A stretch of DNA of 64,000 nt, taken from positions 10,249-74,248 of the forward strand of contig DATHJB010000135.1 of NCBI GenBank assembly GCA_035316325.1. The letters are read 5' to 3'. Source of the stretch: Acidimicrobiales bacterium. Its GTDB lineage: Bacteria; Actinomycetota; Acidimicrobiia; Acidimicrobiales; VFJN01. The notes beneath the pieces were generated by a model, which was not told the DNA's origin, did no database searches, and saw only the letters and a program-made list of their open reading frames with translations. Shown here one piece after another: positions 1 through 64,000 of this stretch. Every line of letters starts with the position of its first letter. Position 1 is the first letter of the stretch. A program made the translations under genes and the position numbers.

Positions 1-772
1 CGACGGCCTCCGACCCGAGCGCGGTCACGGCCTGGGCGAAGGCCGCGGCCTGGACCGGGGCGAGGCCCCAGGAGTCGGCCGGGGGGACGCCGAGCCGAGG
101 GGTCGACGAACCGGGCGAGGTCGTCGTGACCGCGGAGAGGACAGAGAGGACCGACGCCGCGTCGGCGACCGTGCGGGTGAAGATCGAGACGCAGTCGATC
201 GAGCGGCAGGCAGGGACGACCCCGTCGATGCTGACCAGGCCCCGGGAGGGCTTGAGCCCGACGATGCCGTTGCACGCGGCCGGCACCCGGCCCGACCCCG
301 CGGTGTCGGTACCCAGGGCGAAGCGCACCACGCCCTCCGCGACGGCCACCGCCGACCCCGAGCTCGACCCGCCCGAGATCGACGCGGGGTCGAGCACGCT
401 GTGGCACACCCCGTACGGCGACCGGGTGCCCACCAGGCCGGTGGCGAACTGGTCGAGGTTGGTCTTGCCGATCAGCACCGCCCCCGCGTCGAGCAACCGT
501 TGGACGGCGGGCGCCGTCGTCGAGGCGACGTAGGCGAACGCCGGGCAGGCCGCGGTGGTGGTCATGCCGGCGACGTCGATGTTGTCCTTGACCGCGAACG
601 TCGTGCCCCACAGGGGACGACCCCGCGGCCCCTCGTCCTCCAGCGCCCGGGCCCGGGCCCGCGCGTCCTCGACCGGCACCACGCAGATCCACGCCGCCTC
701 CTGCCCGGCCGCCATCCGCGAGTACGCCTCGGCGACCGCCTCCGTCGGCGTCGGCGAGGGGCTCACGCTCAT
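1..772 (-). CDS. allophanate hydrolase (amidase-signature enzyme), N-terminal part only; gene runs off the left edge
   Basis: Not in the ORF track. My own minus-strand translation from ATG 772-770 gives MSVSPSPTPTEAVAEAYSRMAAG...FAVKDNIDVAGMTTTAACPAF...GKTNLDQFATGLVGTRSPYG...ISGGSSSGSAVAVAEG...GLKPSRGLVS, which carries the amidase signature GGSSSGS. ATGA start/stop overlap with the carboxylase gene. Confidence 0.85.
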   Translation of the reverse strand, partial: MSVSPSPTPTEAVAEAYSRMAAGQEAAWICVVPVEDARARARALEDEGPRGRPLWGTTFAVKDNIDVAGMTTTAACPAFAYVASTTAPAVQRLLDAGAVLIGKTNLDQFATGLVGTRSPYGVCHSVLDPASISGGSSSGSAVAVAEGVVRFALGTDTAGSGRVPAACNGIVGLKPSRGLVSIDGVVPACRSIDCVSIFTRTVADAASVLSVLSAVTTTSPGSSTPRLGVPPADSWGLAPVQAAAFAQAVTALGSEAV

Positions 773-3700
773 CGGGGCATCACCACCGCCAGGATCCGGC
801 CCGGGGCCACCAGCTCGCCGGGCTCGCACGCCAGCCGGACCACCGTCGCCGCCTCGGGCGCCCGCAGCACGGTCTCGGTCTTCATCGCCTCCAGCACCAC
901 CATCGTGTCGCCGGCCTCCAGGCGGTCGCCCTCCTTCACGGCCACCGACCACACCCGCGCCGCCAACGGCGCCGTGACCGCCCACGCCCCGTCGGGCACC
1001 TCCACCTCGGGCCCCGCAGCCGGCGCCTCCAGCATGCTCCGCTCGATCGCGTCGGCCGCCGCCAGCTCGCCCCGCGCCTCCCAGGCCTCCCGCTCGGCGC
1101 CGAACGCGGCCCGCTGGTGGGCCCCGAAGGCGGCGATGCCCTCGGCCTCTGCGGCCAGGAAGCCGTGGTGCTCGGCGATCGACAAGGTGCCGTCGGTGAT
1201 CTCCGGCGACCAGCGCCCGGCGTCGCGCTCGGCCCGTAGCTCCAGCAGCTCGTCGGCCTCCACCGGGTAGAAGCGCAGCCGGTCGAAGAACCGCAGCAGC
1301 CAGGGCGTCTCCCCCTCGGCCGGCCAGCGACGCCACATCTGGGTGGTGCGGCCGATGAACTGGTAGCCGCCCGGCCCCTCCATCCCGTAGACGCACAGGT
1401 ACGCGCCGCCGATGCCGACGGCGTTCTCCGGCGTCCAGGTGCGGGCCGGGTTGTACTTGGTGGTGACCAGGCGGTGCCGCGGGTCGAGCGGCGTGGCGAC
1501 CGGGGCGCCCAGGTAGACGTCGCCCAGGCCGTAGACCACGTAGTCGGCGGCGAACGCGATGGCCCGCACGTCGTCGATCGAGTCGAGCCCGTTGACCCGC
1601 CGGATGAACTCCAGGTTGCTGGGGCACCAGGGCGCGTCGGGTCGCACCGAGCGCATGTAGATGTCGATGGCCTTGCGCACGGCGGGGTCGTCCCACGACA
1701 GCGGCAGGTGGACCACCCGGCTGGGCAGCACCACGTCGTCGACGCCGGGCAGCTCGCTATCGGCCCGCCTGACCAGGTCGATGGCCTGCTCGACGGTGAG
1801 GTCGTGCCCGTCCACCTGCACCTGCAGCGAGCGGATCCCCGGCGTCAGGTCGACCACACCGGCGACCTGCTCGGCGGCGAACCAGGCGGCCAGCTGGTGG
1901 ACGCGCACCCGCAAGTCGAGGTCGAGCACGGGCAGCCCGACCTCGACCAGCAGGTGGCGGTCGCCGCTGCGTCGGAAGGTGAGCGGGGGCCGGGCGGTCG
2001 GCTCCGTCCGACCGAGGACGGTCACTGCCGGGCCGGTCCGTCGAGCGAGGGCAGGGAGGGGTTCGATCCCCGCGGCGCCGCCCGCCGGCGCCGCGAGGAT
2101 CGCGTCCTGAGCCCTCCGTCCCGCCTCGGCCGCTGCGACCGTCACGGGCACGAGGCGCACCTTGTCGCCCGCCCGGAGCTGGCCGATCTTCCACAGGTCG
2201 GCGTCGACGACCGTGGCGGGACACACGAAGCCGCCGAGGCTGGGGCCGTCGGGGCCGAGGATGACCGGCATGTCGCCGGTGAAGTCGACGGTGCCGACGG
2301 CGTAGGCGTTGTCGTGGATGTTCGACGGGTGCAGCCCGGCCTCGCCGCCGTCGGGTCGGGCCCACGACAGCCGCGGCCCCACCAGCCGCACGCCGGTCCG
2401 CGCCGAGTTGTAGTGGACCTCCCAGTCGGTGCCGTACAGCAGCTCGACGTCGTCGTCGGTGAGGTACTCGGGTGCGGCGTGGGGACCGTCGAGCACCGCC
2501 AGCGACCAGCGGTCGGTCAGCTCGGGGGCCACCTCCGCCGGGAGTCCCGCGGCAACGACAGGGGCGACGGGCTCCGGGTCGATCCGCAGCAGGTCGCCCG
2601 GCTGCAGCTCCCGTCCGGCCAGGCCGCCGAAGCCCCCCAGGTCGAACGTGGTGCGGCTGCCCAGCACCTCCGGGACGGCCAGCCCGCCCCGCACGGTCAG
2701 GTACGCCCGCGCCCCGGCACCGACGATGCGACCCAACCGCAGCGTCGCGCCGGCCGGCACCTCGATCGGCCGAAACTGCGACAGAACCGGCCCGTTTCGG
2801 GCGTCTCCTGTCGCAACTTCGAGCTGGGCCGACATGTCGGCACCCATGAGGCAGACGACGGCCGGGCGGTGGAACAGCAGGGTCGGGCCGGCGACGGAGC
2901 ACTCCAGGCCGGCGGCATCCGGCCGGTTGCCGAGCAGCTGGTTGCCCAGGCGGAACGACCAGTCGTCCATCGGCCCGCTGGGCGGCACCCCGACCGACCA
3001 GTAGCCCCGCCGTCCGGGGTACGACACGACCAGCGACCGCCCGCCCGACTCGCTCCCGGTCGCCCCCACCTCGACCGCGTAGGGACGAAAGGGCAGGTCG
3101 GCCAGCAGCGCCGTGGTGGCACGCCCCGCCACGAACCGCGGATCGGCGAGGATCGCCTGCAGGTGCTCGACGTTGGTCTCGATGCCGTCGAGCTGCAGCT
3201 CCGCCAGCGCCCCGTCGAGCCGGGCCAGCGCCGCCGAGCGATCCGGGCCGTGCGCGAGCACCTTCAGCAGCAGCGGGTCGTACCAGGGAGTGACCTCGGT
3301 GCCCGCCTCCACCCACCCGTCGCAGCGCACGCCGTCACCCGACGGGAGCCGCACGTGGGTCAGTCGACCCGGGCTGGGCTGGAACTCCCGGGCCGGGTTC
3401 TCGGCGTACACCCGGGCCTCGACGGCGTGCCCGGTCCCGACCGGCACCGGCGACGAGAACATCCCCCGGTCGCCGGCGGCTAGCCGCACCATCCACGCCA
3501 CCAGGTCGACGTCGTGGGTCAGCTCGGTCACGCCGTGCTCCACCTGCAGCCGGGTGTTCACCTCCAGGAAGTGGTGCTCCCCGGAGTCGGCGTCGACCAC
3601 GAACTCCACGGTCCCGGCCGACCGGTAGCCGACCGCGGCGGCCAGCGCCCGGGCATCGGCCACCAGCGCCGCCCGCGTCGCCGGCGCCAGCCCGACGGCG

Positions 3701-4449
3701 GGCGTCTCTTCCACCACCTTCTGGTTGCGCCGCTGCACCGAGCAGTCCCGCTCGCCCAACGTCAGCACCGCGCCCTGCCCGTCGCCGAACACCTGCACCT
3801 CGACGTGGCGGGCCCGGGGCAGGAACCGCTCCAGGTACACGTCGGCCGACCCGAAGTTGGCGGACGCGAGGTGCGTCACCTGGTCGAACGCGGCCTCCAG
3901 ATCGTCCGCCGAACGGCACACCCGCAGCCCGATGCCGCCCCCACCGGCGCTCGACTTCAGCATCACCGGGTAGCCGATCGACTCCGCCGCCTCCACCGCC
4001 GCCGAGACCGACGCCAGCAGCTCCGTCCCCGGCAGCAGCGGCACGCCCACCGACCGGGCGACCTCCCGGGCCAGGTGCTTCTCCCCGAACTGCCGCAGCT
4101 GGTCCGGCGTCGGTCCGACGAACGCGACCCCCGCGGCCTCGGCCAGCTCGGCGAAGTCGGCCCGCTCCGACAGGAACCCGTAGCCCGGGTGGATGGCACC
4201 GGCGCCCGTCGCCACCGCCGCGTCGACGATGCGCGCCGCCTGCAGGTACGAGTCGTCGGCCGCCGCCGGCCCGAGCCGCACCGCCTGGTCGGCCATGCGC
4301 ACGTGGGCCGCGCCCCGGTCGGCGTCGGAGTGGACGGCCACCGCCTCGCAGCCCAGGTCGTGCAGCGTGCGGATGATGCGACAGGCGATCTCCCCCCGGT
4401 TCGCCACCAACACCCGCTCGAACGGCGGCAATGGGCGGCGCCCGCTCAA
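769..4449 (-). CDS. urea carboxylase family enzyme (possibly guanidine carboxylase): biotin carboxylase + AHS1/AHS2 carboxyltransferase + biotinyl carrier domains
   Basis: Part of track ORF 769..5301. Contains ERVLVANRGEIACRIIR, GYPVMLKSSAGGGGIG, allophanate-hydrolase-subunit-like middle domains and a C-terminal biotinylation motif VVLEAMKTE. Start taken as TTG 4449, overlapping the upstream TGA (TTGA). An alternative in-frame TTG lies at 4431. Confidence 0.9.
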   Translation of the reverse strand: MSGRRPLPPFERVLVANRGEIACRIIRTLHDLGCEAVAVHSDADRGAAHVRMADQAVRLGPAAADDSYLQAARIVDAAVATGAGAIHPGYGFLSERADFAELAEAAGVAFVGPTPDQLRQFGEKHLAREVARSVGVPLLPGTELLASVSAAVEAAESIGYPVMLKSSAGGGGIGLRVCRSADDLEAAFDQVTHLASANFGSADVYLERFLPRARHVEVQVFGDGQGAVLTLGERDCSVQRRNQKVVEETPAVGLAPATRAALVADARALAAAVGYRSAGTVEFVVDADSGEHHFLEVNTRLQVEHGVTELTHDVDLVAWMVRLAAGDRGMFSSPVPVGTGHAVEARVYAENPAREFQPSPGRLTHVRLPSGDGVRCDGWVEAGTEVTPWYDPLLLKVLAHGPDRSAALARLDGALAELQLDGIETNVEHLQAILADPRFVAGRATTALLADLPFRPYAVEVGATGSESGGRSLVVSYPGRRGYWSVGVPPSGPMDDWSFRLGNQLLGNRPDAAGLECSVAGPTLLFHRPAVVCLMGADMSAQLEVATGDARNGPVLSQFRPIEVPAGATLRLGRIVGAGARAYLTVRGGLAVPEVLGSRTTFDLGGFGGLAGRELQPGDLLRIDPEPVAPVVAAGLPAEVAPELTDRWSLAVLDGPHAAPEYLTDDDVELLYGTDWEVHYNSARTGVRLVGPRLSWARPDGGEAGLHPSNIHDNAYAVGTVDFTGDMPVILGPDGPSLGGFVCPATVVDADLWKIGQLRAGDKVRLVPVTVAAAEAGRRAQDAILAAPAGGAAGIEPLPALARRTGPAVTVLGRTEPTARPPLTFRRSGDRHLLVEVGLPVLDLDLRVRVHQLAAWFAAEQVAGVVDLTPGIRSLQVQVDGHDLTVEQAIDLVRRADSELPGVDDVVLPSRVVHLPLSWDDPAVRKAIDIYMRSVRPDAPWCPSNLEFIRRVNGLDSIDDVRAIAFAADYVVYGLGDVYLGAPVATPLDPRHRLVTTKYNPARTWTPENAVGIGGAYLCVYGMEGPGGYQFIGRTTQMWRRWPAEGETPWLLRFFDRLRFYPVEADELLELRAERDAGRWSPEITDGTLSIAEHHGFLAAEAEGIAAFGAHQRAAFGAEREAWEARGELAAADAIERSMLEAPAAGPEVEVPDGAWAVTAPLAARVWSVAVKEGDRLEAGDTMVVLEAMKTETVLRAPEAATVVRLACEPGELVAPGRILAVVMPR
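2770..2823 (+). repeat. degenerate copy of the same palindromic repeat, inside the carboxylase coding sequence
   Basis: CCGAAACTGCGACAGAACCGGCCCGTTTCGGGCGTCTCCTGTCGCAACTTCGAG. The first 17 nt match copy D at 16 of 17 positions. The right arm CTGTCGCAACTTCGAG pairs with the left arm at 12 of 15 positions. It lacks the ATGGCGCCAT core. Confidence 0.55.
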
Positions 4450-5054
4450 CGAGACACCACGACCCGGATCGGGGTGGGGTTGAAGTCGTTGCAGGGGTTG
4501 TTGATCTGCGGGCAGTTGGAGACGGCGACGAGCACGGGTCGCTCGGCCCGCAGCTCCACGTACTTCCCGGGTGCGGAGAGCCCGTCGACGATGCCGAGCG
4601 AACCGTCGGCCTCCACCGGCACGTTCATGAACCAGTTGACGTTGCTGACCATGTCGCGCTTGCCCCGCCCGTAGGGCGCCAGGGCGGTGAGGAAGTTGTC
4701 GATGCAGGCGTGCTGGTGCTTGGTGTGGTGCCCGTAGCGCACGGTGTTCGACTCGCACGAGCAGGCGCCGCCGATGGTGTCGTGGCGCCCCACGACGTCG
4801 TCGACGACCGTGAGCAGCGGTTCTCCCTCGCCGTCGCGCAGCACGGAGCCGGTGGTGAGGAAGATGTTGCGCTGGGCGGCGATGGTGACCGAGGCGTCGT
4901 ACCGCAGGTCGGGATCGACGGCGTCGTAGACGATGAAGTCGACGGCCTGGTTGCCTTCGAGGTCGACGATGCGCAGGGTGTCGCCGGTCTCCAGGCGACG
5001 CGACCACGGCGCCCGGGCGGGCACGACCTCGTCGAGGATCACCGAGCCGGTCAC
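4446..5054 (-). CDS. urea-carboxylase-associated DUF1989 protein (carboxyguanidine-deiminase-subunit-like), short paralogue
   Basis: C-terminal 202 aa of track ORF 4446..5774: VTGSVILDEVVPARAPWSRRLETGDTLRIVDLEGNQAVDF...GGACSCESN...NCPQINNPCN. GTG start at 5054 overlaps the upstream stop (GTGA). Confidence 0.85.
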   Translation of the reverse strand: MTGSVILDEVVPARAPWSRRLETGDTLRIVDLEGNQAVDFIVYDAVDPDLRYDASVTIAAQRNIFLTTGSVLRDGEGEPLLTVVDDVVGRHDTIGGACSCESNTVRYGHHTKHQHACIDNFLTALAPYGRGKRDMVSNVNWFMNVPVEADGSLGIVDGLSAPGKYVELRAERPVLVAVSNCPQINNPCNDFNPTPIRVVVSR

Positions 5055-5941
5055 GGTGCCACCGCCCCGCTGGCGGCGCCGGACGACGAGAGCGTGAGCA
5101 GCACGTCGTCGGTGTTCTCGAACGCCCGCTGCGCCTCGGGTGACGCGGTGCGGGCGGGGTGGTCGGGGCCGGCCGCCGCCCCCGACCACCCCGTGAGCCG
5201 CACCTCGCCGCCCGTGTACGCCGGCCGCTCGTCGAGCGGGTGGGGCGTGACGGCGACGGTGACCAGCACGTCGAGCTCGGCGCGCAGGGTGAGGTGCGCA
5301 CCCGGCGGCCCCGAGGGGGTCAACGCCAGCCCGCCGTCGGCGTCGACCCGCACGGAGCGGAACAGGTTGGCGCTGGGGGGCAGGTCGCGCCGGGTGAGCC
5401 CGTGCTTGGCCAGCCCCAGCAGCAGCCGGTCGCGCCCGCTGGGCGTGGGGGAGTGGTTGCCGCTCCCGCCGTACCGCTCCGCGACGGCCCGCCGGGTCGA
5501 CGCGCCGCACAGCAGGTCGAGCGCCCCCGTGCTGTCCGGCAGGATCGAGCACAGGACCCGCCCCATGTCGGACAGCAGCAGCGCCCCCGCCCCCAGGTAG
5601 GCGTTCCACTGGAGCTTGACGGTGTCGGCCACGTTGAGGCGCTCGATCGGCCGGGCCGCGTGGTGGAGCACCAGGTTGACGTTGGTGTCGCCGTCGACAT
5701 CCGTGAGCTGCAGGTGCGTGCCCCGCCGGATCACCCGGCTGGCGTAGCCGCCCAGCGCCAGCGTCTCGTCCCACACGACGGAGGACGCCTCGACGCCGGG
5801 CGGCAGGTCGGTGGCGGTCGACGCCGGGATGGTCGGCTGCGTGGTCATCGCGGCCGCCGCGGCGCTGGCGGCCTGGGCCCGGGCGTGGTCCCGGGCTCCG
5901 AGCACGGTGCCCGTTCCGCTGTCCGACGTCGGCGTGTCCAT
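5051..5941 (-). CDS. urea-carboxylase-associated DUF1989 protein (carboxyguanidine-deiminase-subunit-like), long paralogue
   Basis: C-terminal 296 aa of track ORF 5051..7135: MDTPTSDSG...GYASRVIRRGTHLQLTDVDGDTNVNLVLHH...LRAELDVLVTVAVTPHPLD. ATG 5941 is preceded by GAGGCTGGGGG. Third-codon positions are almost all G/C from this ATG on and are not upstream of it. An alternative ATG lies at 5977. Confidence 0.8.
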   Translation of the reverse strand: MDTPTSDSGTGTVLGARDHARAQAASAAAAAMTTQPTIPASTATDLPPGVEASSVVWDETLALGGYASRVIRRGTHLQLTDVDGDTNVNLVLHHAARPIERLNVADTVKLQWNAYLGAGALLLSDMGRVLCSILPDSTGALDLLCGASTRRAVAERYGGSGNHSPTPSGRDRLLLGLAKHGLTRRDLPPSANLFRSVRVDADGGLALTPSGPPGAHLTLRAELDVLVTVAVTPHPLDERPAYTGGEVRLTGWSGAAAGPDHPARTASPEAQRAFENTDDVLLTLSSSGAASGAVAP

Positions 5942-5961
5942 CCAGCCCCCAGCCTCGTTCA

Positions 5962-5986
5962 GGTTTTCTACTGACATTCGGAAACC
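5962..5986. promoter_or_regulatory. candidate TetR operator S1 in the divergent DUF1989 / TetR promoter region
   Basis: GGTTTTCTACTGACATTCGGAAACC is an imperfect 25-bp palindrome (9 of 12 pairs). It is AT-rich in a GC-rich genome and shares the core TTTCTAnnGACATTCG with 6906-6930. Confidence 0.5.
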
Positions 5987-6103
5987 CGTCCGAGGATGGC
6001 CCTGCGAGGACGCCTCGTCAACGTCCCGCGTCGAGTTTTCACACCGCGGAAACGTGCGCCACCGACGGCGAGGAAATCCCGGGCGAAAGGTACAGTCGCC
6101 GGC

Positions 6104-6841
6104 GTGCCGCGCCGTTTGCCCGCCTCCGGTACGACTCCGCCGCCGGCCGTCCGCCGGCCGGGTCGACCGCGGACGCGACCCCGTCAGGGCGACGACAGCG
6201 ACGCCCGCGGCGACATCGTCCGCGCCGCCGCCGAGCTGTTCGGCGCCCGTGGGGTCCACAGCGTGACCATGGCCGAGATCGCCGAGCGCGCCGGCCTCCA
6301 ACAGCCCTCGCTCTACTACTACTTCCGCTCCAAGCTCGACGTGCTGCGGCACATCCTGGCCGACGTCAACCGCATCCCGCTGTCGATCGTCGAGCGGGCC
6401 CGCAACACCGAGGGCCCGGTGGCCGTGCGTCTCTTTTGGCTCGTCCACCAGGATGTTCTCGCCCTCTGCGCCTTCCCGTTCGACATCAACGAGGTACACC
6501 GGCTCTCCGCCGGCAACCCCGAGGAGTTCGACGGCTACTGGGTGGAGCGCCAGCACCTCAACGACGAGGTCGAGGCGCTGATCGCCGAGGGCATCGCCGC
6601 GGGCGAGCTGCGTGAGGTCGACCCGCGGCTGGCGGCGCTGATGGTGCTCGCCAACGACGAGGCCACGCAGAACTGGTACCGGCCGGTGGCGGGGCGTCGG
6701 CTGGCCGGTCGGGCCGACCCGGCGCTCGGCGACTACTCGCCCGAGGAGATCGCCGACCAGGCGGCCGAGGCGGCGCTGCGCCATCTGCTGGTGCGAACAG
6801 CCTCGGTAGATGCGGTGCGCTCCCGCGCGCTCTCCATTTGA
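6104..6841 (+). CDS. TetR/AcrR family transcriptional regulator
   Basis: Track ORF 5996..6841. HTH region IVRAAAELFGARGVHSVTMAEIAERAGLQQPSLYYYFRSK. The first 36 codons after ATG 5996 have 13 A/T-ending codons, which looks non-coding, so I place the start at the in-frame GTG 6104. The start remains uncertain. Confidence 0.75.
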   Translation: MPRRLPASGTTPPPAVRRPGRPRTRPRQGDDSDARGDIVRAAAELFGARGVHSVTMAEIAERAGLQQPSLYYYFRSKLDVLRHILADVNRIPLSIVERARNTEGPVAVRLFWLVHQDVLALCAFPFDINEVHRLSAGNPEEFDGYWVERQHLNDEVEALIAEGIAAGELREVDPRLAALMVLANDEATQNWYRPVAGRRLAGRADPALGDYSPEEIADQAAEAALRHLLVRTASVDAVRSRALSI

Positions 6842-6905
6842 CGTACGGTCCTGCCTGTTGGGGCCCTTGGTCATCAACGCGTCAGCTACTAGCCACACGC
6901 TGTTG

Positions 6906-6930
6906 TTTCTAAGGACATTCGACAGAAATG
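6906..6930. promoter_or_regulatory. candidate TetR operator S2 upstream of the ABC substrate-binding gene
   Basis: GTTTCTAAGGACATTCGACAGAAAT, with the inverted pair TTTCT/AGAAA. It matches S1 at 14 of 16 positions over TTTCTAnnGACATTCG. It lies between the TetR stop (6841) and the SBP start (6987). Confidence 0.5.
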
Positions 6931-6986
6931 CCGCGTCCCCTACGGTCGTGGCCGCGAACTGGACGCATTGCTGGAGGAGTCGATCC

Positions 6987-8039
6987 GTGCCGAGTAAGAC
7001 CCGATCCCGTTGGGCCTGGCTACCGCTTGTCCCACTGCTCATCGCCGTCTCCGCCTGTGGTGACGACGACGACGCCGAGACCGGCAGCGGTAGCGGCAGT
7101 GAGCCGGCGGAGTCGAGCAGCGGTGAACCCATCACCCTGGGCTACAGCGCCTGGCCGGGGTGGTTCCCGTGGGCCGTCACCGAGGAGGCGGGCATCTTCG
7201 ACGAGGTCGGCCTCGAGGTCGACCTGACGTTCTTCGCCGACTACCTGACCTCGCTGGAAGCCATGGCGACCGGCGAGATCGACGCCAACAGCCAGACCCT
7301 CAACGACACGCTCGTGTCGGTGTCCGCGGGCAGCGACCAGCGGATCGTGATCACCAACGACAACTCGGCCGGCAACGACGCCATCATCGTCGACGAGTCG
7401 ATCACGAGCATCGCCGACCTGGAGGGCAAGACCGTCGCCGCCGAGCTGGGCGTGGTCGACCACTTCCTGCTGCTGCAGGGCCTCGCCGAAGAGGGCCTCA
7501 CCGAGGCGGACGTCGACTTCCGCGGCGTGCTCACCGATGCCGCCGCCACCGGCTTCGCCAACGGGGAGTTCGACGCGGTGGGCGTGTTCGCCCCGTTCAC
7601 GCTGACCGCCCTGGAGCGGCCCGGCTCCCACGTGCTGTTCGACTCGTCCGACTTCCCCGGCACCATCCCCGACCACCTGGTCGTCACACCCGAGATGGTC
7701 GAGGACCGGCCCGAGGACGTCCAGAAGCTGGTCGACGCCTGGTACGCCACGCTCGACTACATGGAGGAGAACCCGGAGGAGGCCCGGGAGATCATGGCGG
7801 GCGTCGCCGAGATCTCGCCGGAGGAGTACGAGTCGCTCGAGGCCGGCACGAAGCTCTTCAGCGCCGAGGAGGCCCTGGCGGCCTTCGAGGGCGAGGAGGC
7901 TCCCGAGGGCCTGGCGCCGATGGCCGAGCAGATCAGCGAGTTCCTGGTCACCGCCGGGCTCGCCGAGGAGGCCCCGCCGCTCGACGACCTGCTCGACCCC
8001 TCCTTCACCCAGGACTACATCGACCGGAACGGTGACTGA
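6987..8039 (+). CDS. ABC transporter substrate-binding lipoprotein, NitT/TauT (NMT1/SsuA-like) family
   Basis: Track ORF 6810..8039. GTG 6987 lies 7 nt after GGAGGAG. Signal peptide with lipobox LLIAVSAC. ITLGYSAWPGWFPWAV is typical of this SBP family. Confidence 0.85.
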   Translation: MPSKTRSRWAWLPLVPLLIAVSACGDDDDAETGSGSGSEPAESSSGEPITLGYSAWPGWFPWAVTEEAGIFDEVGLEVDLTFFADYLTSLEAMATGEIDANSQTLNDTLVSVSAGSDQRIVITNDNSAGNDAIIVDESITSIADLEGKTVAAELGVVDHFLLLQGLAEEGLTEADVDFRGVLTDAAATGFANGEFDAVGVFAPFTLTALERPGSHVLFDSSDFPGTIPDHLVVTPEMVEDRPEDVQKLVDAWYATLDYMEENPEEAREIMAGVAEISPEEYESLEAGTKLFSAEEALAAFEGEEAPEGLAPMAEQISEFLVTAGLAEEAPPLDDLLDPSFTQDYIDRNGD

Positions 8040-8976
8040 GATCGGTCGTTCGTCCACCACCTCGGGGGCGGCGCCCATGCCGACGGGCTCGGCAGCCTCG
8101 GCGGGTACAGCGGCCGCGACGTCTGCACCAGCAGCGTCGCGGCCGTCGCCTGCCCCCGCCGGTAGAGGGAGAGGCAAGGGGCGGGGCCGGCGGCCGATCC
8201 TGCTGCTGGAGCTGCGGAGCCAGCTGCCCGGCTACGTCCGCTGGCTGCTCGCCGCCCTGGGCCTGGCGGCGGTCTTCGCCCTGTGGCTGTGGGCGGCGAG
8301 CCGGCCCAGCCGGACCGTCATCGTCCCGTCGCCGGGCGACACCTGGACGGCGCTGCGCGAGCTGTGGACCGACGGGCTCCTGTGGAGCGACCTCACGGCG
8401 TCGGGGGAGCGCATCCTCTACGGCTACTCGATCTCGATGGCGATCGGCATCGTGCTGGGTGTCGCCATGGGTTCGCTGCTGGCCGTCGAGGCGACGTTCG
8501 AGGCCCCGATCGCCTTCATGCGCTACGTCCCCGCGGCCGCCCTGACCCCGTTGATGATGTCGTGGCTGGGGATCGACGAGAGCCCCAAGATCACGCTGAT
8601 CGTGCTGGGCACGGTGTTCTTCAACGTCCTGATGGTGGGCGACGTCGCCCGGGCCGTGCCCCGCGAGCTGATCGAGGCCAGCTACACGCTGGGTGCCCGG
8701 CGGACGACGGTGCTGGGGAGGATCGTGTTCCGGCACTCCCTGCCCGGGATCATCGACGTGGCGCGGATCAACCTGGCCGCCGCCTGGCTGATGCTGGTGG
8801 TGTCCGAGCTGCTGGCCGCCAACGAGGGCCTGGCGTTCCGGATCATCAAGGCGCAGCGGTTCAAGAACTACGACACGATGTTCGCCGTGCTGCTGGTGTT
8901 CGGCGTGGTCGGTGTGGTGACCGACCTGGCGTTGCGCTGGTTGCGCAACCTCTCGTCCCCGTGGGCCCGGCCATGA
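8032..8976 (+). CDS. ABC transporter permease, NitT/TauT family
   Basis: Track ORF 8032..8976. Multi-TM protein with the EAA-type loop LIEASYTLGARRTTVLGRIVFRHSLPGI. GTG start overlaps the SBP stop. Confidence 0.85.
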   Translation: MTEIGRSSTTSGAAPMPTGSAASAGTAAATSAPAASRPSPAPAGRGRGKGRGRRPILLLELRSQLPGYVRWLLAALGLAAVFALWLWAASRPSRTVIVPSPGDTWTALRELWTDGLLWSDLTASGERILYGYSISMAIGIVLGVAMGSLLAVEATFEAPIAFMRYVPAAALTPLMMSWLGIDESPKITLIVLGTVFFNVLMVGDVARAVPRELIEASYTLGARRTTVLGRIVFRHSLPGIIDVARINLAAAWLMLVVSELLAANEGLAFRIIKAQRFKNYDTMFAVLLVFGVVGVVTDLALRWLRNLSSPWARP

Positions 8977-9779
8977 CCGGCGCCATGCGGAAGCTCGAGA
9001 TCACCGGGCTGACGAAGACCTTCCCCGGCCGGCGCAAGGCGCCCCCGGTGGAGGCTCTGGGCGGTGTCGACCTGCACGTCGACGAGGGCGAGCTCGTCTC
9101 GCTGATCGGCACCTCGGGGTGCGGGAAGTCGACGCTGCTGCGGATCGTCGGCGGCCTGGAGCGTGCCGACGGCGGCGAGGTGCTGGTCGACGGCGAGCCC
9201 GTGATCGGCCCGGGGCCGGACCGGGGGATGATCTTCCAGGGGTACTCGCTGTTCCCGTGGCTGACGGTGGCCGGCAACATCAACTTCGGGCTGAAGCTGG
9301 CCGGCGTGCCGTCGGGTCGCCGCTCGCAGCGGGTGGCCGAGCTGCTGGGCGTCATGGGGCTCGCCGAGCACGCCGGCCGCCTGCCCCGGGAGCTGTCGGG
9401 CGGCATGCGCCAGCGGGTGGCGATCGCCCGCGCCCTGGCTCCCGAGCCCGACGTGCTGCTGCTGGACGAGCCGTTCGGGGCGCTCGACGCCCAGACCCGC
9501 CTGTCGATGCACGAGTTCCTGCGGTCGGTGTGGCACCGCACGGGTGCGACGATCCTGATGGTCACCCACGACGTGGACGAGGCCGTGTACCTGTCGCGCC
9601 GGGTCTACGTGATGCACGCCCATCCGGGGCGGATCGTCGACGAGGTGCAGCTGCCGTTCGAGCCCGGGCTCGGCCCGTCGATCAAGCGCAGCCCGCAGTT
9701 CCTCGACATCCGTGACGAGATCCACGAGGCACTGGTGTCGGAGGACGCCGCGGAGCGTGAGCCGGCGTCGTCGTCGTAG
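8973..9779 (+). CDS. ABC transporter ATP-binding protein, NitT/TauT family
   Basis: C-terminal 268 aa of track ORF 8283..9779. Walker A GTSGCGKST, signature LSGGMRQRVAIARAL, Walker B LLLDEPFGALD. ATGA overlap with the permease gene. Confidence 0.9.
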   Translation: MTGAMRKLEITGLTKTFPGRRKAPPVEALGGVDLHVDEGELVSLIGTSGCGKSTLLRIVGGLERADGGEVLVDGEPVIGPGPDRGMIFQGYSLFPWLTVAGNINFGLKLAGVPSGRRSQRVAELLGVMGLAEHAGRLPRELSGGMRQRVAIARALAPEPDVLLLDEPFGALDAQTRLSMHEFLRSVWHRTGATILMVTHDVDEAVYLSRRVYVMHAHPGRIVDEVQLPFEPGLGPSIKRSPQFLDIRDEIHEALVSEDAAEREPASSS

Positions 9780-9837
9780 CTCGTCGGATCCCCGTGCGTA
9801 GTGACGGGAGCACGTCGCGTCCCATTTGCCGAGGGCG

Positions 9838-9866
9838 TTGACGATGTAAGGCGCGCTCCTTAACCT
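9838..9866 (+). promoter_or_regulatory. candidate promoter giving a leaderless TetR mRNA
   Basis: TTGACG (9838-9843), 17-nt spacer, TAACCT (9861-9866). ATG 9875 follows 8 nt after the -10 hexamer. Confidence 0.35.
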
Positions 9867-9874
9867 TGTGGGCC

Positions 9875-10513
9875 ATGGGAGCCGGCAGCGCAGCACGTGA
9901 GGCGATGATCGATGCCGCAGAGCGGCTGGTCGCCGAAGAGGGCGTCGCCGCCTGCTCGCTGCGTGAGGTGCAGGCCCTCGCCGGGCAGCGCAACAAGTCG
10001 GCGGCCCACTACCACTTCGGCTCCCGTGACGGCCTGGTGGAGGCCATCGTCGAGACCCGCATGGGGCCCATCAACGCCGCCCGCCTGGCCCTGATCGACG
10101 AGCTCGACGCCCAGGGCCGCGGCGACGACCTGCGCGGTCTGGTCGAGGTGCTGGTCGACCCGCTCGCCGACGCCACCCTGCGCCGGCCGGGCAGCGCCTA
10201 CGCCCGCTTCCTCGCCCACGTGCTGGACGACCCGAAGACCACTGCCGCCGTCGCCCGCCACCTGCAGGCCGAGAGCATCCGGATCACCCGGCAGCGGTTG
10301 GCCGCCCAGATCGCCGACGTGCCCGACGAGCTGCGGGACGTGCGCATCGATCGGGCCATCGGGATGCTGATCATCTCGCTGGCCGCGTGGGAGGACCTGC
10401 CGGGCCCGCACGAGACGCGGGTGGCCGACCTGGTCGACGCCTGCGTCGCGGTCCTGCAGGCGCCGCTGTCGGCACGGACCCGGGCCGCGATCGAGGGGGA
10501 GGCGGCGACGTGA
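9875..10513 (+). CDS. TetR family transcriptional regulator
   Basis: Track ORF 9866..10513 (TTG). In-frame ATG at 9875. HTH MIDAAERLVAEEGVAACSLREVQALAGQRNKSAAHYHFGSRDGL. Confidence 0.8.
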   Translation: MGAGSAAREAMIDAAERLVAEEGVAACSLREVQALAGQRNKSAAHYHFGSRDGLVEAIVETRMGPINAARLALIDELDAQGRGDDLRGLVEVLVDPLADATLRRPGSAYARFLAHVLDDPKTTAAVARHLQAESIRITRQRLAAQIADVPDELRDVRIDRAIGMLIISLAAWEDLPGPHETRVADLVDACVAVLQAPLSARTRAAIEGEAAT

Positions 10514-11772
10514 GCGCACGTTCGCTGGAGATGTCGGAGCGGTTGTGGACCGGCGAGCTGGAGCCCGGCGAGGTCCACCCGGTGGTCGTGAACAGCGACC
10601 TCGACGAGGTGGCGCCCGGCGTCGCCTTCGTGCCCGCGTTCGGGAGCATCTGCGCCTTCGACCTGGGCGACGAGCTGCTGCTGGTCGACACCGGCAACCG
10701 CTTCCTGGCCCGCCGCAACTTCGAGCGGGTGCGGGGCTGGACCGCAGCGCCGCTGACCACCGCCGTCTACACGCACGGGCACATCGACCACGTCTTCGGG
10801 CTCGGGCCGTACGAGGCGGAGGCCGCCGAGAAGGGCTGGCCGCAGCCCCACGTCGTCGCCCACCGCGACCTGCCCAAGCGCTTCGACCGCTACGTGCTCA
10901 CCGCCGGCTACAACGGCGTGATCAACGCCCGCCAGTTCAAGATGGGCACCTTCGACTGGCCGACGGACTACCGCTACCCGGACCAGACCTACGACGACCG
11001 GCTCGACCTGGTCGTCGCCGGCGAGCGCTTCGAGCTGCACCACGCCATGGGCGAGACCGACGACCACACGTGGACGTGGGCGCCCGACCGGCGGGTCCTC
11101 TGCTCCGGCGACATGTTCATCTGGGCCAGCCCCAACTGCGGCAACCCCCAGAAGGTGCAGCGCTACCCCCGGGAGTGGGCGCTGGCGCTGCGGGAGATGG
11201 CGGCGCTCGAGCCCGAGCTGCTGCTGCCGGGCCACGGCTGGCCGATCGCCGGCGTCGACCGGGTGGTCCAGGCGCTGACCGAGACCGCCGACCTGCTCGA
11301 CAGCCTCGTCACCCAGACGCTCGAGCTGATGAACCAGGGCGCCCGTCTCGACGAGATCGTGCAGGCCGTGAAGGCGCCGCCGGAGCTGCTGGAGCGGCCC
11401 TACCTGCGGCCGATCTACGACGAGCCCGAGTTCGTGGTGCGCAACCTGTGGCGCCTCTACGGGGGCTGGTACGACGGCAACCCTTCTCACCTCAAACCAT
11501 CGGGGGATGCGGCACTGGCCGGTGAGGTCGCGGCGCTGGCGGGCGGCGCCGCGACCCTCGCCGGCCGGGCATTGGAGCTGCTGGCGGGCGGCGACCTGCG
11601 CCTGGCGGGCCACCTGGCCGAGATGGCGGCTCAGGCGGCCCCGGACGACCCGGGCGTCCACAAGGCCCGGGCCGAGGTGTTCGCCGCCCGGGCCGCCGAG
11701 GAGCTCTCCACCATGTCGAAGGGGATCTTCTCCTGGGCCGCCGACGAGTCGTCAGCCCGGGCGGGAGGCTGA
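10510..11772 (+). CDS. MBL-fold alkyl/aryl-sulfatase-like hydrolase (SdsA1/BDS1 type), without the C-terminal SCP-2 domain
   Basis: Track ORF 10387..11772. GTG 10510 overlaps the TetR stop (GTGA). Metallo-beta-lactamase motif YTHGHIDHVFG. Alkylsulfatase dimerisation-domain motif RNLWRLYGGWYDGNPSHLKP. Confidence 0.8.
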   Translation: MSARSLEMSERLWTGELEPGEVHPVVVNSDLDEVAPGVAFVPAFGSICAFDLGDELLLVDTGNRFLARRNFERVRGWTAAPLTTAVYTHGHIDHVFGLGPYEAEAAEKGWPQPHVVAHRDLPKRFDRYVLTAGYNGVINARQFKMGTFDWPTDYRYPDQTYDDRLDLVVAGERFELHHAMGETDDHTWTWAPDRRVLCSGDMFIWASPNCGNPQKVQRYPREWALALREMAALEPELLLPGHGWPIAGVDRVVQALTETADLLDSLVTQTLELMNQGARLDEIVQAVKAPPELLERPYLRPIYDEPEFVVRNLWRLYGGWYDGNPSHLKPSGDAALAGEVAALAGGAATLAGRALELLAGGDLRLAGHLAEMAAQAAPDDPGVHKARAEVFAARAAEELSTMSKGIFSWAADESSARAGG

Positions 11773-11777
11773 AGGCC

Positions 11778-11872
11778 GAGTCATCTGTGGTCGTTCGACC
11801 GGGGTCGAGTCGTTCGTGGTCGGAGACCGACCACAGACGACTCGGGAGTGGCGTGGCGACCACAGGTGACTC
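11778..11872. repeat. 95-bp compound inverted repeat (four copies of a 16-mer, two forward and two reverse)
   Basis: GAGTCATCTGTGGTCG (11778-11793), GAGTCGTTCGTGGTCG (11807-11822), CGACCACAGACGACTC (11828-11843), CGACCACAGGTGACTC (11857-11872). The outer pair matches 15/16 and the inner pair 14/16. Symmetric 13-nt spacers and a 5-nt centre. Begins 6 nt after the sulfatase stop. Confidence 0.8.
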
Positions 11873-11970
11873 GGGTGGCTTGAGCGCGTCATCGGTCAAG
11901 TTCCGGTCGTCGTTCGCCGAACCCGCAACAAGGCGGCCAAGTACCCGCAGGTGTCCAATATCTTCCGGGC

Positions 11971-12813
11971 ATGGCTAACCACATCCATGCCTCCATCGAT
12001 CTCGATGACGCTGTGACCGTCAGCCCGTATTGGGACGACGAGGACGAGCACGACCTCGAGGACGATGACAACGACGGGTGGAGCGTCGAGTTGAACGAAC
12101 GACCGTTGCCACGCGGTGGCGTCGTCGGTCTGATCGTCGGTGTGTTCGAGAACCGGGCCGAGGCTGAGCAACAGGCCGCCGATGTCCGGGAGTTGCTCAG
12201 CTCGTGGGCGGCGAGAGACAGGGATAGGAAGCCACATGTTGAGCCAGCAGAGCGATGGGCGGCCTACTCAGCAGAGGGAGAAGGCACGCCGTGGGGTCTC
12301 ACGCCTCGCATGGCTTGTCAGCTCCACATGGCGGCTGATGTCGAGGCCGACATGCTGCGAGACAACGGACTCGACGACGCTGGCTACGTGCTGCCACGGG
12401 CGGCGCGGCGGGTCGTGACTCCGGAGTTCTGGGGGCGGTTCGTTCAGTGCTTCGAAGATCTGGCTGCTCGCCTGGCTGAGCCAGACGATGACCTCTTGCC
12501 GCGGTGTGTAGGAGAGGAGGTGGCGTTGGCTCACGTAATCGAGCAAGCCAAGTCGCGTTACCTCGACATGTCCGAGGGTTGGGTCGTCGCTGGGCTCGAC
12601 CTTTCAGAGCTGCCGTCAAACCAGGAGCTCGACACCGACTTCGAGCACTACGCCGACGTGTTGTTCGAGGACCGGGACTTCGAGCTGCTGTGGATGCCGA
12701 GGTTCGACGGGATCGAGGACGACGAGGAGCTACAGCAGGAGCTGAGGATCGCGAACCTGCATCCGAGCCGGTGGTTCCTTCCGTTCCGACCTGACGAGGG
12801 CAACGACTCGTGA
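11971..12813 (+). CDS. hypothetical, strongly acidic protein (orphan)
   Basis: Track ORF 11971..12813, ATG start. D/E runs such as DDEDEHDLEDDDND and DGIEDDEELQQE. Many codons that are rare elsewhere in the window (AGA, AGG, TTG, CGA, GTA, CTA, TCA). I recognise no family. Confidence 0.6.
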   Translation: MANHIHASIDLDDAVTVSPYWDDEDEHDLEDDDNDGWSVELNERPLPRGGVVGLIVGVFENRAEAEQQAADVRELLSSWAARDRDRKPHVEPAERWAAYSAEGEGTPWGLTPRMACQLHMAADVEADMLRDNGLDDAGYVLPRAARRVVTPEFWGRFVQCFEDLAARLAEPDDDLLPRCVGEEVALAHVIEQAKSRYLDMSEGWVVAGLDLSELPSNQELDTDFEHYADVLFEDRDFELLWMPRFDGIEDDEELQQELRIANLHPSRWFLPFRPDEGNDS

Positions 12814-12862
12814 ACTGGTCGTCGACCTGCCGTTGATCGGTCGCTCGGTACGCCTTGCTCGT

Positions 12863-13948
12863 CTATTGATCGCCGAGGGTGGCGGCCGCCCGTAGGTGGG
12901 CGGCCAGCTCGGACGGCGGCGTGCGGGCGTTGAGGCCGCTGGTGGAGGGCATGACGTAGACGGGGCGGCCGCCCAGGTCGCTCGGCTGGACGCCCGGTTG
13001 CGCCTTGCGGTCGACCACGGAGCGCCAGCCGGCCAGGCCGACGAAGCAGACCGCGCCCGGCTGCAGCCACTCCACCAGGTGCTCGACACGCCGGAGGCCG
13101 TCGCGGTACTCGGCAGCGGCCAGCTCGTCGGCCCGGGCTGTGGCCCGCTTGACGATGTCGGTCATCCCGACGCCGTGGTCGCGCAGCGCCGCCCGGGGGT
13201 CGCGGTCGACCGACACGATGCCGGCCGCAAGCGCCGCGGGCCAGTACCGGTTGCCCGGCCGGGCGAAGCCGACACCGGCGTCGGCGGCGTAGATGCTCGG
13301 GTTGAGGCCGCACACCAGCAGGCGCATGCCGGCGCCCACGGTGTCGGCCAGGCTGCGGGCCCGCCGGGCGGTCACGGCGAAGCGCCCGTGCGGGTGCTCC
13401 TCCGGGGGGACGTCCGCGTCGATCGCCTCGAACCCGGCGCCCACCAGGAGGTCGGCGAGCCGCGACGGCTCCCACCAGGTGAACAGCCGGCCGGGGAAGT
13501 CGTCGTCGGCGTCGGACACGTCGGTGCCCTCCCCGCCGAACAGCGTGACGTCCAGCACCCCGCCCACCGGCATCACCCGGTGCAGCTCCGCCAGGGCCAG
13601 CGGCAGCCGGGCGGCCGGCACGTGCTGCAGCGACTTGCTGGCCCAGGCCCCACCGAACGCCGCCCGCCGGAACGGCAGCGCCTCCACCTCGCACACCACC
13701 CCGACGACGCCGTCGCCGCCGTGGCGCTCCCGGGCCGTCGCCACCATCGCCGCAGCCGGGTCCGACGCGACGACCGGTCGCCCCAGGTGGGGGAGGTAGT
13801 GCCCGGGCCCGGCTCCCACGTCGAGCCGCCACGCCCCTGCGGGCACCGCGGCCGCGAACGCCTCCGCCCGCTCGGGGGCGTAGGCCCGCCGTTGCCTGGC
13901 GTAGCCGTCGGCCCCGCGCTCGTACGCCTCGACCGTCGGCCGGTCCAT
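12863..13948 (-). CDS. fusion protein: class I SAM-dependent methyltransferase (N-terminal) + G/U mismatch-specific DNA glycosylase (Mug/TDG, UDG family 2; C-terminal)
   Basis: Track ORF 12863..14014, start taken at ATG 13948 ([12 protein letters not shown]). SAM motif LDVGAGPGHY. Mug motifs MRLLVCGLNPSIYAADAGVGFARPGNRYW, GMTDIVKRAT and VMPSTSGLNA resemble E. coli Mug GINPG...HPANRFW...PNPSGLS (from memory). Confidence 0.8.
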   Translation of the reverse strand: MDRPTVEAYERGADGYARQRRAYAPERAEAFAAAVPAGAWRLDVGAGPGHYLPHLGRPVVASDPAAAMVATARERHGGDGVVGVVCEVEALPFRRAAFGGAWASKSLQHVPAARLPLALAELHRVMPVGGVLDVTLFGGEGTDVSDADDDFPGRLFTWWEPSRLADLLVGAGFEAIDADVPPEEHPHGRFAVTARRARSLADTVGAGMRLLVCGLNPSIYAADAGVGFARPGNRYWPAALAAGIVSVDRDPRAALRDHGVGMTDIVKRATARADELAAAEYRDGLRRVEHLVEWLQPGAVCFVGLAGWRSVVDRKAQPGVQPSDLGGRPVYVMPSTSGLNARTPPSELAAHLRAAATLGDQ

Positions 13949-14268
13949 CAGGCGGAGCGGCGCCGTGACGTGGGGCGGCGGGCCCGGGGATCGGGAGGGG
14001 GCGTCGGCGCCCACAGGGCGAGCTGGGCAGGGGCCGAGGCGGCGACGGCGACCGACTGCCAGCGGAGGCGGCCACGGGGGTTGGGGCGGCGGGCCTCGAG
14101 GCGATCGGCGACGAGGGAGCGCCAGGCGCCGTCGGCATCGCGGACGGCGATGCTGCCGTCGCGCTCGAGGCCGATCACCGTGCCTTCCTGCCAGTGGCCG
14201 CCGTCGTGCCGGCGCCAGCGCACCGGCTCGTCGACCCGCAGGCCCAGCTCCGCCGGGTCACCGGGCAC
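13948..14268 (-). CDS. small hypothetical protein, coupled to the methyltransferase-Mug gene
   Basis: Lower part of track ORF 13948..14415. From GTG 14268 onward third positions are nearly all G/C; upstream they are not. Stop and downstream ATG share one base (TGATG). No family recognised. Confidence 0.4.
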
Positions 14269-15199
14269 GGGGCGACCCGTCCTCGGGCATCGTAGGAGGC
14301 TCAGCGGATTGGTCCGCCTGGTCTCGTGTCGCGGTGCTGTGCTGCCGGAGGCCCCGCTGTTGGGCAGGTGTTCGGCCGCCAAGTGCCGGACTCGTAGGCT
14401 GCACGATCCCCCCATCCGCGGGGCCTGCGAGCCGGCGCATGCCCGCCAGCCAGCGGTCGTGGTCCGCGGCGCGGCGCTGCTCGAAGGCGGCGACCTCGGG
14501 GTGGGGGAGGATCAGGAAGCGCTCGTCGCGCAGGCCCTCGACCACGGCATCGGCCACGGCGTCGGGGCTGAGGATCCCCTGCACGGCCGCGGCCCGGGCG
14601 CCGCCCGACGGTGGATCGCCGTTGGCGCTGCCGATCATCGGCGTGGCGACCGCCATCGGGCACAGGCAGGACACCTTGATGCCCTGGTCGCCGTAGGTGA
14701 TCGCCAGCCACTCGGCCAGCGCCACCGCGGCGTGCTTGGTGACGGAGTAGGCGGCGTCGCCCGGCTGGCTCAGCAGCCCGGCCGCCGAGGCGGTGTTGAG
14801 CAGGTAGCCGCCGCCCCGGGCCAGCATCCTGGGCACCAGCGCCCGGGAGGCGTAGACGTGCGCCATCAGGTTGACCGACCACACCCGGCCCCAGACCTCG
14901 TCGCCGGCCTCGATGCCCTGGCCGCTGAGGATGCCGGCGTTGGAGGCGAACAGGTCGATCGGGCCCAGCTCGGCCTCGGTGCGCTCGACGACAGCGGCGA
15001 TGTCGGCCTCGACGGTGACGTCGGCCGTGTCGGCCACGCCCCGGTCGCCGATCGCCTCGGCGGTGGCCCGGGCGCCGTCGGCGTCGCGGTCGACCACCAC
15101 CACGGCCCGTGCCCCCTCGGCGGCGAAGCGGAGGCTGAGAGCCCGGCCGATGCCGCTCGCCCCACCGGTCACGACGCAGATGCGATCCGCCAGCTCCAT
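14258..15199 (-). CDS. short-chain dehydrogenase/reductase (SDR)
   Basis: Track ORF 14258..15199. [21 protein letters not shown] motifs. The last ~55 codons look non-coding by codon usage (see findings). Confidence 0.85.
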
Positions 15200-15266
15200 G
15201 CGCCCGATCGTACGCCCGTTCGTACCCGCCTCGCACGAACCCGTCGAGCCGACGGGCGGGGCGGGA

Positions 15267-16247
15267 CTAGGAGATCGCGGCCCGGATCGTCGCCTCGGCC
15301 ACGGCGCGGCGGTCGGCGCCCCACGGCAGCGGCATGAGCACCGGCACGTCGACCCCGGCGTCGACGTAGGAGCGCATCGTGGCGCTCACGGTGTCCTCGT
15401 CGCCCATCACGTCGATGGCGTCGACCATGCGGTCGCTCACCGCCGCGACGGCCCCGGCCCGATCGCGGTCGGCGAAGCGCTCCCGCACCTCGGCGACCTC
15501 GTCGCCGAAGCCGGCCCGGGTGAAGTTGGCGGCGTAGCTGTCGACCACGGCGTAGGAGAAGAGGTCACGCCGGGCCAGCTCCACGCCCTCCTCGCGGGCG
15601 CACACCCCGGCGTGGACGTAGGCGTAGATCGTGGCGTCGCCGCCCTCCCGGACCCGCTCCACCGACCACGGCACGTGCGATGCCGGCAGGTAGTTGAGCA
15701 GCACCCCGTCGGCCAGCTCGCCGGCCAGCCGCAGCATCCTGGGGTTGAGCGCCCCGACCACGATGCGGGGCTTGCGCTCACCCAGGCGCACGCCCAGCCG
15801 GAAGCCCTTGACCTGGTAGAAGTCGCCGGCGAAGTCGACCTTCTCGCCCGACAGGCACAGCCGCAGCAGAGTGACGTACTCGCGCACCTGCGACAGCGGG
15901 TTCTTGCCGTAGGGCACGCCGTGCCAGCGCTCGGTCACCACCGGCGACGAGATGCCGACACCCAGCAGGACCTCCCGCTCGGGCTGCAGCGCCTGCAGGG
16001 TCGCCCCCGCCATCGCCACCAGCATCGGGGTGCGCAGCTGCAGCGCCAGCACGCCGGTGCCCAGGTCGAGCGACGGTGCCGCCGCCCCCGCCGCCGCCAG
16101 CAGCGAGAACGCCTCGGGCCCGGTCGTCTCGGCGGTCCAGAAGCTGCGGTAGCCGCAGTCGGCTGCCAGCCGTGCGGTCTCGACCGCCAGGTCGGGACCC
16201 AGCGTCATCAGCGAAGCGAACGTCACCCCGGCGCGATCCATGCCCAT
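15267..16247 (-). CDS. LLM-class (luciferase-like) F420-dependent oxidoreductase
   Basis: C-terminal 326 aa of track ORF 15267..16469, from ATG 16247 ([13 protein letters not shown]...). [31 protein letters not shown]. Confidence 0.85.
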
Positions 16248-16287
16248 GCCGGCCGACGCTAGCTGCAGGTCATAGGCTCGCTGCCAT

Positions 16288-17013
16288 ATGGACATGACCG
16301 CGGCCGAGGGGCGCGTGCTGGGATGCCTCGTCGAGGCCCAGGTCGCCAACCCCGACGTGTACGCGGTCACGCTCGACGAGCTGCGCTTCTCCTGCAACCA
16401 GATCACCGGGCGCGAACCGGTGATGCTGCTGGACGACCGCGTGGTCGAGGACACGCTGCTGATGCTCAAGTCCCGTGGCCTGGCCCGCTTCGTGACGGCC
16501 GGTCACCGCGCCGGGCCCATCAGCTACCGCCATCGGGCCGACGAGCGCTGGCGGCTGGGCGAGCCCGAGCTGGCGGTGTTGGCGGTGCTGCTGGTGCGGG
16601 GTCCGCAGACCGTCGACCAGGTGTACCGGCTGCTCGACGAGAAGCAGCTGGCCGGCTCCCGCACCGAGGTGGAGGCGGCGCTCGACACGCTGGCGGGCCG
16701 CACGCCCCGGTCGCTGGCCACCCGGTTGGCGCCGTCGGGGCCGGGGCCCGCCCAGCCCGGTGACGTCATGTGGGCAGAGGTGCTGACCGGCCCGCCGCAG
16801 GTCGAGACGCTGTTCCCGGTGCCGCCGCGGTCCCCGGTGGCCGTCCAGCCCGGCAATGCCCCACGGCTGTCGCCCACCCTCGCCGAGGTGGCCGACCGGC
16901 TCACCAACATCGAGCGGCGCCTGGCGGGCATCGAGGCGGCCCTGCAGTCGCTGCGGGGCGCCACCGCACCGCCGGCACCCCGCACCGCCGGCCCCAGCCG
17001 CATCCACCGCTGA
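16288..17013 (+). CDS. DUF480 (YceH-like) family protein
   Basis: Track ORF. EGRVLGCLVEAQVANPDVYAVTLDELRFSCNQITGREPVM, LAVLAVLLVRGPQT and a C-terminal coiled-coil parallel E. coli YceH (from memory). Confidence 0.8.
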   Translation: MDMTAAEGRVLGCLVEAQVANPDVYAVTLDELRFSCNQITGREPVMLLDDRVVEDTLLMLKSRGLARFVTAGHRAGPISYRHRADERWRLGEPELAVLAVLLVRGPQTVDQVYRLLDEKQLAGSRTEVEAALDTLAGRTPRSLATRLAPSGPGPAQPGDVMWAEVLTGPPQVETLFPVPPRSPVAVQPGNAPRLSPTLAEVADRLTNIERRLAGIEAALQSLRGATAPPAPRTAGPSRIHR

Positions 17014-17014
17014 C

Positions 17015-17067
17015 CCGAAACCTCGACGGAGCTGGCGCCATAGCCACCACTTCTGGCGAAGTTTCGG
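17015..17067 (-). repeat. nested-palindrome repeat, copy A (reverse orientation)
   Basis: Reverse complement: CCGAAACTTCGCCAGAAGTGGTGGCTATGGCGCCAGCTCCGTCGAGGTTTCGG. Fills the 55-nt gap between convergent stops at 17013 and 17069. Confidence 0.85.
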
Positions 17068-17068
17068 C

Positions 17069-18424
17069 TCAGAGCGTGTCGTAGCGCTCCAGGGCGTAGG
17101 GGACCGGCTCGAGCAGCGGCGTGGTGGGCTCGACCACCACCAGGATCTCCAACTTCTCGGTGCACGCCCGCTGCGGGCCGAACACCACCGCCGCCTGGTC
17201 GCCGGTGCGGGCGATGTCCTCGCCCACGACGGCCCCGCCGGCCAGCACCACCAGCCGCAGCGGCGCGGCGTCGGGCGACGTCAGCGTCAGGCTCACCTCG
17301 ACGGCGCGCGGGCACGGCTCGCCCCCGGCGCCGATCGGCAGGGGGTAGGTGTCGCGGCTGGTGGACGGTTCGAGCATGGTGTCGAGCCGGTCGACGAGCG
17401 CGGTCTCGCCCTCGACGCCGGGCGCCGGAGGCGCCGACGTGCCGGGCGCGGCGTCGTCGTCGTCGCCGACGACCACCGACGGGCCGTCATCCGGGGGAGC
17501 GGCACCCGAGTCGCCGTCGCCATCCGACCCGGCCACCACGAACGCCCCGCCGGCGATCGCCAGGCACCCCACGGCCACGCCGACCGCCACGCCCGGGCGC
17601 ACCGACGCCGGCGACGCCGGCCGCGGCCACCGACCGCCCCGCGCCGGCTCGTACGCCGCGAGGAGGGCCGCGGCAGTGGGCCGGCGTTCCGGGCGCGGGT
17701 CGAGCATCGACGCCAGCCGCATGCGGAGCGCCTTGGGCAGCGACTTCGGCACCTTCTCGACCCTGCCGCTGGCGGCGCGCACCATCAGCAGGCTGGGGTC
17801 GCCGGTGCCGAACGGCCCGCCGGCCGTGGCCGCGAACAGCAGCGTCGCCCCCAGGGCGAAGATGTCGCTGGCCGGCGTGAGCGGCTCGTCCCGGGCCTGC
17901 TCGGGCGGCATGAAGCCGGGGGTGCCCACCACCATGCCGGCCACGGTGAGGCCGGCCGTCTGGTCCCAGGTGTGGGCCAGGCCGAAGTCGGCGAGGTACG
18001 GCTCGGCCTGGTCGTCGTAGAGCACGTTGGCGGGCTTGACGTCGCGGTGGATGATGCCGGCGGCGTGCGCCTCGGCCAGGGCGCCCAGCAGGCGCTGTGC
18101 CAGCCGGTCGATCTCGTCGGCGGGTGCCGGACCGTGCTGGGCGACGCGGTCGGCCAGGTTGCCGCCCGCCAGGTAGGGCATCACCAGGACGACGTCGTCG
18201 CCCTCCTCCACCACCTCGAGCAGCCGCACCACGTTGGGGTGGTGAAGGCGGCGTAGCACCTCCGCTTCGCGGAGTAGCCGCTGGCGCGAGCGCAGCACCT
18301 CGCTGGCCGAACCGGTCAGCGTGAGGCGCTTGAGCGCGACCTGGTTCCCGGCCTGGTCGCGCGCCAGATCGACCACACCCATGCCACCACGGCCCAATCG
18401 GGCGACCGGCTCGTAACCCACCAA
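17069..18424 (-). CDS. serine/threonine protein kinase with one TM helix and an extracytoplasmic C-terminal domain
   Basis: Track ORF, TTG start. GRGGMGVV, ALKRL, HRDVKPANV, DFGLA, GTPGFMPPEQ. Confidence 0.9.
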   Translation of the reverse strand: MVGYEPVARLGRGGMGVVDLARDQAGNQVALKRLTLTGSASEVLRSRQRLLREAEVLRRLHHPNVVRLLEVVEEGDDVVLVMPYLAGGNLADRVAQHGPAPADEIDRLAQRLLGALAEAHAAGIIHRDVKPANVLYDDQAEPYLADFGLAHTWDQTAGLTVAGMVVGTPGFMPPEQARDEPLTPASDIFALGATLLFAATAGGPFGTGDPSLLMVRAASGRVEKVPKSLPKALRMRLASMLDPRPERRPTAAALLAAYEPARGGRWPRPASPASVRPGVAVGVAVGCLAIAGGAFVVAGSDGDGDSGAAPPDDGPSVVVGDDDDAAPGTSAPPAPGVEGETALVDRLDTMLEPSTSRDTYPLPIGAGGEPCPRAVEVSLTLTSPDAAPLRLVVLAGGAVVGEDIARTGDQAAVVFGPQRACTEKLEILVVVEPTTPLLEPVPYALERYDTL

Positions 18425-18521
18425 CGACGCAGGCTAGGCGCGGGCGTCGGGCCGACCGGAGCGCGGGCGCCGCGACGACATTCGGGCCGCTCGACAACGG
18501 TCTGTCGTCCTGGCGTCACAG

Positions 18522-18734
18522 TTGACCGGTATGGTGGGCGGCGTGACCGAGTCCCGTGCGCATGACGAGGCGATCCACGAAGCCCTTGCCATCATCGACA
18601 AGGGCCTTGGCGACCTGCTCCATCGTGAGCTGGTCTCGACCAACGAGGTAGCGGACCTGCTCCTCGACGTGCGAACCCTGCTGTCCACTCCCAATCCTGA
18701 CCGCGACGAGAGCGACGTCGTCGTCGCCAGCTGA
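18522..18734 (+). CDS. small hypothetical protein (70 aa)
   Basis: Track ORF (TTG; an internal ATG follows 3 codons later). Sits in an otherwise empty 450-nt gap. Moderate G/C third-position bias. No family recognised. Confidence 0.35.
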   Translation: MTGMVGGVTESRAHDEAIHEALAIIDKGLGDLLHRELVSTNEVADLLLDVRTLLSTPNPDRDESDVVVAS

Positions 18735-18878
18735 GCGGTCCCTGCGTCGAGCCCGGTCGCCTCGGCCGAGCTCCAGTAGACGGCGTTCTCGTTCAAGGGC
18801 GAGCGAGCTCTGGATCGGTGTAGAAACCGGTCCCGTGCCATCGGTGGATCGACCGTGACGCTCCGCGTGCCCTGCGGG

Positions 18879-20630
18879 CTACCCGCAGAGCTCCAGGCGG
18901 GCCTCTGCCGGGATGGGCGGCACCCGGAGCTGCGTCCGGCTCACTGAGCCCACGACGTTGCGCAGGAAGCGGCCGGGCGTGAGCGGTGCGTCGACCGCGT
19001 CGACGAGATCGACCAGGTCGCCACAGGCCAGAGCGGCACGGGCGTCGTCGACCACGGGCTCGTCGACCGAGGGCTGGGCGAACCGGGCGACCAGCCACTC
19101 CCAGCCGAGGATCTTCTCGTGCCCCGGCCGGCTGGGTGGCCCGGCCTCCATGTGCGCCCCCAGCGGCTCGGCCAGGCTGAGCTGGTCGATCACATGGGTC
19201 CCCAGGAACTTGTAGCCGACCAGCCCGATGGACCCACCCACCAGCAGCGGCCGGTCGCTCCGGGCGTAGCGGCCCGAGCCGCCCAGGTCCACCAGCTGGC
19301 CCTCCCGCGGCAGCTCGCCCAGCTGCACGAGCCCCGACTCGACGTAGGTGGCGTAGTCGTCGTAGGTGACGGGACGCTCGTCGCCGGCCAGCAGCATCCA
19401 CACGAGTCGCTCGTTGGCGATGCCGTCGACGGAGAGGTCGCCGTCGACGGCGGCCGTGGTCGGGTCGTCGGTGATGTCCACCGGGTCCCAACGGCGGAAG
19501 CCGCCGATGAGGACCAGCGTCGTTGCCAGCGCCCCGACGCCGGCCCAGGCCACCAGCCGGCGCCGTGACGGCAGCGGGAACGCCGCCACCGGGCAGACGA
19601 GGGCGAAGGTGGCGGGCAGGAACAGGCGGGCGTACATGAAGTCGCCGCCCACCTTCACCACGTAGATGCCGTTGATCAGGGCCGCCACCACCGGGGCCGC
19701 CGCGACGATCGCGTGGCGCCGTGTCGGCCCGGCCGTCGGCGCCTCCAGCAGGATCAGGACCGCCAGCAGACCCAGCGGGATCAGCAGCAGGGTGGAGCCG
19801 ACGTACACGTCGAGGTAGGTCCAACCCCGCGACCACAGGCTGCGGCCCGCCTCCTTGGCCAGCGCCGTGTTCGGCACCAGGAGCCCGTAGTAGCCCATGC
19901 GGAACACCTGGTAGAGGAGGGGGGCGGCCAGTCCCAGGCCGAGGGCCCGGAGGTTGGCGCGGCGCGAGAGGCGTGATGTGGCCACCAGCGCCACCGCGAA
20001 GGCGACGCTGAACACCACGAAGTCCGGCCGGATCAGTGGGCCCAGGCCGATCAGCCCCGCGGCCCATCCCGAAATCTCGACAGAAGTGGTCGCTATGGCG
20101 CCATCCCTGTCGAGATTTCGGTGGGGGTCGAGGCGGCGGGCGACGGCCCACCAGCAGGCACCGATCCAGGCGAAGCTCAGGCCGGTCTCCAGGCCGGAGC
20201 TGGCGAAGTCCCACATGGGTGGCAGGGCGACCAGGAGCAGGGCGCCCAGCGGCAGGGGAGCGTCGCGGCCGATGCTGGCCCACCAGCGGCGGGCGCCTGC
20301 CGCGGCGAAGGCGATGCCCGCCAGGGTCAGGGCGATGCCCGCCAGCACCGCCGTCCAGGCAGGGTCGAGGAACCACAGCAGGACGCGGGCGACGACCAGT
20401 ATGGCGATCCACAGCGGGCTGGTGCCGGCCTCCACCCGTTCGCCGGCGTTGAACACCGGGCCGTCGCCGTGGAGGACGTTCCAGACGATGCGGAGGTTGA
20501 TGAAGCCGTCGTCGGACACCCAGCGGTGGTGCCACGCCAGCACGGCGAAGCACACCACCGGAAGCCACACCGCGACGACGGTGCCAGCCGTGACGCGACC
20601 GGCCCACGACCCACGGCGTGTCCTCGACAT
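18879..20630 (-). CDS. polytopic membrane glycosyltransferase, GT-C fold (ArnT/arabinofuranosyltransferase-like)
   Basis: Track ORF. First-loop motif RWVSDDGFINLRIVWNVLHGDGPVFNAGERVEAGTSPLW, followed by many TM helices and a soluble C-terminal domain. Carries an in-frame palindromic repeat at 20069-20127. Confidence 0.7.
   Translation of the reverse strand: MSRTRRGSWAGRVTAGTVVAVWLPVVCFAVLAWHHRWVSDDGFINLRIVWNVLHGDGPVFNAGERVEAGTSPLWIAILVVARVLLWFLDPAWTAVLAGIALTLAGIAFAAAGARRWWASIGRDAPLPLGALLLVALPPMWDFASSGLETGLSFAWIGACWWAVARRLDPHRNLDRDGAIATTSVEISGWAAGLIGLGPLIRPDFVVFSVAFAVALVATSRLSRRANLRALGLGLAAPLLYQVFRMGYYGLLVPNTALAKEAGRSLWSRGWTYLDVYVGSTLLLIPLGLLAVLILLEAPTAGPTRRHAIVAAAPVVAALINGIYVVKVGGDFMYARLFLPATFALVCPVAAFPLPSRRRLVAWAGVGALATTLVLIGGFRRWDPVDITDDPTTAAVDGDLSVDGIANERLVWMLLAGDERPVTYDDYATYVESGLVQLGELPREGQLVDLGGSGRYARSDRPLLVGGSIGLVGYKFLGTHVIDQLSLAEPLGAHMEAGPPSRPGHEKILGWEWLVARFAQPSVDEPVVDDARAALACGDLVDLVDAVDAPLTPGRFLRNVVGSVSRTQLRVPPIPAEARLELCG
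20069..20127 (+). repeat. nested-palindrome repeat, copy B, inside the GT-C coding sequence
   Basis: CCGAAATCTCGACAG-AAGTGGTCGCT-ATGGCGCCAT-CC-CTGTCGAGATTTCGG-TGGGGG. The 15-bp outer arms pair perfectly and the central 10-bp palindrome is perfect. Confidence 0.85.
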
Positions 20631-20697
20631 CGGAGGGAGACCGTAGTGCCGGTCACCCTCCGCAACGAGTCGAACCCGGACGGGCCCCGGGAGGGGT

Positions 20698-21294
20698 TCA
20701 GCGCTTCAGTGAGGTGTGCTTGAACTCGTTGAGCTCGGGGGCGTCGACCAGCAGGTCGACGACGCGCTGGATGCTGCGGCGGGCGTGGGCGGCGTCGTCG
20801 CCGGGACGGTCCATCAGCCGCACGAACACCGCGGCGTCGCCCTGCAGGAAGGTGGGCACGCCCCACACCTCGAAGTCGTCGACGGCGGCGGTGTGCTCCG
20901 CGCGGATGCGGGCCAGGGCGGTCCCCTCGGCGATCTCCGCGAACACGGCGTCGGCGTCGATGCCCTGGTCGGTGAGGACCCGGCGGACGTCGGGCTCCTC
21001 GAACTTGCGACCCTCGTCGTGGCGGAGGGCGAACAGCGCCAGGTGCACGTCGAAGAACCGGTCGGGCCAGCGGTCGCGCACCACGACACCCGCCTGCAGC
21101 GCCACGAGGCCGCTGTCGTCCTCCGGCCGCTCCCAGATGTCGGTCTCACCCTCGGCGACGTGGACCTGGCCGAGCGAGAACGGCACGAACCGCACGTTCC
21201 AGTCGGCGCCGTCCTTCAGGGCTTTCACCAGGTGTTCGTGGGCATTGCGGGCGAACGGGCAGCGGTAGTCCCAGGTCACGGCGAAGTCGGTCAT
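20698..21294 (-). CDS. DsbA-like thioredoxin-fold protein
   Basis: Track ORF. N-terminal WDYRCPFARNAHE (single Cys in a CPFA context) and C-terminal VWGVPTF, typical of DsbA/FrnE-like proteins. Confidence 0.7.
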   Translation of the reverse strand: MTDFAVTWDYRCPFARNAHEHLVKALKDGADWNVRFVPFSLGQVHVAEGETDIWERPEDDSGLVALQAGVVVRDRWPDRFFDVHLALFALRHDEGRKFEEPDVRRVLTDQGIDADAVFAEIAEGTALARIRAEHTAAVDDFEVWGVPTFLQGDAAVFVRLMDRPGDDAAHARRSIQRVVDLLVDAPELNEFKHTSLKR

Positions 21295-21324
21295 CGAGTG
21301 GGTCCAACCGATCGAACGGCTCGA

Positions 21325-21894
21325 CTATTTCCGTGCCGGCCACACCCGCCGGGCCAACAGCGCCAGGCCCGCGCCGAGCGCGGCGCCGGCGACGACGTCG
21401 GACGCGTGGTGCACCTTCACGTACACACGGCTGGTGGCGACGGTGGCGGCGACCACCGCGTAGAGCGGCCACAGCGGGTCGTTCTGGGCGAGCACCCCGA
21501 AGGCGGTGACCGCCGACGAGGCGTGGCCCGACGGGAAGCTCGACGTGCGGGGCTGGCGCAGCTTCAGCGGGCGGTCCTGCTCCCACGTCGGCCGGCGCCG
21601 GCCTACCAGCGACTTCACCACGCCGTTCACGAACACCGACTCCAGGCCGATGATGGTGGCCACCCGCACGGCGTCCTCGGCCCGCCGGTCGGGCGCCAGC
21701 GCCCGCGCCGTGCCGATCAGGTGCCAGATCAGGCTGAAGTCGCCGAGCTCCGACGCCGCGTACATCACCCGGTCGAGCGTGGGGTTGCCCCGCCACTGTT
21801 GCACCCAGGTGTCGACGGCGTCGTCGAACCGGGTGATCGCCTGCCGGGCCCGCTCCGCCACCGCTCCCTCGGGCGGGGGTAGCTCCGTCATCAC
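21325..21894 (-). CDS. PAP2 family phosphatase
   Basis: Track ORF. KxxxxxxRP, PSGH, SRxxxxxHxxxD motifs: KSLVGRRRP, SFPSGHAS, SRVYVKVHHASDV. Confidence 0.85.
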   Translation of the reverse strand: MMTELPPPEGAVAERARQAITRFDDAVDTWVQQWRGNPTLDRVMYAASELGDFSLIWHLIGTARALAPDRRAEDAVRVATIIGLESVFVNGVVKSLVGRRRPTWEQDRPLKLRQPRTSSFPSGHASSAVTAFGVLAQNDPLWPLYAVVAATVATSRVYVKVHHASDVVAGAALGAGLALLARRVWPARK

Positions 21895-22757
21895 CCCGCC
21901 GCCGCCATGAGCTCCCTCGCCGCCTTCTCCGCCTTCTCGGCCTCGCGGGCCTCACGTGCCTCGCGGGCGATCTCCAGCGCGACGTCGGGGTCGCCGCCGT
22001 AGGACGGGCAGTACTCCTTGAAGGCGCAGTAGTCGCAGAGGCGGGACGGGCGGGGGCGGAAGTCCTCGCGCTCGCAGGCCCGCTCGACCGCCTGCCACAC
22101 GGCCGACAGGGAGCGGCGGGTGCCGCGGGTGGTCTGGTCGGTGGGCGTGGTGATGATGGCCACGGGTTGGCGGACGTAGAGCAGCTGCACCCGCGCCGGC
22201 CGGCGCCCCAGCAGCTCCTCGCACAGCAGCGAGTAGATGTGGACGCCCGAGAGCCGTTTGCGCTCGAAGTTCTCCGACGGCACCGAGCCGGTCTTGTAGT
22301 CGGTGACCACCAGCTCGCCGTCGGCGTCGAGCTCCAGCCGGTCGATGATGCCGCGCAGGCGCACGCCGTCGATCTCGACGTCCATCATCAGCTCGAGCCC
22401 GATCGCCTCGATGCGCTGCGGGTCCTCCAGCTGGAAGTAGCGCCTCACGAGTTCCGCGGCGTCGGCCTGGAACTCGGCGGCCGCCGCCTCGTCGAGCCCG
22501 AGCTCGGCGTAGTCGGGATCGTCGGCCATGTCGGACGCGGCCTCGCCCAACAGGCCCAAGGCGGCGTCGACCGTGCGTGAGGCCGCCGGCAGGACGTGCA
22601 GCCGCTCCAACGTCGTGTGCACCAGCGTGCCCTTCGTGGACCACGGGGCCGGCGGCTCGGGCAGCCGGTCGATGGCGGAGAAGCGGAACGCGAGCGCGCA
22701 GTCGGTGAAGCTCGACACCTTCGACGGGCTGAGGCTCACCGGTACCTGAAAGGCCAT
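21891..22757 (-). CDS. PD-(D/E)XK nuclease, RecB/Cas4-like with a 4-Cys cluster
   Basis: C-terminal 288 aa of track ORF 21891..23009, from ATG 22757 (MAFQVPVSLSPSKV...). Nuclease core GIIDRLELDADGELVVTDYKTG. Cys at FTDC plus CDYCAFKEYC. Confidence 0.8.
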   Translation of the reverse strand: MAFQVPVSLSPSKVSSFTDCALAFRFSAIDRLPEPPAPWSTKGTLVHTTLERLHVLPAASRTVDAALGLLGEAASDMADDPDYAELGLDEAAAAEFQADAAELVRRYFQLEDPQRIEAIGLELMMDVEIDGVRLRGIIDRLELDADGELVVTDYKTGSVPSENFERKRLSGVHIYSLLCEELLGRRPARVQLLYVRQPVAIITTPTDQTTRGTRRSLSAVWQAVERACEREDFRPRPSRLCDYCAFKEYCPSYGGDPDVALEIAREAREAREAEKAEKAARELMAAAG

Positions 22758-22813
22758 GCAGCGAGCGTATGCGCGCCCTATGACAGTGAAGGGGACCGCG
22801 GAGCGTGGGTTGA

Positions 22814-23188
22814 CTAGCTCAGCGTGTCGGGCACCTCGACGGGGGTCGGCGCGGCGAGTGCCTCGACCGAACCGGCGGCGCCGCTGCCGTCGTCGTTCCT
22901 CGGGCGCGGCGGAGGCGGTGGCGGCAATGGCCGGTCGAGGTTGGTGCGCGGCTCGGGGGTGTCGACGTAGGCGTCGAGCGCCTCCGTCGCGTCCTCGAGG
23001 CTCTGCCACAGCGTGACCGCCGGCTTCCCTTCGATGTTGATCGAGATCGCCGAACCGTCGGCGAACCTCAGCCCCCAGGCGATGGGGCGCCAGCCCAGTG
23101 CGGTGCCGTCTTCATCCCAAAGGTCCTGGTAGAAAGCCAACAACCGCGGCACGTGGAAATTGGGCGTGGTGCCGGAGTCCTGACCCAT
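22814..23188 (-). CDS. hypothetical protein with a Pro-rich C-terminal tail
   Basis: Track ORF 22814..23302, start taken at ATG 23188 (MGQDSGTTPNFHV...). No family recognised. The N-terminal codons are A/T-richer than the window norm. Confidence 0.5.
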   Translation of the reverse strand: MGQDSGTTPNFHVPRLLAFYQDLWDEDGTALGWRPIAWGLRFADGSAISINIEGKPAVTLWQSLEDATEALDAYVDTPEPRTNLDRPLPPPPPPRPRNDDGSGAAGSVEALAAPTPVEVPDTLS

Positions 23189-23329
23189 CCGTGTTGCCCC
23201 TCTTCTGCCCTTGTTGTTCTGGAGTTCCAGCTGGACGGCGGCGACACGACACCTCACTGCACGACATAGCGTGACGCGTTCCGCACGCTCAGAGACTTGC
23301 ACAGGATGGTTGCTCGTACAAGAGAGAGA

Positions 23330-24211
23330 TTACGAAAAAGCGACGAAATCCGGGGTTATTGAGGCCGCAATTGTCACCGGGTCCTCCATCGGACCGAAGT
23401 GGGTCAGCTCCGGGAAGCGCCGCAGCGAGCCGTTCCCGAGCGACGAGCTGACCAGCGCGGCCATCTGCGCCGGCGGCGCGCCGTCACCGCTGGCGGCCAC
23501 CGTCGTCGGGCAGGCGACCTGCCCCAGGCCCGCGAAGGCGCCGTTGTCGAGGCCCGCCTCGAAGATGCGGGCCTCCGTCTCCGGCGCGCACTTGAGCTCC
23601 ACGCTGCCGTCGGGTCGCGAGCGGAAGCCGTGGTCGACGTAGGCGTGCAGCGCCTCGGACGTGAAGCGGTTGAGCGGTGGCTTGGCGTGGTAATTGGCGA
23701 ACGCCGCGTCACGCGAGGGAAACACGGCACGCCGGCGCCGCGCCGACTCCGCCAGCACGTTGCCCGGAAGGACCCGGCCCTCGGGGCGGGGGAAGACGAT
23801 CGGCTCGTAGCACCACAGCGCCGCCCAGGTGCCCGGGTGGGCCTGCTCGGCCAGCACCAGGGCGGCGCCGCCCATCGAGTGGCCGACGCCCAGCAGCGGC
23901 TCGTCGCCACCACCGATCAGCTCGACGACCGCCAGCACGTCGTCCGCCATGCCGCGCCACGACAGGTCGTCGGAGGCCGGCAGCGTGCTGTCGCCGTGGC
24001 CCCGGAAGTCGAGCGCCCAGCAGTGGAAGCGGTCGGCGAGGTGCCAGCCCACCGGCGACCACGTCAGCCCGTGGAAGCCCGTGGGATGGCAGAGCAGCAG
24101 CGGCGGGCCGTCGCCACCGAGGTCGTGCACGGCCAGGGACACGCCGTCGCTGGAGGCGACGCGGTGGGCGGCGGGCTCGCTCGGTGGGGTCGGCGGGGTC
24201 ACGGGGCTCAT
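23330..24211 (-). CDS. alpha/beta hydrolase
   Basis: Track ORF 23330..24388, start at ATG 24211 (MSPVTPPTPP...). LLLCHPTGFHG, nucleophile elbow GVGHSMGGA. Confidence 0.85.
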   Translation of the reverse strand: MSPVTPPTPPSEPAAHRVASSDGVSLAVHDLGGDGPPLLLCHPTGFHGLTWSPVGWHLADRFHCWALDFRGHGDSTLPASDDLSWRGMADDVLAVVELIGGGDEPLLGVGHSMGGAALVLAEQAHPGTWAALWCYEPIVFPRPEGRVLPGNVLAESARRRRAVFPSRDAAFANYHAKPPLNRFTSEALHAYVDHGFRSRPDGSVELKCAPETEARIFEAGLDNGAFAGLGQVACPTTVAASGDGAPPAQMAALVSSSLGNGSLRRFPELTHFGPMEDPVTIAASITPDFVAFS

Positions 24212-24299
24212 GCTGGCATCGAGAGATCGCGCCTTCCCAGTCCGACCTGGGCCTACCTCGCGGATAGCGTGCGGATCGGTGCAGCGCTCATCCCCACCC

Positions 24300-24914
24300 A
24301 TGACGGCGTTCGCTCCGGCGGCGCCACCGCTCGACGGGCGCAGTGCGCGCGCCCTGCGGACGCGTGAGGCGATCGTCGACGCGTGCATCGGTCTGGTCGA
24401 GGAGGGTCAGCTGCGGCCCACCGCCCCACAGGTGGCGGAGCGGGCGGGAGTGTCGGTGCGCTCGGTGTTCCAGCACTTCGCCGACCTGCCGTCGCTGCAC
24501 ATCGCCGTGAGCGAGCGGATCGTCGCCCGGCTGGCGGTGCTGCTCCACCCGATCGACCCGTCGCGGCCGCTCGACGACCGCATCGCGGCTTTCGTCCGCC
24601 ACCGCGGCGGCCTGCTGGAGGCGGTCACCCCGTTCCGCCGGGCCGCCAACGTCCACGGGCCCTTCGCCCCCGAGATCGCCGAGGTGAACCGGGCCGCCAC
24701 CGACTACCTGCGCGACGAGGTGGCCCGCGCCTTCCGGCCCGAGCTCGATCTCGTCCCGGCCGCCGACCGCCGCGAGGTGCTGGAGGCGCTCGCCACCACG
24801 CTGTCGTGGTCGGCGTGGGACGCGCTGCGCAGCGACGGCGGCTGCACCGTGCCCCAGGCGACGGCGGTCATGCGGCGCATCGTGCGGGCCGTGCTGGCAT
24901 CGGTCAACGACTGA
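24300..24914 (+). CDS. TetR family transcriptional regulator
   Basis: C-terminal 204 aa of track ORF 23829..24914, from ATG 24300. TREAIVDACIGLVEEGQLRPTAPQVAERAGVSVRSVFQHF. Confidence 0.8.
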   Translation: MTAFAPAAPPLDGRSARALRTREAIVDACIGLVEEGQLRPTAPQVAERAGVSVRSVFQHFADLPSLHIAVSERIVARLAVLLHPIDPSRPLDDRIAAFVRHRGGLLEAVTPFRRAANVHGPFAPEIAEVNRAATDYLRDEVARAFRPELDLVPAADRREVLEALATTLSWSAWDALRSDGGCTVPQATAVMRRIVRAVLASVND

Positions 24915-25742
24915 GCCGCTGGAAGGCGCGGACGGCGAGCGGCAACGTGAGCACGGTGATGAGCACCGGCCACAGGACGGCCATGGGCAGCGCGTTGTCG
25001 GCGATCCAGCCGGAGCCCTCCACGCCGGGGTTGCCGAACAGGTCGCGGGTGGCGGTGACCGTGGCCGACAGCGGGTTCCACTCGGCGATCGTGCCCATCC
25101 AGCTGGGCATGAGGTCGGGTGCCACGAAGGCGCTCGACAGCATCGTGACGGGGTAGAGGAGCCCGAACATCGAGTTGGCGGCCTCGGCGCTCTTGGCCCG
25201 CAGGCCCAGGAAGATGCCGATCCACAGGAACGCCTGGCGCAGGAGCAGCAGCAGCCCGACCGCGGCCAGCGCCTCGACGACCGTGCCGTGCCAGCGCCAG
25301 CCGATCGCCAGACCGCACACGATCATGAGCGCCAGGCTCGCGGCGGAGTACGCCATGCCGGCGATGCAGCGTCCGACGACCACGGCCGACGGCGCCATCG
25401 GCATCGACCGGAAGCGGTCGGTGACGCCCTTCTCGGTGTCGGCCTGCACCGCGGCGAGCGTCTCGCCGATGCCGAACGCCATCGTCTGAGCGAACATCCC
25501 CGGCATGAGGAACTCCCGGTAGCTGCCGCCGCCGGGCACGGACATGGCGCTCCCGAAGACGTAGGCGAACAGCAGCACGAACATCACCGGGAACATGAGG
25601 CCCCAGACGATCATCTGTGGCTGGCGCACCCACTGGGCCATGTCGCGCTGGGCGACGAGCCAGCCGTCCCGCAGCGCCCAGCGCAGCCGGGCGGTCGGCG
25701 GGAGGGCGACGGTGGTGCTCACAGGGGCGCTCACGGCGGTGC

Positions 25743-25746
<4 letters not shown>
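24904..25746 (-). CDS. ABC-2 type exporter permease (DrrB-like)
   Basis: C-terminal 280 aa of track ORF 24904..26208, from ATG 25746 (MSTAVSAPV...). Six predicted TM helices. ATGA overlap with the ATPase gene. Confidence 0.85.
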
Positions 25747-26744
<998 letters not shown>

Positions 26745-26830
26745 CCGGTCCCCTTACTCAATACAGTGTACGGAGTGATTGGCCAAGTTAGCGTACGGCG
26801 TAAAGAGTTACAAACCAGGAGCCGCGAGAG

Positions 26831-27625
26831 ATGACCGAGTACGCCGGCCGTGGCGACCCGCGGCGCACGCTGAACCTGCTGTGGGGGCGCGCCGATGCGC
26901 CGGCCCGAGGCCCGAAGCAGGGGTTGACCGTGGCGGAGATCGTGGCGGCCGCCATCGAGGTCGCCGACGCCGAGGGCCTGGGCGCGGTGTCGATGCGCAG
27001 GGTGGGCGAGCGCCTCGGCAAGAGCGCCATGGGCCTCTACACCTACGTGCCCAGCAAGGCCGAGCTGTTGGACCTCATGCTCGACGCCGTCCTCGGCGAG
27101 CTGCCCACCGACTACCCGCTCGACGAGGGCTGGCGCGCCGCCGTCGAGCGCTGCGCCCGTGACGGGTGGGCGTTCTACGAGCTCCACCCCTGGGTGCTGC
27201 AGGTCTCGGGTGCCCGCGCCGCCCTCGGTCCCCACGAGTTCGACTCCTACGAGACCCAGCTACGGCTGTTCGCAGGCCGCGGGCTCACCGGCGTCGAGAT
27301 GACGCGCGCCGTCGGGGCGCTCGCCAGCTTCGTGCGAGGTGCCGCCAAGGCCGTGTCCGACGCCCGCACCGCCGAGCAGGCGACCGGCCTCAGCGACGAC
27401 GACTGGTGGAACGCCCGCGCCCCGCTCCTGGAGGAGCTGGCGGACGAGACCTGGGCCGAGCGCTATCCCACCGTCACCCAGCTGTCGGCCGAGCAGGCCT
27501 TCGACCAGGTCGACCGTCCCGACGACACGACCCCTTATCTCGTGCAGGACGCGCTCGACACCTTCGAGTTCGGGCTGCAGCGCCTGCTCGACGGCCTCGA
27601 GACCTACGTCAACCGAGGCTCTTGA
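26831..27625 (+). CDS. TetR family regulator with a TetR-C (tetracycline-repressor-like) domain
   Basis: Track ORF. LTVAEIVAAAIEVADAEGLGAVSMRRVGERLGKSAMGLYTYVPSK. Divergent from the ABC exporter genes. Confidence 0.85.
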   Translation: MTEYAGRGDPRRTLNLLWGRADAPARGPKQGLTVAEIVAAAIEVADAEGLGAVSMRRVGERLGKSAMGLYTYVPSKAELLDLMLDAVLGELPTDYPLDEGWRAAVERCARDGWAFYELHPWVLQVSGARAALGPHEFDSYETQLRLFAGRGLTGVEMTRAVGALASFVRGAAKAVSDARTAEQATGLSDDDWWNARAPLLEELADETWAERYPTVTQLSAEQAFDQVDRPDDTTPYLVQDALDTFEFGLQRLLDGLETYVNRGS

Positions 27626-28502
27626 GGGCCAGCATCATCTCTTCGTTGAGGCTGGCGGGTACCACGTAGCCGTCCTCGGTGCGGATGTCGTCGAAGCGGT
27701 CGCGCACGGTCTCGGCCGACAGGTCGGCGTCGAAGATCCCCGGCGTCACGCCGACGAACACCCGGGCCACGCGGCCACCGCCGACGGAGTAGACCTCGCC
27801 GGTCACCGCGCACTCCTCGTGCGCCAGGAAGGTGACCACGGGTGTGACCGACTCGGGCAGCAGCTTGTCGGCCAGCGGGCCGAGGATGTCCTCGGTCATG
27901 CGGGTCTTGGCGACGGGCGCGATGGCGTTGGCCTTGATGTTGTACTTGGCGCCCTCGATGGCGAGCACCCGCGTGAGCCCGACGAGGCCCATCTTGGCGG
28001 CGCCGTAGTTGGTCTGGCCGAAGTTGCCGAAGATCCCGGCGCCCGACGAGGTGTTCACGATGCGGCCGAAGCCCTGGTTCCGCATGTGCTCCCAGGCCGG
28101 CTGGGTGACGTAGAAGGCGCCCTTGAGGTGCACGTCGAGCACCGGTTCGAGCTGCTCGGCCGTCATGTTCTTGAACGACGTGTCGCGCAGGATCCCTGCG
28201 TTGTTGATGATGATGTCGACCTTGTCGAAGGCGTCGAGGGCCGACTGCACGATGGCCTTGCCGCCCTCGGGGGTGGCCACCGAGTCGTAGTTGGCGACGG
28301 CCTCGCCGCCGGCGGCCTTGATCTCGTCGACGACCGCCTGCGCCGCGGTGGTGCCGCTGCCCGTGCCGTCCGAGGAGCCGCCGAGGTCGTTCACGACGAC
28401 CAACGCGCCCCGCCGTGCCAGGTCCAGTGCGTGCGACCGGCCGAGGCCACCACCCGCGCCCGTGATGATCGCAACCTTGCCGTCGAATCCCAGATCTGCC
28501 AT
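27609..28502 (-). CDS. SDR, 3-hydroxyacyl-CoA dehydrogenase-like (MFE-2 N-terminal type)
   Basis: C-terminal 297 aa of track ORF 27609..28988, from ATG 28502. KVAIITGAGGGLGRSHAL, VVVNDLGG, NNAGILRD, YGAAKMG. Confidence 0.9.
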   Translation of the reverse strand: MADLGFDGKVAIITGAGGGLGRSHALDLARRGALVVVNDLGGSSDGTGSGTTAAQAVVDEIKAAGGEAVANYDSVATPEGGKAIVQSALDAFDKVDIIINNAGILRDTSFKNMTAEQLEPVLDVHLKGAFYVTQPAWEHMRNQGFGRIVNTSSGAGIFGNFGQTNYGAAKMGLVGLTRVLAIEGAKYNIKANAIAPVAKTRMTEDILGPLADKLLPESVTPVVTFLAHEECAVTGEVYSVGGGRVARVFVGVTPGIFDADLSAETVRDRFDDIRTEDGYVVPASLNEEMMLALKSLG

Positions 28503-28566
28503 GGACGGGAGCGTAGAGCGACCTTCCGAGGCGGTCCGAATCAGGTCGTCGACGTCGACCGAACTC

Positions 28567-28583
28567 AGCGAAGTAGCTTCGCT
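28567..28583. promoter_or_regulatory. perfect 7-3-7 palindrome in the divergent SDR / hypothetical intergenic region
   Basis: AGCGAAG-TAG-CTTCGCT, between starts at 28502 (-) and 28612 (+). Confidence 0.35.
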
Positions 28584-28611
28584 ACGTTTGGTAGTCAGGG
28601 AGGGCGGACCT

Positions 28612-29715
28612 GTGATCCACATGGACCCGGCGGTGGTCGGCGACTGGCGACGGGGCGGCGCGCGGAACGCGCTGTGCCTCGAGTTGGACGACCCCGCGGC
28701 TGGCTGGCCTGCGCTGTGCGACGTCCTCGACGAGGTGCCGGCCGGCTGGTCGGAGGTCGTCGTGGCGCCCGACGGGCTGCTGTTCGGGGGCGTCACCGAC
28801 GTCGATCCCGCGCCGGCGCTCGCCGAGGTGGTGGCCCGGCTGGGGGAGCGGGGCGTGGCGTCCGGGCGGCTGACCGTCGACCGCCACGCCGACGACGCCC
28901 AGCCCGGGGCCCTGCTCGACCTGGCCGAGACGACGTCGTGGGTGGCCGCCTGGCTGGTGCCGCTGATGGTGCCGGGCCTCAGCTTCACCTACCGGACGCT
29001 GCGGGAGTGGCGCATCCGGCGCTTCCCGCCGGCGCGGCTGACCGACGTGGTGGCCGATCTGGTGGCGGGGTCGCCCGTCGAGGTGGCGCGGGTCGGCTGG
29101 TCCGGCGGTGCGTTCGAGGTGCCGGCCGCCGATCTGCCCGCGTACGCCCGGCGTTGGACGGAGCACGGCACCACCACCACGAGCGCACTGGCCGAGACGC
29201 TGCCCGAGGCGGCCGTGCTGGTGACGACCGTGCGACGCGGCACGGAGCTGGTGGGCGTCGGTCACGCCGGCGTCGGCCTCCTCGACGACCGGCCGCGGGC
29301 CGAGACGGCGCTCGAGGAGCTCACCGAGCTGATCGTGGGGCTGGCCGACGTGCTGGCGTACGCCGTGGTCGGCGTGCACGAGACGGGGCGCGAGGCGGCG
29401 CTGGGCACGCCGTTCCGGGAGACCGAGCCGGCGACCGCCCGGGCCCGCAGCCGTGGCCTGAGCCTGGCGGCGCTCGACCAGTGGGTGCTCGACGCCGCCC
29501 CGGTCCAGCTGCTCAGCACCCACCACCGGGTGAACCCCGGCGATGACGTGACGGAGGAACCCGTCGCCGCCGGCCGCCGCCTGGTCCGCATCGGCACCCC
29601 GACGGACTGGTTCTCGGGCCCGACCGCTCGCTCCCAGGTCCGCAACCGCGGCCGCCAGGCCCTCTCCGCCTGCCTCCCACCCCCGAAGACCCCGATGCCC
29701 GCCCCACTCCTGTGA
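28612..29715 (+). CDS. hypothetical protein
   Basis: Track ORF 28291..29715. GTG 28612 is preceded by GGGAGGG, with an in-frame ATG at 28621. G/C-rich third positions. No family recognised. Confidence 0.55.
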   Translation: MIHMDPAVVGDWRRGGARNALCLELDDPAAGWPALCDVLDEVPAGWSEVVVAPDGLLFGGVTDVDPAPALAEVVARLGERGVASGRLTVDRHADDAQPGALLDLAETTSWVAAWLVPLMVPGLSFTYRTLREWRIRRFPPARLTDVVADLVAGSPVEVARVGWSGGAFEVPAADLPAYARRWTEHGTTTTSALAETLPEAAVLVTTVRRGTELVGVGHAGVGLLDDRPRAETALEELTELIVGLADVLAYAVVGVHETGREAALGTPFRETEPATARARSRGLSLAALDQWVLDAAPVQLLSTHHRVNPGDDVTEEPVAAGRRLVRIGTPTDWFSGPTARSQVRNRGRQALSACLPPPKTPMPAPLL

Positions 29716-29727
29716 CAGCCCGACCCA

Positions 29728-29787
29728 CCGAAATCTCGACAGAGATGGTGGCTATAGCGCCATGTCTGTCGAGGTTTCGGTGGGGGG
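29728..29787 (+). repeat. nested-palindrome repeat, copy C
   Basis: CCGAAATCTCGACAGAGATGGTGGCTATAGCGCCATGTCTGTCGAGGTTTCGGTGGGGGG. Lies in the 72-nt gap between convergent stops at 29715 and 29788. Confidence 0.85.
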
Positions 29788-30471
29788 CTAGGTGCCGAGG
29801 GCGAGGTAGCCGATGCGTTCGGAGATGTGGACCGCGTGGTCGCCGAGGCGTTCGTAGAAGCGGCCGACGAGGGTGGTCTGCAGGGCGTCGGCGAGCTCCA
29901 GCTCGCCTGTTCCCAGCTCGGCGATGAGCCGGTCGTGGAGGTCGTCGAGGCGGTCGTCGATGGTGTCGATGCGCTCGGCGGCCTCGGCGTCGCGCTCGGC
30001 CCAGGCGTCGGCCGCGGCCTGCCACATCTCGACGCAGATGGAGCCCATCTCCTGGAGGATGCCGCGCACGCTGGGGGTCAGCCGCGTGGCCAGCCCGGCG
30101 ATGGCCCGCTGGGCGATGTGCTCGGCGAGATCGCCGCTGCGCTCCAGCTCGGGCACCACCCGGATGACCGTCAGCAGGTAGCGCATGTCGCCGGCCATCG
30201 GCGACTGCATCACCAGCTCACGCTGGGCCAGCTGCTCGAGGTCCTCTTCGAGCTGGTCGACGAAGGCGTCGCGCTCGGCGGTCGCCTCCGCGGCGGCCCG
30301 GTCGCCGGCCAGCAGCGAGTCGGTGGCGGCGGCGACGGCCTCGGTGACCAGCGCGAACAGGCGGATGACCTTGGCGTCGATGTCGGCCAGCTGCGAGTCG
30401 AACTGACGACGGAACTCGAAGGGCTCGGGCACGGTCGAACCGTAGCTGGCCCCTCCGCGGAGAGGGAACAT
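29788..30471 (-). CDS. phoU: PhoU family phosphate-signalling protein
   Basis: Track ORF. Two PhoU repeats, with E/DxxxD motifs such as ERSGDLAEHIA and ERLGDHAVHISE. Confidence 0.85.
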   Translation of the reverse strand: MFPLRGGASYGSTVPEPFEFRRQFDSQLADIDAKVIRLFALVTEAVAAATDSLLAGDRAAAEATAERDAFVDQLEEDLEQLAQRELVMQSPMAGDMRYLLTVIRVVPELERSGDLAEHIAQRAIAGLATRLTPSVRGILQEMGSICVEMWQAAADAWAERDAEAAERIDTIDDRLDDLHDRLIAELGTGELELADALQTTLVGRFYERLGDHAVHISERIGYLALGT

Positions 30472-30494
30472 GCCCGTACGTCGGGCTTTTCGCG

Positions 30495-31625
30495 CTACCA
30501 GGCGACGTCGGCGGCGCGAGTGAGGACGGTGTCGTCCGGGGGGATGAGCCAGTACCAGCCGCCCGTCGGGCTTCGCACCACCACGCCGCCGTCCGGCCCC
30601 ACGAGAAAGGCCGAGGTGCCCGTGCGGTCGGCGGTGAGCCGGTACGGCGGCGCGCCCGGGTCGGTCGTGCCCGCTGGCCGTCCGTCCTGCGTGACCTCAC
30701 GCAGGACGGACGACACGCCGGCGGCCTCGGCGGCCTGGCCCTGCGGGTGCTCCGCCACCAGGAGCGTCCCGTCGGCCAGGAACGCCGGCTGCGCCCACCA
30801 GCGGCCTTCGTCGGGTCGGGTCGGTGTCGCCTCGTCGAGCGACGCGGCGTCGACCGGCAGCAGCAGGATCTGCGTCTCGCTGCTGCCGTTGGCGACCTCG
30901 ACGGCCAGGCGATCGCCCTGCGGCGACCAGGCCACCGACATCACGTTGCCGTAGTGGTCACCGGCGTCGATGGTGCGCGTCACGTTGCCGTCGAGGTCGT
31001 GGACGGTGATGCCGTCGGGCTGGACCAGCGAGAACGCGAGGCCGTCAGGGCTGAAGGTCGGGTTGTAGCCGTAGCTCACGAATGTGGATTCACCGTCGGG
31101 CTCCAGCCGGTAGGTCATCCCGGCGGCGGGTTCGCAGCAGGTGGAGTACAGCACGGTGTCGTCGAGCCCGGCGGCGGCGTTGTCGATCGGGTCGCCGCCG
31201 GAGTCGGCGCCGCCGGCGAGCGTCTCGACCTCGCCCGAGTCGGTGTCGACCCGCACGAGCCGGCCGTCGGCGGTGGCCACCAGCAGGGAGCCCGGCTGGC
31301 GTGCCCCCTCCGAGACGACGTCGAGTGTCGTCCCGGAGGAGGCGTCATCGGCGGCATCGACGGACGGCTCCGCCGTCCTGACCTCGCCGTCGCCGCCGGT
31401 GAGCATGAGAAGGGCCGTCGCCAGGCCGCCGAACCCGGCGACGACCGCTGCCGCGACGAGCAACCAGCTCCGGCTGGCGGGGGGACCGCCAGCCGAGGAT
31501 GTGTCGTCGAGGCGTTCTCGGAACCGCTCCCAGGCATCGGGAGCGGGTGTCATTGAGGTGCCCTCCTCAACGAGCGCCCTCTCGATGAGCCCGTCGAGCT
31601 CGTCCAGCCCGTTCGGTCCGCTCAC
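30495..31625 (-). CDS. sigma-factor-associated single-pass membrane protein with a beta-propeller-like (TolB-like) extracytoplasmic domain; putative anti-sigma factor
   Basis: Track ORF. GTGA overlap with the sigma gene. TM helix WLLVAAAVVAGFGGLATALLML. Repeated FSPDG/WSPQGD-type blades. No zinc-binding HxxxCxxC motif seen. Confidence 0.6.
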   Translation of the reverse strand: MSGPNGLDELDGLIERALVEEGTSMTPAPDAWERFRERLDDTSSAGGPPASRSWLLVAAAVVAGFGGLATALLMLTGGDGEVRTAEPSVDAADDASSGTTLDVVSEGARQPGSLLVATADGRLVRVDTDSGEVETLAGGADSGGDPIDNAAAGLDDTVLYSTCCEPAAGMTYRLEPDGESTFVSYGYNPTFSPDGLAFSLVQPDGITVHDLDGNVTRTIDAGDHYGNVMSVAWSPQGDRLAVEVANGSSETQILLLPVDAASLDEATPTRPDEGRWWAQPAFLADGTLLVAEHPQGQAAEAAGVSSVLREVTQDGRPAGTTDPGAPPYRLTADRTGTSAFLVGPDGGVVVRSPTGGWYWLIPPDDTVLTRAADVAW

Positions 31626-32137
31626 CGGAGGTCCTTCAGTTCCCGGGCCAGGCGGGCCCGGGCTCGGGCGATGCTCGACTTCACCGAGCCGATGCCGATC
31701 TCCAGCAGCTCGGCGACCTCGGCGTCGGAGCAGCCGGAGTAGTAGCGCAGCACCACGCAGTCGCGCTGGCGGCGGGGGAGCGCCCGCACCGCCGCGGCCA
31801 CCCGCACCTGCTGCGAGCGGTCGAGGGCGGCCGGCCCCGTGAGGTCGCCGGCGTCGTCGCGGGTCGACCGGATGTGGCGCCGGACGACCAGCCGGCGGCG
31901 GAAGTGGTCGTGGCTGAGGTTGACGACCGTGCGCCGCAGGTAGGCGAGCTCGGCGCCCGCCGCCGGCCAGGAGATGCTGGCGTCGAGTCGCATGAACGCG
32001 TCCTGCGCGATGTCCTCAGCCAGCTCGTCGTCGCCCGTGAGGACCCGCGCCAGGCGCAGGAGGCTGGCGTAGTGCTCGCGGAACAAGCCCTCGAGATCAC
32101 CTCGCCCGCGCTTGCGCTCCGCCACGGCACCTCTCAC
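31622..32137 (-). CDS. ECF (sigma-70 family) RNA polymerase sigma factor
   Basis: Track ORF, GTG start. Region 2 LAEDIAQDAFMRL. Region 4 LPRRQRDCVVLRYYSGCSDAEVAELLEIGIGSVKSSIARARARL. Confidence 0.85.
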   Translation of the reverse strand: MRGAVAERKRGRGDLEGLFREHYASLLRLARVLTGDDELAEDIAQDAFMRLDASISWPAAGAELAYLRRTVVNLSHDHFRRRLVVRRHIRSTRDDAGDLTGPAALDRSQQVRVAAAVRALPRRQRDCVVLRYYSGCSDAEVAELLEIGIGSVKSSIARARARLARELKDLR

Positions 32138-32191
32138 ATCTCTCAGACGGGTGGCGCCGCGAATCGGTTGACAGAAACTTCTGCGGGCGGG

Positions 32192-33811
32192 CTACGAGAT
32201 GCCCGCGGCGACCTTCTCCGTGGCGTACGCCTTGAGACGCTTGTAGTCGACCTTGCCGTTCGGTGCACGCCCGATCGTGTCGACGGGCAGCACCTGCTTC
32301 GGCGCCTTGTACGCCGCCAGCTTGGTCTTCACGTGGGCGATCACGTCGGCGGCGTCGAGCTCGGCGCCGTCGTCCAGCTCCACCACGGCGGTGATGGCCT
32401 CGCCGAAGCGCTCGTCGGGCACGCCCACGGCCACGGCGTCGCGCACGGTCGGATAGGTCTTGAGGACTTCCTCGACCTCCTCCGGGTACACCTTCTCGCC
32501 GCCGGTGTTGATGCACACCGAGCCGCGTCCGAGCAGCGTGAGGGTGCCGTCGGCCTCGACGGTGGCGTAGTCGCCCGGGCAGGAGTAGCGCTTGCCCTCG
32601 AACTCGATGAACGTGGCGGCGCTCTTCTCGGGGTCCTTGTAGTAGCCGACCGGCACGGAGCCGCCCACGGCCACCCGCCCGACGTCGCCCGAGCCCGGCT
32701 CGGCGCGGCGGCCGTCGTCGGTGATCACCACGGTGTTCTCGCCGACCATGAACCGGGCGGTCTTCGACGTGCCGCCGGCCGACGACACCGACTGGCCCAT
32801 GCCCAGCGCCTCCGACGACGAGAAGGCGTCGACCAGCATCATCCCGGGATGGTGCTGCAGCAGCTCCTGCTTCACCTGCTCGCTCCACATCACGCCCGAC
32901 GAGGCGATCATGAACAGGCTCGACAGGTTCCAGCGGCCGGGGTTCTCGTCGAGCGCCCGCACCATCGGCTTGGCGAAAGAGTCGCCCACGATCGCCAGCG
33001 ACGAGACCTTCTCACGCTCCACCGTGTCGAGCAGCTCCGCGATGTCGAGGTTGCGACCCACGAGCGTCACCGTGCTGCCGCCCGCCGACAGCATGATGAG
33101 CTGGGTGTACAGGCCCGTGCCGTGCATCAGCGGGCAGGCGGGCAGGCCGACGGGGCCGGGGCCGGTGACCGCCTGGCGCACGATGTCGAGGTCGACGTCG
33201 CCGCTGCGGTACGACGGGTTGACCTGGCCGACGAGGCTCCGGACGAGGTCGTCCTGGCGCCACATCACACCCTTGGGCATGCCGGTGGTGCCGCCGGTGT
33301 AGGTCATCATCAGGTGGTCGCCGTCACGACCCCAGGGGGCGACGACCCGCTCGGTGTGCGACACCGCGGCGGCCTCGTAGGGCTGGGCCCACTCGGGGCA
33401 GGGGCCGTTGCCGTCGTCGACCCAGAGCCAGGTGGCGACGCCCGGGACCCGGCTGCGGATGCGCTCGATGGTCTCGGTGAAGGAGCCGTGGAAGACGACG
33501 GCGACGGCATCCGCGTTGTCCCACAGGTAGACGAGCTCGTCGTCCTTGTAGCGGTAGTTGGTGTTGATGGGCACCAGCCCCACCTTGAACGCCGCGAACA
33601 TCGACTCGATGTACTCGGGGCAGTTGTAGAGGTACTGGGCGACCTTGTCCTGCTCGCCGGCGCCCCGGTCGAGCAGCGTCTGGGCGACGCCGTTGGCGCG
33701 ACGGTCGAACTCCGACCACGAGATGCGGCGTTCGCCCTGGACCTGGCACTGGGCATCGGGAATCTGGTCGGCGACGACCTCCCAGATCTCGGCGAAGTTC
33801 CACCCCGGCAT
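32192..33811 (-). CDS. acyl-CoA synthetase (AMP-forming, FadD-like)
   Basis: Track ORF 32192..33892, start at ATG 33811 (MPGWNFAEIW), preceded by GGGAAGG. MMTYTGGTTGMPKG, GEKVYPEEVE, GKVDYKRLK. Confidence 0.9.
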   Translation of the reverse strand: MPGWNFAEIWEVVADQIPDAQCQVQGERRISWSEFDRRANGVAQTLLDRGAGEQDKVAQYLYNCPEYIESMFAAFKVGLVPINTNYRYKDDELVYLWDNADAVAVVFHGSFTETIERIRSRVPGVATWLWVDDGNGPCPEWAQPYEAAAVSHTERVVAPWGRDGDHLMMTYTGGTTGMPKGVMWRQDDLVRSLVGQVNPSYRSGDVDLDIVRQAVTGPGPVGLPACPLMHGTGLYTQLIMLSAGGSTVTLVGRNLDIAELLDTVEREKVSSLAIVGDSFAKPMVRALDENPGRWNLSSLFMIASSGVMWSEQVKQELLQHHPGMMLVDAFSSSEALGMGQSVSSAGGTSKTARFMVGENTVVITDDGRRAEPGSGDVGRVAVGGSVPVGYYKDPEKSAATFIEFEGKRYSCPGDYATVEADGTLTLLGRGSVCINTGGEKVYPEEVEEVLKTYPTVRDAVAVGVPDERFGEAITAVVELDDGAELDAADVIAHVKTKLAAYKAPKQVLPVDTIGRAPNGKVDYKRLKAYATEKVAAGIS

Positions 33812-33854
33812 CGCACACACCTTCCCTGGTCGCTTCGACTGGTCGACAGCGCTC

Positions 33855-33872
33855 ATTGACCGTGAGGTCAAT
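33855..33872. promoter_or_regulatory. candidate operator ATTGACC-GTGA-GGTCAAT upstream of the acyl-CoA synthetase gene
   Basis: Perfect 7-4-7 palindrome, 44-61 nt upstream of ATG 33811. Same TTGACC-N4-GGTCAA core as 46742-46759. Confidence 0.5.
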
Positions 33873-33939
33873 CGACTCTGGAGGGTAGTCATATCAACCG
33901 TTATCGAGAAATCTGCCGGGCGTCCCGCCGCCCCTACGC

Positions 33940-34434
33940 TCAGTCGCCGTTGTCGGGCTGGCGGACCTCGTTGCCGACGCCTTCGACCGCCACGTCGTCG
34001 ACCGCCTCGCCGACAACGACCTGGTTCCCGGCACCGGTGACCCGGAGCGCGTCGGTGGACTCGACGGTCACGACGTGATCCGTGCCGGTGACGGCGACCT
34101 CACCGCAGCTCCCGGTGACGGCGACGGCGCGGCTGGAGCCCTCGATGCTGACGTCGTCGCCGTCGTCGCAGGCGATGGTCTCGCCGTCGCCGTCGCGGTC
34201 GCCGTCGCCGTCGCCTTCACCACCACCCTCGTCGTCCGGGCCGCCGTCGTCATCGCCGTCGTCGTCGCCGTCATCCCGGTCGTCGTCCTGGTCGTCGGGC
34301 GGGGCGGCGGTGGTGGTGGTCGTCTCGACCTGGGCCTCGCCGGAGTCGATGCTCACCTCGGCGTCGTCGTCCCCGCAGGCGCCCAGCAGCACGACGGCCG
34401 CGACGGCGACCAGGACGACCGTGACCCGCCTCAT
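33940..34434 (-). CDS. DUF3060-like lipoprotein with an acidic low-complexity linker
   Basis: Track ORF. Lipobox VLLGAC. Repeated V.V.G..N.V.V units (VAVTGSCGEVAVTGTDHVVTVE, VTGAGNQVVVGE). ATGA overlap with the OmpA-like gene. Confidence 0.7.
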   Translation of the reverse strand: MRRVTVVLVAVAAVVLLGACGDDDAEVSIDSGEAQVETTTTTAAPPDDQDDDRDDGDDDGDDDGGPDDEGGGEGDGDGDRDGDGETIACDDGDDVSIEGSSRAVAVTGSCGEVAVTGTDHVVTVESTDALRVTGAGNQVVVGEAVDDVAVEGVGNEVRQPDNGD

Positions 34435-35177
34435 ACCTGGGCGCCGGCCAGCAGGATCTCGACGCGGCGGTTGCGCTGGCGGCCCGTCGGGTCGTCCCCG
34501 CCGCCCGGCTTGGAGTTGGGGGCGATCGGCCGGGTCTCGCCGTAGCCCGTCGCCGTGACCCGGTCGCGCTCGACACCCAGGATCACCAGCGCCTCCCGCA
34601 CCACGCCGGCGCGGGCCTCGGAGAGCCGCTGGTTGTAGTCGTCGGTGCCGACCGAGTCGGTGTGGCCGCCGATGTCGAGCGCCGACTCCGGCGAGGCCTT
34701 GGCCAGGCCCGCCACCAGGCTCAGCTTCTCCCGGGAGGCGGGCCGCAGGCCGACGCTGCCGAAGTCGAACAGCACGCTGTCGGGCAGCGGCACGGAGATG
34801 CCCCGGTCGGTCACCTCGCCGCCCAGCTCACCCACGGCCTCGTCGGGCGACATGGAACGCTCGCCGTCGGGCCCGGCGATCACGATCTGGTCGTCGTCGG
34901 TCACCGTCACCGAGATGCCGGCGAAGTCGGCGCAGCCGTCCACCTGGATGCCGGCCGCGGCGCACGGGTCGGTGCTGTCGGGTATCGCCCCCGGCACCGA
35001 TGTCTCCGGCGGCGCGGTCGTCTCTGCGGCGGGCTCGGTCGTCGTTGTGGTCGACGTCGCCGGCGGCTCGTCGGCCGCGGCCGCCGACGACGAGGCGTCC
35101 TCGGCGCCGCCGCCCCCGCATCCGGCCGCCAACGTCAACACGACCCCTACCGTCAATCCCCCAGCTATCCCTCGCAT
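34431..35177 (-). CDS. OmpA/MotB-domain peptidoglycan-binding lipoprotein
   Basis: Track ORF 34431..35237, start taken at ATG 35177 (MRGIAGGLTVGVVLTLAAGC lipoprotein signal). C-terminal GHTDSVGTDDYNQRLSEARA...NRRVEI. Confidence 0.85.
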   Translation of the reverse strand: MRGIAGGLTVGVVLTLAAGCGGGGAEDASSSAAAADEPPATSTTTTTEPAAETTAPPETSVPGAIPDSTDPCAAAGIQVDGCADFAGISVTVTDDDQIVIAGPDGERSMSPDEAVGELGGEVTDRGISVPLPDSVLFDFGSVGLRPASREKLSLVAGLAKASPESALDIGGHTDSVGTDDYNQRLSEARAGVVREALVILGVERDRVTATGYGETRPIAPNSKPGGGDDPTGRQRNRRVEILLAGAQV

Positions 35178-35290
35178 GCGGTCCACCGTACGCAGCGGAG
35201 CCGCTCGGTGTACCGCGGTCACCGCCGCCCGCGTCATACTCGGTGCGGACAGAGGCCGGCGCTGGTTCCGGTGGCAACGCGGGGAGAGGC

Positions 35291-38200
35291 ATGGGAGCCG
35301 AGGCGGCGCTGACCGAGAACGAGCTGACCGCCGCCGACCCCGCCACAGGTCATCCCCTGATGGCGTTCGCGCCCCGCCTGGCCCTGTGGGTGGCGATCGT
35401 CGCCCTCGATGTGGTCGCCGATCCCGACCCGGCGCTGGTGCTGCTGCTGATCGCCCTCGCCGGCGTGGTCACCATCGTCACCGACAGCCGCTTCGCCTGG
35501 GAGCGCGGCCTCGAGGCGCGGAGCATCCCCAGCCGAGAGGCATGGGTGCCGCTGGCGATGCTCGGGCTCATGCTGCAGCTCGACCTGGTGCAGTCCGGCA
35601 GCATCGGCGACGTGCTGGGCGACAAGGGCCCGGTGATCCTGTTCATCATGGGGTTCGCCCTGGTGTCGGAGGGCCTGCGCCGGTCGGGGTTCATCCACTT
35701 CCTGGCCTACCGGCTGACCGACCGGGGCGGCTCCAACACCACCCGGCTGACGCTCTACCTGTTCCTGCTGTCGTCGCTGCTCACGTACTTCACGTCGAAC
35801 GACATCGTGGTGCTGACGATGACGCCGATCGTGATGTCGGTCGCCTACCAGGCCCGCATCCGCAACGCGAAGCTGCTGCTCCTCAGCCAGTTCATCGCCG
35901 CCAACACGGTGTCGATGGGCATCCTCATCGGCTCGCCCACCAACCTGATCCTGGGCCAGGCGATGGACATCCGCTTCGTCGAGTACCTGTTCCTGATGCT
36001 GGCGCCGGCGACCGTGGCGCTGATGGTCACGTTCGTCTTCGTCACCTGGGTGAACGGGTTCGTCGAGAAGCGGGGCCGCTCCGAGAACCGGGTGCTCCGC
36101 TGGCTGGTCGGCACCTGGACCCACGAGGACCGCTACAGCCCGCCACGCTTCTCCGAGTACCGCACCTTCACCGGCGAGATGCGCACCTGGGTGGGGGTGT
36201 TCGCCCTGGCGGTGCTGTTGCTGACGGTGGGCACGGCCACCAACACGGGCCTGCTGTTGGCGGCGATCGCCATCGCCGGGCTGGGCCTCTACACCTTGCG
36301 GCGCAGCGCCCGGAACCGTGACGAGCCGACGGGCCGGCTGTTCATGGTCCGGAGCCTGCGGGTGCTGCCGTTCGGCATCGTGTTCTTCGGCCTCACCTAC
36401 TTCGTGCTCGCCGACGCCATGGCCGACACCCGGTTCGTGCAGGAGGACGTCGACGAGTTCGTCACCGACCACGCCTCCAGCCACACGCCGGTGCCCTCGT
36501 GGGGGGCGATGCTGACGTCGGGCGGGCTGGTCAACACCATGAACGACCTGCCGGCCTCGGCGCTGACGGGCACGGTGCTGGAACGGGTCGAGTTCGACAC
36601 GCCGTTCGACCGGGCGCTGGTGGTGCAGGGCACGGCGGCGGGCCTCAACATCGCCACCTACGTCACGCCGGTCGGCGCGCTCGCCGGGATCATCTGGTTC
36701 GACATCCTCCGCAAGGAGAAGCAGTCCCAACGGCTCAGTGCCGCCAAGAGCGGCCGGGCGGCGTTCGACGTGGTGACGCCCAGCCGGCGTGATCTGGTCG
36801 TCTACGGCAGCGTCATGTTCCTGGCCACCACCGCGGTGCTGGGGGCCACCAACTTCGGGTTCGTGGCCCTGGCCGACGCGCTGCTGGGCCCGCCGTCGGG
36901 CGGCAGCGAGTTCGGCACGGCGTCGTCCCACATGTTCTGGATGGTGGTGTGCCTGGCGCTGGTGGTCGCCGTGGTGGTGGCGTTCCGCCGGGTGCTGTCG
37001 TCGGCCGGCGTGGCGCTCTCCCACCTGGGCGACGTGCTGGTCGTGCTCACCCAGGTGCGACTGTGGGCGTCGCGGCACAAGCTGCTCGCCGCGGCCTGCA
37101 TCGCCGGCCTCCTCTTCACCGCCAGCGGGGTGCTGCTCTACTGGGCCGAGACGTTCCACGCCCGCGAGTACGGCCGGTCGGCGCTGTTCGAGGACCCCGG
37201 CGAGTTCATGACGTGGCTCACCGTGTTCGTGTCGAGCGGCTTCGAGAACTCCCGCTTCCCGCGCAGCACGCTGGGCCACATCCTCTCGGCCGCGCTCGCC
37301 CTGGGGGCTCTGACCGCCCTGCTGGCGTTCGTGCGGATCTCGACCAGCCCCACCGACCTCGGCCTGCGCCGCAAGCTCGCCCGCGGCGAGATCCCGTCGG
37401 AGCGGCTGGTGGTGGTGAACTGCGCCGTCGACAACCTGGCGCTGGTGCAGACGCTGATCAAGGAGTCGGGGCGGTTCGTCACCATCGCCAGCCGCGACCC
37501 CCTCCTGGAGACCCGCTTCGGGCTGCGCAAGAACGACCGGGTCGACGTGATCCCCTACGAGGGCGGCACCGCCGAGCTGGTCGGGTCGCTGCGGCTGCAC
37601 GAGGCCCACGAGCTGGTGCTGCTGAGTCGCTCGGTGACCGACGACTTCGAGAACCTGGCGCTGCTGGCCGCGCTCGACGCCCAGATGGTGACGCCGCCGG
37701 CGACCGTGCTGCAGGTGCACGAGCGGGAGCTGTCGCTGCTGCTCGACCGGCGGGTCAGCTCGGAGCTGCGGTCCGCCGTGGTGCGCACGCCGTTCGACCT
37801 GGTGGTCAGCGCGTTCCTGGTGGCCGACGCCGCCGGTCTCCCGGCCGAGCTGCAGGGCCTGTACCGCGAGCCGCTGGTCGGCCGGACCGCCGAGCCCGAT
37901 GTCGACCCCCACATCCGCCTGCGGGGCGTCGGCCACCCGCTCACGGTCGGCGTCGACTCGTCGCGGGCCGGTGCCGGGCCCCGGAGCGTCGTCCACGTGG
38001 TGGGGGCCGGGTGCTTCGCCCAGACCTGTGCGCTCGACCTGGTGACGCTGGGCGTGCCCGACGTGCGCCTGGTGGTCGCCGCCGACGAGCCCCTGCTCCC
38101 CGGCGTGACGGGCACCGCCGGGCTCACGGTCGTCAGCTGCGACAACGAGCGCGACGCCGCCGACCTGCTGTCCCCGTCGGCCTCGCCGGACGATGCGGCG

Positions 38201-38692
38201 ATCCTGCTGCTGGAGGGCGCGGGCGAGGTCGGGCTCGACAGCGAGCGCCTGCTGGAGCGGCTCAGCATCGCCCGCCTGCACCACGGCGACTCGAGGAAGC
38301 CGGTGCCGTTCCTCCTCGTGGGCTGCCGGGGCGCCGACCGGGCCTGGCGGATCGGCAACTTCGTGGTCGACAAGGCGGTCGACACGACGTGGGTCGAGTC
38401 GTCGTACTTCTCCGTGTTCTCGGCGGTCTACTTCGACGTGCTGCTGGCCGACGAGGAGCTGGCCAACTGGTTGCCGGTGCGGCAGCTGGCGGTGGCGCAC
38501 CGGGTGGCGAGCCAGCTGTGCCACTTCGAGGTGGCGCCGGTCGGGAGCCTCCGATCCGCGGCCGAGGGATCGGTGCGCATCGCCATCGAGCACGACGACG
38601 ACCGCCGCCCGCTCGTCGCCGTCGACGTGAAGATGGTCCCCGACGAGCAGCTCGCCCCCGTCGACCTCCTCGTCGGCATCTCCTACCGCTGA
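35291..38692 (+). CDS. chimeric membrane protein: ArsB/NhaD-type (IT-superfamily) permease + 2-TM K-channel-like pore with a degenerate filter + two RCK/TrkA-N-like domains
   Basis: Track ORF 35000..38692, start at ATG 35291 after GGGGAGAGG. Permease motifs TSNDIVVLTMTPIV and GSPTNLILG. Pore EFMTWLTVFVSSGFENSRFPRSTLGHILSAALALGAL. Rossmann-like RLVVVNCAVDNLALVQTLIKESGRFVTIASRDP and VVHVVGAGCFAQTCALDL. Confidence 0.75.
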   Translation: MGAEAALTENELTAADPATGHPLMAFAPRLALWVAIVALDVVADPDPALVLLLIALAGVVTIVTDSRFAWERGLEARSIPSREAWVPLAMLGLMLQLDLVQSGSIGDVLGDKGPVILFIMGFALVSEGLRRSGFIHFLAYRLTDRGGSNTTRLTLYLFLLSSLLTYFTSNDIVVLTMTPIVMSVAYQARIRNAKLLLLSQFIAANTVSMGILIGSPTNLILGQAMDIRFVEYLFLMLAPATVALMVTFVFVTWVNGFVEKRGRSENRVLRWLVGTWTHEDRYSPPRFSEYRTFTGEMRTWVGVFALAVLLLTVGTATNTGLLLAAIAIAGLGLYTLRRSARNRDEPTGRLFMVRSLRVLPFGIVFFGLTYFVLADAMADTRFVQEDVDEFVTDHASSHTPVPSWGAMLTSGGLVNTMNDLPASALTGTVLERVEFDTPFDRALVVQGTAAGLNIATYVTPVGALAGIIWFDILRKEKQSQRLSAAKSGRAAFDVVTPSRRDLVVYGSVMFLATTAVLGATNFGFVALADALLGPPSGGSEFGTASSHMFWMVVCLALVVAVVVAFRRVLSSAGVALSHLGDVLVVLTQVRLWASRHKLLAAACIAGLLFTASGVLLYWAETFHAREYGRSALFEDPGEFMTWLTVFVSSGFENSRFPRSTLGHILSAALALGALTALLAFVRISTSPTDLGLRRKLARGEIPSERLVVVNCAVDNLALVQTLIKESGRFVTIASRDPLLETRFGLRKNDRVDVIPYEGGTAELVGSLRLHEAHELVLLSRSVTDDFENLALLAALDAQMVTPPATVLQVHERELSLLLDRRVSSELRSAVVRTPFDLVVSAFLVADAAGLPAELQGLYREPLVGRTAEPDVDPHIRLRGVGHPLTVGVDSSRAGAGPRSVVHVVGAGCFAQTCALDLVTLGVPDVRLVVAADEPLLPGVTGTAGLTVVSCDNERDAADLLSPSASPDDAAILLLEGAGEVGLDSERLLERLSIARLHHGDSRKPVPFLLVGCRGADRAWRIGNFVVDKAVDTTWVESSYFSVFSAVYFDVLLADEELANWLPVRQLAVAHRVASQLCHFEVAPVGSLRSAAEGSVRIAIEHDDDRRPLVAVDVKMVPDEQLAPVDLLVGISYR

Positions 38693-39180
38693 GGCGGCGG
38701 CCCGATCACGATCGTCATGCAGGCGCTGGTGGCGCTGTCCACGTAGTCGCCGAACGGCGGGCACGGCGTGAAGCCGACCCTCGCGTACAGGGCGCGGGCG
38801 GGGGCGAACGCCTCCATGACCCCGGTCTCGAGGCTCACCCGGCGGTAGCCCCGCTCGCGTGCGACCGACAGGAGGTGCTCGACCAGCGCCCGTCCCACGC
38901 CCTGGCCCCTGGCAGCCTCGGCGGTGTGGAACGACTTCAGCTCGGCGTGGGCGTCGTCCAGCTGCTTGAGGGCGCCGATGCCGAGGAGGCGGTCGTCGCG
39001 GCGGGCACGGGCGCTGAAGAAGGTGACGCTCGGGTCCGCGAGGCCGTCGACGCCCAGCGCATGGACGCCCTCGGGTGGCGTGACCTCCCGGGCGAACGCC
39101 AGGTGCCGCTCCAGCAGCGCGCGCACGTCGTCGGCGTTCGGATCGTCGTTGGCGATGACCAGGTCCATCACGCCGCCCAT
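38683..39180 (-). CDS. GNAT family N-acetyltransferase
   Basis: Track ORF. Acetyl-CoA motif ARGQGVGRALVEHLL. An alternative ATG lies at 39168. Confidence 0.8.
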   Translation of the reverse strand: MGGVMDLVIANDDPNADDVRALLERHLAFAREVTPPEGVHALGVDGLADPSVTFFSARARRDDRLLGIGALKQLDDAHAELKSFHTAEAARGQGVGRALVEHLLSVARERGYRRVSLETGVMEAFAPARALYARVGFTPCPPFGDYVDSATSACMTIVIGPPPQR

Positions 39181-39286
39181 TCAAGCGGGATCGGGACCCC
39201 GGCCAGAGCTACCGGTAACTTCCCCCTCCAACCACCCCGCCGCCGCCCCAAGCGGGCTCGGGCTTCGCCGAGGCAAACTCCCCGGT

Positions 39287-40405
39287 ATGGACCTGGAGCT
39301 GCCGCCCGACGACGATCCCCGGCGCAAGGCCGTGCGGGCTTGGCTGGAGGAGCACCCGGCGCCGAGTGGACGGCAGCTGGCCGACGCCGGGTACGTCGCA
39401 CCGCACTGGCCGCGGCCGTGGGGCCTCGACGCCGACCCGATCCACCAGATCGTGATCGACGACGAGCTGAAGCGGGCGGGCGTCCGTCGTCCGGTCAACC
39501 CGATCGGCATCGGCTGGGCCGGCCCGACGCTGCTCCACGCCGGCACCGAGGAGCAGAAGGAGCGCTACCTGTTCCCGCTGCTGTCGGGCAAGGAGATGTG
39601 GTGCCAGCTGTTCAGCGAGCCCGGCGCCGGCTCCGACCTGGCGTCCTTGACGACCCGGGCCGAGCTCGACGGCGACGAGTGGGTGGTCACCGGGCAGAAG
39701 GTGTGGACGTCGCTGGCGCACGTGTCGCGCTACGGGATCCTCATCGCCCGCACCGACCCGTCGGCACCGAAGCACCGGGGCATCTCCTACTTCGTGTGCC
39801 CGATGGACACGCCCGGCATCACCGTCCGCCCGCTGGTGGAGATGACCGGCGCCCACACGTTCAACGAGGTGTTCCTCGACGAGGTGCGGCTCCCCACCGA
39901 GCACCTGGTGGGGGAGGTGGGCCAGGGCTGGGACCTGGCCAAGGTGACGCTGGCGAACGAGCGGGTGTCGCTGTCGTCGGGCGGGGCGCTGTGGGGCCAG
40001 GGGCCGTCGTTCGAGACGCTGCTGGGCGTGGTGCGGGACAAGGGCGGCGTCGACGACCCGCTGCTGCGGGACCGTTTGGTGCGGCTCTGGATGGAGGCGC
40101 AGGTGCTGCGCATGATCCGGCTCCGGACGGTCACGGCGGCGGTGAAGGGGACCCAGCCGGGGCCGGAGGCGTCGGTGCGCAAGATCATCGCCGACGAGCA
40201 CGGCCAGAAGTTGTTCGAGCTGGCCAAGGACCTGGCCGGCCCGGCCGGGATGCTCACCGACGGCGGCCCCCTCGGCGCCGACGTCGACCTCTGGCACCAC
40301 GGCTACCTCTTCGCCCGCGCCCTCACGATCGGCGGCGGCACCACCGAGGTCCAACGCAACATCATCGCCGAACGCGCCCTCGGCCTCCCCCACGATCCGC
40401 CGTAG
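39287..40405 (+). CDS. acyl-CoA dehydrogenase
   Basis: C-terminal 372 aa of track ORF 38924..40405, from ATG 39287 (MDLELPPDDDPRRK). WCQLFSEPGAGSDLASL, GQKVWTS, TIGGGTTEVQRNIIAE. Confidence 0.9.
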   Translation: MDLELPPDDDPRRKAVRAWLEEHPAPSGRQLADAGYVAPHWPRPWGLDADPIHQIVIDDELKRAGVRRPVNPIGIGWAGPTLLHAGTEEQKERYLFPLLSGKEMWCQLFSEPGAGSDLASLTTRAELDGDEWVVTGQKVWTSLAHVSRYGILIARTDPSAPKHRGISYFVCPMDTPGITVRPLVEMTGAHTFNEVFLDEVRLPTEHLVGEVGQGWDLAKVTLANERVSLSSGGALWGQGPSFETLLGVVRDKGGVDDPLLRDRLVRLWMEAQVLRMIRLRTVTAAVKGTQPGPEASVRKIIADEHGQKLFELAKDLAGPAGMLTDGGPLGADVDLWHHGYLFARALTIGGGTTEVQRNIIAERALGLPHDPP

Positions 40406-40469
40406 AGCTGTCGAAAACGGGGGAGCGGGTGCGTCCTATGGGTGAAGGACCGGACGAGGAGGACTGAGG

Positions 40470-40886
40470 ATGCTTGGACGTAAGGACTACACGCGGGAGG
40501 AGCTCGACGGGGCCCGGGCAGCGATGGAGGCGCAGCTGGCGGCCTACCGGGGGCTGTCAGGGGTCTCACCGGGCGACGAGTTCGAGTGGCGGTTGTTCAA
40601 CAACATGGTGCTGGTGCTCGACCGGTACTTCGTCCATCGGATCCGGCCGGTGGCCGGCAAGGACGGCAACCCGCTCAACGAGGTCGAGCTGATCTGCGAG
40701 TCCCTCCTGGGCAACCAGGGCGTGTTCCGGGGCAACAAGGTGCTGAAGTACGTCCCCGAGGAGTCCGTGCTGAAGCTGGGCGTCGGCGACGAGATCCGCC
40801 TCTCCGCCGACGACTTCGAGCGCCTCGCCGCGGGCTTCCTCGCCGAGCTGGAGCGCCGGTTCGTCGCGCCCGCCCAGGCCGGCTAG
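40470..40886 (+). CDS. hypothetical protein
   Basis: Track ORF. ATG preceded by GAGGAGGACTGAGG. Good G/C third-position bias. No family recognised. Confidence 0.65.
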   Translation: MLGRKDYTREELDGARAAMEAQLAAYRGLSGVSPGDEFEWRLFNNMVLVLDRYFVHRIRPVAGKDGNPLNEVELICESLLGNQGVFRGNKVLKYVPEESVLKLGVGDEIRLSADDFERLAAGFLAELERRFVAPAQAG

Positions 40887-42154
40887 GCCGCCGAAGCCGC
40901 GGCGGGCTCTCGTTCGGAGGTGGCGACCTCCCGGCTCTCGGCGGAGAACCGCGGCAGGCGGCGCCAGACCCACATGGCGGCCAGGCCGGTGGCGATCCCG
41001 CCGACCGCGAGGCCGGCTCGTGGGGTCCACTCCTCGCTGATCCAGCCGACGATCGGGCCGCCGATGGGCGTCGAACCCAGGAACACCATGCTGAACAGCG
41101 CCAGCACCCGGCCCCGCATCGCCGGGTCGGCCTTGAGCTGTGCGGTGGCGTTCGACCCCGTGATCACCATGAACGACGTGAACCCCAGCGGCAGGATCGC
41201 CAGCAGCGCCAACGGCGTGTTGGGGGCGAACGACAGCGCCATCGTGGTGATCGCCATCCCGGCGGCGCCCACCACCAGGAACCGCAGGGTGATGTTGCTC
41301 TGGCGGGCCACCATCAGGGCGCCCAGGACCGACCCCAGGCTCAACACCGCGTACAGCAGGGTGAAGGTGCCGGCGTCGCCGCCGAGGTCGCGCTCGGCCA
41401 GCAGCGGCAGCGTCACCGGGTAGTTGAAGGCCAGCGTGCCGATCACCGCGGCGAGCACCAGCGGCACCATCAGCTCGGGAGTGCGCCACACGTAGCGGAA
41501 GCCCTCCGACAGCTGGCCCTTGGCCTTGGCGATGCGGGGGGCGGCCCGGAACTTCGAGCGGTCCATCCGCAGCAGGGCGCCGATCACGAACGCGTAGCTG
41601 ACGGCGTTCACCACGAAGCACCACTCGATGCCCGGCCCGGCGATCAGCGCACCCGCCAGGGCGGGCCCGATCGTGCGGGCGCCGGTCATCACCGCGCTGT
41701 TGAGGCCGACGGCGTTGGGCACCTCGTCCTCCGCCACGAGCTCGGTGACGAACGCCCTTCGCGCCGGGCTGTCGATGGCGGTCAGCACGCCGAAGGTGGT
41801 GACGAACAGGTAGAAGACGACCTCGTTCACGTTGCCGGTGACCACCAGCACGGCTTCGACCACGGCGATCGAGGCGAAGCACACCTGGGTGGCGAGCATG
41901 AGGCGCTGGCGGTCGAGGCGGTCCGACAGCACGCCGCCCCACGGCCCGAGGAACAGCACGGGACCGAAGCGGGCCGCGGTCACGAGGCCCAGCGCCACGC
42001 CGGAGCCGGTGAGCTGCAGCATCAGCCAGGTGACGGCGACGGCTTCCAACCACGTGCCGGTCTGGCTGATCAGCTGACCGGTGAAGAAGAGGCGGAAGTT
42101 GCGATTGCGGAGCGACCGGAAGGTGTTGCCGGCTTCGAGCCTCAGCCGGGTCAT
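40883..42154 (-). CDS. MFS transporter (EntS/DUF894-like)
   Basis: Track ORF 40883..42265, start at ATG 42154 (MTRLRLEAGNTFRSLRNRNFRLFFTGQ). Twelve predicted TM helices. ATGA overlap with the MarR gene. Confidence 0.85.
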   Translation of the reverse strand: MTRLRLEAGNTFRSLRNRNFRLFFTGQLISQTGTWLEAVAVTWLMLQLTGSGVALGLVTAARFGPVLFLGPWGGVLSDRLDRQRLMLATQVCFASIAVVEAVLVVTGNVNEVVFYLFVTTFGVLTAIDSPARRAFVTELVAEDEVPNAVGLNSAVMTGARTIGPALAGALIAGPGIEWCFVVNAVSYAFVIGALLRMDRSKFRAAPRIAKAKGQLSEGFRYVWRTPELMVPLVLAAVIGTLAFNYPVTLPLLAERDLGGDAGTFTLLYAVLSLGSVLGALMVARQSNITLRFLVVGAAGMAITTMALSFAPNTPLALLAILPLGFTSFMVITGSNATAQLKADPAMRGRVLALFSMVFLGSTPIGGPIVGWISEEWTPRAGLAVGGIATGLAAMWVWRRLPRFSAESREVATSEREPAAASAA

Positions 42155-42603
42155 TCCGCCTCGACGACCTGGGGTTCGGCCGCGAGCACCTCCAACACCC
42201 GTAGAGCGGCGGCGACGTCGGCGAGCTGGGCTTCGTCGAAGCCGTCGAGCCGCTCGGCCAGCCACAGGTTGCGGCGTTGGCGGCTGTGGTCGAGCCGGCG
42301 GCGGCCCTCCGCGGTGACATCGACCCGCACGACGCGCCGGTCGCTTGCGTCGACCTGCCGGACGACCAGGCCGTCGTCCTCCAGCTTGGCGGCGACGCGC
42401 GTGATGGTCGGTGGGGCGACCTGCTCGATCTTGGCGAGGTGCCCCAGCGTGAGGGGCCCGTGCCCGTCGATCGACACCAGGAGCGAGTACTGCGACGGCG
42501 TCAGCCCGGTGCCGGACTGCTGCCGCAGCCGCCGGGCCAGGCGCGCCGTGGCCAGCCGCAGGCGGGAGGCCATCTCGAGGGGATCGTTTGGGGCCTTACT
42601 CAT
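42151..42603 (-). CDS. MarR family transcriptional regulator
   Basis: Track ORF. Winged HTH LTPSQYSLLVSIDGHGPLTLGHLAKIEQVAPPTITRVAAKLEDDGLVVR...DRR. Confidence 0.9.
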   Translation of the reverse strand: MSKAPNDPLEMASRLRLATARLARRLRQQSGTGLTPSQYSLLVSIDGHGPLTLGHLAKIEQVAPPTITRVAAKLEDDGLVVRQVDASDRRVVRVDVTAEGRRRLDHSRQRRNLWLAERLDGFDEAQLADVAAALRVLEVLAAEPQVVEAE

Positions 42604-42630
42604 TTCGCATCGCTAATTAGCTTAGCGAAA
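42603..42630. promoter_or_regulatory. candidate MarR autoregulatory operator
   Basis: TTTCGC-ATC-GCTAATTAGC-TTA-GCGAAA: a perfect 10-bp central palindrome flanked by inverted TTTCGC/GCGAAA. It abuts the MarR start codon. Confidence 0.5.
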
Positions 42631-42690
42631 CATCTGCCGAACGCCGACGGGATTCGCGCCTCGGTCGCTGCGTTTGGCAGGATCTGACCG

Positions 42691-43065
42691 ATGTCCAAAG
42701 GTGTCGCCACCGAGTTTCGACGCAACGAGCGGGTCCGCACGCTGGACGACCTCCCCGGGGTCCCCAAGGGCACCGAGGGCCAGGTGCTCCTCGTCGACGG
42801 CTTCACCTGGACCAGGTACCGCGTCGCCTTCGACAACGGCTACGACCTCGGCTCCATCGACGGTGGCCACCTGAGTCGCCCCAAGGAGTTCGCCGCCGCG
42901 CTCGAGCTGCGGGAGAAGCCGGTCGAGACGGCCGTGGCCAGCAGCAACGGCGACGGAGCCGCGGCGGCCGAATCCGGAGGCGAGGACAAGGTGGTCAACG
43001 GGGTATCGGTCCCGGGGCTCCTGATCGAGCGATCGCGGCTCGCCCGCGAGCGCCTCGGCGCCTAG
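42691..43065 (+). CDS. hypothetical protein
   Basis: Track ORF, ATG start. No family recognised. Confidence 0.55.
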   Translation: MSKGVATEFRRNERVRTLDDLPGVPKGTEGQVLLVDGFTWTRYRVAFDNGYDLGSIDGGHLSRPKEFAAALELREKPVETAVASSNGDGAAAAESGGEDKVVNGVSVPGLLIERSRLARERLGA

Positions 43066-43109
43066 CGATCGGGCGCCGCCACACCCAAACCCTCCAAGGG
43101 GACGAACTC

Positions 43110-44147
43110 ATGAAGCTCGGGATGCCGTTGAGCTATGCGGGCGGGTTCAAGGAGGCGGCCCGGCAGGCCTCCGAGCTGGAGCAGGCCGGCCTCGACATGG
43201 TGTGGGTGGCCGAGGCCTACGGCTTCGACGGCGTCAGCTTCATGGGCTACCTCGCCGCGGTCACCGACCGGGTCGAGATCGCCGCCGGCATCCTCCCCAT
43301 CTACACCCGCACGCCGACGCTGCTGGCGATGACGGCGGCCGGCGTCGACGCCCTGTCGGACGGACGCTGCGTCCTCGGCCTCGGCGCGTCGGGCCCGCAG
43401 GTGATCGAGGGCTGGCACGGCGTCCCCTACGACCGTCCGCTGCAGCGCACCCGCGAGATCGTCGACATCTGCCGCTCCGTGTGGCGCCGCGAGCGGGTCA
43501 CCTACGACGGCAAGGCCTACCAGCTCCCCCTGCCCGAGGGGCAGGGCACCGGTCTGGGCAAGCCGCTCAAGCTGATCACCCGGCCCGTGCGCGAGCGCAT
43601 CCCGATCTACGTCGCCGCGCTCGGCCCGAAGAACGTCGAGCTGACCGCCGAGGTGGCCGAGGGCTGGCTGCCGATCTTCTTCGACCCCATGAAGGCCAAC
43701 GACGTGTGGGGCGACGACCTGGCCGCGGGCTTCGCGAAGCGCGCCCCCGACCTCGGCACGCTGCAGATCGGCGTGCAGGCCATGGTCGCCGTCGGCGACG
43801 ACGCGGCCATGCTGCGCGACCTGGCCCGCCCGCTGCTGGCGCTCTACATCGGCGGGATGGGCGCCCGCGGGAAGAACTTCTACAACGATCTGGCCTGCCG
43901 CTACGGCTACGAGGCCGAGGCCAAGGAGGTGCAGGACCTCTACCTCGACGGTAAGAAGGACGAGGCCGCCAGGGCCATCCCCGCCGAGCTGGTGGAGGCC
44001 ACCACCCTCTGCGGCCCGGAGGGCTACGTGCGCGAGCGCATCGCCGCCCACAAGGCGGCCGGCGTCACCGTGATGAGCCTCACGCCGGTCGCCACCGACA
44101 TCCCCGCGCTGGTCGGCCAGCTCAAGCAGTGGATGGAGGATGCATGA
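43110..44147 (+). CDS. LLM-class F420-dependent oxidoreductase
   Basis: Track ORF. AEAYGFDGVS, LGLGASGPQVIEGWHGVPY. Confidence 0.9.
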   Translation: MKLGMPLSYAGGFKEAARQASELEQAGLDMVWVAEAYGFDGVSFMGYLAAVTDRVEIAAGILPIYTRTPTLLAMTAAGVDALSDGRCVLGLGASGPQVIEGWHGVPYDRPLQRTREIVDICRSVWRRERVTYDGKAYQLPLPEGQGTGLGKPLKLITRPVRERIPIYVAALGPKNVELTAEVAEGWLPIFFDPMKANDVWGDDLAAGFAKRAPDLGTLQIGVQAMVAVGDDAAMLRDLARPLLALYIGGMGARGKNFYNDLACRYGYEAEAKEVQDLYLDGKKDEAARAIPAELVEATTLCGPEGYVRERIAAHKAAGVTVMSLTPVATDIPALVGQLKQWMEDA

Positions 44148-45679
44148 GCACGACGGACACGACAGGCACCGACGCCGCCGCCACCTTCGAGACCCGCGAC
44201 CCCCGCACCGGCGAGCTGATCGCCGAGGTGCCCGAGCACAGCGCCGAGGAGGTGCAGGCCGCGGTCGAGCGGGCCCGGTCGGCCTTCGCCACGTGGAGCA
44301 GGCTGACGTGGGACCAGCGCCTCGACCACGTGCTCGCGGTGCGCGACCTGCTGCTCGACCGGGTCGACGAGGTCGTCGAGGTGATCTGCAAGGAGACCGG
44401 CAAGCTCGAGGGCGAGGCCGTCCTCGCCGAGGTCACCGCCACCTGCGAGCTGATCGAGTTCTACCGGAAGCACGGGGCCAAGGCGCTGCGCCCCGCCCGG
44501 GTGCCGACGGGCGCCATGCTGCCCCACAAGAAGGCCTGGCGGGTGTTCGAGCCGATGGGCGTCGTGGGCGTGATCTCGCCCTGGAACTATCCGCTCACCC
44601 TGGCCATGACCCCCACGGTCACGGCGGTGCTGGCCGGCAACGCCGTGGTGCTGAAGCCGTCCGAGGTGACGCCGCTCGTCGGGCTGGAGGTCGGCCGCCT
44701 GTTCGCCGAGGCCGGCGCCCATCCCGACCTGGTGCAGGTGGTCACCGGGCGGGGGCCGACCGGTGACGCCCTGGTGCGGGCCGGCGTGCAGAAGGTGGCG
44801 TTCACCGGCTCGGTGCGCACCGGGAAGCTGGTGATGAAGGCGGCCGCCGACACGCTCACGCCCGTGCTCCTGGAGCTGGGCGGCAAGGACCCGATGATCG
44901 TGTGCGACGACGCCAACCTGGAGCGGGCCGCCAACGGCGCCGTGTGGGGCGCCTTCACCAACTCGGGCCAGACGTGCATCGCCGTCGAGCGGGTGTACGT
45001 GCAGGAGCGGGTGTACGACCGCTTCGTCGACCTGGTGGTCGACAAGACCAAGGCCCTGCGCCAGGGGGTCGGCGCCGGCAACGACATCGGCTCGATGACG
45101 TTCGCCCCGCAGGTCGACATCGTGTCCCGTCACGTCGACGACGCCCTCGCCAAGGGCGCCCGGGTGTTGACCGGCGGGCAGCGGGTGCCCGACAAGGCGG
45201 GACTCTGGTACGAGCCGACCGTGCTGGTCGACGTCGACCACGAGATGGACGTGATGCGCGAGGAGACGTTCGGCCCGGTGCTGCCGATCATGGCGGTGGC
45301 CGACGACGACGAGGCGATCCGCCTCGCCAACGACTCGCCCTACGGCCTCAACAGCTCCGTGTGGTCGGCCGACGGCGACCGGGCCGAAGTGCTCGCCGGC
45401 CGCGTCGAGGCCGGCAACGTCTGCATCAACGACTGCCTGGTGAACTACGGCGTCGGCGGGCTCCCGTTCGGCGGGGTGAAGGACTCCGGCATCGGCCGGG
45501 TGCACGGCGTCGAAGGGCTGCAGGCGTTCAGCAACGTGAAGTCGGTGCTGGCCAGCCGGGTGGCGCTCAAGCGGGAGCCCTACTGGTACCCGGCCCCCGG
45601 CTGGTTCCAGCGGACGCTGCTGCGGGTGTTGCGCTTCCGCTACCGCCGCGGCGTCGGCGCCAAGCTCTCCGGGGGCTAG
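44144..45679 (+). CDS. NAD(P)-dependent aldehyde dehydrogenase
   Basis: Track ORF 44129..45679, start at ATG 44144 (ATGA overlap with the LLM gene). FTGSVRTGK, ELGGKDP, FTNSGQTCIAVERV. Confidence 0.9.
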   Translation: MSTTDTTGTDAAATFETRDPRTGELIAEVPEHSAEEVQAAVERARSAFATWSRLTWDQRLDHVLAVRDLLLDRVDEVVEVICKETGKLEGEAVLAEVTATCELIEFYRKHGAKALRPARVPTGAMLPHKKAWRVFEPMGVVGVISPWNYPLTLAMTPTVTAVLAGNAVVLKPSEVTPLVGLEVGRLFAEAGAHPDLVQVVTGRGPTGDALVRAGVQKVAFTGSVRTGKLVMKAAADTLTPVLLELGGKDPMIVCDDANLERAANGAVWGAFTNSGQTCIAVERVYVQERVYDRFVDLVVDKTKALRQGVGAGNDIGSMTFAPQVDIVSRHVDDALAKGARVLTGGQRVPDKAGLWYEPTVLVDVDHEMDVMREETFGPVLPIMAVADDDEAIRLANDSPYGLNSSVWSADGDRAEVLAGRVEAGNVCINDCLVNYGVGGLPFGGVKDSGIGRVHGVEGLQAFSNVKSVLASRVALKREPYWYPAPGWFQRTLLRVLRFRYRRGVGAKLSGG

Positions 45680-45688
45680 CAGCGCAGA

Positions 45689-45748
45689 CCGAAACTTCGA
45701 CAGAAACGGCGGCTATGGCGCCATCTGTGTCGAGATTTCGGTGGGCGG
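45689..45748 (+). repeat. nested-palindrome repeat, copy D
   Basis: CCGAAACTTCGACAGAAACGGCGGCTATGGCGCCATCTGTGTCGAGATTTCGGTGGGCGG. Lies in the 80-nt gap between convergent stops at 45679 and 45760. Confidence 0.85.
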
Positions 45749-45759
45749 CCGGCGGATAG

Positions 45760-46722
45760 CTAACGGCCGAGCTTCGCCAGGACCGCCTCGGCCTCCGTCA
45801 CGAAGCGCTCCACCAGCTCGGCCGCCGGGACCAGCTCGTCGATGGCGCCCACGCCCTGGCCGGCGGGGAAGAACTCGATCGCCGGGTCGACGCCGGTGGT
45901 CGACTCGTCGCCGCCCAGGTGGTTGGCACCGTCCTGGAGCGACACGACGAACTGCTGGGGGAACGGCTGCGTCGCCCGGCCGCCGGTCACGTACGACGTG
46001 GTGTAGTCGTTGGCCACCACCCGGCACGTCTTGCCCGTGTAGGCCCGGGTCACCACCGTGCCGTCCTCCTTGGTGGCCAGCAGGGTGTCCTTGTAGCCGA
46101 CCACGCTGCGGGCCTCGGGGGTGGCGATGAAGCGGGTGCCGACCCAGATGCCGTCGGCGCCCAGGGCCAGCGCCGCGGCGAGGCCCCGCCCGTCGACGAT
46201 GCCACCCGCGGCCACCACCGGCACCCGGTCGCCCACGGCGTCGACCACCTGGGGGACCAGCGCCATCGTCGCCACCTGGCCCGTGTGGCCGCCGGCCTCG
46301 GTGCCCTGGGCCACCACGATGTCGCAGCCCGCGGCCACGGCGTCGACGGCGTGGCGCACCTTGCCGCACATGTTCACCACGACGACGCCGTGCTCGTGGC
46401 ACAGCTGGATCACGTCGCGCGGCACGCCCAGCCCGGCGACGAACACCGAGGCGCCGCCCCGGATGACGTCCTCCACCTGGGCGACCATGTCGGCGGGGCT
46501 GGCCGTCAGGAGGTCGACGCCGAAGGGCTTGTCGGTGGCGTCCCGGACGGCGGCGATCTCCTGGCGCATCTCCTCGCGTCGCATCGTCGACGCCCCCAGG
46601 CACCCGAACCCACCGGCCTCCGACACCGCCGTCACCAGCTGGTGGTACGACACACCGCCCATGCCGGCGAGCATCACGGGTCGCTCGATCTGCAGGGTGT
46701 CGGTCAGCCGGGTCCGAAGCAT
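45760..46722 (-). CDS. nitronate monooxygenase / FabK-like FMN oxidoreductase (NMO family)
   Basis: Track ORF 45760..47079, start at ATG 46722 (MLRTRLTDTLQIERPVMLAGMGGVS). VVAAGGIVDGRGLAAALALGADGIWVGTRF. Confidence 0.85.
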   Translation of the reverse strand: MLRTRLTDTLQIERPVMLAGMGGVSYHQLVTAVSEAGGFGCLGASTMRREEMRQEIAAVRDATDKPFGVDLLTASPADMVAQVEDVIRGGASVFVAGLGVPRDVIQLCHEHGVVVVNMCGKVRHAVDAVAAGCDIVVAQGTEAGGHTGQVATMALVPQVVDAVGDRVPVVAAGGIVDGRGLAAALALGADGIWVGTRFIATPEARSVVGYKDTLLATKEDGTVVTRAYTGKTCRVVANDYTTSYVTGGRATQPFPQQFVVSLQDGANHLGGDESTTGVDPAIEFFPAGQGVGAIDELVPAAELVERFVTEAEAVLAKLGR

Positions 46723-46741
46723 GACCCCAGGCTGACCCGAA

Positions 46742-46759
46742 CTTGACCCGCGGGTCAAG
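46742..46759. promoter_or_regulatory. candidate operator CTTGACC-CGCG-GGTCAAG upstream of the NMO gene
   Basis: Perfect 18-bp palindrome, 20-37 nt upstream of ATG 46722. Same TTGACC-N4-GGTCAA core as 33855-33872. Confidence 0.5.
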
Positions 46760-46788
46760 ATCTCTTGGAGAGACTCAGTCGAAGGAGA

Positions 46789-46826
46789 GACCGGCGCACC
46801 CCTGGGGGGGATGGAGTGCGCCGGTC
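46789..46826 (-). terminator. stem-loop downstream of the SCO5389-like gene
   Basis: GACCGGCGCAC (46789-46799) pairs perfectly with GTGCGCCGGTC (46816-46826), with a 16-nt loop. On the minus strand it is followed by TCTCTCCTTCG. Confidence 0.45.
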
Positions 46827-46831
46827 GACCT

Positions 46832-47224
46832 TCAGCAGTCGCGCAGCAAGGGCGACTGGTTGAGGAGCTGCGCCCGCACCGATGTGAACCGCTGGTAGGT
46901 GTCGCTGTCGGCGGCGCCGAGCCGGAACGCCGCCACCCGGTGGCAGTTCTGGAACGCCAGGCGCACGCCGAAGTGCCGCTCGAGACTGCCACGGATCGCG
47001 TCGCTCGCGAGCGCGCGGAGCAGCTGACCCCGGGCGGCTTCCGACGGCGGTGGCGTCTGGTTGTCGGTGAACTCGGCATCGCTGTGGCCGAGGTCGTCGA
47101 CCAGACCGGCGATCAGGTCATAGGCGTAGGGGAGCGAGGTGCGCACCGCGTCGAGGAAGTCGGCCTCGTCGACCGTGCCTTCCTCGGCCTGGCGGAGCAG
47201 GGCTGGAGAGACGTCGAGGGACAT
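46832..47224 (-). CDS. conserved actinobacterial hypothetical protein (resembles the SCO5389-type family, from memory)
   Basis: Track ORF 46832..47245, start at ATG 47224 (MSLDVSPALLRQAEEGTVDEADFLDAVRTSLPYAYDLI). Confidence 0.6.
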   Translation of the reverse strand: MSLDVSPALLRQAEEGTVDEADFLDAVRTSLPYAYDLIAGLVDDLGHSDAEFTDNQTPPPSEAARGQLLRALASDAIRGSLERHFGVRLAFQNCHRVAAFRLGAADSDTYQRFTSVRAQLLNQSPLLRDC

Positions 47225-47272
47225 GGGACCCGTCCTTTCCCGCAAGAAGACGCTCGGTGTCGAGCGTCTCCC

Positions 47273-48499
47273 TCAGGGTAACGGCGTCGAGCGATAGGTG
47301 CCGGGGCCCGAGAGCACTCCGCGGTGCCAGCGGCGGGGGGTCAGCAGGATCGCCCGGGGGTAGTCCTCGAACAGCCAGCGGGCGAAGTTGCCCCGGGTCC
47401 AGCGGGTCGAGCCGGCCAGCCGCACCGCCGCCCGGGCCCCCTTGCGATGCCGCAGCGCCCGGATCAGCAGCAGCGACAGCTTGTGGTCGGCGACCAGCGC
47501 CCGCTCGACGGCGGTGCGGTAGCGGCCGGTCACGTCGACCGCGTCGCCGCCCGACGTGATCGTCTCGGCCGCCAGCATCCCCGTGAGCAGCGCCTGGCCG
47601 ATGCCCTCGCCGGTCATCGGGTCGGTCGCGGCGGCGGCATCGCCCACGAACAGGGTCCGCCGGCCGGTGAGCACCACGTCGTCGACCCGGGCGGGGATGG
47701 GCCAGGCCTTGTGGGCCTCCTCGGCCACGGCGTCGTCGCCCAGCACCGCCCGGATGTGGGGCCGGTCGAGCAGCTCCCGCCAGATCGCCGCCATGTCCTG
47801 GATGCGACCCACCTTCCCACCCCGCTGGATCCCGAAGCCCACGTTGGCGTGGCCGTCGGGCAGCGGGAACGACCAGGCGTAGCCCGGCAGCAGGTCGGGC
47901 TCGAACCACACGAACAGCTCCGACGCCGCCCGGGGGCCGACGTTGCCGAAGTACTGGCGGAAGGCGTGCCACTCGCCCCGGTAGCCCCGGGTGTCGAGCC
48001 CGAGCGCCTTGCGCACCGGCGACCACATGCCGTCGGCGGCCACGACCCAGCGGGCCCGCACCACGCCGACGTCGGCGACCTCCACGTCCACGGCGTCGTC
48101 GTGCTCGGTGACGGCCCGGCAGGCGTGGCCGTCGAGCACCTTGGCGCCGGCGTCTCGGGCCAGGTCGAGCAGCGCGGCGTCGAGGTCGGCCCGGCGGGTG
48201 ACGGCGGCGTAGGTGCCCTGGCCGCGGGGGAGCGGGAACACCGACTCCCGGCCAGACGGCGAGCGGACCACCACGTCGTCGACCCGCTGCCACGACGCCA
48301 CCGACCGCGGGTCGAGGCCCAGGTCCTCCACCAGACGCAGGGCGCCGGTGGTCAGCCCGTCGCCGCACGTCTTGTCGCGGGGGAAGCGGGCCTTGTCGAC
48401 GACGGTCACCGCCACGCCGGCCCGGGCCAGCGTGATCGCCGCGGCCGCGCCGGCCGGACCGCCGCCGACGACCACCACGTCGGTGGCGTCGGCGGTCAC
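47273..48499 (-). CDS. geranylgeranyl reductase family FAD-dependent oxidoreductase
   Basis: Track ORF. DVVVVGGGPAGAAAA, RFPRDKTCGDGL, GDAAAATDPMTGEGI. Confidence 0.85.
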   Translation of the reverse strand: MTADATDVVVVGGGPAGAAAAITLARAGVAVTVVDKARFPRDKTCGDGLTTGALRLVEDLGLDPRSVASWQRVDDVVVRSPSGRESVFPLPRGQGTYAAVTRRADLDAALLDLARDAGAKVLDGHACRAVTEHDDAVDVEVADVGVVRARWVVAADGMWSPVRKALGLDTRGYRGEWHAFRQYFGNVGPRAASELFVWFEPDLLPGYAWSFPLPDGHANVGFGIQRGGKVGRIQDMAAIWRELLDRPHIRAVLGDDAVAEEAHKAWPIPARVDDVVLTGRRTLFVGDAAAATDPMTGEGIGQALLTGMLAAETITSGGDAVDVTGRYRTAVERALVADHKLSLLLIRALRHRKGARAAVRLAGSTRWTRGNFARWLFEDYPRAILLTPRRWHRGVLSGPGTYRSTPLP

Positions 48500-48503
48500 G
48501 GGA

Positions 48504-51083
48504 TCACCCGCCCGGCGGGGGTGGCGGGGGCGGAGGGGGTTCGGCCGGCGGGATGACCGAGCCGTCGCAGCGCTTGCCCTCGGGGCGGTACGTCGACTTG
48601 AACTGGTCCTGCTCCGTGGTGCCGTCGGGGTAGGTGCGGGTGCGGGTGGTGACCACCACGCGGCACGCCCCGTTCATCGACTCGGCCTTGTTGGTCTGCT
48701 CGGCCTGGGCGTGCGGCGTGGAGTAGAAGGTCACCGTGATGCTGGTCGGCGTGTACGACGTCCAGATCAGGACACCGTATGGCGTGTTGTTGCGGATCCG
48801 GACATCCGGGTGGGGGAAGCCCATCGTGGCCTCGCGGCCGGGCGGGTACCGGGTGAACCACTCCGAATGCGACTGCGACTCGAGGATGTCGAGCCCGGCG
48901 AAGTAGGCGGCGTTGAACGTGGTGGTGGCGAACTGCGAGATGCCGCCGCCGACCTCCGACACGTGCCGGCCCTCGCGGATGGCCCCGGCGTCGACGTAGC
49001 CGTCGGCGTAGGAGCGCTGGCCCACGCGGTCGTTGATCGAGAACTCGCCGCCCGGTGGGATCACCGCGCCCCGGACCTCGTCGGCGATCCGCTCGATGTT
49101 CTTGTTCCGGGGCTCGCCGGCGCCGTGGTAGGTGGTGAAGCCTGCCGCCAGGCCGCTGGGGATCTCGGCGCCGTTCTGGAAGCCGCGGTTGCCGCCGATC
49201 GGCTGCTTGATGCCCCAGGCCTCGACCTCGGCGGTGGTGTGCTCCGGCTCGACGACCTTGGCCTCGAGGGCGACTTCGGGCTGGCTGTCGCGCAGCGCCT
49301 GCCAGACCTTGTCGGCCGAGCCCTCGCCGCAGCACTCCACGCCGTTCGCCCCGGGGGTCACCACCGGCTGCCCGCTCGGGTTGAGGGTGACGGTGGCGTT
49401 CTTCGGCTCGGCGGTGAGGCCGCCCAGGAGTCCGGGCAACGCCGGGGTGGCGGCGTCCGTGTTGAACGCCAGGTCGAGCTGGCCGTCGGTGACGGTCGGG
49501 CTCAGCCAGCCCCGGAGCGTCGCGGCCGGCACCGGCGCCGAGTACTCCTCGGCCGTCAGGGTGAGGCCGTCGGCGGTCATCCCGTTCGCCCGGTCGGCCA
49601 GGTCCTGGGCCTGCTGGTCGGTGAAGGTGGGCTCCTCGTCCTGCGACGCGGCGTCGATCTCGATGGCGCCGTCGGGCGCGGCGAGGACGGCCCGGCGCAG
49701 CTCCGAGGTCACCTCGTCGGCGTCGATGCCCACGCCCGGCTGGCCCGCCTTCATGGCGAACCCGTTGGCGGTGAGCTCGATCGTCGGCTCGACGGGCTCG
49801 GTGCGGTCGGCACCCTGCAGGCGCTGCAGCGTCTCGACGGTCTTCGCGTCGTCGGCGGTCAGCTCCAGGGGCGCGTCGTTGCCGCCGAAGAACGACCCGA
49901 ACCACTTGAAGGGCTGGACCAACAGGAAGCCGCCCCGGCCGGTGTCCATCGCCGCGTCGACGGTGGCCTCCTGGTCGATCGTCAGGCCCAGGTCGCTCAC
50001 CGTGGTCTGGTAGGTGCGGCCGTCGGAGGTGAGGGTCACCTCCCGGGCGGCGGTGCTGACCGCCAGCTCCGAGACGGCCCCGGGCAGATCGTCCTCGCTG
50101 GTGCCGGAGATCGACGTGCCGGCCAGGTCGACGTTGCGGACCACCTCGCCGGAGTGGGTGGCGGTGTCGATCGCCCAGGCGGCGATCAGCAGGACCAGCA
50201 GCGCCACCGGCGCGGCGATGAGGGCGAGTTTGGGCAGCTGGCGACCGTCGGGCGGCGCCTCGTCGGCCGTGACCGCGGGGAACTTGCCGGAGCGGAAGTG
50301 GCGGGGACCGTCGGGGCCTTCGGCGTCGGCATCCGCCTCGGTGGCGGTGTCCGTGTCGGCGTCGGCGTCGGTGGACGGGGTGGCGGTGGTCGCGGCGGCA
50401 ACCGTGGGCACGTCGAAGACGCGCCCGGGGGCTGCTGCGGGCTCGTCGGTGGGCGGGGGAGCGTCGATCACCGGCATCTGCCGGGTGACCGCCGGCTCTT
50501 CGCCCACCGCGGCGATGGCCGCGGCGGCCGCGGCGGCCGTGCCGTTGCCGGCTGCGTCGGGCTTCGGCGCCTCGGCCTCTGGCTCCTCAGCCTCGGGAGT
50601 GCTGTCGGGCTTCGTCGCGGCGAGGGCGGCGCTGATGGCAGCCCAGTCGGTGCCGGACGAGCTCGGTGTCTCGGCCTCGGGGTCGTCGTCGGGCGTCGAC
50701 GCCGTCTCGGCGTCGGAGGGAGCGTCCGGGTCGACCAGGGGTGCGTCGACCACCGGCATCTGGCGGGTGACGGGCGGCTCCGCGTCGGGGCGCGACGCGT
50801 CCTCGGGGGTCTCGCTGTCGTCGGTCTCGCTGTCGTCGGCCGCGGTGTCGCCGCCGTGGTCGCTGTCGTCGGCGCGCGCGGTGTCCGGCGCGTCGCTCGT
50901 GGTCTCGTCGCCTACGTCCGCAGTGGGATCGCTGTGTGCCCCCACCTCGTCGTCCACTGCGGTGTCGCGGCGCTCGCCGTCGCTGTCGATGTCCCTAACT
51001 CCCGGTGGTCGGTCTTTCTCGGGCGGGTCCCCTATACCCACACAAGGCAACAACCCTGCCACGTGCCAGGGGGGCATTCCCAA
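48504..51083 (-). CDS. VanW-domain membrane protein with a long acidic, disordered N-terminal region
   Basis: Track ORF. TM helix LALIAAPVALLVLLIAAWAI. C-terminal VanW core GGEFSINDRVGQR...GGGISQFATTTFNAAYFAG. The start is uncertain (candidates between about 50945 and 51083). Codons between 51083 and about 51000 look non-coding. Confidence 0.7.
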   Translation of the reverse strand: MGMPPWHVAGLLPCVGIGDPPEKDRPPGVRDIDSDGERRDTAVDDEVGAHSDPTADVGDETTSDAPDTARADDSDHGGDTAADDSETDDSETPEDASRPDAEPPVTRQMPVVDAPLVDPDAPSDAETASTPDDDPEAETPSSSGTDWAAISAALAATKPDSTPEAEEPEAEAPKPDAAGNGTAAAAAAAIAAVGEEPAVTRQMPVIDAPPPTDEPAAAPGRVFDVPTVAAATTATPSTDADADTDTATEADADAEGPDGPRHFRSGKFPAVTADEAPPDGRQLPKLALIAAPVALLVLLIAAWAIDTATHSGEVVRNVDLAGTSISGTSEDDLPGAVSELAVSTAAREVTLTSDGRTYQTTVSDLGLTIDQEATVDAAMDTGRGGFLLVQPFKWFGSFFGGNDAPLELTADDAKTVETLQRLQGADRTEPVEPTIELTANGFAMKAGQPGVGIDADEVTSELRRAVLAAPDGAIEIDAASQDEEPTFTDQQAQDLADRANGMTADGLTLTAEEYSAPVPAATLRGWLSPTVTDGQLDLAFNTDAATPALPGLLGGLTAEPKNATVTLNPSGQPVVTPGANGVECCGEGSADKVWQALRDSQPEVALEAKVVEPEHTTAEVEAWGIKQPIGGNRGFQNGAEIPSGLAAGFTTYHGAGEPRNKNIERIADEVRGAVIPPGGEFSINDRVGQRSYADGYVDAGAIREGRHVSEVGGGISQFATTTFNAAYFAGLDILESQSHSEWFTRYPPGREATMGFPHPDVRIRNNTPYGVLIWTSYTPTSITVTFYSTPHAQAEQTNKAESMNGACRVVVTTRTRTYPDGTTEQDQFKSTYRPEGKRCDGSVIPPAEPPPPPPPPPGG

Positions 51084-51181
51084 CCACCTCTCGTGACGGT
51101 TGGGCGACGTTTGTGCGACGGAATGGCCATCGCACTACGGTCCGTCGCCGGCAGGGCCTCGACCCCAGGGGGAACGACCAC

Positions 51182-52081
51182 ATGGGAATCTGCGACGGAC
51201 GGGTAGCGATCGTGACGGGTGCCGGGCGCGGCATCGGTCGGGAGCACTCCCTTCTGCTGGCCGCACAGGGCGCCAAGGTCGTGGTGAACGACCTCGGTGG
51301 CACCCGCGACGGCAGCGGCAGCGACGCCGGTCCCGCCCAGGAGGTCGTCGACGAGGTGAAGGCGCTCGGCGGCGAGGCCGTGGCCAACACCGACGACATC
51401 AGCGACTTCAAGGGCGCGGAGTCCCTGGTCAACACCGCCATCGAGGCCTTCGGCAAGCTCGACGTCCTCGTCAACAACGCCGGCATCCTCCGCGACCGGA
51501 TGCTGGTCAACATGACCGAGGCCGAGTGGGACGCGGTCATCCAGGTGCACCTCAAGGGCACCTTCGCCCCGGCGCACTTCGCCGCCAACCACTGGCGCGA
51601 GCGCTCCAAGGCCGGCGAGGAGGTGGACGGCCGCATCGTCAACACCACGTCGCCGTCGGGCATCTACGGCAACGTCGGCCAGACGAACTACGGCGCCGCC
51701 AAGGCCGGGATCGCCGCCTTCACGATCATCGCCGCCAAGGAGCTGGGCCGCTACGGGGTCACCGTCAACGCCATCGCCCCCGCGGCGCTCACCCGCATGA
51801 CCGAGGACCTCGGCATGGGCGGGGCCTCCGAGGAGACGAAGGAGTCGATGTCGCCCCGGCACATCGCTCCCGTGGTCTGCTGGCTGGCGAGCCCGCTGTC
51901 GGCGAGCGTCACCGGCCGGGTGTTCGACGTCTCCGGCCGCATGCTCTCGGTCTCCGAGGGCTGGCACCGGGGCCCGACGATCGAGAACCCCGACGACGAC
52001 CCCGAGACCCTCGGCCACGCCGTGCTCGACCTGGTCGCCCAGGCCAGGCCGAACGCCAACATGTTCGGCTACGACGAGTAG
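51182..52081 (+). CDS. SDR, 3-hydroxyacyl-CoA dehydrogenase-like; paralogue of 27609..28502
   Basis: Track ORF 51005..52081, start at ATG 51182 (MGICDGRVAIVTGAGRGIGREHSL). VVVNDLGG, NNAGILRD, YGAAKAG. Confidence 0.9.
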   Translation: MGICDGRVAIVTGAGRGIGREHSLLLAAQGAKVVVNDLGGTRDGSGSDAGPAQEVVDEVKALGGEAVANTDDISDFKGAESLVNTAIEAFGKLDVLVNNAGILRDRMLVNMTEAEWDAVIQVHLKGTFAPAHFAANHWRERSKAGEEVDGRIVNTTSPSGIYGNVGQTNYGAAKAGIAAFTIIAAKELGRYGVTVNAIAPAALTRMTEDLGMGGASEETKESMSPRHIAPVVCWLASPLSASVTGRVFDVSGRMLSVSEGWHRGPTIENPDDDPETLGHAVLDLVAQARPNANMFGYDE

Positions 52082-52091
52082 GGCTACCGCG

Positions 52092-52481
52092 ATGGGTGTC
52101 GCCACGGGGCGGTTGCGGCAGGTGGCGTTGCACGTCGACGACCTCGACCGGGCGATCGCCTTCTACCGGGACGTGGTCGGGCTGCGGTTCGTCGCCAAGT
52201 TCGAGCCGCCCGGGTTGGGGTTCTTCGACCTCGGGGAGACGCGGCTCCTGCTCGAGGGTGGGGCGCCGGCGTCGTTGCTCTACCTCGAGGTCGACGACGT
52301 GGTCGCGGCACATGCGGCGTTGGGCGACGCCGGCGTCGAGCTGGAGGGAGAGCCGCACCTCATCTTCCGCGACGACACCGGCCAGTTCGGCCCTCCGGGC
52401 ACCGAGGTCTGGCAGGCCGCCTTCCGCGACTCCGAGGGAAACCTGGTCGTCCTCGAAGAAGGACGGCTCAGAACAGCTTGA
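52092..52481 (+). CDS. VOC (glyoxalase/bleomycin-resistance) family protein
   Basis: Track [27 protein letters not shown]. Confidence 0.8.
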
Positions 52482-53142
52482 GGACGTCGGACTCGATGCC
52501 GCGGAGGGCGTCGTAGTCGACCTCGACGCAGGCGATCGCACGGTCGGTGGCGAGGACCTTGGCCTGCGGTCTGATCTGCTGGGCGACGAAGACGCCCCGC
52601 ACCGGGCGCAGCAGCGGGTCGCGCTCGAGGAACTCCAGGTAGCGGGTCAGCTGCTCGACGCCGTCGATCTCGCCCCGGCGCTTGACCTCGATGGCGACCG
52701 CCCGCCCGTCGGCGTCACGGCACAGCAGGTCGACCGGGCCGATGTCGGTGGGGTACTCCCGTCGGACCAGCCGCAGGCCGGGGGCGATCGCCTCGCAGTT
52801 CGCCGCCAGCAGCTCCTGCAGGTGGGCCTCGACGCCGTCCTTCTGCAGGCCCGGGTCGACGCCCATGTCGACGCTCTGGTCGGACAGCACCTCGTGCAGC
52901 GTGATCGTGAGCGCCTCGCCCTTGGGGCTGCGGACGGTCCAGACCTCCTGACCGGTGCCGTCGAGGTCCTCGGTCAGCACGTTGGGGGCGTTCATCCAGT
53001 TCAGCGGCTTGTAGGCGCCCCCGTCGGCGTGCACCGCCACGCACCCGTCGGCCTTCACCATCAGCAGCCGCGTGGCCTCGGGCAGGTGCGCCGTGAGGCG
53101 CCCCGCGTAGTCGACCGTGCACCGGGCCACCACCAATCGCAT
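52468..53142 (-). CDS. nucS: endonuclease NucS (EndoMS)
   Basis: Track ORF 52468..53355, start at ATG 53142 ([16 protein letters not shown]...). [28 protein letters not shown]. Confidence 0.9.
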
Positions 53143-53153
53143 GGCGGCCGACG

Positions 53154-53975
53154 TTACGCGAAGTCGAGCTCCACGGTGGTGAGCAACTCGAACGCGGTGC
53201 GTGACCGCTCGTCGCCGGCGGGGCGGTACAGGACCAGGATCACCGCCTGGTCGAACGACCGGAACGACTCGTAGGCCGCCGTGAACGAGCCGACCACCGG
53301 GTGGGCGAAGCGCTTGTAGCCGGTCGCGCACGGCTTGACGTCGTGGTCGTCCCACAGGCGGCGGAAGTCGGCGCTCGCTGCCGCCAGCTCGGCGACGAGG
53401 GCCTCGAGCTCGGGGTCGTCGTGGTCCGGGTGCAGCGCCGAACGCAGGAAGGCGACGCAGTTGGCGGCGTCGGTCGCCCAGTCGGGGTGGTAGTCGCGGG
53501 AGGCCGGGTCGAGGAAGAACCAGCGGGGGAAGCTCGGCGTGGGCTGCCGGCCGAGCGGGCCCAGGAGCGCCCGGGCGGCGGGGGTGGCCGCGATCACCTC
53601 CAGGCGCGGCGACATCAGGTAGGCGGGCTTGGGTGCCAGCGCCTCCAGCGCCTCGACCGCCGTGCCCACCGCGGCCGTCGGCGACGGTGGCGGCGCGGCG
53701 ATGCCGGCCAGAAGGCGCAGGTGGGCGTGGGCCGTCCGGTCGAGTCGCAGCGCCCGGGCCAGGGCGTCGAGCACCTCGGTGGACGGGCGGGACGACCGGC
53801 CCTGCTCCAGGCGGATCAGGTACTCCACGCTGACGCCCGCCAGGCTGGCGACCTCCTCGCGCCGCAGCCCGGGGGTCCGACGGCGCCCGTTCACGGGCAG
53901 GCCCAGGTCGGACGGATCGACCCGAGCGCGGCGGGCCCGCAGGAAGGCTCCCAGGCTGCTGTCGACGTCGGCCAT
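53154..53975 (-). CDS. MmyB-like helix-turn-helix transcriptional regulator
   Basis: C-terminal 273 aa of track ORF 53154..54806, from ATG 53975. [14 protein letters not shown]...[30 protein letters not shown]. Divergent from an SDR gene, as is typical. Confidence 0.8.
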
Positions 53976-54077
53976 CCCCGTCAGTGTGCCCGGCCGACGG
54001 CGCAGCGGCCTGTCCCTGCGATTACCACCTACGAGCCGACCTGGTTGGGCCCGGCCGTCGCCCGCACGATCGACGGG

Positions 54078-54860
54078 ATGACCGAAACCCACACCCAGAA
54101 CCGCACCGACGCCTCCACCCGCCCCCTCGCCGGGCGCGTCGCCTTCGTCACCGGCGCGTCCAGCGGCATCGGCGAGGCCGTCGCTCGACAGCTGGCCGAC
54201 GCCGGGGCACTCGTGGCCGCGGTCGCCCGCCGGGCCGACCGCCTCGCCGACCTCGGCGACGGCGTCACTCCCGTGCCGGTGGACGTGACCGACCCCCAAG
54301 CCGTCGCCGCCGCCGTCGAGCGGGTCGTCGACGAGCTGGGCCCTCCCGACCTGGTGGTGGCCAGCGCCGGCGTGATGCTCCCCAGCGACGTGGAGGACAC
54401 CCGCCTCGACCTGTGGCAGCGCACCATCGACGTCAACCTCACCGGCATCGCCGCCACGCTGGCCGCCACCGTGCCCCACCTCATCGCCGCCGCGGCCGAA
54501 GGGCGGACGGCCGACCTGGTGCTGGTGTCGTCCGTGGGCGACCGGCTGGCCTTCCCCGGCTACGCCTTCTACAGCGCCAGCAAGGCCGCGGTGACGAAGC
54601 TGTGCCACGACCTGCACCTGGACCTGGCGCCCTTCGGCGTCCGCACCCTCAACCTGCGGCCCGGCCTGGTGGCCAGCGAGCTCCAGACCAACGTGACCGA
54701 CGCCGGCCGCCGGGAGGCCCTGCTCCAGTGGCTGGAGGAGATCACCGCCCTCGAGCCCGACGACGTCGCGGGACCTCTGGTGGCGGCGCTGTCCCTGCCC
54801 CGCCACGTGTGCATATCGGAGCTGACGATCGTGCCGACCGCCCAGGTCGACTCGCTCTGA
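54078..54860 (+). CDS. short-chain dehydrogenase/reductase
   Basis: Track ORF 53301..54860, start at ATG 54078. VAFVTGASSGIGEAVA, YSASKAA. Confidence 0.85.
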   Translation: MTETHTQNRTDASTRPLAGRVAFVTGASSGIGEAVARQLADAGALVAAVARRADRLADLGDGVTPVPVDVTDPQAVAAAVERVVDELGPPDLVVASAGVMLPSDVEDTRLDLWQRTIDVNLTGIAATLAATVPHLIAAAAEGRTADLVLVSSVGDRLAFPGYAFYSASKAAVTKLCHDLHLDLAPFGVRTLNLRPGLVASELQTNVTDAGRREALLQWLEEITALEPDDVAGPLVAALSLPRHVCISELTIVPTAQVDSL

Positions 54861-54879
54861 GCGATCTGCAGAGCGGGGC

Positions 54880-56478
54880 TCAGCGACCCCGGCGCTTGCG
54901 GCTCGCCGCCATGTTCTCCCGGATGGTGGCGCGGCGGGCCATCAGGTCTCGATGGGTGATGGATTCCGTGGAGGAGTCGACCCCGAAGCTGGCCTTGACC
55001 CCCGTGAGGTCGACCTCGACCGTGCGGGGGTCGATGCCCACCTCCGCGGTGATGCGGTCGCCGTGACGGGTGGCGAAGTACATCGACAGCTCGGCGATCT
55101 CGCCGAAGAGGTCGAGGTCGGGGGCGAGCCGGCCGATGGCCGCGTCGAGGAACATCATGTTCTTCACGAACAGCATGAGCTCCTTCGGGAACTTCGCTCC
55201 CAGGCCCAGCAGCGCCTTCATGACCTGCTGGATCTCGCCGACGAGCTGCTCACCGGTGAGCGTGGTGGGATCGACCGGCGGCTGGTCGAGCTTGAGGTCC
55301 TGGACCACCTGGTCGAGGTCGACGTCGGGCGGCAGCGCCCCCAGGTCGCGCAGGGCCGCCAGCTGGCCGCGGATGTCGTTGCCGGCGCTGCCCATCATCA
55401 GCCGCAGCAGCGCCACCCGGCGGAACTCGTCGAGCCGGCCGGTGATGCCGAAGTCGAGCAGGGCGGTGCGACCGTCGGCCCGCACGAACAGGTTCCCGCC
55501 GTGCAGGTCGCCGTGGAAGATGCCGTGCAGCAGGGCACCCTCGACCGACCCGATCATCCCGGCCCGCACCACGGCCTCGGTGTCGACTCCGGCCTCCTTC
55601 ATGCCGGCGACGTCGTCGAAGGCGAAGCCGTCGAGGCGCTCCATCACCAGCACCCGCCGGGTGACCAGCTCGGGGTGGGGGCGGGGGATCACGTAGTGGC
55701 GCTGCTCGAGGGCGGCGAACATGGCGGCGACGTCGAGCATGTTCTCGGCCTCGAGCCGGAAGTCGAGCTCCTCGGAGATGATCTCGGCGAACAGCTCGAC
55801 GAGGGCCGGTGGGTTGGCCAGCGCTGCGATCGGGATGCGCCCGACCAGGTGGGGAGCCACCCAGGCGAGCACCCGGAGGTCGTCGTGCACCAGGGTGGCG
55901 ACGGTGGGGCGCTGGACCTTCACGACCACCCGCTCGCCGCTGCGCAGCGTCGCCGCGTGCACCTGGGCGATCGACGCCGCCGCCAGCGGGGTGCGGTCGA
56001 CCCAGCGGAACACCTGGTCGAGCGGCCGGCCGAAGTCCTCCTCGACGATCCGGCGGACGGTGGCGAACGGCTCGGCCGGCACCCGGTCGCGGCACTTCTT
56101 GAACTCGTCGGTCAGCTCGACCGGGAAGATGCCCTCGCCCGACGAGATGATCTGGCCCAGCTTGATGTAGGTGGGGCCGAGGCGCTCGGCGGCCTCCCGG
56201 AGACGGCGGGAGATACCGGCCCGGCTGACGCTGTCGCCCTGCCGCTTCTCCCGCAGGGCCCACAGGCCCACGGCGGGGACGATGTGGCGGGCCACGGTGA
56301 ACACCCGGCGGCCCGGTGGCCAGCGGCTCGGCTTGACCAGCTCAGGGACCTGCGCACGGACCCGGGCCCGCTCCTCGGCGAGGCCCCGGCGCCAGGGCAG
56401 GTTCTCGGGGTCGTCGAGCGTCCAGGGCGGGTCCTCGCTGTAGGACCCGACCGCAAGGTCCGTGGGGGCCACAACCAT
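54880..56478 (-). CDS. ABC1/UbiB (AarF) atypical kinase family protein
   Basis: Track ORF 54880..56556, start at ATG 56478 (MVVAPTDL...). LGPTYIKLGQIISS, AAASIAQVHAATL, HGDLHGGNLF. Confidence 0.85.
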   Translation of the reverse strand: MVVAPTDLAVGSYSEDPPWTLDDPENLPWRRGLAEERARVRAQVPELVKPSRWPPGRRVFTVARHIVPAVGLWALREKRQGDSVSRAGISRRLREAAERLGPTYIKLGQIISSGEGIFPVELTDEFKKCRDRVPAEPFATVRRIVEEDFGRPLDQVFRWVDRTPLAAASIAQVHAATLRSGERVVVKVQRPTVATLVHDDLRVLAWVAPHLVGRIPIAALANPPALVELFAEIISEELDFRLEAENMLDVAAMFAALEQRHYVIPRPHPELVTRRVLVMERLDGFAFDDVAGMKEAGVDTEAVVRAGMIGSVEGALLHGIFHGDLHGGNLFVRADGRTALLDFGITGRLDEFRRVALLRLMMGSAGNDIRGQLAALRDLGALPPDVDLDQVVQDLKLDQPPVDPTTLTGEQLVGEIQQVMKALLGLGAKFPKELMLFVKNMMFLDAAIGRLAPDLDLFGEIAELSMYFATRHGDRITAEVGIDPRTVEVDLTGVKASFGVDSSTESITHRDLMARRATIRENMAASRKRRGR

Positions 56479-56510
56479 GCCCGGAGTCTTGCTGGCCGTC
56501 GCCGACCTCG

Positions 56511-56568
56511 GGAAATTGCGTTCGTCGGCCCGCCATGTGCGGGTTCTCGAACGCAATTTGCCCGGGGG
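56511..56568. repeat. nested palindrome with the same architecture but different arm sequence
   Basis: GGAAATTGCGTTCG-TCGG-CCCGC-CATGT-GCGGG-TTCT-CGAACGCAATTT-GCCCGGGGG. 12-bp outer arms, an inner 5-bp hairpin and a G-run tail. Intergenic, between the cysQ stop (56575) and the ABC1 kinase start (56478). Confidence 0.6.
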
Positions 56569-56574
56569 TCGGGG

Positions 56575-57330
56575 TCAGCGGAGGGCGGCGAGGATCGGGT
56601 CGGCCAGCTCCGCCCGGCAGATGAGCAGGTCGGGGAGGTAGGGGTCCGGCTGGTTGTAGACGAGCGGCGAGCCGTCGAGCCGCGACGCGTGCAGGCCGGC
56701 CGCCATCGCGACGGCCGCGGGCGCCGCCGAGTCCCACTCGTACTGCCCGCCAGCGTGGGCGTAGATGTCGGCGTCGCCCCGCACGACCGCCATCGCCTTG
56801 GCCCCCGCGGAGCCCAACGGCTGGACGTCGGCACGCAGCGCGGCGGCGATGATCCGAGTCTCCTCGGCCGGCCGGCTGCGGCTCACCACCATCCGTGGCG
56901 GGCCCTCCGGTCGGGGCGGCAGCACCGGGGCCGGCTGCGACGCCAGGGTGATCCCCTGGGCCGGCAGGGCCACCGCCCCCGCCGCGGCCACGCCGCCGAC
57001 GACCAACGCCACGTGCACCGCCCAGTCGACCCGCGGCACCTCCCCGAACTCGCGGGTGCCGTCGAGCGGGTCGACGATCCACACCCGGGGTGCCACCAGG
57101 CGGGCCGGATCCTCCCGACCCTCCTCGGAGAGCACGGCGTCGTCGGGCCGCAGCTCCGCCAGCCGGGCCACCAGCAGCTTGTGGGCCTCCCAGTCGCCCA
57201 GGTCGCCCAACCGCCAACCCGGCCACGACTCCGCCTTCGCCCGCAACTCCACCAGCAGCTCGCCGGCCTCCGTCGCCAACTGCGCGGCCAGCGCGTGGTC
57301 GTCGGCGGTCACGGTCGGGTCGACGGGCAT
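56575..57330 (-). CDS. cysQ: 3'(2'),5'-bisphosphate nucleotidase (CysQ) / inositol-monophosphatase family
   Basis: Track ORF. LSEEG and WIVDPLDGTREF motifs. Divergent from cysDNC. Confidence 0.7.
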   Translation of the reverse strand: MPVDPTVTADDHALAAQLATEAGELLVELRAKAESWPGWRLGDLGDWEAHKLLVARLAELRPDDAVLSEEGREDPARLVAPRVWIVDPLDGTREFGEVPRVDWAVHVALVVGGVAAAGAVALPAQGITLASQPAPVLPPRPEGPPRMVVSRSRPAEETRIIAAALRADVQPLGSAGAKAMAVVRGDADIYAHAGGQYEWDSAAPAAVAMAAGLHASRLDGSPLVYNQPDPYLPDLLICRAELADPILAALR

Positions 57331-57411
57331 CCGGCATTCGTAACACGGTCACCGATGGTGCCGGGACTCGTATTGCTTACCAGTTTGGTCGGAATTTAAC
57401 CTTGGGCGCTC

Positions 57412-58329
57412 ATGCCCACGACCGCCCCCTACGAGCTGAGCCACCTCCAGGCCCTCGAGGCCGAGGCGATCCACGTGATCCGTGAGGTCGCCGCCGAGTT
57501 CGAGCGGCCGGTGCTGCTGTTCTCGGGCGGCAAGGACTCGGCCGTCATGCTGCACGTGGCGGCGAAGGCCTTCGCCCCGGCCCGACTGCCGTTCCCCGTG
57601 ATGCACGTCGACACCGGCCACAACTTCCCCGAGGTGATGGCCTACCGCGACCAGCGGGTGGCCGAGCTCGGGCTGCGGCTGATCGTGGCCAGCGTCCAGG
57701 AGGCGATCGACGCCGGCAAGGTGGTCGAGGAGACGGGCCCCCGGGCCAGCCGCAACCGGCTCCAGACCTTCGCCCTGCTCGACGGCATCGAGGTCAACCG
57801 GTTCGACGCCGTGTTCGGCGGCGGCCGCCGCGACGAGGAGAAGGCTCGGGCCAAGGAGCGGGTGTTCAGCTTCCGCGACGAGTTCGGCCAGTGGGACCCG
57901 AAGAACCAGCGACCCGAGCTGTGGAACCTCTACAACGGCCGCCACCGGCAGGGCGAGCACATCCGGGTGTTCCCGCTCAGCAACTGGACCGAGCTGGACA
58001 TCTGGCAGTACATCGCCACCGAGCGGGTGGAGCTGCCGTCGATCTACTTCGCCCACCGGCGGCGGGTGTTCGAGCGCGACGGCATGTGGCTGGCCGAGAC
58101 CGAGTTCACGTCGCTGCTGCCCGACGAGGAGGTGGTGGAGAAGCTGGTGCGCTACCGCACCGTGGGCGACGCCACCATCACCGGCGCCGTCGAGTCGACC
58201 GCGACCACGCCCGAGGCGATCGTGGAGGAGACCGCGGTCACCCGGGTCACCGAGCGGGGCGCCACCCGCGGCGACGACCGCATCTCGGAGGCCGGGATGG
58301 AAGACCGCAAGCGCGAGGGTTACTTCTAG
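57412..58329 (+). CDS. cysD: sulfate adenylyltransferase subunit 2
   Basis: Track ORF. PAPS-reductase-fold SGGKDSAVMLH and C-terminal KREGYF. Confidence 0.9.
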   Translation: MPTTAPYELSHLQALEAEAIHVIREVAAEFERPVLLFSGGKDSAVMLHVAAKAFAPARLPFPVMHVDTGHNFPEVMAYRDQRVAELGLRLIVASVQEAIDAGKVVEETGPRASRNRLQTFALLDGIEVNRFDAVFGGGRRDEEKARAKERVFSFRDEFGQWDPKNQRPELWNLYNGRHRQGEHIRVFPLSNWTELDIWQYIATERVELPSIYFAHRRRVFERDGMWLAETEFTSLLPDEEVVEKLVRYRTVGDATITGAVESTATTPEAIVEETAVTRVTERGATRGDDRISEAGMEDRKREGYF

Positions 58330-58331
58330 AG

Positions 58332-59597
58332 ATGGAACTGCTCAGGTTCGCGACCGCGGGCTCGGTGGACGACGGGAAGTCGACGCTGATCGGACGGTTG
58401 CTGTACGACTCGAAGGCCATCTTCGAGGACCAGCTGGAGGCCGTGGAGCGCACCAGCCGCGACCGGGGCGACGAGTACACCAACCTGGCGCTGCTCACCG
58501 ACGGCCTGCGGGCCGAGCGGGAGCAGGGCATCACGATCGACGTCGCCTACCGCTACTTCGCCACCCCCAAGCGCAAGTTCATCATCGCCGACACCCCCGG
58601 CCACGTGCAGTACACGCGCAACATGGTCACGGGGGCGTCGACCGCCGACCTGGCCCTGGTGCTGGTCGACGCCCGCAAGGGTGTGCTGGAGCAGTCCCGC
58701 CGGCACGCCTTCCTGGCGTCGCTGCTGGGCATCCCGCACCTGGTGGTCTGCGTCAACAAGATGGACCTGGTCGACTGGTCGCAGGAGCGGTACGAGGAGA
58801 TCAAGGCCGAGTTCCGCTCCTTCGCGATGAAGTTGGAGGTCGTCGACCTGTCGTTCGTGCCGATCTCGGCGCTGCACGGCGACAACGTGGTCACCCGGTC
58901 GGCCAACTCGCCCTGGTACGAGGGCGCTCCGCTGCTGCACCACCTGGAGGAGGTGCACATCGCCTCGGACCGGAACCTGATCGATGCCCGCCTGCCGGTG
59001 CAGTACGTCATCCGGCCGATGAGCGACGAGCACCACGACTACCGGGGCTACGCCGGCACGGTGGCCGGCGGCGTGCTGAAGCCCGGCGACCAGGTGGTGG
59101 TGCTGCCCTCGGGGTTCACGTCCACGATCGCCGGCATCGACGGTCCGAACGGGGAGCCGGTCGAGGAGGCGTTCGCTCCGATGGCGGTCACCGTGCGGCT
59201 GACCGACGACGTGGACGTGTCCCGAGGTGACATGATCTGTCGAGACCGCAACCGCCCCCACGTCGGTCAGGACCTGGAGGCCATGGTCTGCTGGCTGACC
59301 GCTGAGAGCCAGCTTCGTCCGGGAGCGAAGCTGGCTCTCAAGCACACCACCCGTTGGGGCCGGGCCCTGGTGAAGGACCTGCAGTACCGGCTCGACGTGA
59401 ACACCCTGCACCGCGATGAGCAGGCCGAGAGCCTGACGCTCAACGAGATCGGCCGCATCCGGCTGCGCACCACGGTGCCGCTGTTCTTCGACGAGTACCG
59501 GCGCAACCGCAGCACCGGCAGCTTCGTGCTGGTCGACGAGGTCTCCAACAACACGGTGGCGGCCGGCATGATCCTCGGCCCCACCGACGTGCCCTAG
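58332..59597 (+). CDS. cysN: sulfate adenylyltransferase subunit 1 (GTPase)
   Basis: C-terminal 421 aa of track ORF 57891..59597, from ATG 58332. [18 protein letters not shown]. Confidence 0.9.
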
Positions 59598-59601
59598 CCC
59601 G

Positions 59602-60177
59602 ATGACCCGCGACGTCACCTGGCACCAGGGTGCGGTAGGTGCCGACGAACGGCCCTGGCGCGGTGCCACCGTGTGGTTCACGGGCCTCTCGGGCTCGGGG
59701 AAGTCGACCGTGGCGGTGGAGGTGGAGCGCCGGCTCGTCGCTGCCGGCCGGGCCGCCTACGTGCTCGACGGCGACAACCTGCGTCTCGGGCTCAACGCCG
59801 ACCTCGGGTTCACGGCCGACGACCGCACCGAGAACATCCGCCGGGTGGGGGAGGTGGCCCGCCTGTTCGCCGACGCCGGCGTCGTCGCCGTGGTGCCGGT
59901 GATCAGCCCCTACCGGGCCGACCGCGACCGCGTGCGGGCGATCCACCGGGAGGCGGGCGTCCCGTTCCTGGAGGTGTGGGTCGACACGCCCCTCGACGTG
60001 TGCGAGGCCCGCGACCCCAAGGGCCTCTACAAGAAGGCCCGCGCCGGCGAGATCACCGGCTTCACCGGGATCGACGACCCCTACGAACCCCCCGAGCACC
60101 CCGACCTCCGCCTGACCCCCACCGACGGCACCCCCGAGGCCCAGGCCGCCCTCGTCGTCGCCCTGCTCCCGGGCTAG
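59602..60177 (+). CDS. cysC: adenylylsulfate kinase
   Basis: Track [22 protein letters not shown]. Confidence 0.9.
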
Positions 60178-60809
60178 CTGCTCGCCTTCTGGCGGGTGCG
60201 GAGGCGCTTGGTCTGGGGGCTGGGTTGGACCGCGAGGATGGCGGCGACGGTGTCGACCAGGTGGCTGACGAAGAGGCGGTCCTCGTCGTGGGGCTCCTCG
60301 GCGGCGCGGCGGGCGAGCTCGGCGAAGGTGAAGCGGATGGCGGCCACGCGCTGCGCGAGGCGGGACCGGGGCTCCAGGGCGTCGAGCAGCTGGTTCCAGC
60401 GGCCCATGCTGTTGTCGGGCTCCCGCTCGGGGAACAGCTGCTCGAACGACACCGGCCGTGAGTAGTACTCGCCGGCGATCTGGAGGTACGCCCGGCCGCC
60501 GTCGGGGTCGTTGAGCTTGGCGGCGATGGGCTGCACCAGCGCCGCCGCCAGCGCCCGCAGGCCGCCCTCGCCGTCGCCGTCCTCGTACTGCTCCAGCAGG
60601 GCGTTGCGCCGGGGCTCGCTGTCGTAGCGGTGCTTGTCGACCAGCGCCTTCAGCAGGCCGTCGCGGTCGCCGAAGTGGTACTGCACGGCCCCCGTGTTGT
60701 GCTGCTCGGCCTCGCGGTTGATCTCCCGCAGCGACACGCCCGCGATGCCACGCTCGGCGAAGAGCCGTTCGGCGGCACTGACGATGCGGTCGCGGGTGTC
60801 GTTTCCCAT
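60174..60809 (-). CDS. TetR family transcriptional regulator
   Basis: Track ORF 60174..61202, start at ATG 60809 ([46 protein letters not shown]). Confidence 0.8.
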
Positions 60810-60864
60810 TCGGACGCCGAGCGTAGTGCGACGTGACTGCCGAAGTAAGGCGCACGGCTTATTT

Positions 60865-60931
60865 ATTGACTCAAGCGGCGTCGTTCCGGTAACAATTGAC
60901 TTAGCGACGTCGTCGCTGCTGGTCGTTGACT
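60865..60931. promoter_or_regulatory. three TTGACT motifs phased at exactly 30 bp, plus a 7-1-7 palindrome, in the TetR / lipase divergent region
   Basis: ATTGACT at 60865, ATTGACT at 60895, GTTGACT at 60925. The first two extend as ATTGACTCAAGCGGCGTCGT and ATTGACTTAGCGACGTCGT. Palindrome AGCGACG-T-CGTCGCT at 60903-60917. Confidence 0.45.
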
Positions 60932-60975
60932 GGGGGCCGGCTGGGGGAACACCACAGCCAAAGGGGGAGCCTTCC

Positions 60976-62307
60976 ATGGAAGGTTCAGTCATCCATCGAT
61001 CCAGGGCGAGATCCGCCACCGGAGCCGTCCTCGCCGTGGCCATGCTCGCGCTGCTCACCGTCGCCGTCCGCCCGGCCGCCGCGACGGTGGCAGCGCCGCA
61101 GGCCAAGGCCCAGGTCACCAACCCGCTGCCCATCGTCTTCGTGCACGGGTACCTCGGGTCCGGGGCGCAGTACCGCAGCCCGGCCATGCGGTTCGACAGC
61201 AACGGCTACCCGGCGAACCGCATCCGGGCGTTCGACTACAGCTCCGACGCCAGCGGCCTCGACGCCTTCATCGACTCGGTCCGCACCGAGTTCGGCGTGT
61301 CGCAGGTGCGGGTCGCCGCCCACTCGCTGGGCACGCTGGTGATGCTCGGCTACCTGCTCAACCCGTTCCAGTCGGCCAAGGTCGAGAAGTACGTGGCGCT
61401 CGACGGCACCTCGGCGTTCTGCATCTGGGGCACCCAGTGCACGGCGATCACCGCCGCCCAGCTGGGCCAGACGCACATCGAGGCGTCGCTGTCACCCGAG
61501 TCGTTCGCGCTCCAGTACCAGTTCTTCACCGGTCAGGCGCCGGCCACGACGACGATCACGCCGCAGGCGGGCCAGGTCCAGATCGCCGGCCGGGCGCTGA
61601 ACTTCCAGGTCAACACCCCGGCCACGGGCACCACCGGAGAGCTGTGGGCCATCGACCAGGCGACCGGGCAGCGCACCACGGGCGGCCCGCAGGCCACCTT
61701 CAGCATCGGCTCGAACGGCAACTTCGGTCCGCTGCCGGTCACCTCGGGGCAGTCCTACGAGATCGCCCTGACCCGCAGCGGCGTCGGCCTGATGCACTAC
61801 TACTTCCAGCCCTTCACGCACAGCACCCACCTGCTGCGCCTGCAGGTGCCGGAGGCCGGCAGTGCCCAGGTCACCAACACCAACGTCGGGCCCGACCACG
61901 CCGCCGCGGTCGTCCTGCGCTACCGCGAGTGGTGGCGGGCCGGCTCGCATGGCGCCCGGCTCGACAACCTCGACATCGGCACCACCGGGCCGGCCGGCAC
62001 CCAGGCCCCGGTCAACGTGCTGAGCCGGGTGACCGCCGATGTCGCCGGCGTGCACGTGCACGACAACACGGCCTCGCCGCGGGTGTCGTCGCTCGACCCG
62101 TTGACCTACTTCTCGTCGCAGGCCTTCCAGACCGGGGTGGACGTCTACATGCCGGGGTCGAACCCGGCGACGGGGACGATCACCTTCTCGAACGACCCGA
62201 GGGGCGATGCCAGCAAGCGTCAGGTGATCAACACGCCCAACTGGGCCTCGCTGGTGGGGACGACCCGCCACGCCATGCTCGTCGAGTTCAACGACTACGT
62301 GGCATAG
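60976..62307 (+). CDS. secreted alpha/beta-hydrolase (lipase/esterase-like) with a C-terminal beta-rich domain
   Basis: Track ORF 60634..62307, start at ATG 60976 after GGGGGAG. Signal peptide ...AVRPAAATVAAPQAKA. VFVHGYLGSG and nucleophile elbow AAHSLGT. Confidence 0.75.
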   Translation: MEGSVIHRSRARSATGAVLAVAMLALLTVAVRPAAATVAAPQAKAQVTNPLPIVFVHGYLGSGAQYRSPAMRFDSNGYPANRIRAFDYSSDASGLDAFIDSVRTEFGVSQVRVAAHSLGTLVMLGYLLNPFQSAKVEKYVALDGTSAFCIWGTQCTAITAAQLGQTHIEASLSPESFALQYQFFTGQAPATTTITPQAGQVQIAGRALNFQVNTPATGTTGELWAIDQATGQRTTGGPQATFSIGSNGNFGPLPVTSGQSYEIALTRSGVGLMHYYFQPFTHSTHLLRLQVPEAGSAQVTNTNVGPDHAAAVVLRYREWWRAGSHGARLDNLDIGTTGPAGTQAPVNVLSRVTADVAGVHVHDNTASPRVSSLDPLTYFSSQAFQTGVDVYMPGSNPATGTITFSNDPRGDASKRQVINTPNWASLVGTTRHAMLVEFNDYVA

Positions 62308-62364
62308 CACGCAGTCGCCAGGTGTCGGCGCGGCAGATCCCAGTCCCGCTGCGCCGGCTGAAGG

Positions 62365-62392
62365 GGAGGGACCGCCCCGGGGCGGTCCCTCC
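62365..62392. terminator. perfect 28-bp GC-rich palindrome between convergent lipase and ettA genes (bidirectional terminator candidate)
   Basis: GGAGGGACCGCCCC|GGGGCGGTCCCTCC, followed by TTCG. Lies between stops at 62307 and 62399. Confidence 0.6.
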
Positions 62393-62398
62393 TTCGCG

Positions 62399-64000
<1,602 letters not shown>

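Follow-up and report, generated by a model that had tools for sequence, protein, structure and literature searches.

A palindromic repeat read in frame within an AftB-like arabinofuranosyltransferase gene of an uncultured Acidimicrobiales population

The locus and its palindromic repeats

The window, that is the whole 64,000-nucleotide stretch of DNA analysed here, carries on its minus strand a gene of 583 codons for an AftB-like membrane glycosyltransferase. The reading frame of this gene runs through a short palindromic repeat, copy B, without meeting a stop codon. Three other full copies of the same repeat, A, C and D, lie elsewhere in the window. The features needed for what follows are these.

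17014..17068 (core 17015-17067), no strand: copy A, a 55-nt insertion relative to the related locus L001, between the stop codons of the convergent genes for DUF480 (plus strand, 17011-17013) and a Ser/Thr kinase (minus strand, 17069-17071)
18879..20630, minus strand: AftB-like GT-C arabinofuranosyltransferase gene, 583 aa, host of copy B (family, structure and synteny matches)
20055..20126, minus strand: derived segment of 24 codons, PHRNLDRDGAIATTSVEISGWAAG, 72 nt; the empty allele has its ancestral 78-nt loop, RVDRGDRSNAGAAEPLGPDRPLAVPV, here (alignments at protein and DNA level against L096, L097, L001 and L003)
20069..20121, no strand: copy B, 53-nt core of the palindromic repeat (arm search and nhmmer, E 3e-17)
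20070..20120, minus strand: translated element, 17 codons, RNLDRDGAIATTSVEIS, residues 171-187 (codon table; same frame and peptide type in the CofD, CobN and ThiO copies)
29724..29784 (core 29728-29780), no strand: copy C, between convergent genes (stops at 29715 and 29788), with 25-nt arms that are 92 % complementary
45689..45741, no strand: copy D, between convergent genes (stops at 45679 and 45760)

Read on the plus strand, copy B is CCGAAATCTCGACAG-(23 nt)-CTGTCGAGATTTCGG. Its two 15-bp arms (20069-20083 and 20107-20121) form a perfect inverted repeat, as had been noticed in a previous reading made from the sequence only. The 23-nt centre contains further inner pairs, and an imperfect extension of the hairpin spans positions 20057-20133. 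Single-strand folding gives -49.1 kcal/mol for the RNA (z -7.15) and -28.5 kcal/mol for the DNA (z -7.4). With up to three mismatches allowed, the window contains 10 matches to the arm where 1.64 are expected, a count that none of 100 shuffled sequences reached, and these matches correspond to the four full copies A-D.

The codon table agrees with the sequence-only reading that copy B is translated in frame and without a stop within the host ORF, as ...DPHRNLDRDGAIATTSVEISGW... (residues 168-189). The peptide encoded by the element in this frame is hydrophilic. Codon usage sets the segment apart from its host, also as had been proposed: 92.8 % of the codons of the gene end in G or C, against only 12 of 20 (60 %) in residues 171-190, and the eight A/T-ending codons are those previously listed (CGA, AAT, GAT, ATA, ACT, TCT, ATT and GGA).

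The host gene and the position of the element in its product

The host protein matches the NCBIfam family NF041481 (terminal beta-(1->2)-arabinofuranosyltransferase, AftB) at 2e-80. The score of 270 is below the equivalog cut-off of 1050, and the gene is therefore called AftB-like, not a proven equivalog. A Pfam AftB_C domain is present at the C-terminus, and the cryo-EM structure of AftB (PDB 9dlf) is matched at 5e-66. An AlphaFold2 model built with 25 homologues (pLDDT 85, pTM 0.89) superimposes on 9dlf with a TM-score of 0.83, which upholds the initial description of the host as a membrane GT-C glycosyltransferase. AftB is characterised by a GT-C fold with a periplasmic DD motif, 11 TM helices and a C-terminal AftB_C domain. 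The host protein fits this description, and D40-D41 is invariant in the alignment of homologues. The gene order PAP2-DsbA-AftB-70aa-Pkinase-DUF480 is kept in the loci L001, L003, L096 and L097. A protein identical to that of the window is encoded on a 64,183-bp JGI metagenome contig, and close relatives are annotated as Acidimicrobiales MAGs. The related locus L003 carries a tandem AftB paralogue.

In the AlphaFold2 model, residues 171-190 form a loop of low confidence, with a pLDDT of about 60, that connects helix 148-167 to helices 189-218; the flanking helices are above 85. The segment thus falls in a loop, a point that the sequence-only reading had proposed to check. In AftB, TM3 and TM4 are joined by a periplasmic loop, PL2 (PMC12041299). 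Thus the following loop, between TM4 and TM5 (CL2), which is the site of the element, is cytoplasmic. On this model the element-encoded loop is predicted to face away from the periplasmic DD active site, on the opposite side of the membrane. Among homologues, the size of the loop at this position varies from 0 to about 35 residues.

A lineage-specific repeat family at gene ends

A search of JGI metagenomes with the two-arm pattern returned 91 stretches, nearly all from Ga0193742 and some from Ga0193743 and Ga0272482. An nhmmer profile search of the window together with the metagenome loci (855 kb) found 97 places, corresponding to 90 unique sites. The same two-arm pattern gave no family member across 185,579 species-representative genomes; the single match of that scan, in a Planctomycetota MAG, was set aside as an unrelated chance match. 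As far as these searches reach, the family is lineage-specific, residing in an uncultured Acidimicrobiales population. An ISL3 transposase is found at positions 1-871 of the ENA contig L097.

The core of the family is 53 nt long, C-CGAAAYYTCGACAG...CTGTCGARRTTTCG-G, with arms of 21-25 bp around an asymmetric centre of about 11 nt. Since the centre is GGCGCCATAGCGACC or its complement, each copy has an orientation. Information content falls sharply beyond the core, the flanks showing no more than an excess of C on the left side and of G on the right side. No trace of target-site duplications was seen, direct-repeat matches (offsets 0-6, k = 2-4, 90 copies) being equal to the shuffled expectation. 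Between the flanks of the 90 copies, complementarity does not exceed background apart from the conserved C/G adjoining the core, and no covarying flanks were detected; insertion into pre-existing hairpins or palindromic targets was dropped as an explanation for this reason. Three empty sites that were inspected each contain a short palindrome.

The gene map around the copies was called from the very strong GC3 periodicity of this DNA. On this map, about 95 % of the copies are extragenic and only about 5 % lie in frame within genes: 53 copies have convergent genes as neighbours, about 21 have tandem genes and at most one has divergent genes. The distance from the stop codon to the core is mostly 0-28 nt. 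Copies A, C and D are extragenic, and this, together with the 97 places in 855 kb, bears out the initial view of a dispersed and normally non-coding element. In about 14 genes the reading frame continues into the element, where the TAG in the centre terminates it, the last 8-9 codons and the stop codon being supplied by the repeat; the resulting C-terminal tails follow the pattern E[IT]ST[EQ]xA[PTL]-stop. The extragenic copies are probably near-neutral passengers at gene ends and not canonical terminators.

Copy A illustrates the usual situation. In L001, the kinase and DUF480 genes meet at the corresponding site with nothing between their stop codons (TGA directly followed by TCA). The insertion is exactly 55 nt (G + core + G) and has no target-site duplication. 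The unit length of 55 nt is that of this one clean pair of empty and filled sites.

Filled and empty alleles of the AftB-like gene

The window protein (P0001) belongs to a 90 % cluster with three other members, P0121, P0122 and P0123. An identical element is found in P0123 (ENA contig L097, allele 99.8 % identical) and in P0121 (NCBI MAG protein HMG43202.1). The filled allele has thus been recovered in three independent assemblies from different projects (JGI window, ENA L097, NCBI HMG43202.1). P0122 (Ga0193743_1011892, locus L096) represents the empty allele. Outside the loop, L096 is 98.3 % identical to the window, with 29 differences in 1666 nt. The L096 loop, located between ...CGCCGCCTCGAC and CTGATCGG..., is 78 nt long and encodes RVDRGDRSNAGAAEPLGPDRPLAVPV; the second half of this loop is homologous to the loops of the outgroups (AEPLGPDRPLAVPV as compared with SEPLPLDRPFWVPV in L003).

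The syntenic orthologues P0002 (80 % protein identity; L001 and L002) and P0003 (75 %; L003) have 14 codons at the element site, against 24 in the window, and no copy of the element was found across about 55 kb of L001, L002 and L003. No peptide homologous to the element product was seen in orthologues free of the repeat, L096 and the outgroups having an unrelated loop there. These comparisons show that the filled state is the derived one. The element-free allele being 98.3 % identical, the copy B event must be recent. Copy A is also present in L096 and L097, and is therefore older than copy B.

The alignments show a replacement and not a clean insertion, 72 nt having taken the place of 78 nt, with a net loss of 6 nt. 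Most of the new 72 nt corresponds to the 53-nt core, the remaining 19 nt or so being of untraceable origin, and no donor copy sharing the flanks of copy B was found in 882 kb. Of the recent insertion proposed in the sequence-only reading, the recency holds and the clean insertion does not. Similarly, a gain of about 20 aa had been anticipated in the alignment of orthologues, whereas the filled protein is 2 aa shorter than that of the empty allele and 10 aa longer than P0002 and P0003. The idea that the length of the element (about 60 nt, 20 codons) maintains the frame also fails. At copy A the clean insert measures 55 nt. This length is not divisible by 3, and no in-frame copy can therefore be a simple insertion. 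The case shows that deletions or duplications accompanying the event save the frame, the length of the element not being responsible.

In-frame copies in other enzymes

All 97 places were screened for intragenic copies, defined by an open frame and coding-type composition on both sides of the element, and the genes were assigned with Pfam. Three further genes contain an in-frame copy. They encode CofD (L052, and a second strain, L037), CobN (L065, in an open frame of 1,355 codons) and a ThiO-type glycine oxidase (L074). The copies in these genes use the same frame and the same loop orientation as the AftB copy. The in-frame peptides are DRNLDTDGALATSSVEVS, DRNFDTDGVLATSSVEVS, ARNFDTDGALATTSVEVS and VRNLDTSGAMATSSVEVS, and the pattern common to AftB, CofD, CobN and ThiO is RN[LF]D..GA.AT.SVE[VI]S.

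Five of the six combinations of frame and orientation are open in most copies of the repeat. That a single one is shared by the in-frame copies suggests a selective filter on the peptide. Selection would act on the translated frame, removing copies that are read in other frames or that fall in structured regions, as suggested by a small sample of four independent events.

In ThiO, the site spans 19 residues in L074 and 7 in the nearest element-free orthologue (P0125 of L098, 85 % identity), which amounts to a net increase of 36 nt; this filled ThiO allele also occurs in NCBI (HMG44504.1). In CofD, comparison with the FbiA structure 6uvx indicates that the copy makes a hairpin loop longer by about 20 residues net, and short tandem duplications (DRDRDR and VSDEVSDE) border the copy. 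Short tandem repeats are enriched six-fold beside the elements, being found in 32 of 194 flanks as compared with 77 of 3000 random windows. They may be one way of restoring the frame after a 55-nt insertion.

Functional state of the filled allele and alternative explanations

The frame of the filled allele is intact on both sides of the element, with coding-type GC3. Filled and empty (L096) alleles differ by 28 synonymous and 2 non-synonymous changes (dN/dS 0.028), substitutions that are undatable relative to the arrival of the element; among the changes assignable by polarisation to the window lineage, 7 are synonymous and 1 is non-synonymous. Such values indicate that the gene around copy B is under purifying selection. 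Judging from sequence comparisons, the filled gene looks functional, and its protein would be made and active. The sequence-only reading had envisaged that the gene might be split or pseudogenised at this point. It appears to be neither, the filled allele being intact in three assemblies at a dN/dS of 0.03.

It may be imagined that the filled allele is in fact a recently inactivated gene, in which a needed loop or motif was destroyed or in which the hairpin blocks transcription or translation. The intact frame would then be a matter of luck (about one chance in three) and decay would still be at too early a stage. Of the DRPWWxPV segment, which close orthologues conserve immediately ahead of TM5, the filled allele keeps only the W, and this loss could impair function. 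The hairpin is very stable (-49 kcal/mol), the event is recent (1.7 % divergence from the empty allele), and a tandem AftB paralogue such as that of L003 could make one copy dispensable. However, neither the window nor 855 kb from the same population yielded a second AftB paralogue, and the remaining W has kept its spacing to LIGLGP. The substitutions just described, with their low dN/dS and the predominance of synonymous changes in the window lineage, also speak against inactivation, as does the presence of the allele in three assemblies from different projects. Moreover, the same peptide is tolerated by three other housekeeping enzymes, all of which use the same one of the five open frames, which indicates selection on the product. 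We consider inactivation unlikely.

In another model, the hairpin within the coding region would have taken on the role of a cis-acting RNA or DNA signal for aftB (attenuator, pause, RNase or protein-binding site), the peptide being incidental. The extreme stability of the hairpin fits this idea, as does the concentration of the family at gene 3′ ends. In other bacteria, REP-like hairpins located at gene 3′ ends stabilise or terminate transcripts. Against such a role, a terminator scan of positions 15000-31000, comprising copies A, B and C, gave no terminator-like call, and Rfam 15 gave no match at gathering score in the whole window. The hairpin is present but is not followed by a T-run or U-tract, and an assignment to the intrinsic (Rho-independent) terminators was rejected on this ground. 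In addition, compensatory covariation is not seen at the variable positions of the arms (YY/RR pairing in 52 of 90, as compared with about 48 expected), any bias in orientation relative to transcription is weak at most (11 same, 6 opposite), and the empty allele and all orthologues manage without the hairpin. A role as a cis-acting signal is highly improbable.

Finally, the conservation of the peptide across four proteins might evoke a reverse descent, in which the repeat family stems from a coding segment behaving as a spreading peptide module, or the in-frame copy might be an artefact of assembly, but both are effectively refuted, about 95 % of the copies being extragenic, the codon usage of the element being foreign to the genome (60 % as compared with 93 % GC3), conservation being at the DNA level with the palindrome included, orthologues and the sister allele being without the element, and three independent assemblies agreeing base for base.

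A probable course of events

We favour a reading in which a repeat that normally follows stop codons has overwritten the TM4-TM5 loop in one sub-lineage, with the frame kept by an imprecise replacement and the resulting allele tolerated. Taken as a whole, this reading is given a probability of about 0.8. The usual home of the repeats is the first bases past the stop codon, mostly between convergent genes, where they are probably near-neutral. In one sub-lineage, a copy would have landed in the codons of the cytoplasmic loop CL2 of the AftB-like gene. The event would have been imprecise, the element and the 19 nt or so of untraceable sequence substituting 72 nt for 78 nt. Thanks to this substitution the frame would have survived and the element would be translated as RNLDRDGAIATTSVEIS. 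The allele would persist because the loop is variable in length and in sequence and lies opposite the periplasmic active site, and because the frame used encodes a hydrophilic, stop-free peptide. A one-step templated replacement and an insertion followed by a deletion are both possible.

A more ambitious model, which we regard as rather doubtful, may also be envisaged. In this model, templated patch replacement, and not transposition of the cut-and-paste or copy-in type, would be the way in which the family enters genes. A host stretch with short similarity to the ends of the element would be overwritten by an element copy, either by gene conversion or by template switching guided by microhomology. 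One frame of the hairpin would then have become a tolerated and reusable surface-loop module of 17 residues, RN[LF]D[TR]DGA[ILM]AT[ST]SVE[VI]S.

Comparison with known repeat systems

The parallel first drawn for copy B was with the Rickettsia palindromic elements (RPE; Ogata et al., 2000), which are inserted in frame in unrelated genes and translated (PMC10969869). As in RPE, the repeats of the Acidimicrobiales family are dispersed and palindromic, a subset of them lies in frame in unrelated housekeeping genes, the translated peptide is conserved and occupies fold-compatible positions (loops), and copies are missing from orthologues. On the other hand, RPE are about 100-150 bp long and belong to obligate intracellular, AT-rich alpha-proteobacteria, whereas the present family measures 53-55 nt and has a host of free-living type with 72 % GC. 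The intragenic share, nearly half in some RPE families, is about 5 % here. Furthermore, the length of the Acidimicrobiales unit is not a multiple of 3, and its in-frame copies read as products of insertion plus deletion. Size, host and intragenic proportion, by which the description of RPE sets them apart, led us to reject membership. The parallel therefore stands for the behaviour, which three more genes with in-frame copies reinforce, and not for the family. This is RPE-like behaviour in a new family.

In architecture, the family most resembles REPIN (PMC3116915, PMC2817692). REP and REPIN elements, originally described as proteobacterial, are mobilised by RAYT transposases (PMC2817692, PMC3116915). 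In the REP/REPIN-RAYT system, a conserved GT(A/G)G head is located 5′ of the palindrome (PMC2817692), and a single-copy RAYT gene (IS200/IS605-like Y1 transposase) flanked by inverted REPs is found in the same genome. The Acidimicrobiales family shares with the REP and REPIN elements a high copy number, the extragenic location at gene 3′ ends and between convergent genes, the absence of target-site duplications and a lineage-specific, seemingly vertical inheritance. Its two inverted arms of about 21-25 nt, set around a short spacer, recall a REPIN. However, the family consensus starts C-CGAAAYYTCGAC, and its flanks, at less than 0.5 bit per position, contain neither GTAG nor GTGG. The GT(A/G)G head is thus missing. 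No RAYT-like gene was found by a motif-based search of part of the genome (regular expression for HUH...WQxRF..[DE]...YxxNP, six frames, 882 kb). REPs are also very rarely translated, unlike the in-frame copies described here. Membership of the REP/RAYT group was not retained, as the head-motif test failed.

Intragenic in-frame copies are known as well for bacterial MITEs, namely ERIC, Correia/NEMIS, BOX and cyanobacterial elements (PMC10969869). Like these, the Acidimicrobiales repeats are small, non-autonomous and palindromic, and may join an open frame to a host gene or provide it with a stop codon. A classical MITE has a parent insertion sequence, and its terminal inverted repeats are accompanied by direct target-site duplications. 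In contrast, target-site duplications are absent in the 90 copies and at the clean copy A site, on which ground membership was rejected. In the sequence analysed, no parent insertion sequence was seen and no transposase was linked to the family. MIRUs are direct tandem units of 40-100 bp without hairpins, found in operon intergenic regions. They are, like the present family, small actinobacterial repeats at gene ends, with flanking stop codons in or next to the repeat. Unlike it, they are not inserted in enzyme loops.

Significance

Selfish palindromic DNA that colonises enzymes in frame has so far been discussed mostly for Rickettsia. The case of copy B comes from a distant phylum, and bears on the question of whether such colonisation is a general route to new protein loops. 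Several aspects make it informative. The strong contrast in codon bias marks the foreign segment in its host, the near-identical empty allele dates and delimits the event, and several independent host enzymes have solved homologous structures (AftB, FbiA/CofD and ThiO). On the practical side, in-frame copies can be mis-annotated as authentic loop sequence. If the model of templated patch replacement were true, the family would represent a free-living, high-GC counterpart of the Rickettsia palindromic elements, one in which filled and empty alleles are still segregating.

Junctions and flanks of the repeat

Three empty sites could be inspected for palindromes at the junction, among them the nearest element-free ThiO orthologue (L098 1021-1041, compared with the filled gene of L074) and the loop in the empty aftB allele of the sister strain (L096). 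In all three, a short palindrome coincides with the junction or is close to it (TGA|TCA; TCGAC-CGC-GTCGA; CGACG|CGTGG). At the ThiO site, the overwritten host DNA is moreover similar to the ends of the element (CCGAcgcgTgGAC versus CCGAaaccTcGAC). With only three sites in a genome of 72 % GC, these likenesses cannot be told apart from chance.

The flanks show another feature. Short tandem repeats are found within 36 nt of the elements with a six-fold enrichment (32 of 194 flanks versus 77 of 3000 random windows). Their units of 4-9 nt occur in 3-8 copies and often include the terminal TCGG of the element. This enrichment suggests slippage at the base of the hairpin. In the CofD copy, the tandem repeats are in frame and read DRDRDR and VSDEVSDE.

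Examples of flanking tandem repeats
L016 1739-1770
L052 (CofD copy) 2363-2386
L023, L029, L060, L062, L075

Age of copy A and upkeep of its hairpin

Copy A (window 17014-17068) has a counterpart at L096 4660-4714 and is also present in L097, the ENA contig with the filled aftB allele; hence, copy A predates copy B. The hairpin of copy A seems not to be strongly maintained, because two changes of the window lineage relative to L096 (GACAG to GCCAG and CTGTC to CCGTC) disrupt the arms and are non-compensatory.

The aftB locus carries a single AftB_C gene in the window and in L001, a syntenic relative, whereas the 75 % identity relative L003 has two tandem AftB_C paralogues of 567 and 575 aa (6760-10278), mutually 53 % identical. 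The ENA contig of the window's organism carries an ISL3-family transposase gene (L097 1-871), at a distance of about 9 kb from aftB.

Other palindromes of the window

A diverged relative of the repeat, in which TGCGAC replaces CTCGAC, is found at window 2768-2826 (CCGAAACTGCGACAG...CTGTCGCAACTTCGAG). Similar heads (CCGAAAYTGCG...) occur near L021 5671 and L030 2343, and together these elements may represent a second subfamily. Four further palindromes look unrelated.

Unrelated-looking palindromes (window coordinates)
56510-56562: GGGAAATTGCGTTCG...CGAACGCAATTTGCC, 24-nt arms
11776-11845: CCGAGTCATCTGTGGTCGTTC.../...GACCGACCACAGACGACTCGG, 21-nt arms, 90 %
59303-59340: TGAGAGCCAGCTTCG/CGAAGCTGGCTCTCA, perfect 15-nt pair
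42603-42630: TTTCGCATCGCTAATTAGC, AT-rich

Contribution of the repeat to proteins

The translated element (window 20070-20120; CofD, CobN and ThiO copies) starts with N-x-D-x-D-G, which is superficially like the calcium-binding loops of the DxDxDG type. Its acidic residue is off the canonical position 12 of such loops, and the likeness probably arises as a side effect of the palindrome.

In about 14 genes, the reading frame enters the repeat and terminates at the TAG of its centre, the element thereby providing the stop codon and the final 8-9 residues, E[IT]ST[EQ]xA[PTL]. At L035, one copy holds the ends of both convergent genes.

Loci with genes ending in the repeat
L006, L010, L017, L023, L025, L029/L058, L035, L049, L053, L069, L071, L079, L092

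Follow-up and report, generated by a model that had tools for sequence, protein, structure and literature searches.

Fixed-length hairpin repeats at gene ends in an uncultured Acidimicrobiales-like actinobacterium: a probable non-autonomous mobile element

Introduction

For Proteobacteria and a few other phyla, there is good documentation of small mobile repeats of palindromic form. Correia elements, ERIC, RUP and BOX are small, non-autonomous repeats with inverted ends that are co-transcribed with neighbouring genes and able to alter the stability or termination of transcripts; the Correia elements of Neisseria duplicate a TA target, and their ends derive from an insertion sequence. Rickettsia palindromic elements (RPEs), palindromes of ~100-150 bp in an obligate intracellular alpha-proteobacterium, are inserted in frame in coding genes, to which they add a tolerated peptide. 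The BIMEs of E. coli bind IHF and gyrase, and Y1/HUH transposases act on REPs and on the ends of IS200/IS605 elements by reading a folded single strand. REPs are built from a 20-40 bp unit with a GTAG or CGTC terminal tag, often arranged in inverted pairs, and one RPE family has the CGTC tag as well (PMC3733652). A cognate RAYT gene, encoding a Y1/HUH transposase, typically stands between copies of the repeat. Moreover, insertion sequences are known to favour REPs as targets (PMC1525189). For high-G+C actinobacteria, hairpin-only (‘I-shaped’) terminators have been proposed, and their activity is disputed (PMC3993855).

In this work, we examine a family of hairpin repeats in a 64,000-nt stretch of DNA (hereafter the window) with a G+C content of 70-75% throughout. 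A sequence-only reading of the window had described four near-full copies and listed three options for their nature, namely bidirectional hairpin terminators or RNA stabilisers, REP/MITE-like mobile palindromes, and protein-binding sites. We find the mobile-palindrome option to be the best supported of the three. Below, we describe the copies and their anatomy, their spread, the evidence for insertion and the association with gene ends, and we then weigh the competing explanations.

Copies in the window

Exactly four sites in the window (copies A to D, Table 1) match the consensus given by the sequence-only reading at ≤3 mismatches, and these are the four copies that it had located. The consensus matches none of 100 dinucleotide-preserving shuffles of the window, giving a chance expectation of none for the four copies. 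Genes were placed by frame analysis of third-codon-position GC (GC3) together with Pfam, which returned the same gaps between convergent genes for copies A, C and D as had been proposed. Copy B, whose setting had gone undiscussed, lies not in an intergenic gap but inside an open reading frame (ORF) in which frame and GC3 phase run on unbroken. There it is antisense to the consensus orientation and encodes, in frame, HRNLDRDGAIATTSVEISG in a loop of variable length.

A search for further copies adds two diverged members to the window. Copy E is detected at 2762-2830 with 33 bits by a covariance model built from 88 copies; its arms are TGCGACAG/CTGTCGCA around the centre GCCCGAAACGGGC, and it encodes LEVATGDARNGPVLSQFR in frame. 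Copy F was found by a structure-only scan of the window and has arms TGCGTTCG/CGAACGCA; its membership rests on length, termini and hairpin shape, the S1-trained covariance model scoring it weakly (8.4 bits). It begins 13 nt downstream of a TGA stop, ahead of the co-directional gene that follows.

Table 1. Coordinates of the repeats, their flanking genes and related features. Positions are those of the window unless another locus is named.
Feature	Position	Strand	Class	Context
Copy A, 53-nt hairpin unit	17015..17067	-	S1	Fills a 55-nt gap
DUF480 gene, stop	17011-17013	+		Flanks copy A
Ser/Thr kinase gene, stop	17069-17071	-		Flanks copy A
Copy B	20069..20121	+	S1	In the gene of the next row
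AftB_C-type arabinofuranosyltransferase-like gene	18879-20630	-		Contains copy B
Copy C	29728..29780	+	S1	72-nt gap; copy named in the sequence-only reading
Gene without assigned function, stop	29713-29715	+		Flanks copy C
phoU	29788-30471	-		Flanks copy C
Copy D	45689..45741	+	S1	80-nt gap
Aldehyde dehydrogenase gene, stop	45679	+		Flanks copy D
Nitronate monooxygenase gene, stop	45760	-		Flanks copy D
Copy E	2770..2822	-	Diverged, S3-type	In the CT_A_B domain of the gene of the next row
Urea-carboxylase-like gene	769-5301	-		Contains copy E
Copy F	56511..56561	.	Diverged, labelled S5	GCAAATTGCGTTCG...CGAACGCAATTTCC, 51 nt
Gene preceding copy F	56575-57348	-		TGA stop at 56575-56577
TetR-family gene	26831-27625	+		Convergent with the gene of the next row
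Short-chain dehydrogenase gene	27609-28502	-		17-nt overlap, 27609-27625
ISL3-family insertion sequence, 1406 bp	L004 10745-12150			Outer arm of copy C (29728-29736) in another strain
Same insertion sequence	L088 182-1588			Adjoins a different copy
Copy with stop-forming arm changes	L085 7153-7205		S3	CCGTAAT...ATTACAG
Segment with S3 copies on both sides of an ORF	L085 7153-8216		S3	ORF 7200-8120 (-)
Partial arm duplication	L055 2286-2307		S1	Beside a full copy
Partial arm duplication	L091 6557-6568		S1	Beside a full copy
Tandem repeats in the gap of copy C	L099 2031-2094			~5 units of GGGGTACA
Spacer in the gap of copy C	L101 4685-4861			177 nt
In-frame length difference	L031 6296-6374; L048 1451-1461			Coding region
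Unrelated palindrome	L001 451-492			Low-G+C MAG

Hairpin structure and subfamilies

All four S1 copies of the window fold to long hairpins on either strand, with energies of -32 to -57 kcal/mol and z-scores of -3 to -12. Two parts of the architecture first proposed do not hold. ATGGCGCCAT, taken to be a self-complementary centre, is instead the 3' half of the inner stem, and the symmetry axis of the whole unit is the A of CTATGG within one single hairpin, in which positions 1-16 and 18-23 are paired with 53-38 and 36-31, respectively. Likewise, the G-run tail does not belong to the unit; it reflects a weak flank preference, CCCMM before the core and KKGGG after it.

The unit is a 51-nt perfect-length palindrome, or 53 nt with the usual outer C/G. 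Its length is rigid: the S1 cores of the deduplicated set are all 53 nt long with no insertion or deletion, and the pattern CGAAA-N41-TTTCG, which specifies no stem structure, occurs 102 times in 0.79 Mb, as opposed to 0-1 matches for each spacer of 35-40 or 42-47 nt between CGAAA and TTTCG. Copies are solitary, the nearest pairs lying 1-2 kb apart at an overall density of ~1 copy per 10-35 kb, and neighbouring copies are mixed in orientation.

At least five subfamilies can be distinguished, all bounded by CGAAAT...ATTTCG and identical in length, with stems that differ in sequence but remain complementary. Their arms are TCGACAG/CTGTCGA in S1, TGCGTGGC/GCCACGCA in S2 and GTGCACGG/CCGTGCAC in S4, and S3 combines the arms seen in copy E with a centre unlike those of the others. 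The covariance model trained on 88 copies added 12 diverged copies among the loci.

The suggestion that arm differences preserve pairing is borne out between subfamilies and fails within S1. Across 22 aligned representatives of the subfamilies, 87.8% of cells are paired versus 69.7% after shuffling, a value that none of 500 shuffles reaches; 17 of 22 pairs have changed on both sides, and the outer 5 pairs are almost invariant. This statistic rests on few splitting events, each of which comprises 5-8 compensated pairs. Within S1, pairing equals the shuffled expectation (78.5% versus 78.0%), as the polymorphic arm positions Y7 and Y8 vary independently of R46 and R47, and C.A mismatches are as frequent as U.G wobbles. 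The invariance of the remaining S1 arm positions is uninformative because the search pattern fixed them. Compensated stems could also be preserved through palindrome correction at the DNA level instead of function.

As a side observation, two loci (Table 1) show the opening ~12 nt of the S1 arm partially duplicated in tandem beside a full copy, and in L055 this yields the peptide repeat DEVSDEVS. These duplications may be slippage or an insertion footprint.

Distribution and host

Searches of metagenomes and genomes used an exact pattern covering all four S1 copies. They returned 84 further DNA stretches in JGI metagenomes, almost all from Ga0193742 and Ga0193743. After deduplication, 89 entries remain including the window copies, representing ~80 distinct loci, some entries being the same locus in different strains. 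The expectation that more copies would be found in the same organism is thus borne out by ~80 loci beyond the window in these two metagenomes. Two contigs break off within a copy, and repeats of this kind break metagenome assemblies and create spurious C-terminal extensions in gene calls.

An ENA metagenome contig of 109 kb that matches the window at 99.8% identity also encodes the window's PhoU, and a 64,183-nt JGI contig is the recorded source of proteins of the window itself. The best named homologues of two window proteins belong to Acidimicrobiales MAGs, at 68% and 84% identity; a Streptomyces origin, at first suggested by 72% G+C and phoU, was dropped on account of these homologues. The host is an uncultured, poorly studied Acidimicrobiales-like actinobacterium with reads in JGI Ga0193742/Ga0193743, ENA ERZ27267804 and SRR7026474-77, and the element has multiplied, probably recently, within this one lineage.

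The family has no match in Rfam, the searchable literature, 185,579 reference genomes and viral contigs. No Rfam family matches at the gathering threshold; at an E-value threshold, only generic microRNA-precursor hairpins appear, far below their cut-offs. None of six arm strings is found in the literature that could be searched, and literature searches on REP/RAYT repeats in Actinobacteria and on the run and sample accessions returned nothing. Among the 185,579 reference genomes (one per species), the pattern matches three times, each time in a low-G+C MAG and with no match judged to resemble the element, and viral contigs contain no pattern match. The one MAG match that was read (L001, Table 1) is an unrelated palindrome whose arms CGAAATCTCGACAG...TGTCGAGATTTCG equal the S1 arms and whose centre, length and context differ; we take the identity of its arms to be chance.

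Insertion and related genomes

Relatives encoding AftB_C-type proteins 80% and 75% identical to that of the window share its gene order, allowing comparison at the site of copy A. In two of the related contigs (L094 and L095), the stops of the kinase and DUF480 genes abut as TGATCA, that is TGA directly followed by TCA, precisely where copy A sits in the window; in a third (L096), they are separated by 10 nt. The window instead reads TGA, G, the 53-nt core, G and TCA, and conservation of the two C-termini reaches as far as the stop. As the stops of the relatives abut and the C-termini are intact, copy A is a 55-nt insertion between two stop codons without a target duplication. The relatives that share this gene order contain no copy in ~55 kb. 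The wider family agrees with insertion of this type: the flanks of 87 copies carry no direct-repeat signal above the shuffled expectation at k = 1-9, and no palindromic extension beyond the composition preference described above.

A clean empty site is seen for copy A only. At copy C, the comparison is not clean, since relatives with a 96%-identical PhoU carry other sequence in the gap, including tandem repeats of GGGGTACA, and in L101 a longer spacer (Table 1); turnover of this intergenic region is rapid. Copy B, for its part, falls in an indel-rich loop.

The few overlapping strain contigs reveal no presence/absence polymorphism of a hairpin that would point to ongoing mobility. The differences between strain contigs consist only of an insertion sequence and an unrelated 90-nt indel. 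The latter, between L031 and L048, is an in-frame length difference of ~90 nt in a coding region, bounded by the direct repeat CGTCGCCCCGC and unrelated to the hairpins.

The insertion sequence is an ISL3-family element of 1406 bp with the ends GGCTCAACTGACTGATCCGTGGG and GGCTCTCGGAGCGGATCCGTGGG. In a strain that is 99.8% identical, it occupies the outer arm of copy C, where it has produced an 8-bp target duplication, AGATTTCG. In L088, the same element adjoins another copy at this same arm position, this time without a duplication and with the far flank AGAAATCT. Across all loci, no other segment of more than 250 nt is repeated. Copies of the hairpin thus act as landing sites for this ISL3-family element. 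We considered and rejected this element as the parent of the repeats, as its ends (GGCTC...) are unrelated to the arms.

No candidate for a mobilising enzyme emerged from the available sequence. A phmmer search with E. coli RayT, a single distant and hence insensitive query, gave no match among 7178 six-frame ORFs from 0.86 Mb of partial genome; a scan of the same ORFs for the motif HUH...Y..NP gave nothing, and no TnpA-like ORF was detected among them. Furthermore, in the available loci of this partial genome, no longer element is bounded by the arms of the repeat (CCGAAAYYTCGACAG), and solo arms are almost absent. Two genes flanked by two copies were considered as transposases and dismissed, namely a luciferase-like oxidoreductase and an AbiEi/DUF559 ORF, neither of which is a transposase or consistently associated with the copies. 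The latter is the ORF enclosed by S3 copies in L085, with AbiEi_4 and DUF559/MTES_1575 restriction-endonuclease-like domains.

Gene ends and reading frames

Contexts were called from the coding phase of the flanks, with copies oriented to the consensus, and 13 copies were uncallable. Around 50 copies lie between convergent genes, 19 in a (-,-) setting (including 4 intragenic copies and 1 insertion-sequence artefact) and 7 in a (+,+) setting; none lies between divergent genes. For extragenic copies with a callable 3'-facing gene, the stop codon is always 0-41 nt away, with medians of 11 nt and 5.5 nt on the two sides. Because this proximity holds in co-directional settings too, it is the upstream stop that the element follows, not the intergenic region at large. 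Where no element is present, convergent gaps are tiny, for example 0 nt at the copy A site in relatives; within the window, a TetR-family gene and a short-chain dehydrogenase gene overlap convergently (Table 1).

In 13 copies, the association is closer still, in that an ORF of 148-873 codons enters the element by 26 nt and stops at a TAG derived from the central CTA. The resulting element-encoded C-terminal tails follow the pattern E[IT]ST[EQ]xA[PTLR] before the stop, for example EISTEMAP. At one S3 copy in L085 (7153-7205), matched A-to-T/T-to-A changes in the two arms have made the TAA codons that terminate both convergent genes.

A minority of copies lies within genes. Four intragenic S1 loci, ~5% of copies, are embedded in long ORFs with a strong coding signal on both sides: copy B, a CofD/FbiA-like gene (L055, the same as L041), a CobN-like gene (L067) and a glycine oxidase gene (L077). 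All four copies are antisense to the consensus, are read in the same frame and encode RN[LF]D[TR][DS]GA[LIM]AT[ST]SVE[VI]S. The CofD/FbiA-like protein bears a clean insert of 22-23 residues relative to PDB 6uvx, and the glycine oxidase has 7 additional residues relative to 6j38. Copy B adds 15 residues relative to an 80%-identical homologue, in a loop whose length varies among homologues, and copy E makes its protein 8 residues longer than PDB 3va7 over the corresponding stretch. Hence, some copies occupy one reading frame inside genes or replace a gene's last codons, and in a minority of copies the added peptide is absent from homologues, as in RPEs.

The statement that these repeats are not classical intrinsic terminators stands, because they have no U-tract. 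The hairpin of a canonical intrinsic terminator is present and the U-rich tract absent, the 3' flanks being KKGGG or, on the other strand, its mirror. In addition, positions 16000-31000 of the window contain no match to a hairpin-plus-T-run terminator (shuffles give ~2 sites) and none to a sigma-70-like promoter. The absence of terminator matches in these 15 kb fits an organism in which canonical intrinsic terminators are not used.

Interpretation

We consider the repeats to be a non-autonomous, REP/MITE-like mobile hairpin element, a reading to which we assign a probability of roughly 65%. It follows from the combination of a family of fixed length restricted to a single lineage, an orthologous site that is empty, copies inserted within coding frames and at gene ends, and several subfamilies per genome; the absence of the element from close relatives and reference genomes and its presence at ~80 dispersed loci point the same way. 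Insertion occurs without target-site duplication, and surviving copies sit 0-41 nt past stop codons, mostly between convergent genes. A trans-acting enzyme would read both the base of the stem, CGAAAT/ATTTCG, and the shape of the hairpin, probably in single-stranded DNA. Termini that are fixed and stems that are free but compensated suggest that a folded strand is recognised, not a duplex sequence. Copies may persist at gene 3' ends through targeted insertion, or through selection that purges insertions elsewhere, and the tie to stop codons may reflect either. Once in place, the stable hairpin would become part of the mRNA 3' end of one flanking gene or of both, where it may block read-through or 3' exonucleases; position and predicted stability make a role at RNA 3' ends plausible.

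An alternative places function before mobility: the hairpins might primarily be functional RNA, as bidirectional factor-independent terminators or 3'-end protectors kept by selection, with repetitiveness a by-product of recruitment. The position of every callable extragenic copy just past a stop, the avoidance of divergent (promoter) regions and the great stability of the hairpins on both strands speak for it, as does the lack of U-tract terminators from 15 kb, which implies that the host must end its transcripts otherwise; indeed, REPs elsewhere have been argued to be RNA elements on the same positional grounds (PMC3733652). We nonetheless judge it unlikely. The repeats have no U-tract, on which intrinsic termination in vitro depends for the RNA polymerase of mycobacteria, the best studied of the actinobacterial enzymes (PMC3993855), and a terminator requires structure, not a fixed 51-nt length or CGAAAT termini. 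Relatives run the same junction with a 0-nt gap, in-frame copies lie inside genes where termination would be harmful, no strand bias of G.U over A.C is seen, and the spread of copies is left unexplained. A more speculative reading, which we regard as doubtful, holds that an enzyme other than a RAYT targets the element to the post-stop junction, recognising for example TGA abutting TCA or a 3'-end-specific DNA or RNA structure, and that the host uses the element as a portable two-way gene-end module. If true, such a module would give a hairpin to both transcripts and, if needed, a new stop with a short C-terminal tail.

Readings at the level of double-stranded DNA fare worse. The symmetry of the inverted repeat, its fixed spacing and invariant termini, and a frequency of about one copy per 10-35 kb would suit sites for a dimeric protein that organises the chromosome, be it nucleoid-associated, gyrase-like or a regulator. 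Arm sequences that are wholly different yet complementary, however, would be tolerated by a reader of hairpins and not by a duplex binder, and with an empty copy A site and no copies in ~55 kb of the relatives, as well as no candidate protein identified, we find such sites very improbable. Least probable of all, in our estimate, is that the repeats are ordinary MITEs, deletion derivatives of a DDE insertion sequence with the 15-nt arms as terminal inverted repeats. The arms do resemble terminal inverted repeats, the size suits small MITEs, and a DDE insertion sequence of the ISL3 family resides in the same genome; yet its GGCTC... ends do not match the arms, target-site duplications are absent both from the empty-site comparison and from the flanks of 87 copies, and the available part of the genome offers no longer element between paired arms and almost no solo arms. 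Arms that differ while their outer 6 nt are identical fit structure-based recognition better than a readout of terminal repeats.

Comparison with known systems

Considered as a mobile hairpin, the element differs from Correia-type repeats and MITEs in that neither a target duplication nor, in the partial genome, a parent insertion sequence is found. The ‘I-shaped’ terminators suggested for high-G+C actinobacteria resemble it in being G+C-rich hairpins directly after the stop without a U-tract, but they comprise unrelated sequences defined by structure, whereas here one family of fixed length has arisen by insertion. With the RPEs, the element shares in-frame insertion, seen at four loci in the same orientation and frame and, in one case, as a clean insert versus a solved homologue; it departs from them in that only ~5% of its copies are intragenic. 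Elements of the IS200/IS605 type have hairpin ends, make no duplication, enter 3' of a set tetra- or pentanucleotide with a strand bias, and come with a TnpA; in the present family, the hairpin and the lack of duplication are seen, the flanks exhibit only a weak CCCMM preference, orientations of neighbouring copies are mixed, and no TnpA-like ORF was detected in the available 0.86 Mb.

The likeness to REPs and REPINs is more extensive. Like these, the element is a short imperfect palindrome with many dispersed copies, several subfamilies per genome and no target-site duplication, and its high copy number (~80 loci and 6 window copies) is distributed over co-directional and convergent sites. 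REPs, too, occur between convergent or co-directional genes, downstream of coding regions, with occasional intragenic copies (PMC3733652), and they attract insertion sequences (PMC1525189) as this element attracts ISL3. The differences are equally clear. The ends are CGAAAT...ATTTCG in all subfamilies, with neither GTAG nor CGTC at either end; the unit is a single, solitary and rigid hairpin of 51-53 nt rather than a 20-40 bp repeat or doublet; and copies keep unusually close to stop codons, genes sometimes ending within the element. A RAYT was not found in the available 0.86 Mb. Moreover, the host is an Acidimicrobiales-like actinobacterium, and the Di Nocera survey (PMC3733652) nowhere uses the word Actinobacteria in its text.

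The rigid length, the fixed outer 6 bases and the free but compensated stems separate what an enzyme probably reads, the stem base and the shape, from what it ignores, and this clean anatomy makes the search for the enzyme concrete. Within one genome, the family combines three effects: gene ends have been reshaped, with 13 genes terminating in a copy, loops have been added to enzymes, and an insertion sequence has been attracted.

Follow-up and report, generated by a model that had tools for sequence, protein, structure and literature searches.

Does a gene that appears to join a secondary carrier to an ion channel in one polypeptide truly do so, and if so, what might the pairing accomplish? 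The question is posed by a locus in the window (the whole 64,000-nucleotide stretch of DNA analysed here), the product of which is annotated in databases as a permease only; no description of a carrier-channel fusion was found in the literature searched. It is well supported that the gene product is a membrane protein of two modules, with a carrier (module 1, residues ~24-533) followed by a channel (module 2, residues ~544-1133). That the second module forms a ligand-gated, non-K+-selective cation pore working as a unit with the carrier is a reading with about as much to be said for it as against it.

Table 1. Features of the fusion gene and its product (positions in the window)
Feature	Residues	Position	Strand	Basis
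Shine-Dalgarno-like GGGGAGAGG		35281..35289	+	Immediately 5' of ATG 35291; good ribosome binding site; direct sequence reading
Fusion gene, 1133 codons + stop		35291..38692	+	ORF; GC3 0.88-1.00; same fusion in independent genomes and MAGs
IT-superfamily (CitMHS/ArsB-like) secondary-carrier domain	~24-533	35360..36889	+	Pfam and family profile
Linker transmembrane helix 'TMa'	544-571	36920..37003	+	AF2 helix 4-31 of C-module; hydropathy
Amphipathic helix LGDVLVVLTQVRLWASRH	574-595	37010..37075	+	AF2 helix 34-55
Outer pore helix M1	597-627	37079..37171	+	AF2 helix 57-87; aligned with MlotiK1/Kv3.1 outer pore helix
Pore helix GEFMTWLTVFVSSG	636-649	37196..37237	+	AF2 helix 96-109, pLDDT ~88-93
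Filter loop S648-G-F-E-N-S-R-F-P-R-S-T659	648-659	37232..37267	+	Column counts; in register with MlotiK1 TTGYGDTIPQS
Inner helix M2	660-685	37268..37345	+	AF2 helix 120-145; column counts
RCK1: Rossmann-type N-lobe and helix-turn-helix crossover	~704-880	37400..37930	+	AF2 beta-alpha pattern, module residues 165-325
RCK2: Rossmann N-lobe, crossover helices, small beta-rich C-lobe	~899-1133	37985..38689	+	AF2 and Foldseek
GAGCFA (GxGxxA) of RCK2	905-910	38003..38020	+	Read from sequence

One frame across the junction

The fusion is a single continuous gene, in whose frame the open reading frame spans 35000-38692. The ATG at 35291 is the likely start, backed by the homologous N-terminus of the relative P0004 (MATEAASTEDE...). 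GC3 in the gene's frame starts at 0.88 over the first 150 nt and stays at 0.94-1.00 from there to the last interval within the ORF, with a drop to 0.66-0.78 just upstream; being high along the whole ORF and lower ahead of it, it indicates one coding frame across the permease/channel junction. The single ORF fusing a permease to a channel, as claimed from the letters alone, is thus confirmed by the continuous frame, GC3, the ribosome binding site and relatives with the same junction. A merger of two ordinary genes, through faulty assembly or an overlooked stop or frameshift, might be suspected from one relative, P0003, whose gene is split into three ORFs on its contig. However, that break interrupts the pore helix and coincides with no boundary between domains, and so looks like a sequencing error in P0003. 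With frame and GC3 unbroken in the window gene, and the same junction seen in numerous independent assemblies as well as in an isolate genome (IMCC26207) and on a 4.2-Mb contig, an artefact of this kind is hardly credible.

The carrier

By its sequence, module 1 is assigned to the IT superfamily of secondary carriers, within a distinct ArsB/CitMHS-like subfamily whose members score at least 175 bits and generic ArsB/CitMHS proteins at most 108 bits. The earlier placing of an IT-superfamily permease at the N-terminus is borne out by Pfam (CitMHS PF03600, E=2.6e-27 over residues 84-429; ArsB PF02040, E=1.2e-6), by NCBIfam ArsB/MamN/DASS matches, all far under cut-offs (76 versus 457 bits for the ArsB equivalog and subfamily models), and by the family profile, which matches the solved ArsB 10tp_A at E=2e-24 with both halves covered. 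The signatures first picked out, SNDIVVLTMTPIV (residues 169-181) and GSPTNLILG (residues 214-222), are present; of the hairpin-type motifs, the first half has TSNDIVVLTMTPI and GSPTNLI and the second NDLPASAL and TPVGALAG. The 'duplicated halves' claimed along with them find a fainter echo, in a weak internal repeat (profile-profile E=0.003) that aligns TSNDIVVL on NTMNDLPA. The carrier should not be named an arsenite pump, since scores are far under the ArsB equivalog and subfamily cut-offs and no ars genes were found near the fusions in the gene neighbourhoods inspected. These neighbourhoods vary from fusion to fusion and do not point to a substrate.

The channel module

Pfam, NCBIfam and single-sequence PDB searches gave no match in residues 541-1133. 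Direct Pfam scanning of this part, even at E<=10 and in pieces, did not find Ion_trans_2, TrkA_N or TrkA_C, and none of the 38 sequences in alignment A4 matches them at E<=0.05; Castor_Poll_mid and BK_channel_a likewise have no match in the window protein. The profile check by which the sequence-only reading had proposed to judge its C-terminal assignment was, taken literally, negative, and identification rests on family profiles and structure. The miss is a failure of Pfam sensitivity on this family, not a lack of the fold. An exhaustive profile search yielded 68 relatives, 38 of which were used for an AlphaFold2 (AF2) model of the module, and this model is confident (pLDDT 87.8, pTM 0.80). 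Its best Foldseek match in the PDB is GsuK, over nearly the full length (E=7e-14, with 619 columns aligned to a chain of 547 residues), and further matches are to the TrkA ring (2e-10), Slo1 (3e-10), the CASTOR ring (7e-8) and full-length MthK (1e-6). The family profile matches K-channel pores, MlotiK1 at E=3e-4 and then Kv3.1, Kv2.1 and KCNQ, all over the pore. In addition, distant relatives that share the P-loop carry Pfam TrkA_N, Slo-like_RCK and BK_channel_a, and form a bridge to annotated RCK channels.

On the model and the profiles together, module 2 is identified as a complete GsuK-type ligand-gated P-loop channel subunit, in the order linker transmembrane helix, S4-S5-linker-like interfacial helix, M1, pore helix, filter, M2 and two tandem RCK domains. 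The linker helix TMa belongs to this module, as standalone modules also match the profile from position ~8; it would run out-to-in, because the loop 534-546 has no K or R and RR follows the helix (positive-inside rule). The amphipathic helix 574-595 is aligned with MlotiK1 residues 113 onward, which we take to be the S4-S5 linker, directly ahead of the pore module, and by that analogy is probably interfacial. The K-channel-type M1-P-M2 pore placed by eye at nt 37080-37340 (residues 597-684) is upheld by the family profile against MlotiK1 and by the AF2 matches to GsuK, Slo1 and MthK. The same holds for the two tandem RCK domains, through GsuK and the TrkA, BK and CASTOR rings.

The filter

Column counts over 57 sequences, relatives without a carrier among them, reveal a strongly conserved P-loop signature, W-x2-V-F-x2-[ST]-G-[FY]-[ED]-x3-F-P-x-[ST]-x2-G. 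W641 in the pore helix is invariant (57/57). The filter has S/T648 in 52, G649 in 50, F/Y/L650 in 50 and E/D651 in 41; on its flank are F655 (42), P656 (all 57) and S/T658 (56), and position 661, G here, is G or A in 55. The AF2 model has the loop at residues 650-659. Such strong constraint, extending to carrier-less relatives, argues for a working pore.

It had been claimed that SSGFEN stands where TVGYGD is expected. When the profile is aligned to K channels without gaps, W641, P656, S658 and G661 match the channel W, P, S and G, so that it is SGFENS that faces T[TV]GYGD; the G-on-G register was rejected, as it would need two compensating indels. The register thus has to be corrected, while the degeneracy of the filter stands in either: anchored on its flanks both filter glycines are replaced (F650, N652), and in the alternative the second glycine is Glu. 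From its sequence, the family filter [ST]-G-[FY]-[ED], here S-G-F-E, is judged unable to build the four K+ sites of a canonical filter. A K+-selective RCK channel of the usual MthK/GsuK type that happens to be joined to a permease would fit a fold and architecture nearest to GsuK, and IMG does name distant relatives 'voltage-gated potassium channel'. It is, nevertheless, very improbable given those glycine replacements, the absence of TVGYG from the window protein's filter and from the family signature, and the failure of Ion_trans_2 on the window protein (E<=10), the 38 A4 members (E<=0.05) and ten relatives (E<=0.01). The acidic filter residue is missing in 16 of the 57, making a common ion preference across relatives uncertain.

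The RCK domains

RCK1 is without GxGxxG, having VVVNCAVDN, and in the window's clade its C-lobe is mostly missing; the domain matches the tail of TrkA_N-positive relatives at E=0.0067 in hhalign. In P0002 and P0003 an insert of 75-150 aa follows it. RCK2 is modelled by AF2 at module residues 360-589 with pLDDT mostly >90, and aligns with the tail of NMT1_3-pore-TrkA_N relatives over 270 columns (hhalign, E=4.3e-5). Loss of the glycine motif from the first domain was correctly read; the motif said to be kept in the second is in fact GxGxxA, retained in the close clade only, the family consensus being without it. D932 and E933 follow strand B of RCK2. G905, A910 and E933 are invariant in both close-relative alignments and D932 in A3 only. 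GxGxxA with D932/E933 is a possible candidate nucleotide site, at which a ligand might bind.

Fused, split and solitary forms

The survey of distribution that had been called for shows that the fusion is conserved and that its split versions are adjacent genes. Fusions are found in Acidimicrobiales/Actinomycetota (including Actinobacteria bacterium IMCC26207), Alphaproteobacteria and Sphingomicrobium, with the junction kept in P0004, P0105, P0107, P0014 and L003/P0010 and in the full-length P0005, P0006, P0008 and P0011. A shorter fusion of ~835-910 aa with one RCK occurs in, e.g. Ca. Thioglobus. The channel module is a gene of its own in Halobellus and in four metagenome contigs, next to an orthologous permease gene, and the order of the two varies. 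Such a permease gene, 30-39% identical to the carrier domain in the window, is near the standalone module in each of the four distinct contexts (L004, L006, L008, L009): it is upstream of the module in L004 and L008 and downstream in L006, and in L009 it is on the other strand at a distance of two genes. In L012 the pair is convergent. Some permeases of the subfamily have no channel gene in their vicinity (Ca. Nanohalobium L010, and L013), so the carrier does not need the channel. SBP-pore-RCK relatives keep the P-loop signature and have no carrier.

KTN/RCK domains regulate KefC, and TrkA_C inserts regulate other IT carriers. The channel-like module might similarly, as in the earlier idea of a channel module reused as a sensor, be a non-conducting P-loop/RCK scaffold that tetramerises, senses ligand and switches the attached or partner carrier on or off. 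In this subfamily it is always with a carrier, fused or adjacent, and the carrier can be alone, which is the asymmetry expected of an accessory regulator; the K+ filter signature is gone, and RCK control of carriers is established, e.g. for KefC (PMC11150392). However, the P-loop is among the module's most conserved stretches, its signature is kept in the SBP-pore-RCK relatives where there is no carrier to regulate, and a pure regulator would have no need of an M1-P-M2 in which W, P and S/T are invariant and position 661 is kept as G/A. A silent regulator of this sort is accordingly unlikely, if a serious contender.

The varied gene order and orientation of split versions, opposite-strand L009 and convergent L012 included, and the lack of any known conserved interface would suit two independent activities, merely co-expressed, that serve the same physiological problem (ion or osmotic homeostasis), with fusion a convenient co-regulation and no coupling. 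Against this, covalent fusion recurs in several phyla, in two architectures (one or two RCK) and with a conserved linker transmembrane helix, the permease partners are one distinct subfamily, and a fusion persisting from 76% to about 20% identity usually signifies physical interaction (Rosetta-stone inference). Independence is an improbable explanation.

A proposed gated pore working with the carrier

With carrier and channel fused in several phyla and neighbours elsewhere, we infer that they act as a unit, as in the valve coupled to a carrier that the sequence-only reading had suggested. In this reading of a gated cation pore, four chains would assemble round a central pore, by analogy with GsuK, BK and CASTOR, with an eight-RCK cytoplasmic gating ring below it and the four carrier domains at the periphery. 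In such a tetramer the acidic filter residue would supply four carboxylates near the pore axis; these, together with an S-G-F-E filter unable to form the canonical K+ sites, suggest a cation pore that is not K+-selective, and that is possibly divalent-permeable or divalent-blocked. Opening of the pore would fall to a cytosolic ligand bound by the RCK ring, in the window's clade perhaps a nucleotide at the RCK2 GxGxxA; as a regulated shunt the pore could provide or drain off the co-ion or charge that the carrier moves. Carrier flux would thereby track the ionic or energy state of the cell. Several features count against this: IT-superfamily carriers are typically dimers, which sits uneasily with a simple arrangement round a four-fold pore; the RCK2 GxGxxA is clade-specific, and RCK1 is without its glycine motif and most of its C-lobe; and there are lone carriers and non-conserved fusion neighbourhoods.

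Comparison with known systems

The closest likeness is to GsuK of Geobacter sulfurreducens (PDB 4gx0/4gx1/4gx2/4gx5), in which one chain likewise combines a 2-TM P-loop pore with a tandem pair of RCK domains; its filter is of the canonical K+ type and it has no known carrier domain. It is described as a multi-ligand-gated K+ channel gated by ADP/NAD+ (eLife 2012, PMC3510474). Identity with the window protein is only 13-15%; the latter differs in its S-G-F-E filter, the extra transmembrane and interfacial helices ahead of M1, the attached IT carrier of ~530 residues and an RCK1 reduced as above, with GxGxxA...D/E kept in RCK2.

CASTOR/POLLUX/DMI1 and BK (Slo1) also have two RCK domains per chain and a similar gating-ring fold (LjCASTOR 6o7a, E=6.6e-8; Slo1, 3e-10 to 1e-6). 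That an RCK-gated P-loop channel can have a non-K filter has precedent in CASTOR/DMI1 (ADSGNH/ADAGNH), where an S-G pair is also present. The filter sequences of CASTOR and BK differ from that of the window protein, and unlike it these channels are eukaryotic, with other N-terminal transmembrane segments and no carrier domain.

From the carrier side, the N-terminal 530 residues genuinely belong to the ArsB/CitMHS/NhaD-type IT fold. IT carriers with RCK-derived (TrkA_C) regulatory domains are known from Pfam architectures, but there the addition is a soluble insert, whereas here the partner is a whole pore-forming module with its own transmembrane helices. KefC (a CPA2 antiporter with KTN/RCK), TrkH-TrkA and KtrB-KtrA similarly place transport under RCK/KTN control, and the TrkA ring (4j9v, E=1.9e-10) is among the top structural matches of the channel module; in these the ring is directly on the transporter, whereas that of the window protein is on a separate P-loop pore, itself attached to a carrier of unrelated fold. 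The conceptual analogue is KdpFABC, in which channel-like KdpA and the P-type pump KdpB are linked by a coupling tunnel demonstrated experimentally. There, channel-superfamily and transporter modules, of other families and not fused, work as one machine, as the window protein's modules may also do.

One reading frame for carrier and channel

One chain combines a carrier with a complete P-loop channel subunit of the RCK-gated kind, the latter with a conserved non-K filter, and the association of the two, as a fusion or as neighbouring genes, is conserved across bacteria and archaea. In the window, the plus-strand frame is open from 35000 to 38692, with a product that reads as 1133 aa. Its start is likely the ATG at 35291, which is preceded by GGGGAGAGG at 35281-35289 and gives an N-terminus in agreement with that of the relative P0004. 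As the approximately 72% G+C of the window yields long spurious ORFs everywhere, codon-position composition was checked. GC3 in the frame of the fusion gene is 0.88 for the first 150 nt and 0.94-1.00 after that, up to the last in-ORF window, with values of 0.66-0.78 just upstream. A single coding frame spans the carrier/channel junction. The continuity for which the sequence-only reading had sought confirmation is thus borne out, both by GC3 and by recurrence of the junction in many independent assemblies. The junction is read through in P0004, P0105, P0107 and P0014; the sequence of P0010 (locus L003, 41% identity) extends from start codon through RCK1, and in P0002 no stop interrupts the frame back to the first base of the contig. 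The P0003 gene is broken into three consecutive ORFs in different frames (122, 531 and 609 aa), and, because one break is inside the pore helix, this looks like sequencing error or frameshifts in the assembly, or a pseudogene, rather than a natural split.

The fusion gene is monocistronic. No terminator-like site is present between it and the convergent GNAT acetyltransferase gene, and the two terminator-like matches from the terminator scan are both inside the ORF, their number being about that expected by chance. The promoter scan gave no sigma-70-like sites around the gene and Rfam no match in the window. The window, an Acidimicrobiales MAG and Actinobacteria bacterium IMCC26207 each have an acyl-CoA dehydrogenase gene beside the fusion gene or close by, a proximity that is probably lineage synteny and not a functional link. 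The divergent OmpA-family and DUF3060 genes overlap each other by 4 nt, and both products have hydrophobic N-terminal segments, one with a signal-peptide-like, cysteine-containing stretch; a Thr/Pro/Ala-rich linker is present in the OmpA-family protein and a long, acidic Asp/Gly-rich stretch in the DUF3060 protein.

Relatives and their architectures

A word-indexed protein search yielded four relatives only, all cut by contig ends. A three-sequence C-module (channel module) profile, run exhaustively with HMMER against 1.84 billion representative proteins, gave 68 proteins at E<=1e-3, for which domain coordinates and Pfam scans distinguish four architectures. Class (a), in which the window protein is included, has carrier, pore and two RCK domains (1227-1428 aa); class (b) is the C-module alone (~750 aa); class (c) has a TAXI/TRAP-type periplasmic binding domain (NMT1_3) followed by the same pore and Pfam TrkA_N, Slo-like_RCK and BK_channel_a; and class (d) has carrier, pore and one RCK domain (~835-910 aa). 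The fusions are from several Acidimicrobiales MAGs, IMCC26207 (KLR61220.1), an Alphaproteobacteria MAG and Sphingomicrobium, with a one-RCK fusion in uncultured Ca. Thioglobus. Databases name the relatives 'SLC13 family permease', 'anion permease', 'arsenical pump membrane protein', 'NhaD-like permease' or 'hypothetical', and the module is unannotated in every one.

Class (c) comprises P0049, P0063, P0067, P0069 and some 10 more, one of them from Maricaulis sp. Some are named 'voltage-gated potassium channel' by IMG, and their P-loop is [ST]-G-[FY]-E. Their make-up suggests channels that are gated by a binding protein, regulated by RCK domains and fitted with a non-K filter, and no description of an SBP/RCK-channel fusion was found in the literature searched. 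In a further relative, on a 4.2-Mb contig, the fusion gene is between a gene for a phage-type integrase and genes for IS transposases, with Toprim/DUF3987 genes further downstream, which suggests location on a mobile island.

Split genes

Carrier and channel are brought together in the two fused architectures, (a) and (d), and also as split genes. Where the C-module is encoded on its own, an orthologous permease gene was nearby in every distinct context examined (L004, L006, L008 and L009). These permeases are 30-39% identical to the carrier domain of the window protein, well above the generic ArsB level. Starting instead from standalone permeases, locus L012 has a convergent gene for a 751-aa C-module (E=2e-187 to the module HMM), and no C-module gene is near the permeases of L013 or of Ca. 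Nanohalobium (L010). Next to the permease of the latter is an 858-aa gene that was considered as a channel module and rejected, its product being an unrelated acidic soluble protein. In this subfamily, then, the C-module is always with a carrier and the carrier can occur alone. The survey of distribution and of split versions proposed earlier has in this way found fusions in several lineages and adjacent split genes at loci with a standalone module. Between the channel-module and permease genes of Halobellus sp. GM3 is a gene whose 694-aa product has a long pentapeptide-repeat region and, at its end, a K-channel-like P-loop, 'YITFLTIGYGG', flanked by two hydrophobic helices; its Pfam match to Ion_trans_2 is only faint, and it is a second unusual channel-like protein of the same small locus.

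The channel module

Library searches with the C-terminal 590 residues (541-1133) gave noise only (DUF7315, E=0.045; LRR proteins, E=0.017): in Pfam at E<=10, as a whole and in three pieces, in a single-sequence search of PDB sequences and in NCBIfam. The window protein has no match at E<=10 to Ion_trans_2 (PF07885) or Ion_trans, whole or in pieces, nor to Castor_Poll_mid (PF06241); TrkA_N (PF02254) and Slo-like_RCK (PF22614) are likewise absent from it, and Pfam scans of all 38 proteins in alignment A4 gave no match to these two, Ion_trans_2 or TrkA_C at E<=0.05. Lack of Ion_trans_2/TrkA similarity here was what the sequence-only reading had named as counting against it. Literally that lack was found, but the absence of the fold which it would imply is not borne out by the family profile or by AlphaFold2 and Foldseek, and the missing Pfam matches are a failure of sensitivity.

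AlphaFold2 on the C-module as a monomer reached pLDDT 54 with 4 sequences, and pLDDT 87.8 and pTM 0.80 with the 38 sequences used here; the outer helix, re-entrant pore helix and loop, and inner helix are at pLDDT 82-94. The best Foldseek match in the PDB is GsuK (E=7e-14, 619 alignment columns on a 547-residue chain), with TrkA gating rings at E=2e-10 (4j9v, 1.9e-10), Slo1/BK channels and rings at E=3e-10 to 1e-6 (BK ring 3u6n, 1.2e-7), the LjCASTOR ring at E=7e-8 (6o7a, 6.6e-8), full-length MthK at E=1e-6 and the Kch RCK domain at E=2e-3 (1id1, 1.9e-3). Generic Rossmann enzymes are mostly lower, with UDP-glucose dehydrogenase and dipicolinate synthase interleaved with the lower MthK matches. 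From this ranking of GsuK and RCK rings above most generic Rossmann enzymes, the predicted structure is that of a channel subunit of the GsuK type, in which two tandem RCK domains follow a 2-TM P-loop pore.

K/R residues are abundant in the loop before the last carrier helix (LRKEKQSQRLSAAKSGRAAFDVVTPSRRD) and absent from the one after it (PPSGGSEFGTASS); RR comes after helix TMa, and the amphipathic helix beyond carries R590, R595 and K597. By the positive-inside rule, the carrier would end outside, TMa would return the chain inside and the second helix would be at the inner interface. The second helix aligns with MlotiK1 residues just before its pore, presumably its S4-S5 linker. M1 would begin on the cytoplasmic side, as it does in every P-loop channel, and the same topology would fit class (c), where the binding domain has to be in the periplasm.

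Coordinates of the fusion gene, its neighbourhood, relevant loci of relatives and the predicted parts of the C-module (AF2, AlphaFold2; residues in full-length numbering)
Feature	Position	Strand	Remark
OmpA-family and DUF3060 genes	window 33940-35237	-	upstream of fusion gene, opposite strand
Acyl-CoA synthetase gene			upstream of fusion gene, opposite strand
GNAT acetyltransferase gene	window 38683-39180	-	convergent; 3' end overlaps that of fusion gene by 10 nt (38683-38692)
Acyl-CoA dehydrogenase gene	window 38924-40405	+	downstream
MFS gene			downstream
Acyl-CoA dehydrogenase gene, Acidimicrobiales MAG	L002 1536-2729		
Acyl-CoA dehydrogenase gene, IMCC26207	L014 11300-12532		
P0003 ORFs	2117-2485, 2470-4065, 4068-5897		JGI contig, sample 3300041966
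Fusion gene with integrase and transposase genes	L015 3799-11441		contig ERZ25074583
Permease, L004		same	upstream of C-module gene, 69-bp gap
Permease, L006		same	downstream of C-module gene
Permease, L008			upstream of C-module gene
Permease, L009 (Halobellus sp. GM3)		opposite	two genes downstream of C-module gene; 478 aa, L009 9440-10876
694-aa gene, Halobellus sp. GM3	L009 7327-9411	+	GCA_052545375.1
Helix TMa	res 544-571		AF2
Second helix	res 574-595		AF2
M1	res 597-627		AF2
Pore helix	res 636-649		AF2
Filter loop	res 650-659		AF2
M2	res 660-685		AF2
Short linker helix	res 688-697		AF2
First Rossmann-type beta-alpha domain, helix crossover	res ~705-865		AF2
Linker between Rossmann domains			AF2, low confidence
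RCK1/RCK2 insert site	between res ~880 and ~895		nt ~37930-37975; alignment A1 columns ~398-485
Second Rossmann domain, crossover, small beta-rich C-lobe	res ~900-1129		AF2

Pore and filter

The 38-sequence profile matches the MlotiK1 pore at E=3e-4, then Kv3.1 (0.03), Kv2.1 and KCNQ1/2/4/5, each time over one and the same stretch of ~90 positions. The W, P, S and G of solved K-channel pores line up with those of the family, and the alignment is ungapped from the invariant pore-helix Trp to the Gly at the start of M2, placing S648-G-F-E-N-S653 opposite T-T-G-Y-G-D and F-P-R-S opposite I-P-Q-S. The earlier placing of SSGFEN opposite TVGYGD, with Gly on Gly and F on Y, costs one deletion and one insertion. 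Its main point, absence of the K+ filter, stands in either register, but the exact register differs from that of the ungapped profile alignment, a choice that sequence alone leaves undecided. The K+ signature T-[VI]-G-[YF]-G is replaced by S-S-G-F-E-N-S, with [ST]-G-[FY]-[ED] as family consensus.

Counted over 57 family sequences, W641 and P656 are present in all 57, S/T658 in 56, G/A661 in 55, S/T648 in 52, G649 and F/Y/L650 in 50 each, F645 in 43, F655 in 42, and V644 and E/D651 in 41 each. The resulting P-loop signature, W-x2-V-F-x2-[ST]-G-[FY]-[ED]-x3-F-P-x-[ST]-x2-G, is kept even in the carrier-less class (c). Conservation of this kind is hard to square with a decayed relic and favours a working pore with a selectivity other than for K+. 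The main rival explanation, that the C-module is a non-conducting regulatory scaffold, draws on its dependence on a carrier; however, conservation of the P-loop, and retention of the same loop by carrier-free relatives, speak against it. In a tetramer, the acidic filter position would bring four carboxylates close to the axis. Filter glutamates occur in CNG and Ca2+-selective channels, and the analogy suggests a non-selective or divalent-sensitive cation pore.

RCK domains

Two Rossmann N-lobes, each with a helix crossover, are present in the chain, with structural match to solved RCK rings. Pfam TrkA_N or Slo-like_RCK is matched only in the more distant same-pore relatives P0049, P0063, P0067 and P0069. 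With hhalign against tails of TrkA_N-positive class (c) proteins, RCK2 gave E=4.3e-5 over 270 columns and RCK1 E=0.0067, values that are rough, the template being badly trimmed for P0065 and P0067, and serve as supporting evidence only. As noted previously, RCK1 has lost GxGxxG (VVVNCAVDN), but the intact GxGxxG attributed to RCK2 is in fact GAGCFA, i.e. GxGxxA, which together with D932/E933 is conserved among close relatives only. GxGxxG is absent from many genuine RCK domains. An insert of 75-150 aa separates RCK1 from RCK2 in P0002 and P0003 and is absent from the window protein, P0001 and the L002 protein; it is probably the RCK1 C-lobe, lost in the clade of the window protein. Extra length between RCK1 and RCK2 is seen in the larger fusions (1300-1430 aa) as well.

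The carrier

The N-terminal module is an IT-superfamily carrier. Pfam CitMHS (PF03600) matches residues 84-429 with 96.2 bits for a cut-off of 31.9 (E=2.6e-27) and ArsB (PF02040) with 28.6 bits for a cut-off of 22.2, Na_sulph_symp being sub-threshold. The family profile aligns with solved ArsB (10tp_A, E=2e-24) over chain residues 27-394, covering both fold halves and taking in the NDxxxLxLTPI and NNMP/ITPIGSLA hairpin-type motifs; as an internal repeat, the two halves give a weak signal (E=0.003). A search with residues 1-540 finds subfamily members at >=175 bits and then generic ArsB/CitMHS at <=108 bits, and on these scores the domain belongs to a distinct permease subfamily.

Use of the arsenite pump label is to be avoided, because the scores stay below NCBIfam cut-offs and ars context is absent. 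Matches to the NCBIfam ArsB, MamN and DASS models are all far under curated cut-offs (ArsB models NF011980, 76.4 bits vs 457; TIGR00935, 51.5 vs 415; NF033877, 44.5 vs 760), and there are no arsR, arsC or arsA genes among the window neighbours (OmpA-like, DUF3060, GNAT, acyl-CoA dehydrogenase, MFS) or near the gene in three relatives. Nor did these same surroundings, in the window and three relatives, yield conserved neighbours hinting at substrate.

Possible coupling

Through pore and RCK ring, the chain would form a homotetramer, and its eight-domain gating ring, by analogy with known rings, would open the pore on binding a cytosolic ligand. The putative ligand in the clade of the window protein is a nucleotide at the RCK2 GxGxxA...D/E site, which is not conserved family-wide. 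Predicted conduction is of cations without K+ selectivity, and the functional relation to the carrier may be pictured as a regulated shunt for co-ion or charge. IT carriers are typically dimeric, and with a four-fold pore this is a stoichiometric mismatch. It is a tentative proposal, with the odds rather against it, that these proteins constitute a hitherto undescribed class of carrier-channel machine in which a ligand-gated [ST]-G-[FY]-[ED] channel has both a physical and a mechanistic link to an IT-superfamily carrier of the elevator type, fused in Actinomycetota/Proteobacteria and split in haloarchaea, with the pore family also forming channels gated by periplasmic binding proteins (TAXI/NMT1_3-pore-RCK). 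In such a machine, the coupling ion of the carrier could be brought or taken away through the gated pore, with KdpA-KdpB as analogy, or the transport cycle of the carrier could gate the pore.

Membrane transport is usually discussed in terms of either carriers or channels, and a conserved association, covalent or operonic, of a secondary carrier with a complete RCK-gated pore would lend itself to the study of how a conductance and a coupled transporter are coordinated. Direct experimental entry points, from organisms that are cultured or genome-sequenced, are the IMCC26207 fusion (KLR61220.1) and the split pair of Halobellus sp. GM3 (WP_445085676.1 and the nearby permease). At the level of annotation, the C-module defines a family of P-loop proteins whose non-K filter is strongly conserved and which is invisible to Pfam and NCBIfam, and a new domain model would fix the annotations. 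The TAXI-SBP-pore-RCK relatives suggest a wider, unstudied set of ligand-gated prokaryotic channels.

Relation to known systems

No description of a carrier/RCK-channel fusion was found in the literature searched, coverage of which is incomplete, so that absence does not prove novelty. The architecture and the P-loop subfamily are rated as new, though not categorically so, since each module has a recognisable fold and the coupling is putative. The closest known channel to the C-module is GsuK, and two RCK domains per chain, as in GsuK, would give it a two-RCK ring in common with BK and CASTOR. CASTOR/DMI1 is a precedent for a non-K filter. For the carrier module the closest known carriers are ArsB/CitMHS. 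RCK control of carriers, as in KefC, and TrkA_C inserts in IT carriers are already known, whereas here a whole pore-forming channel module is joined to a carrier.
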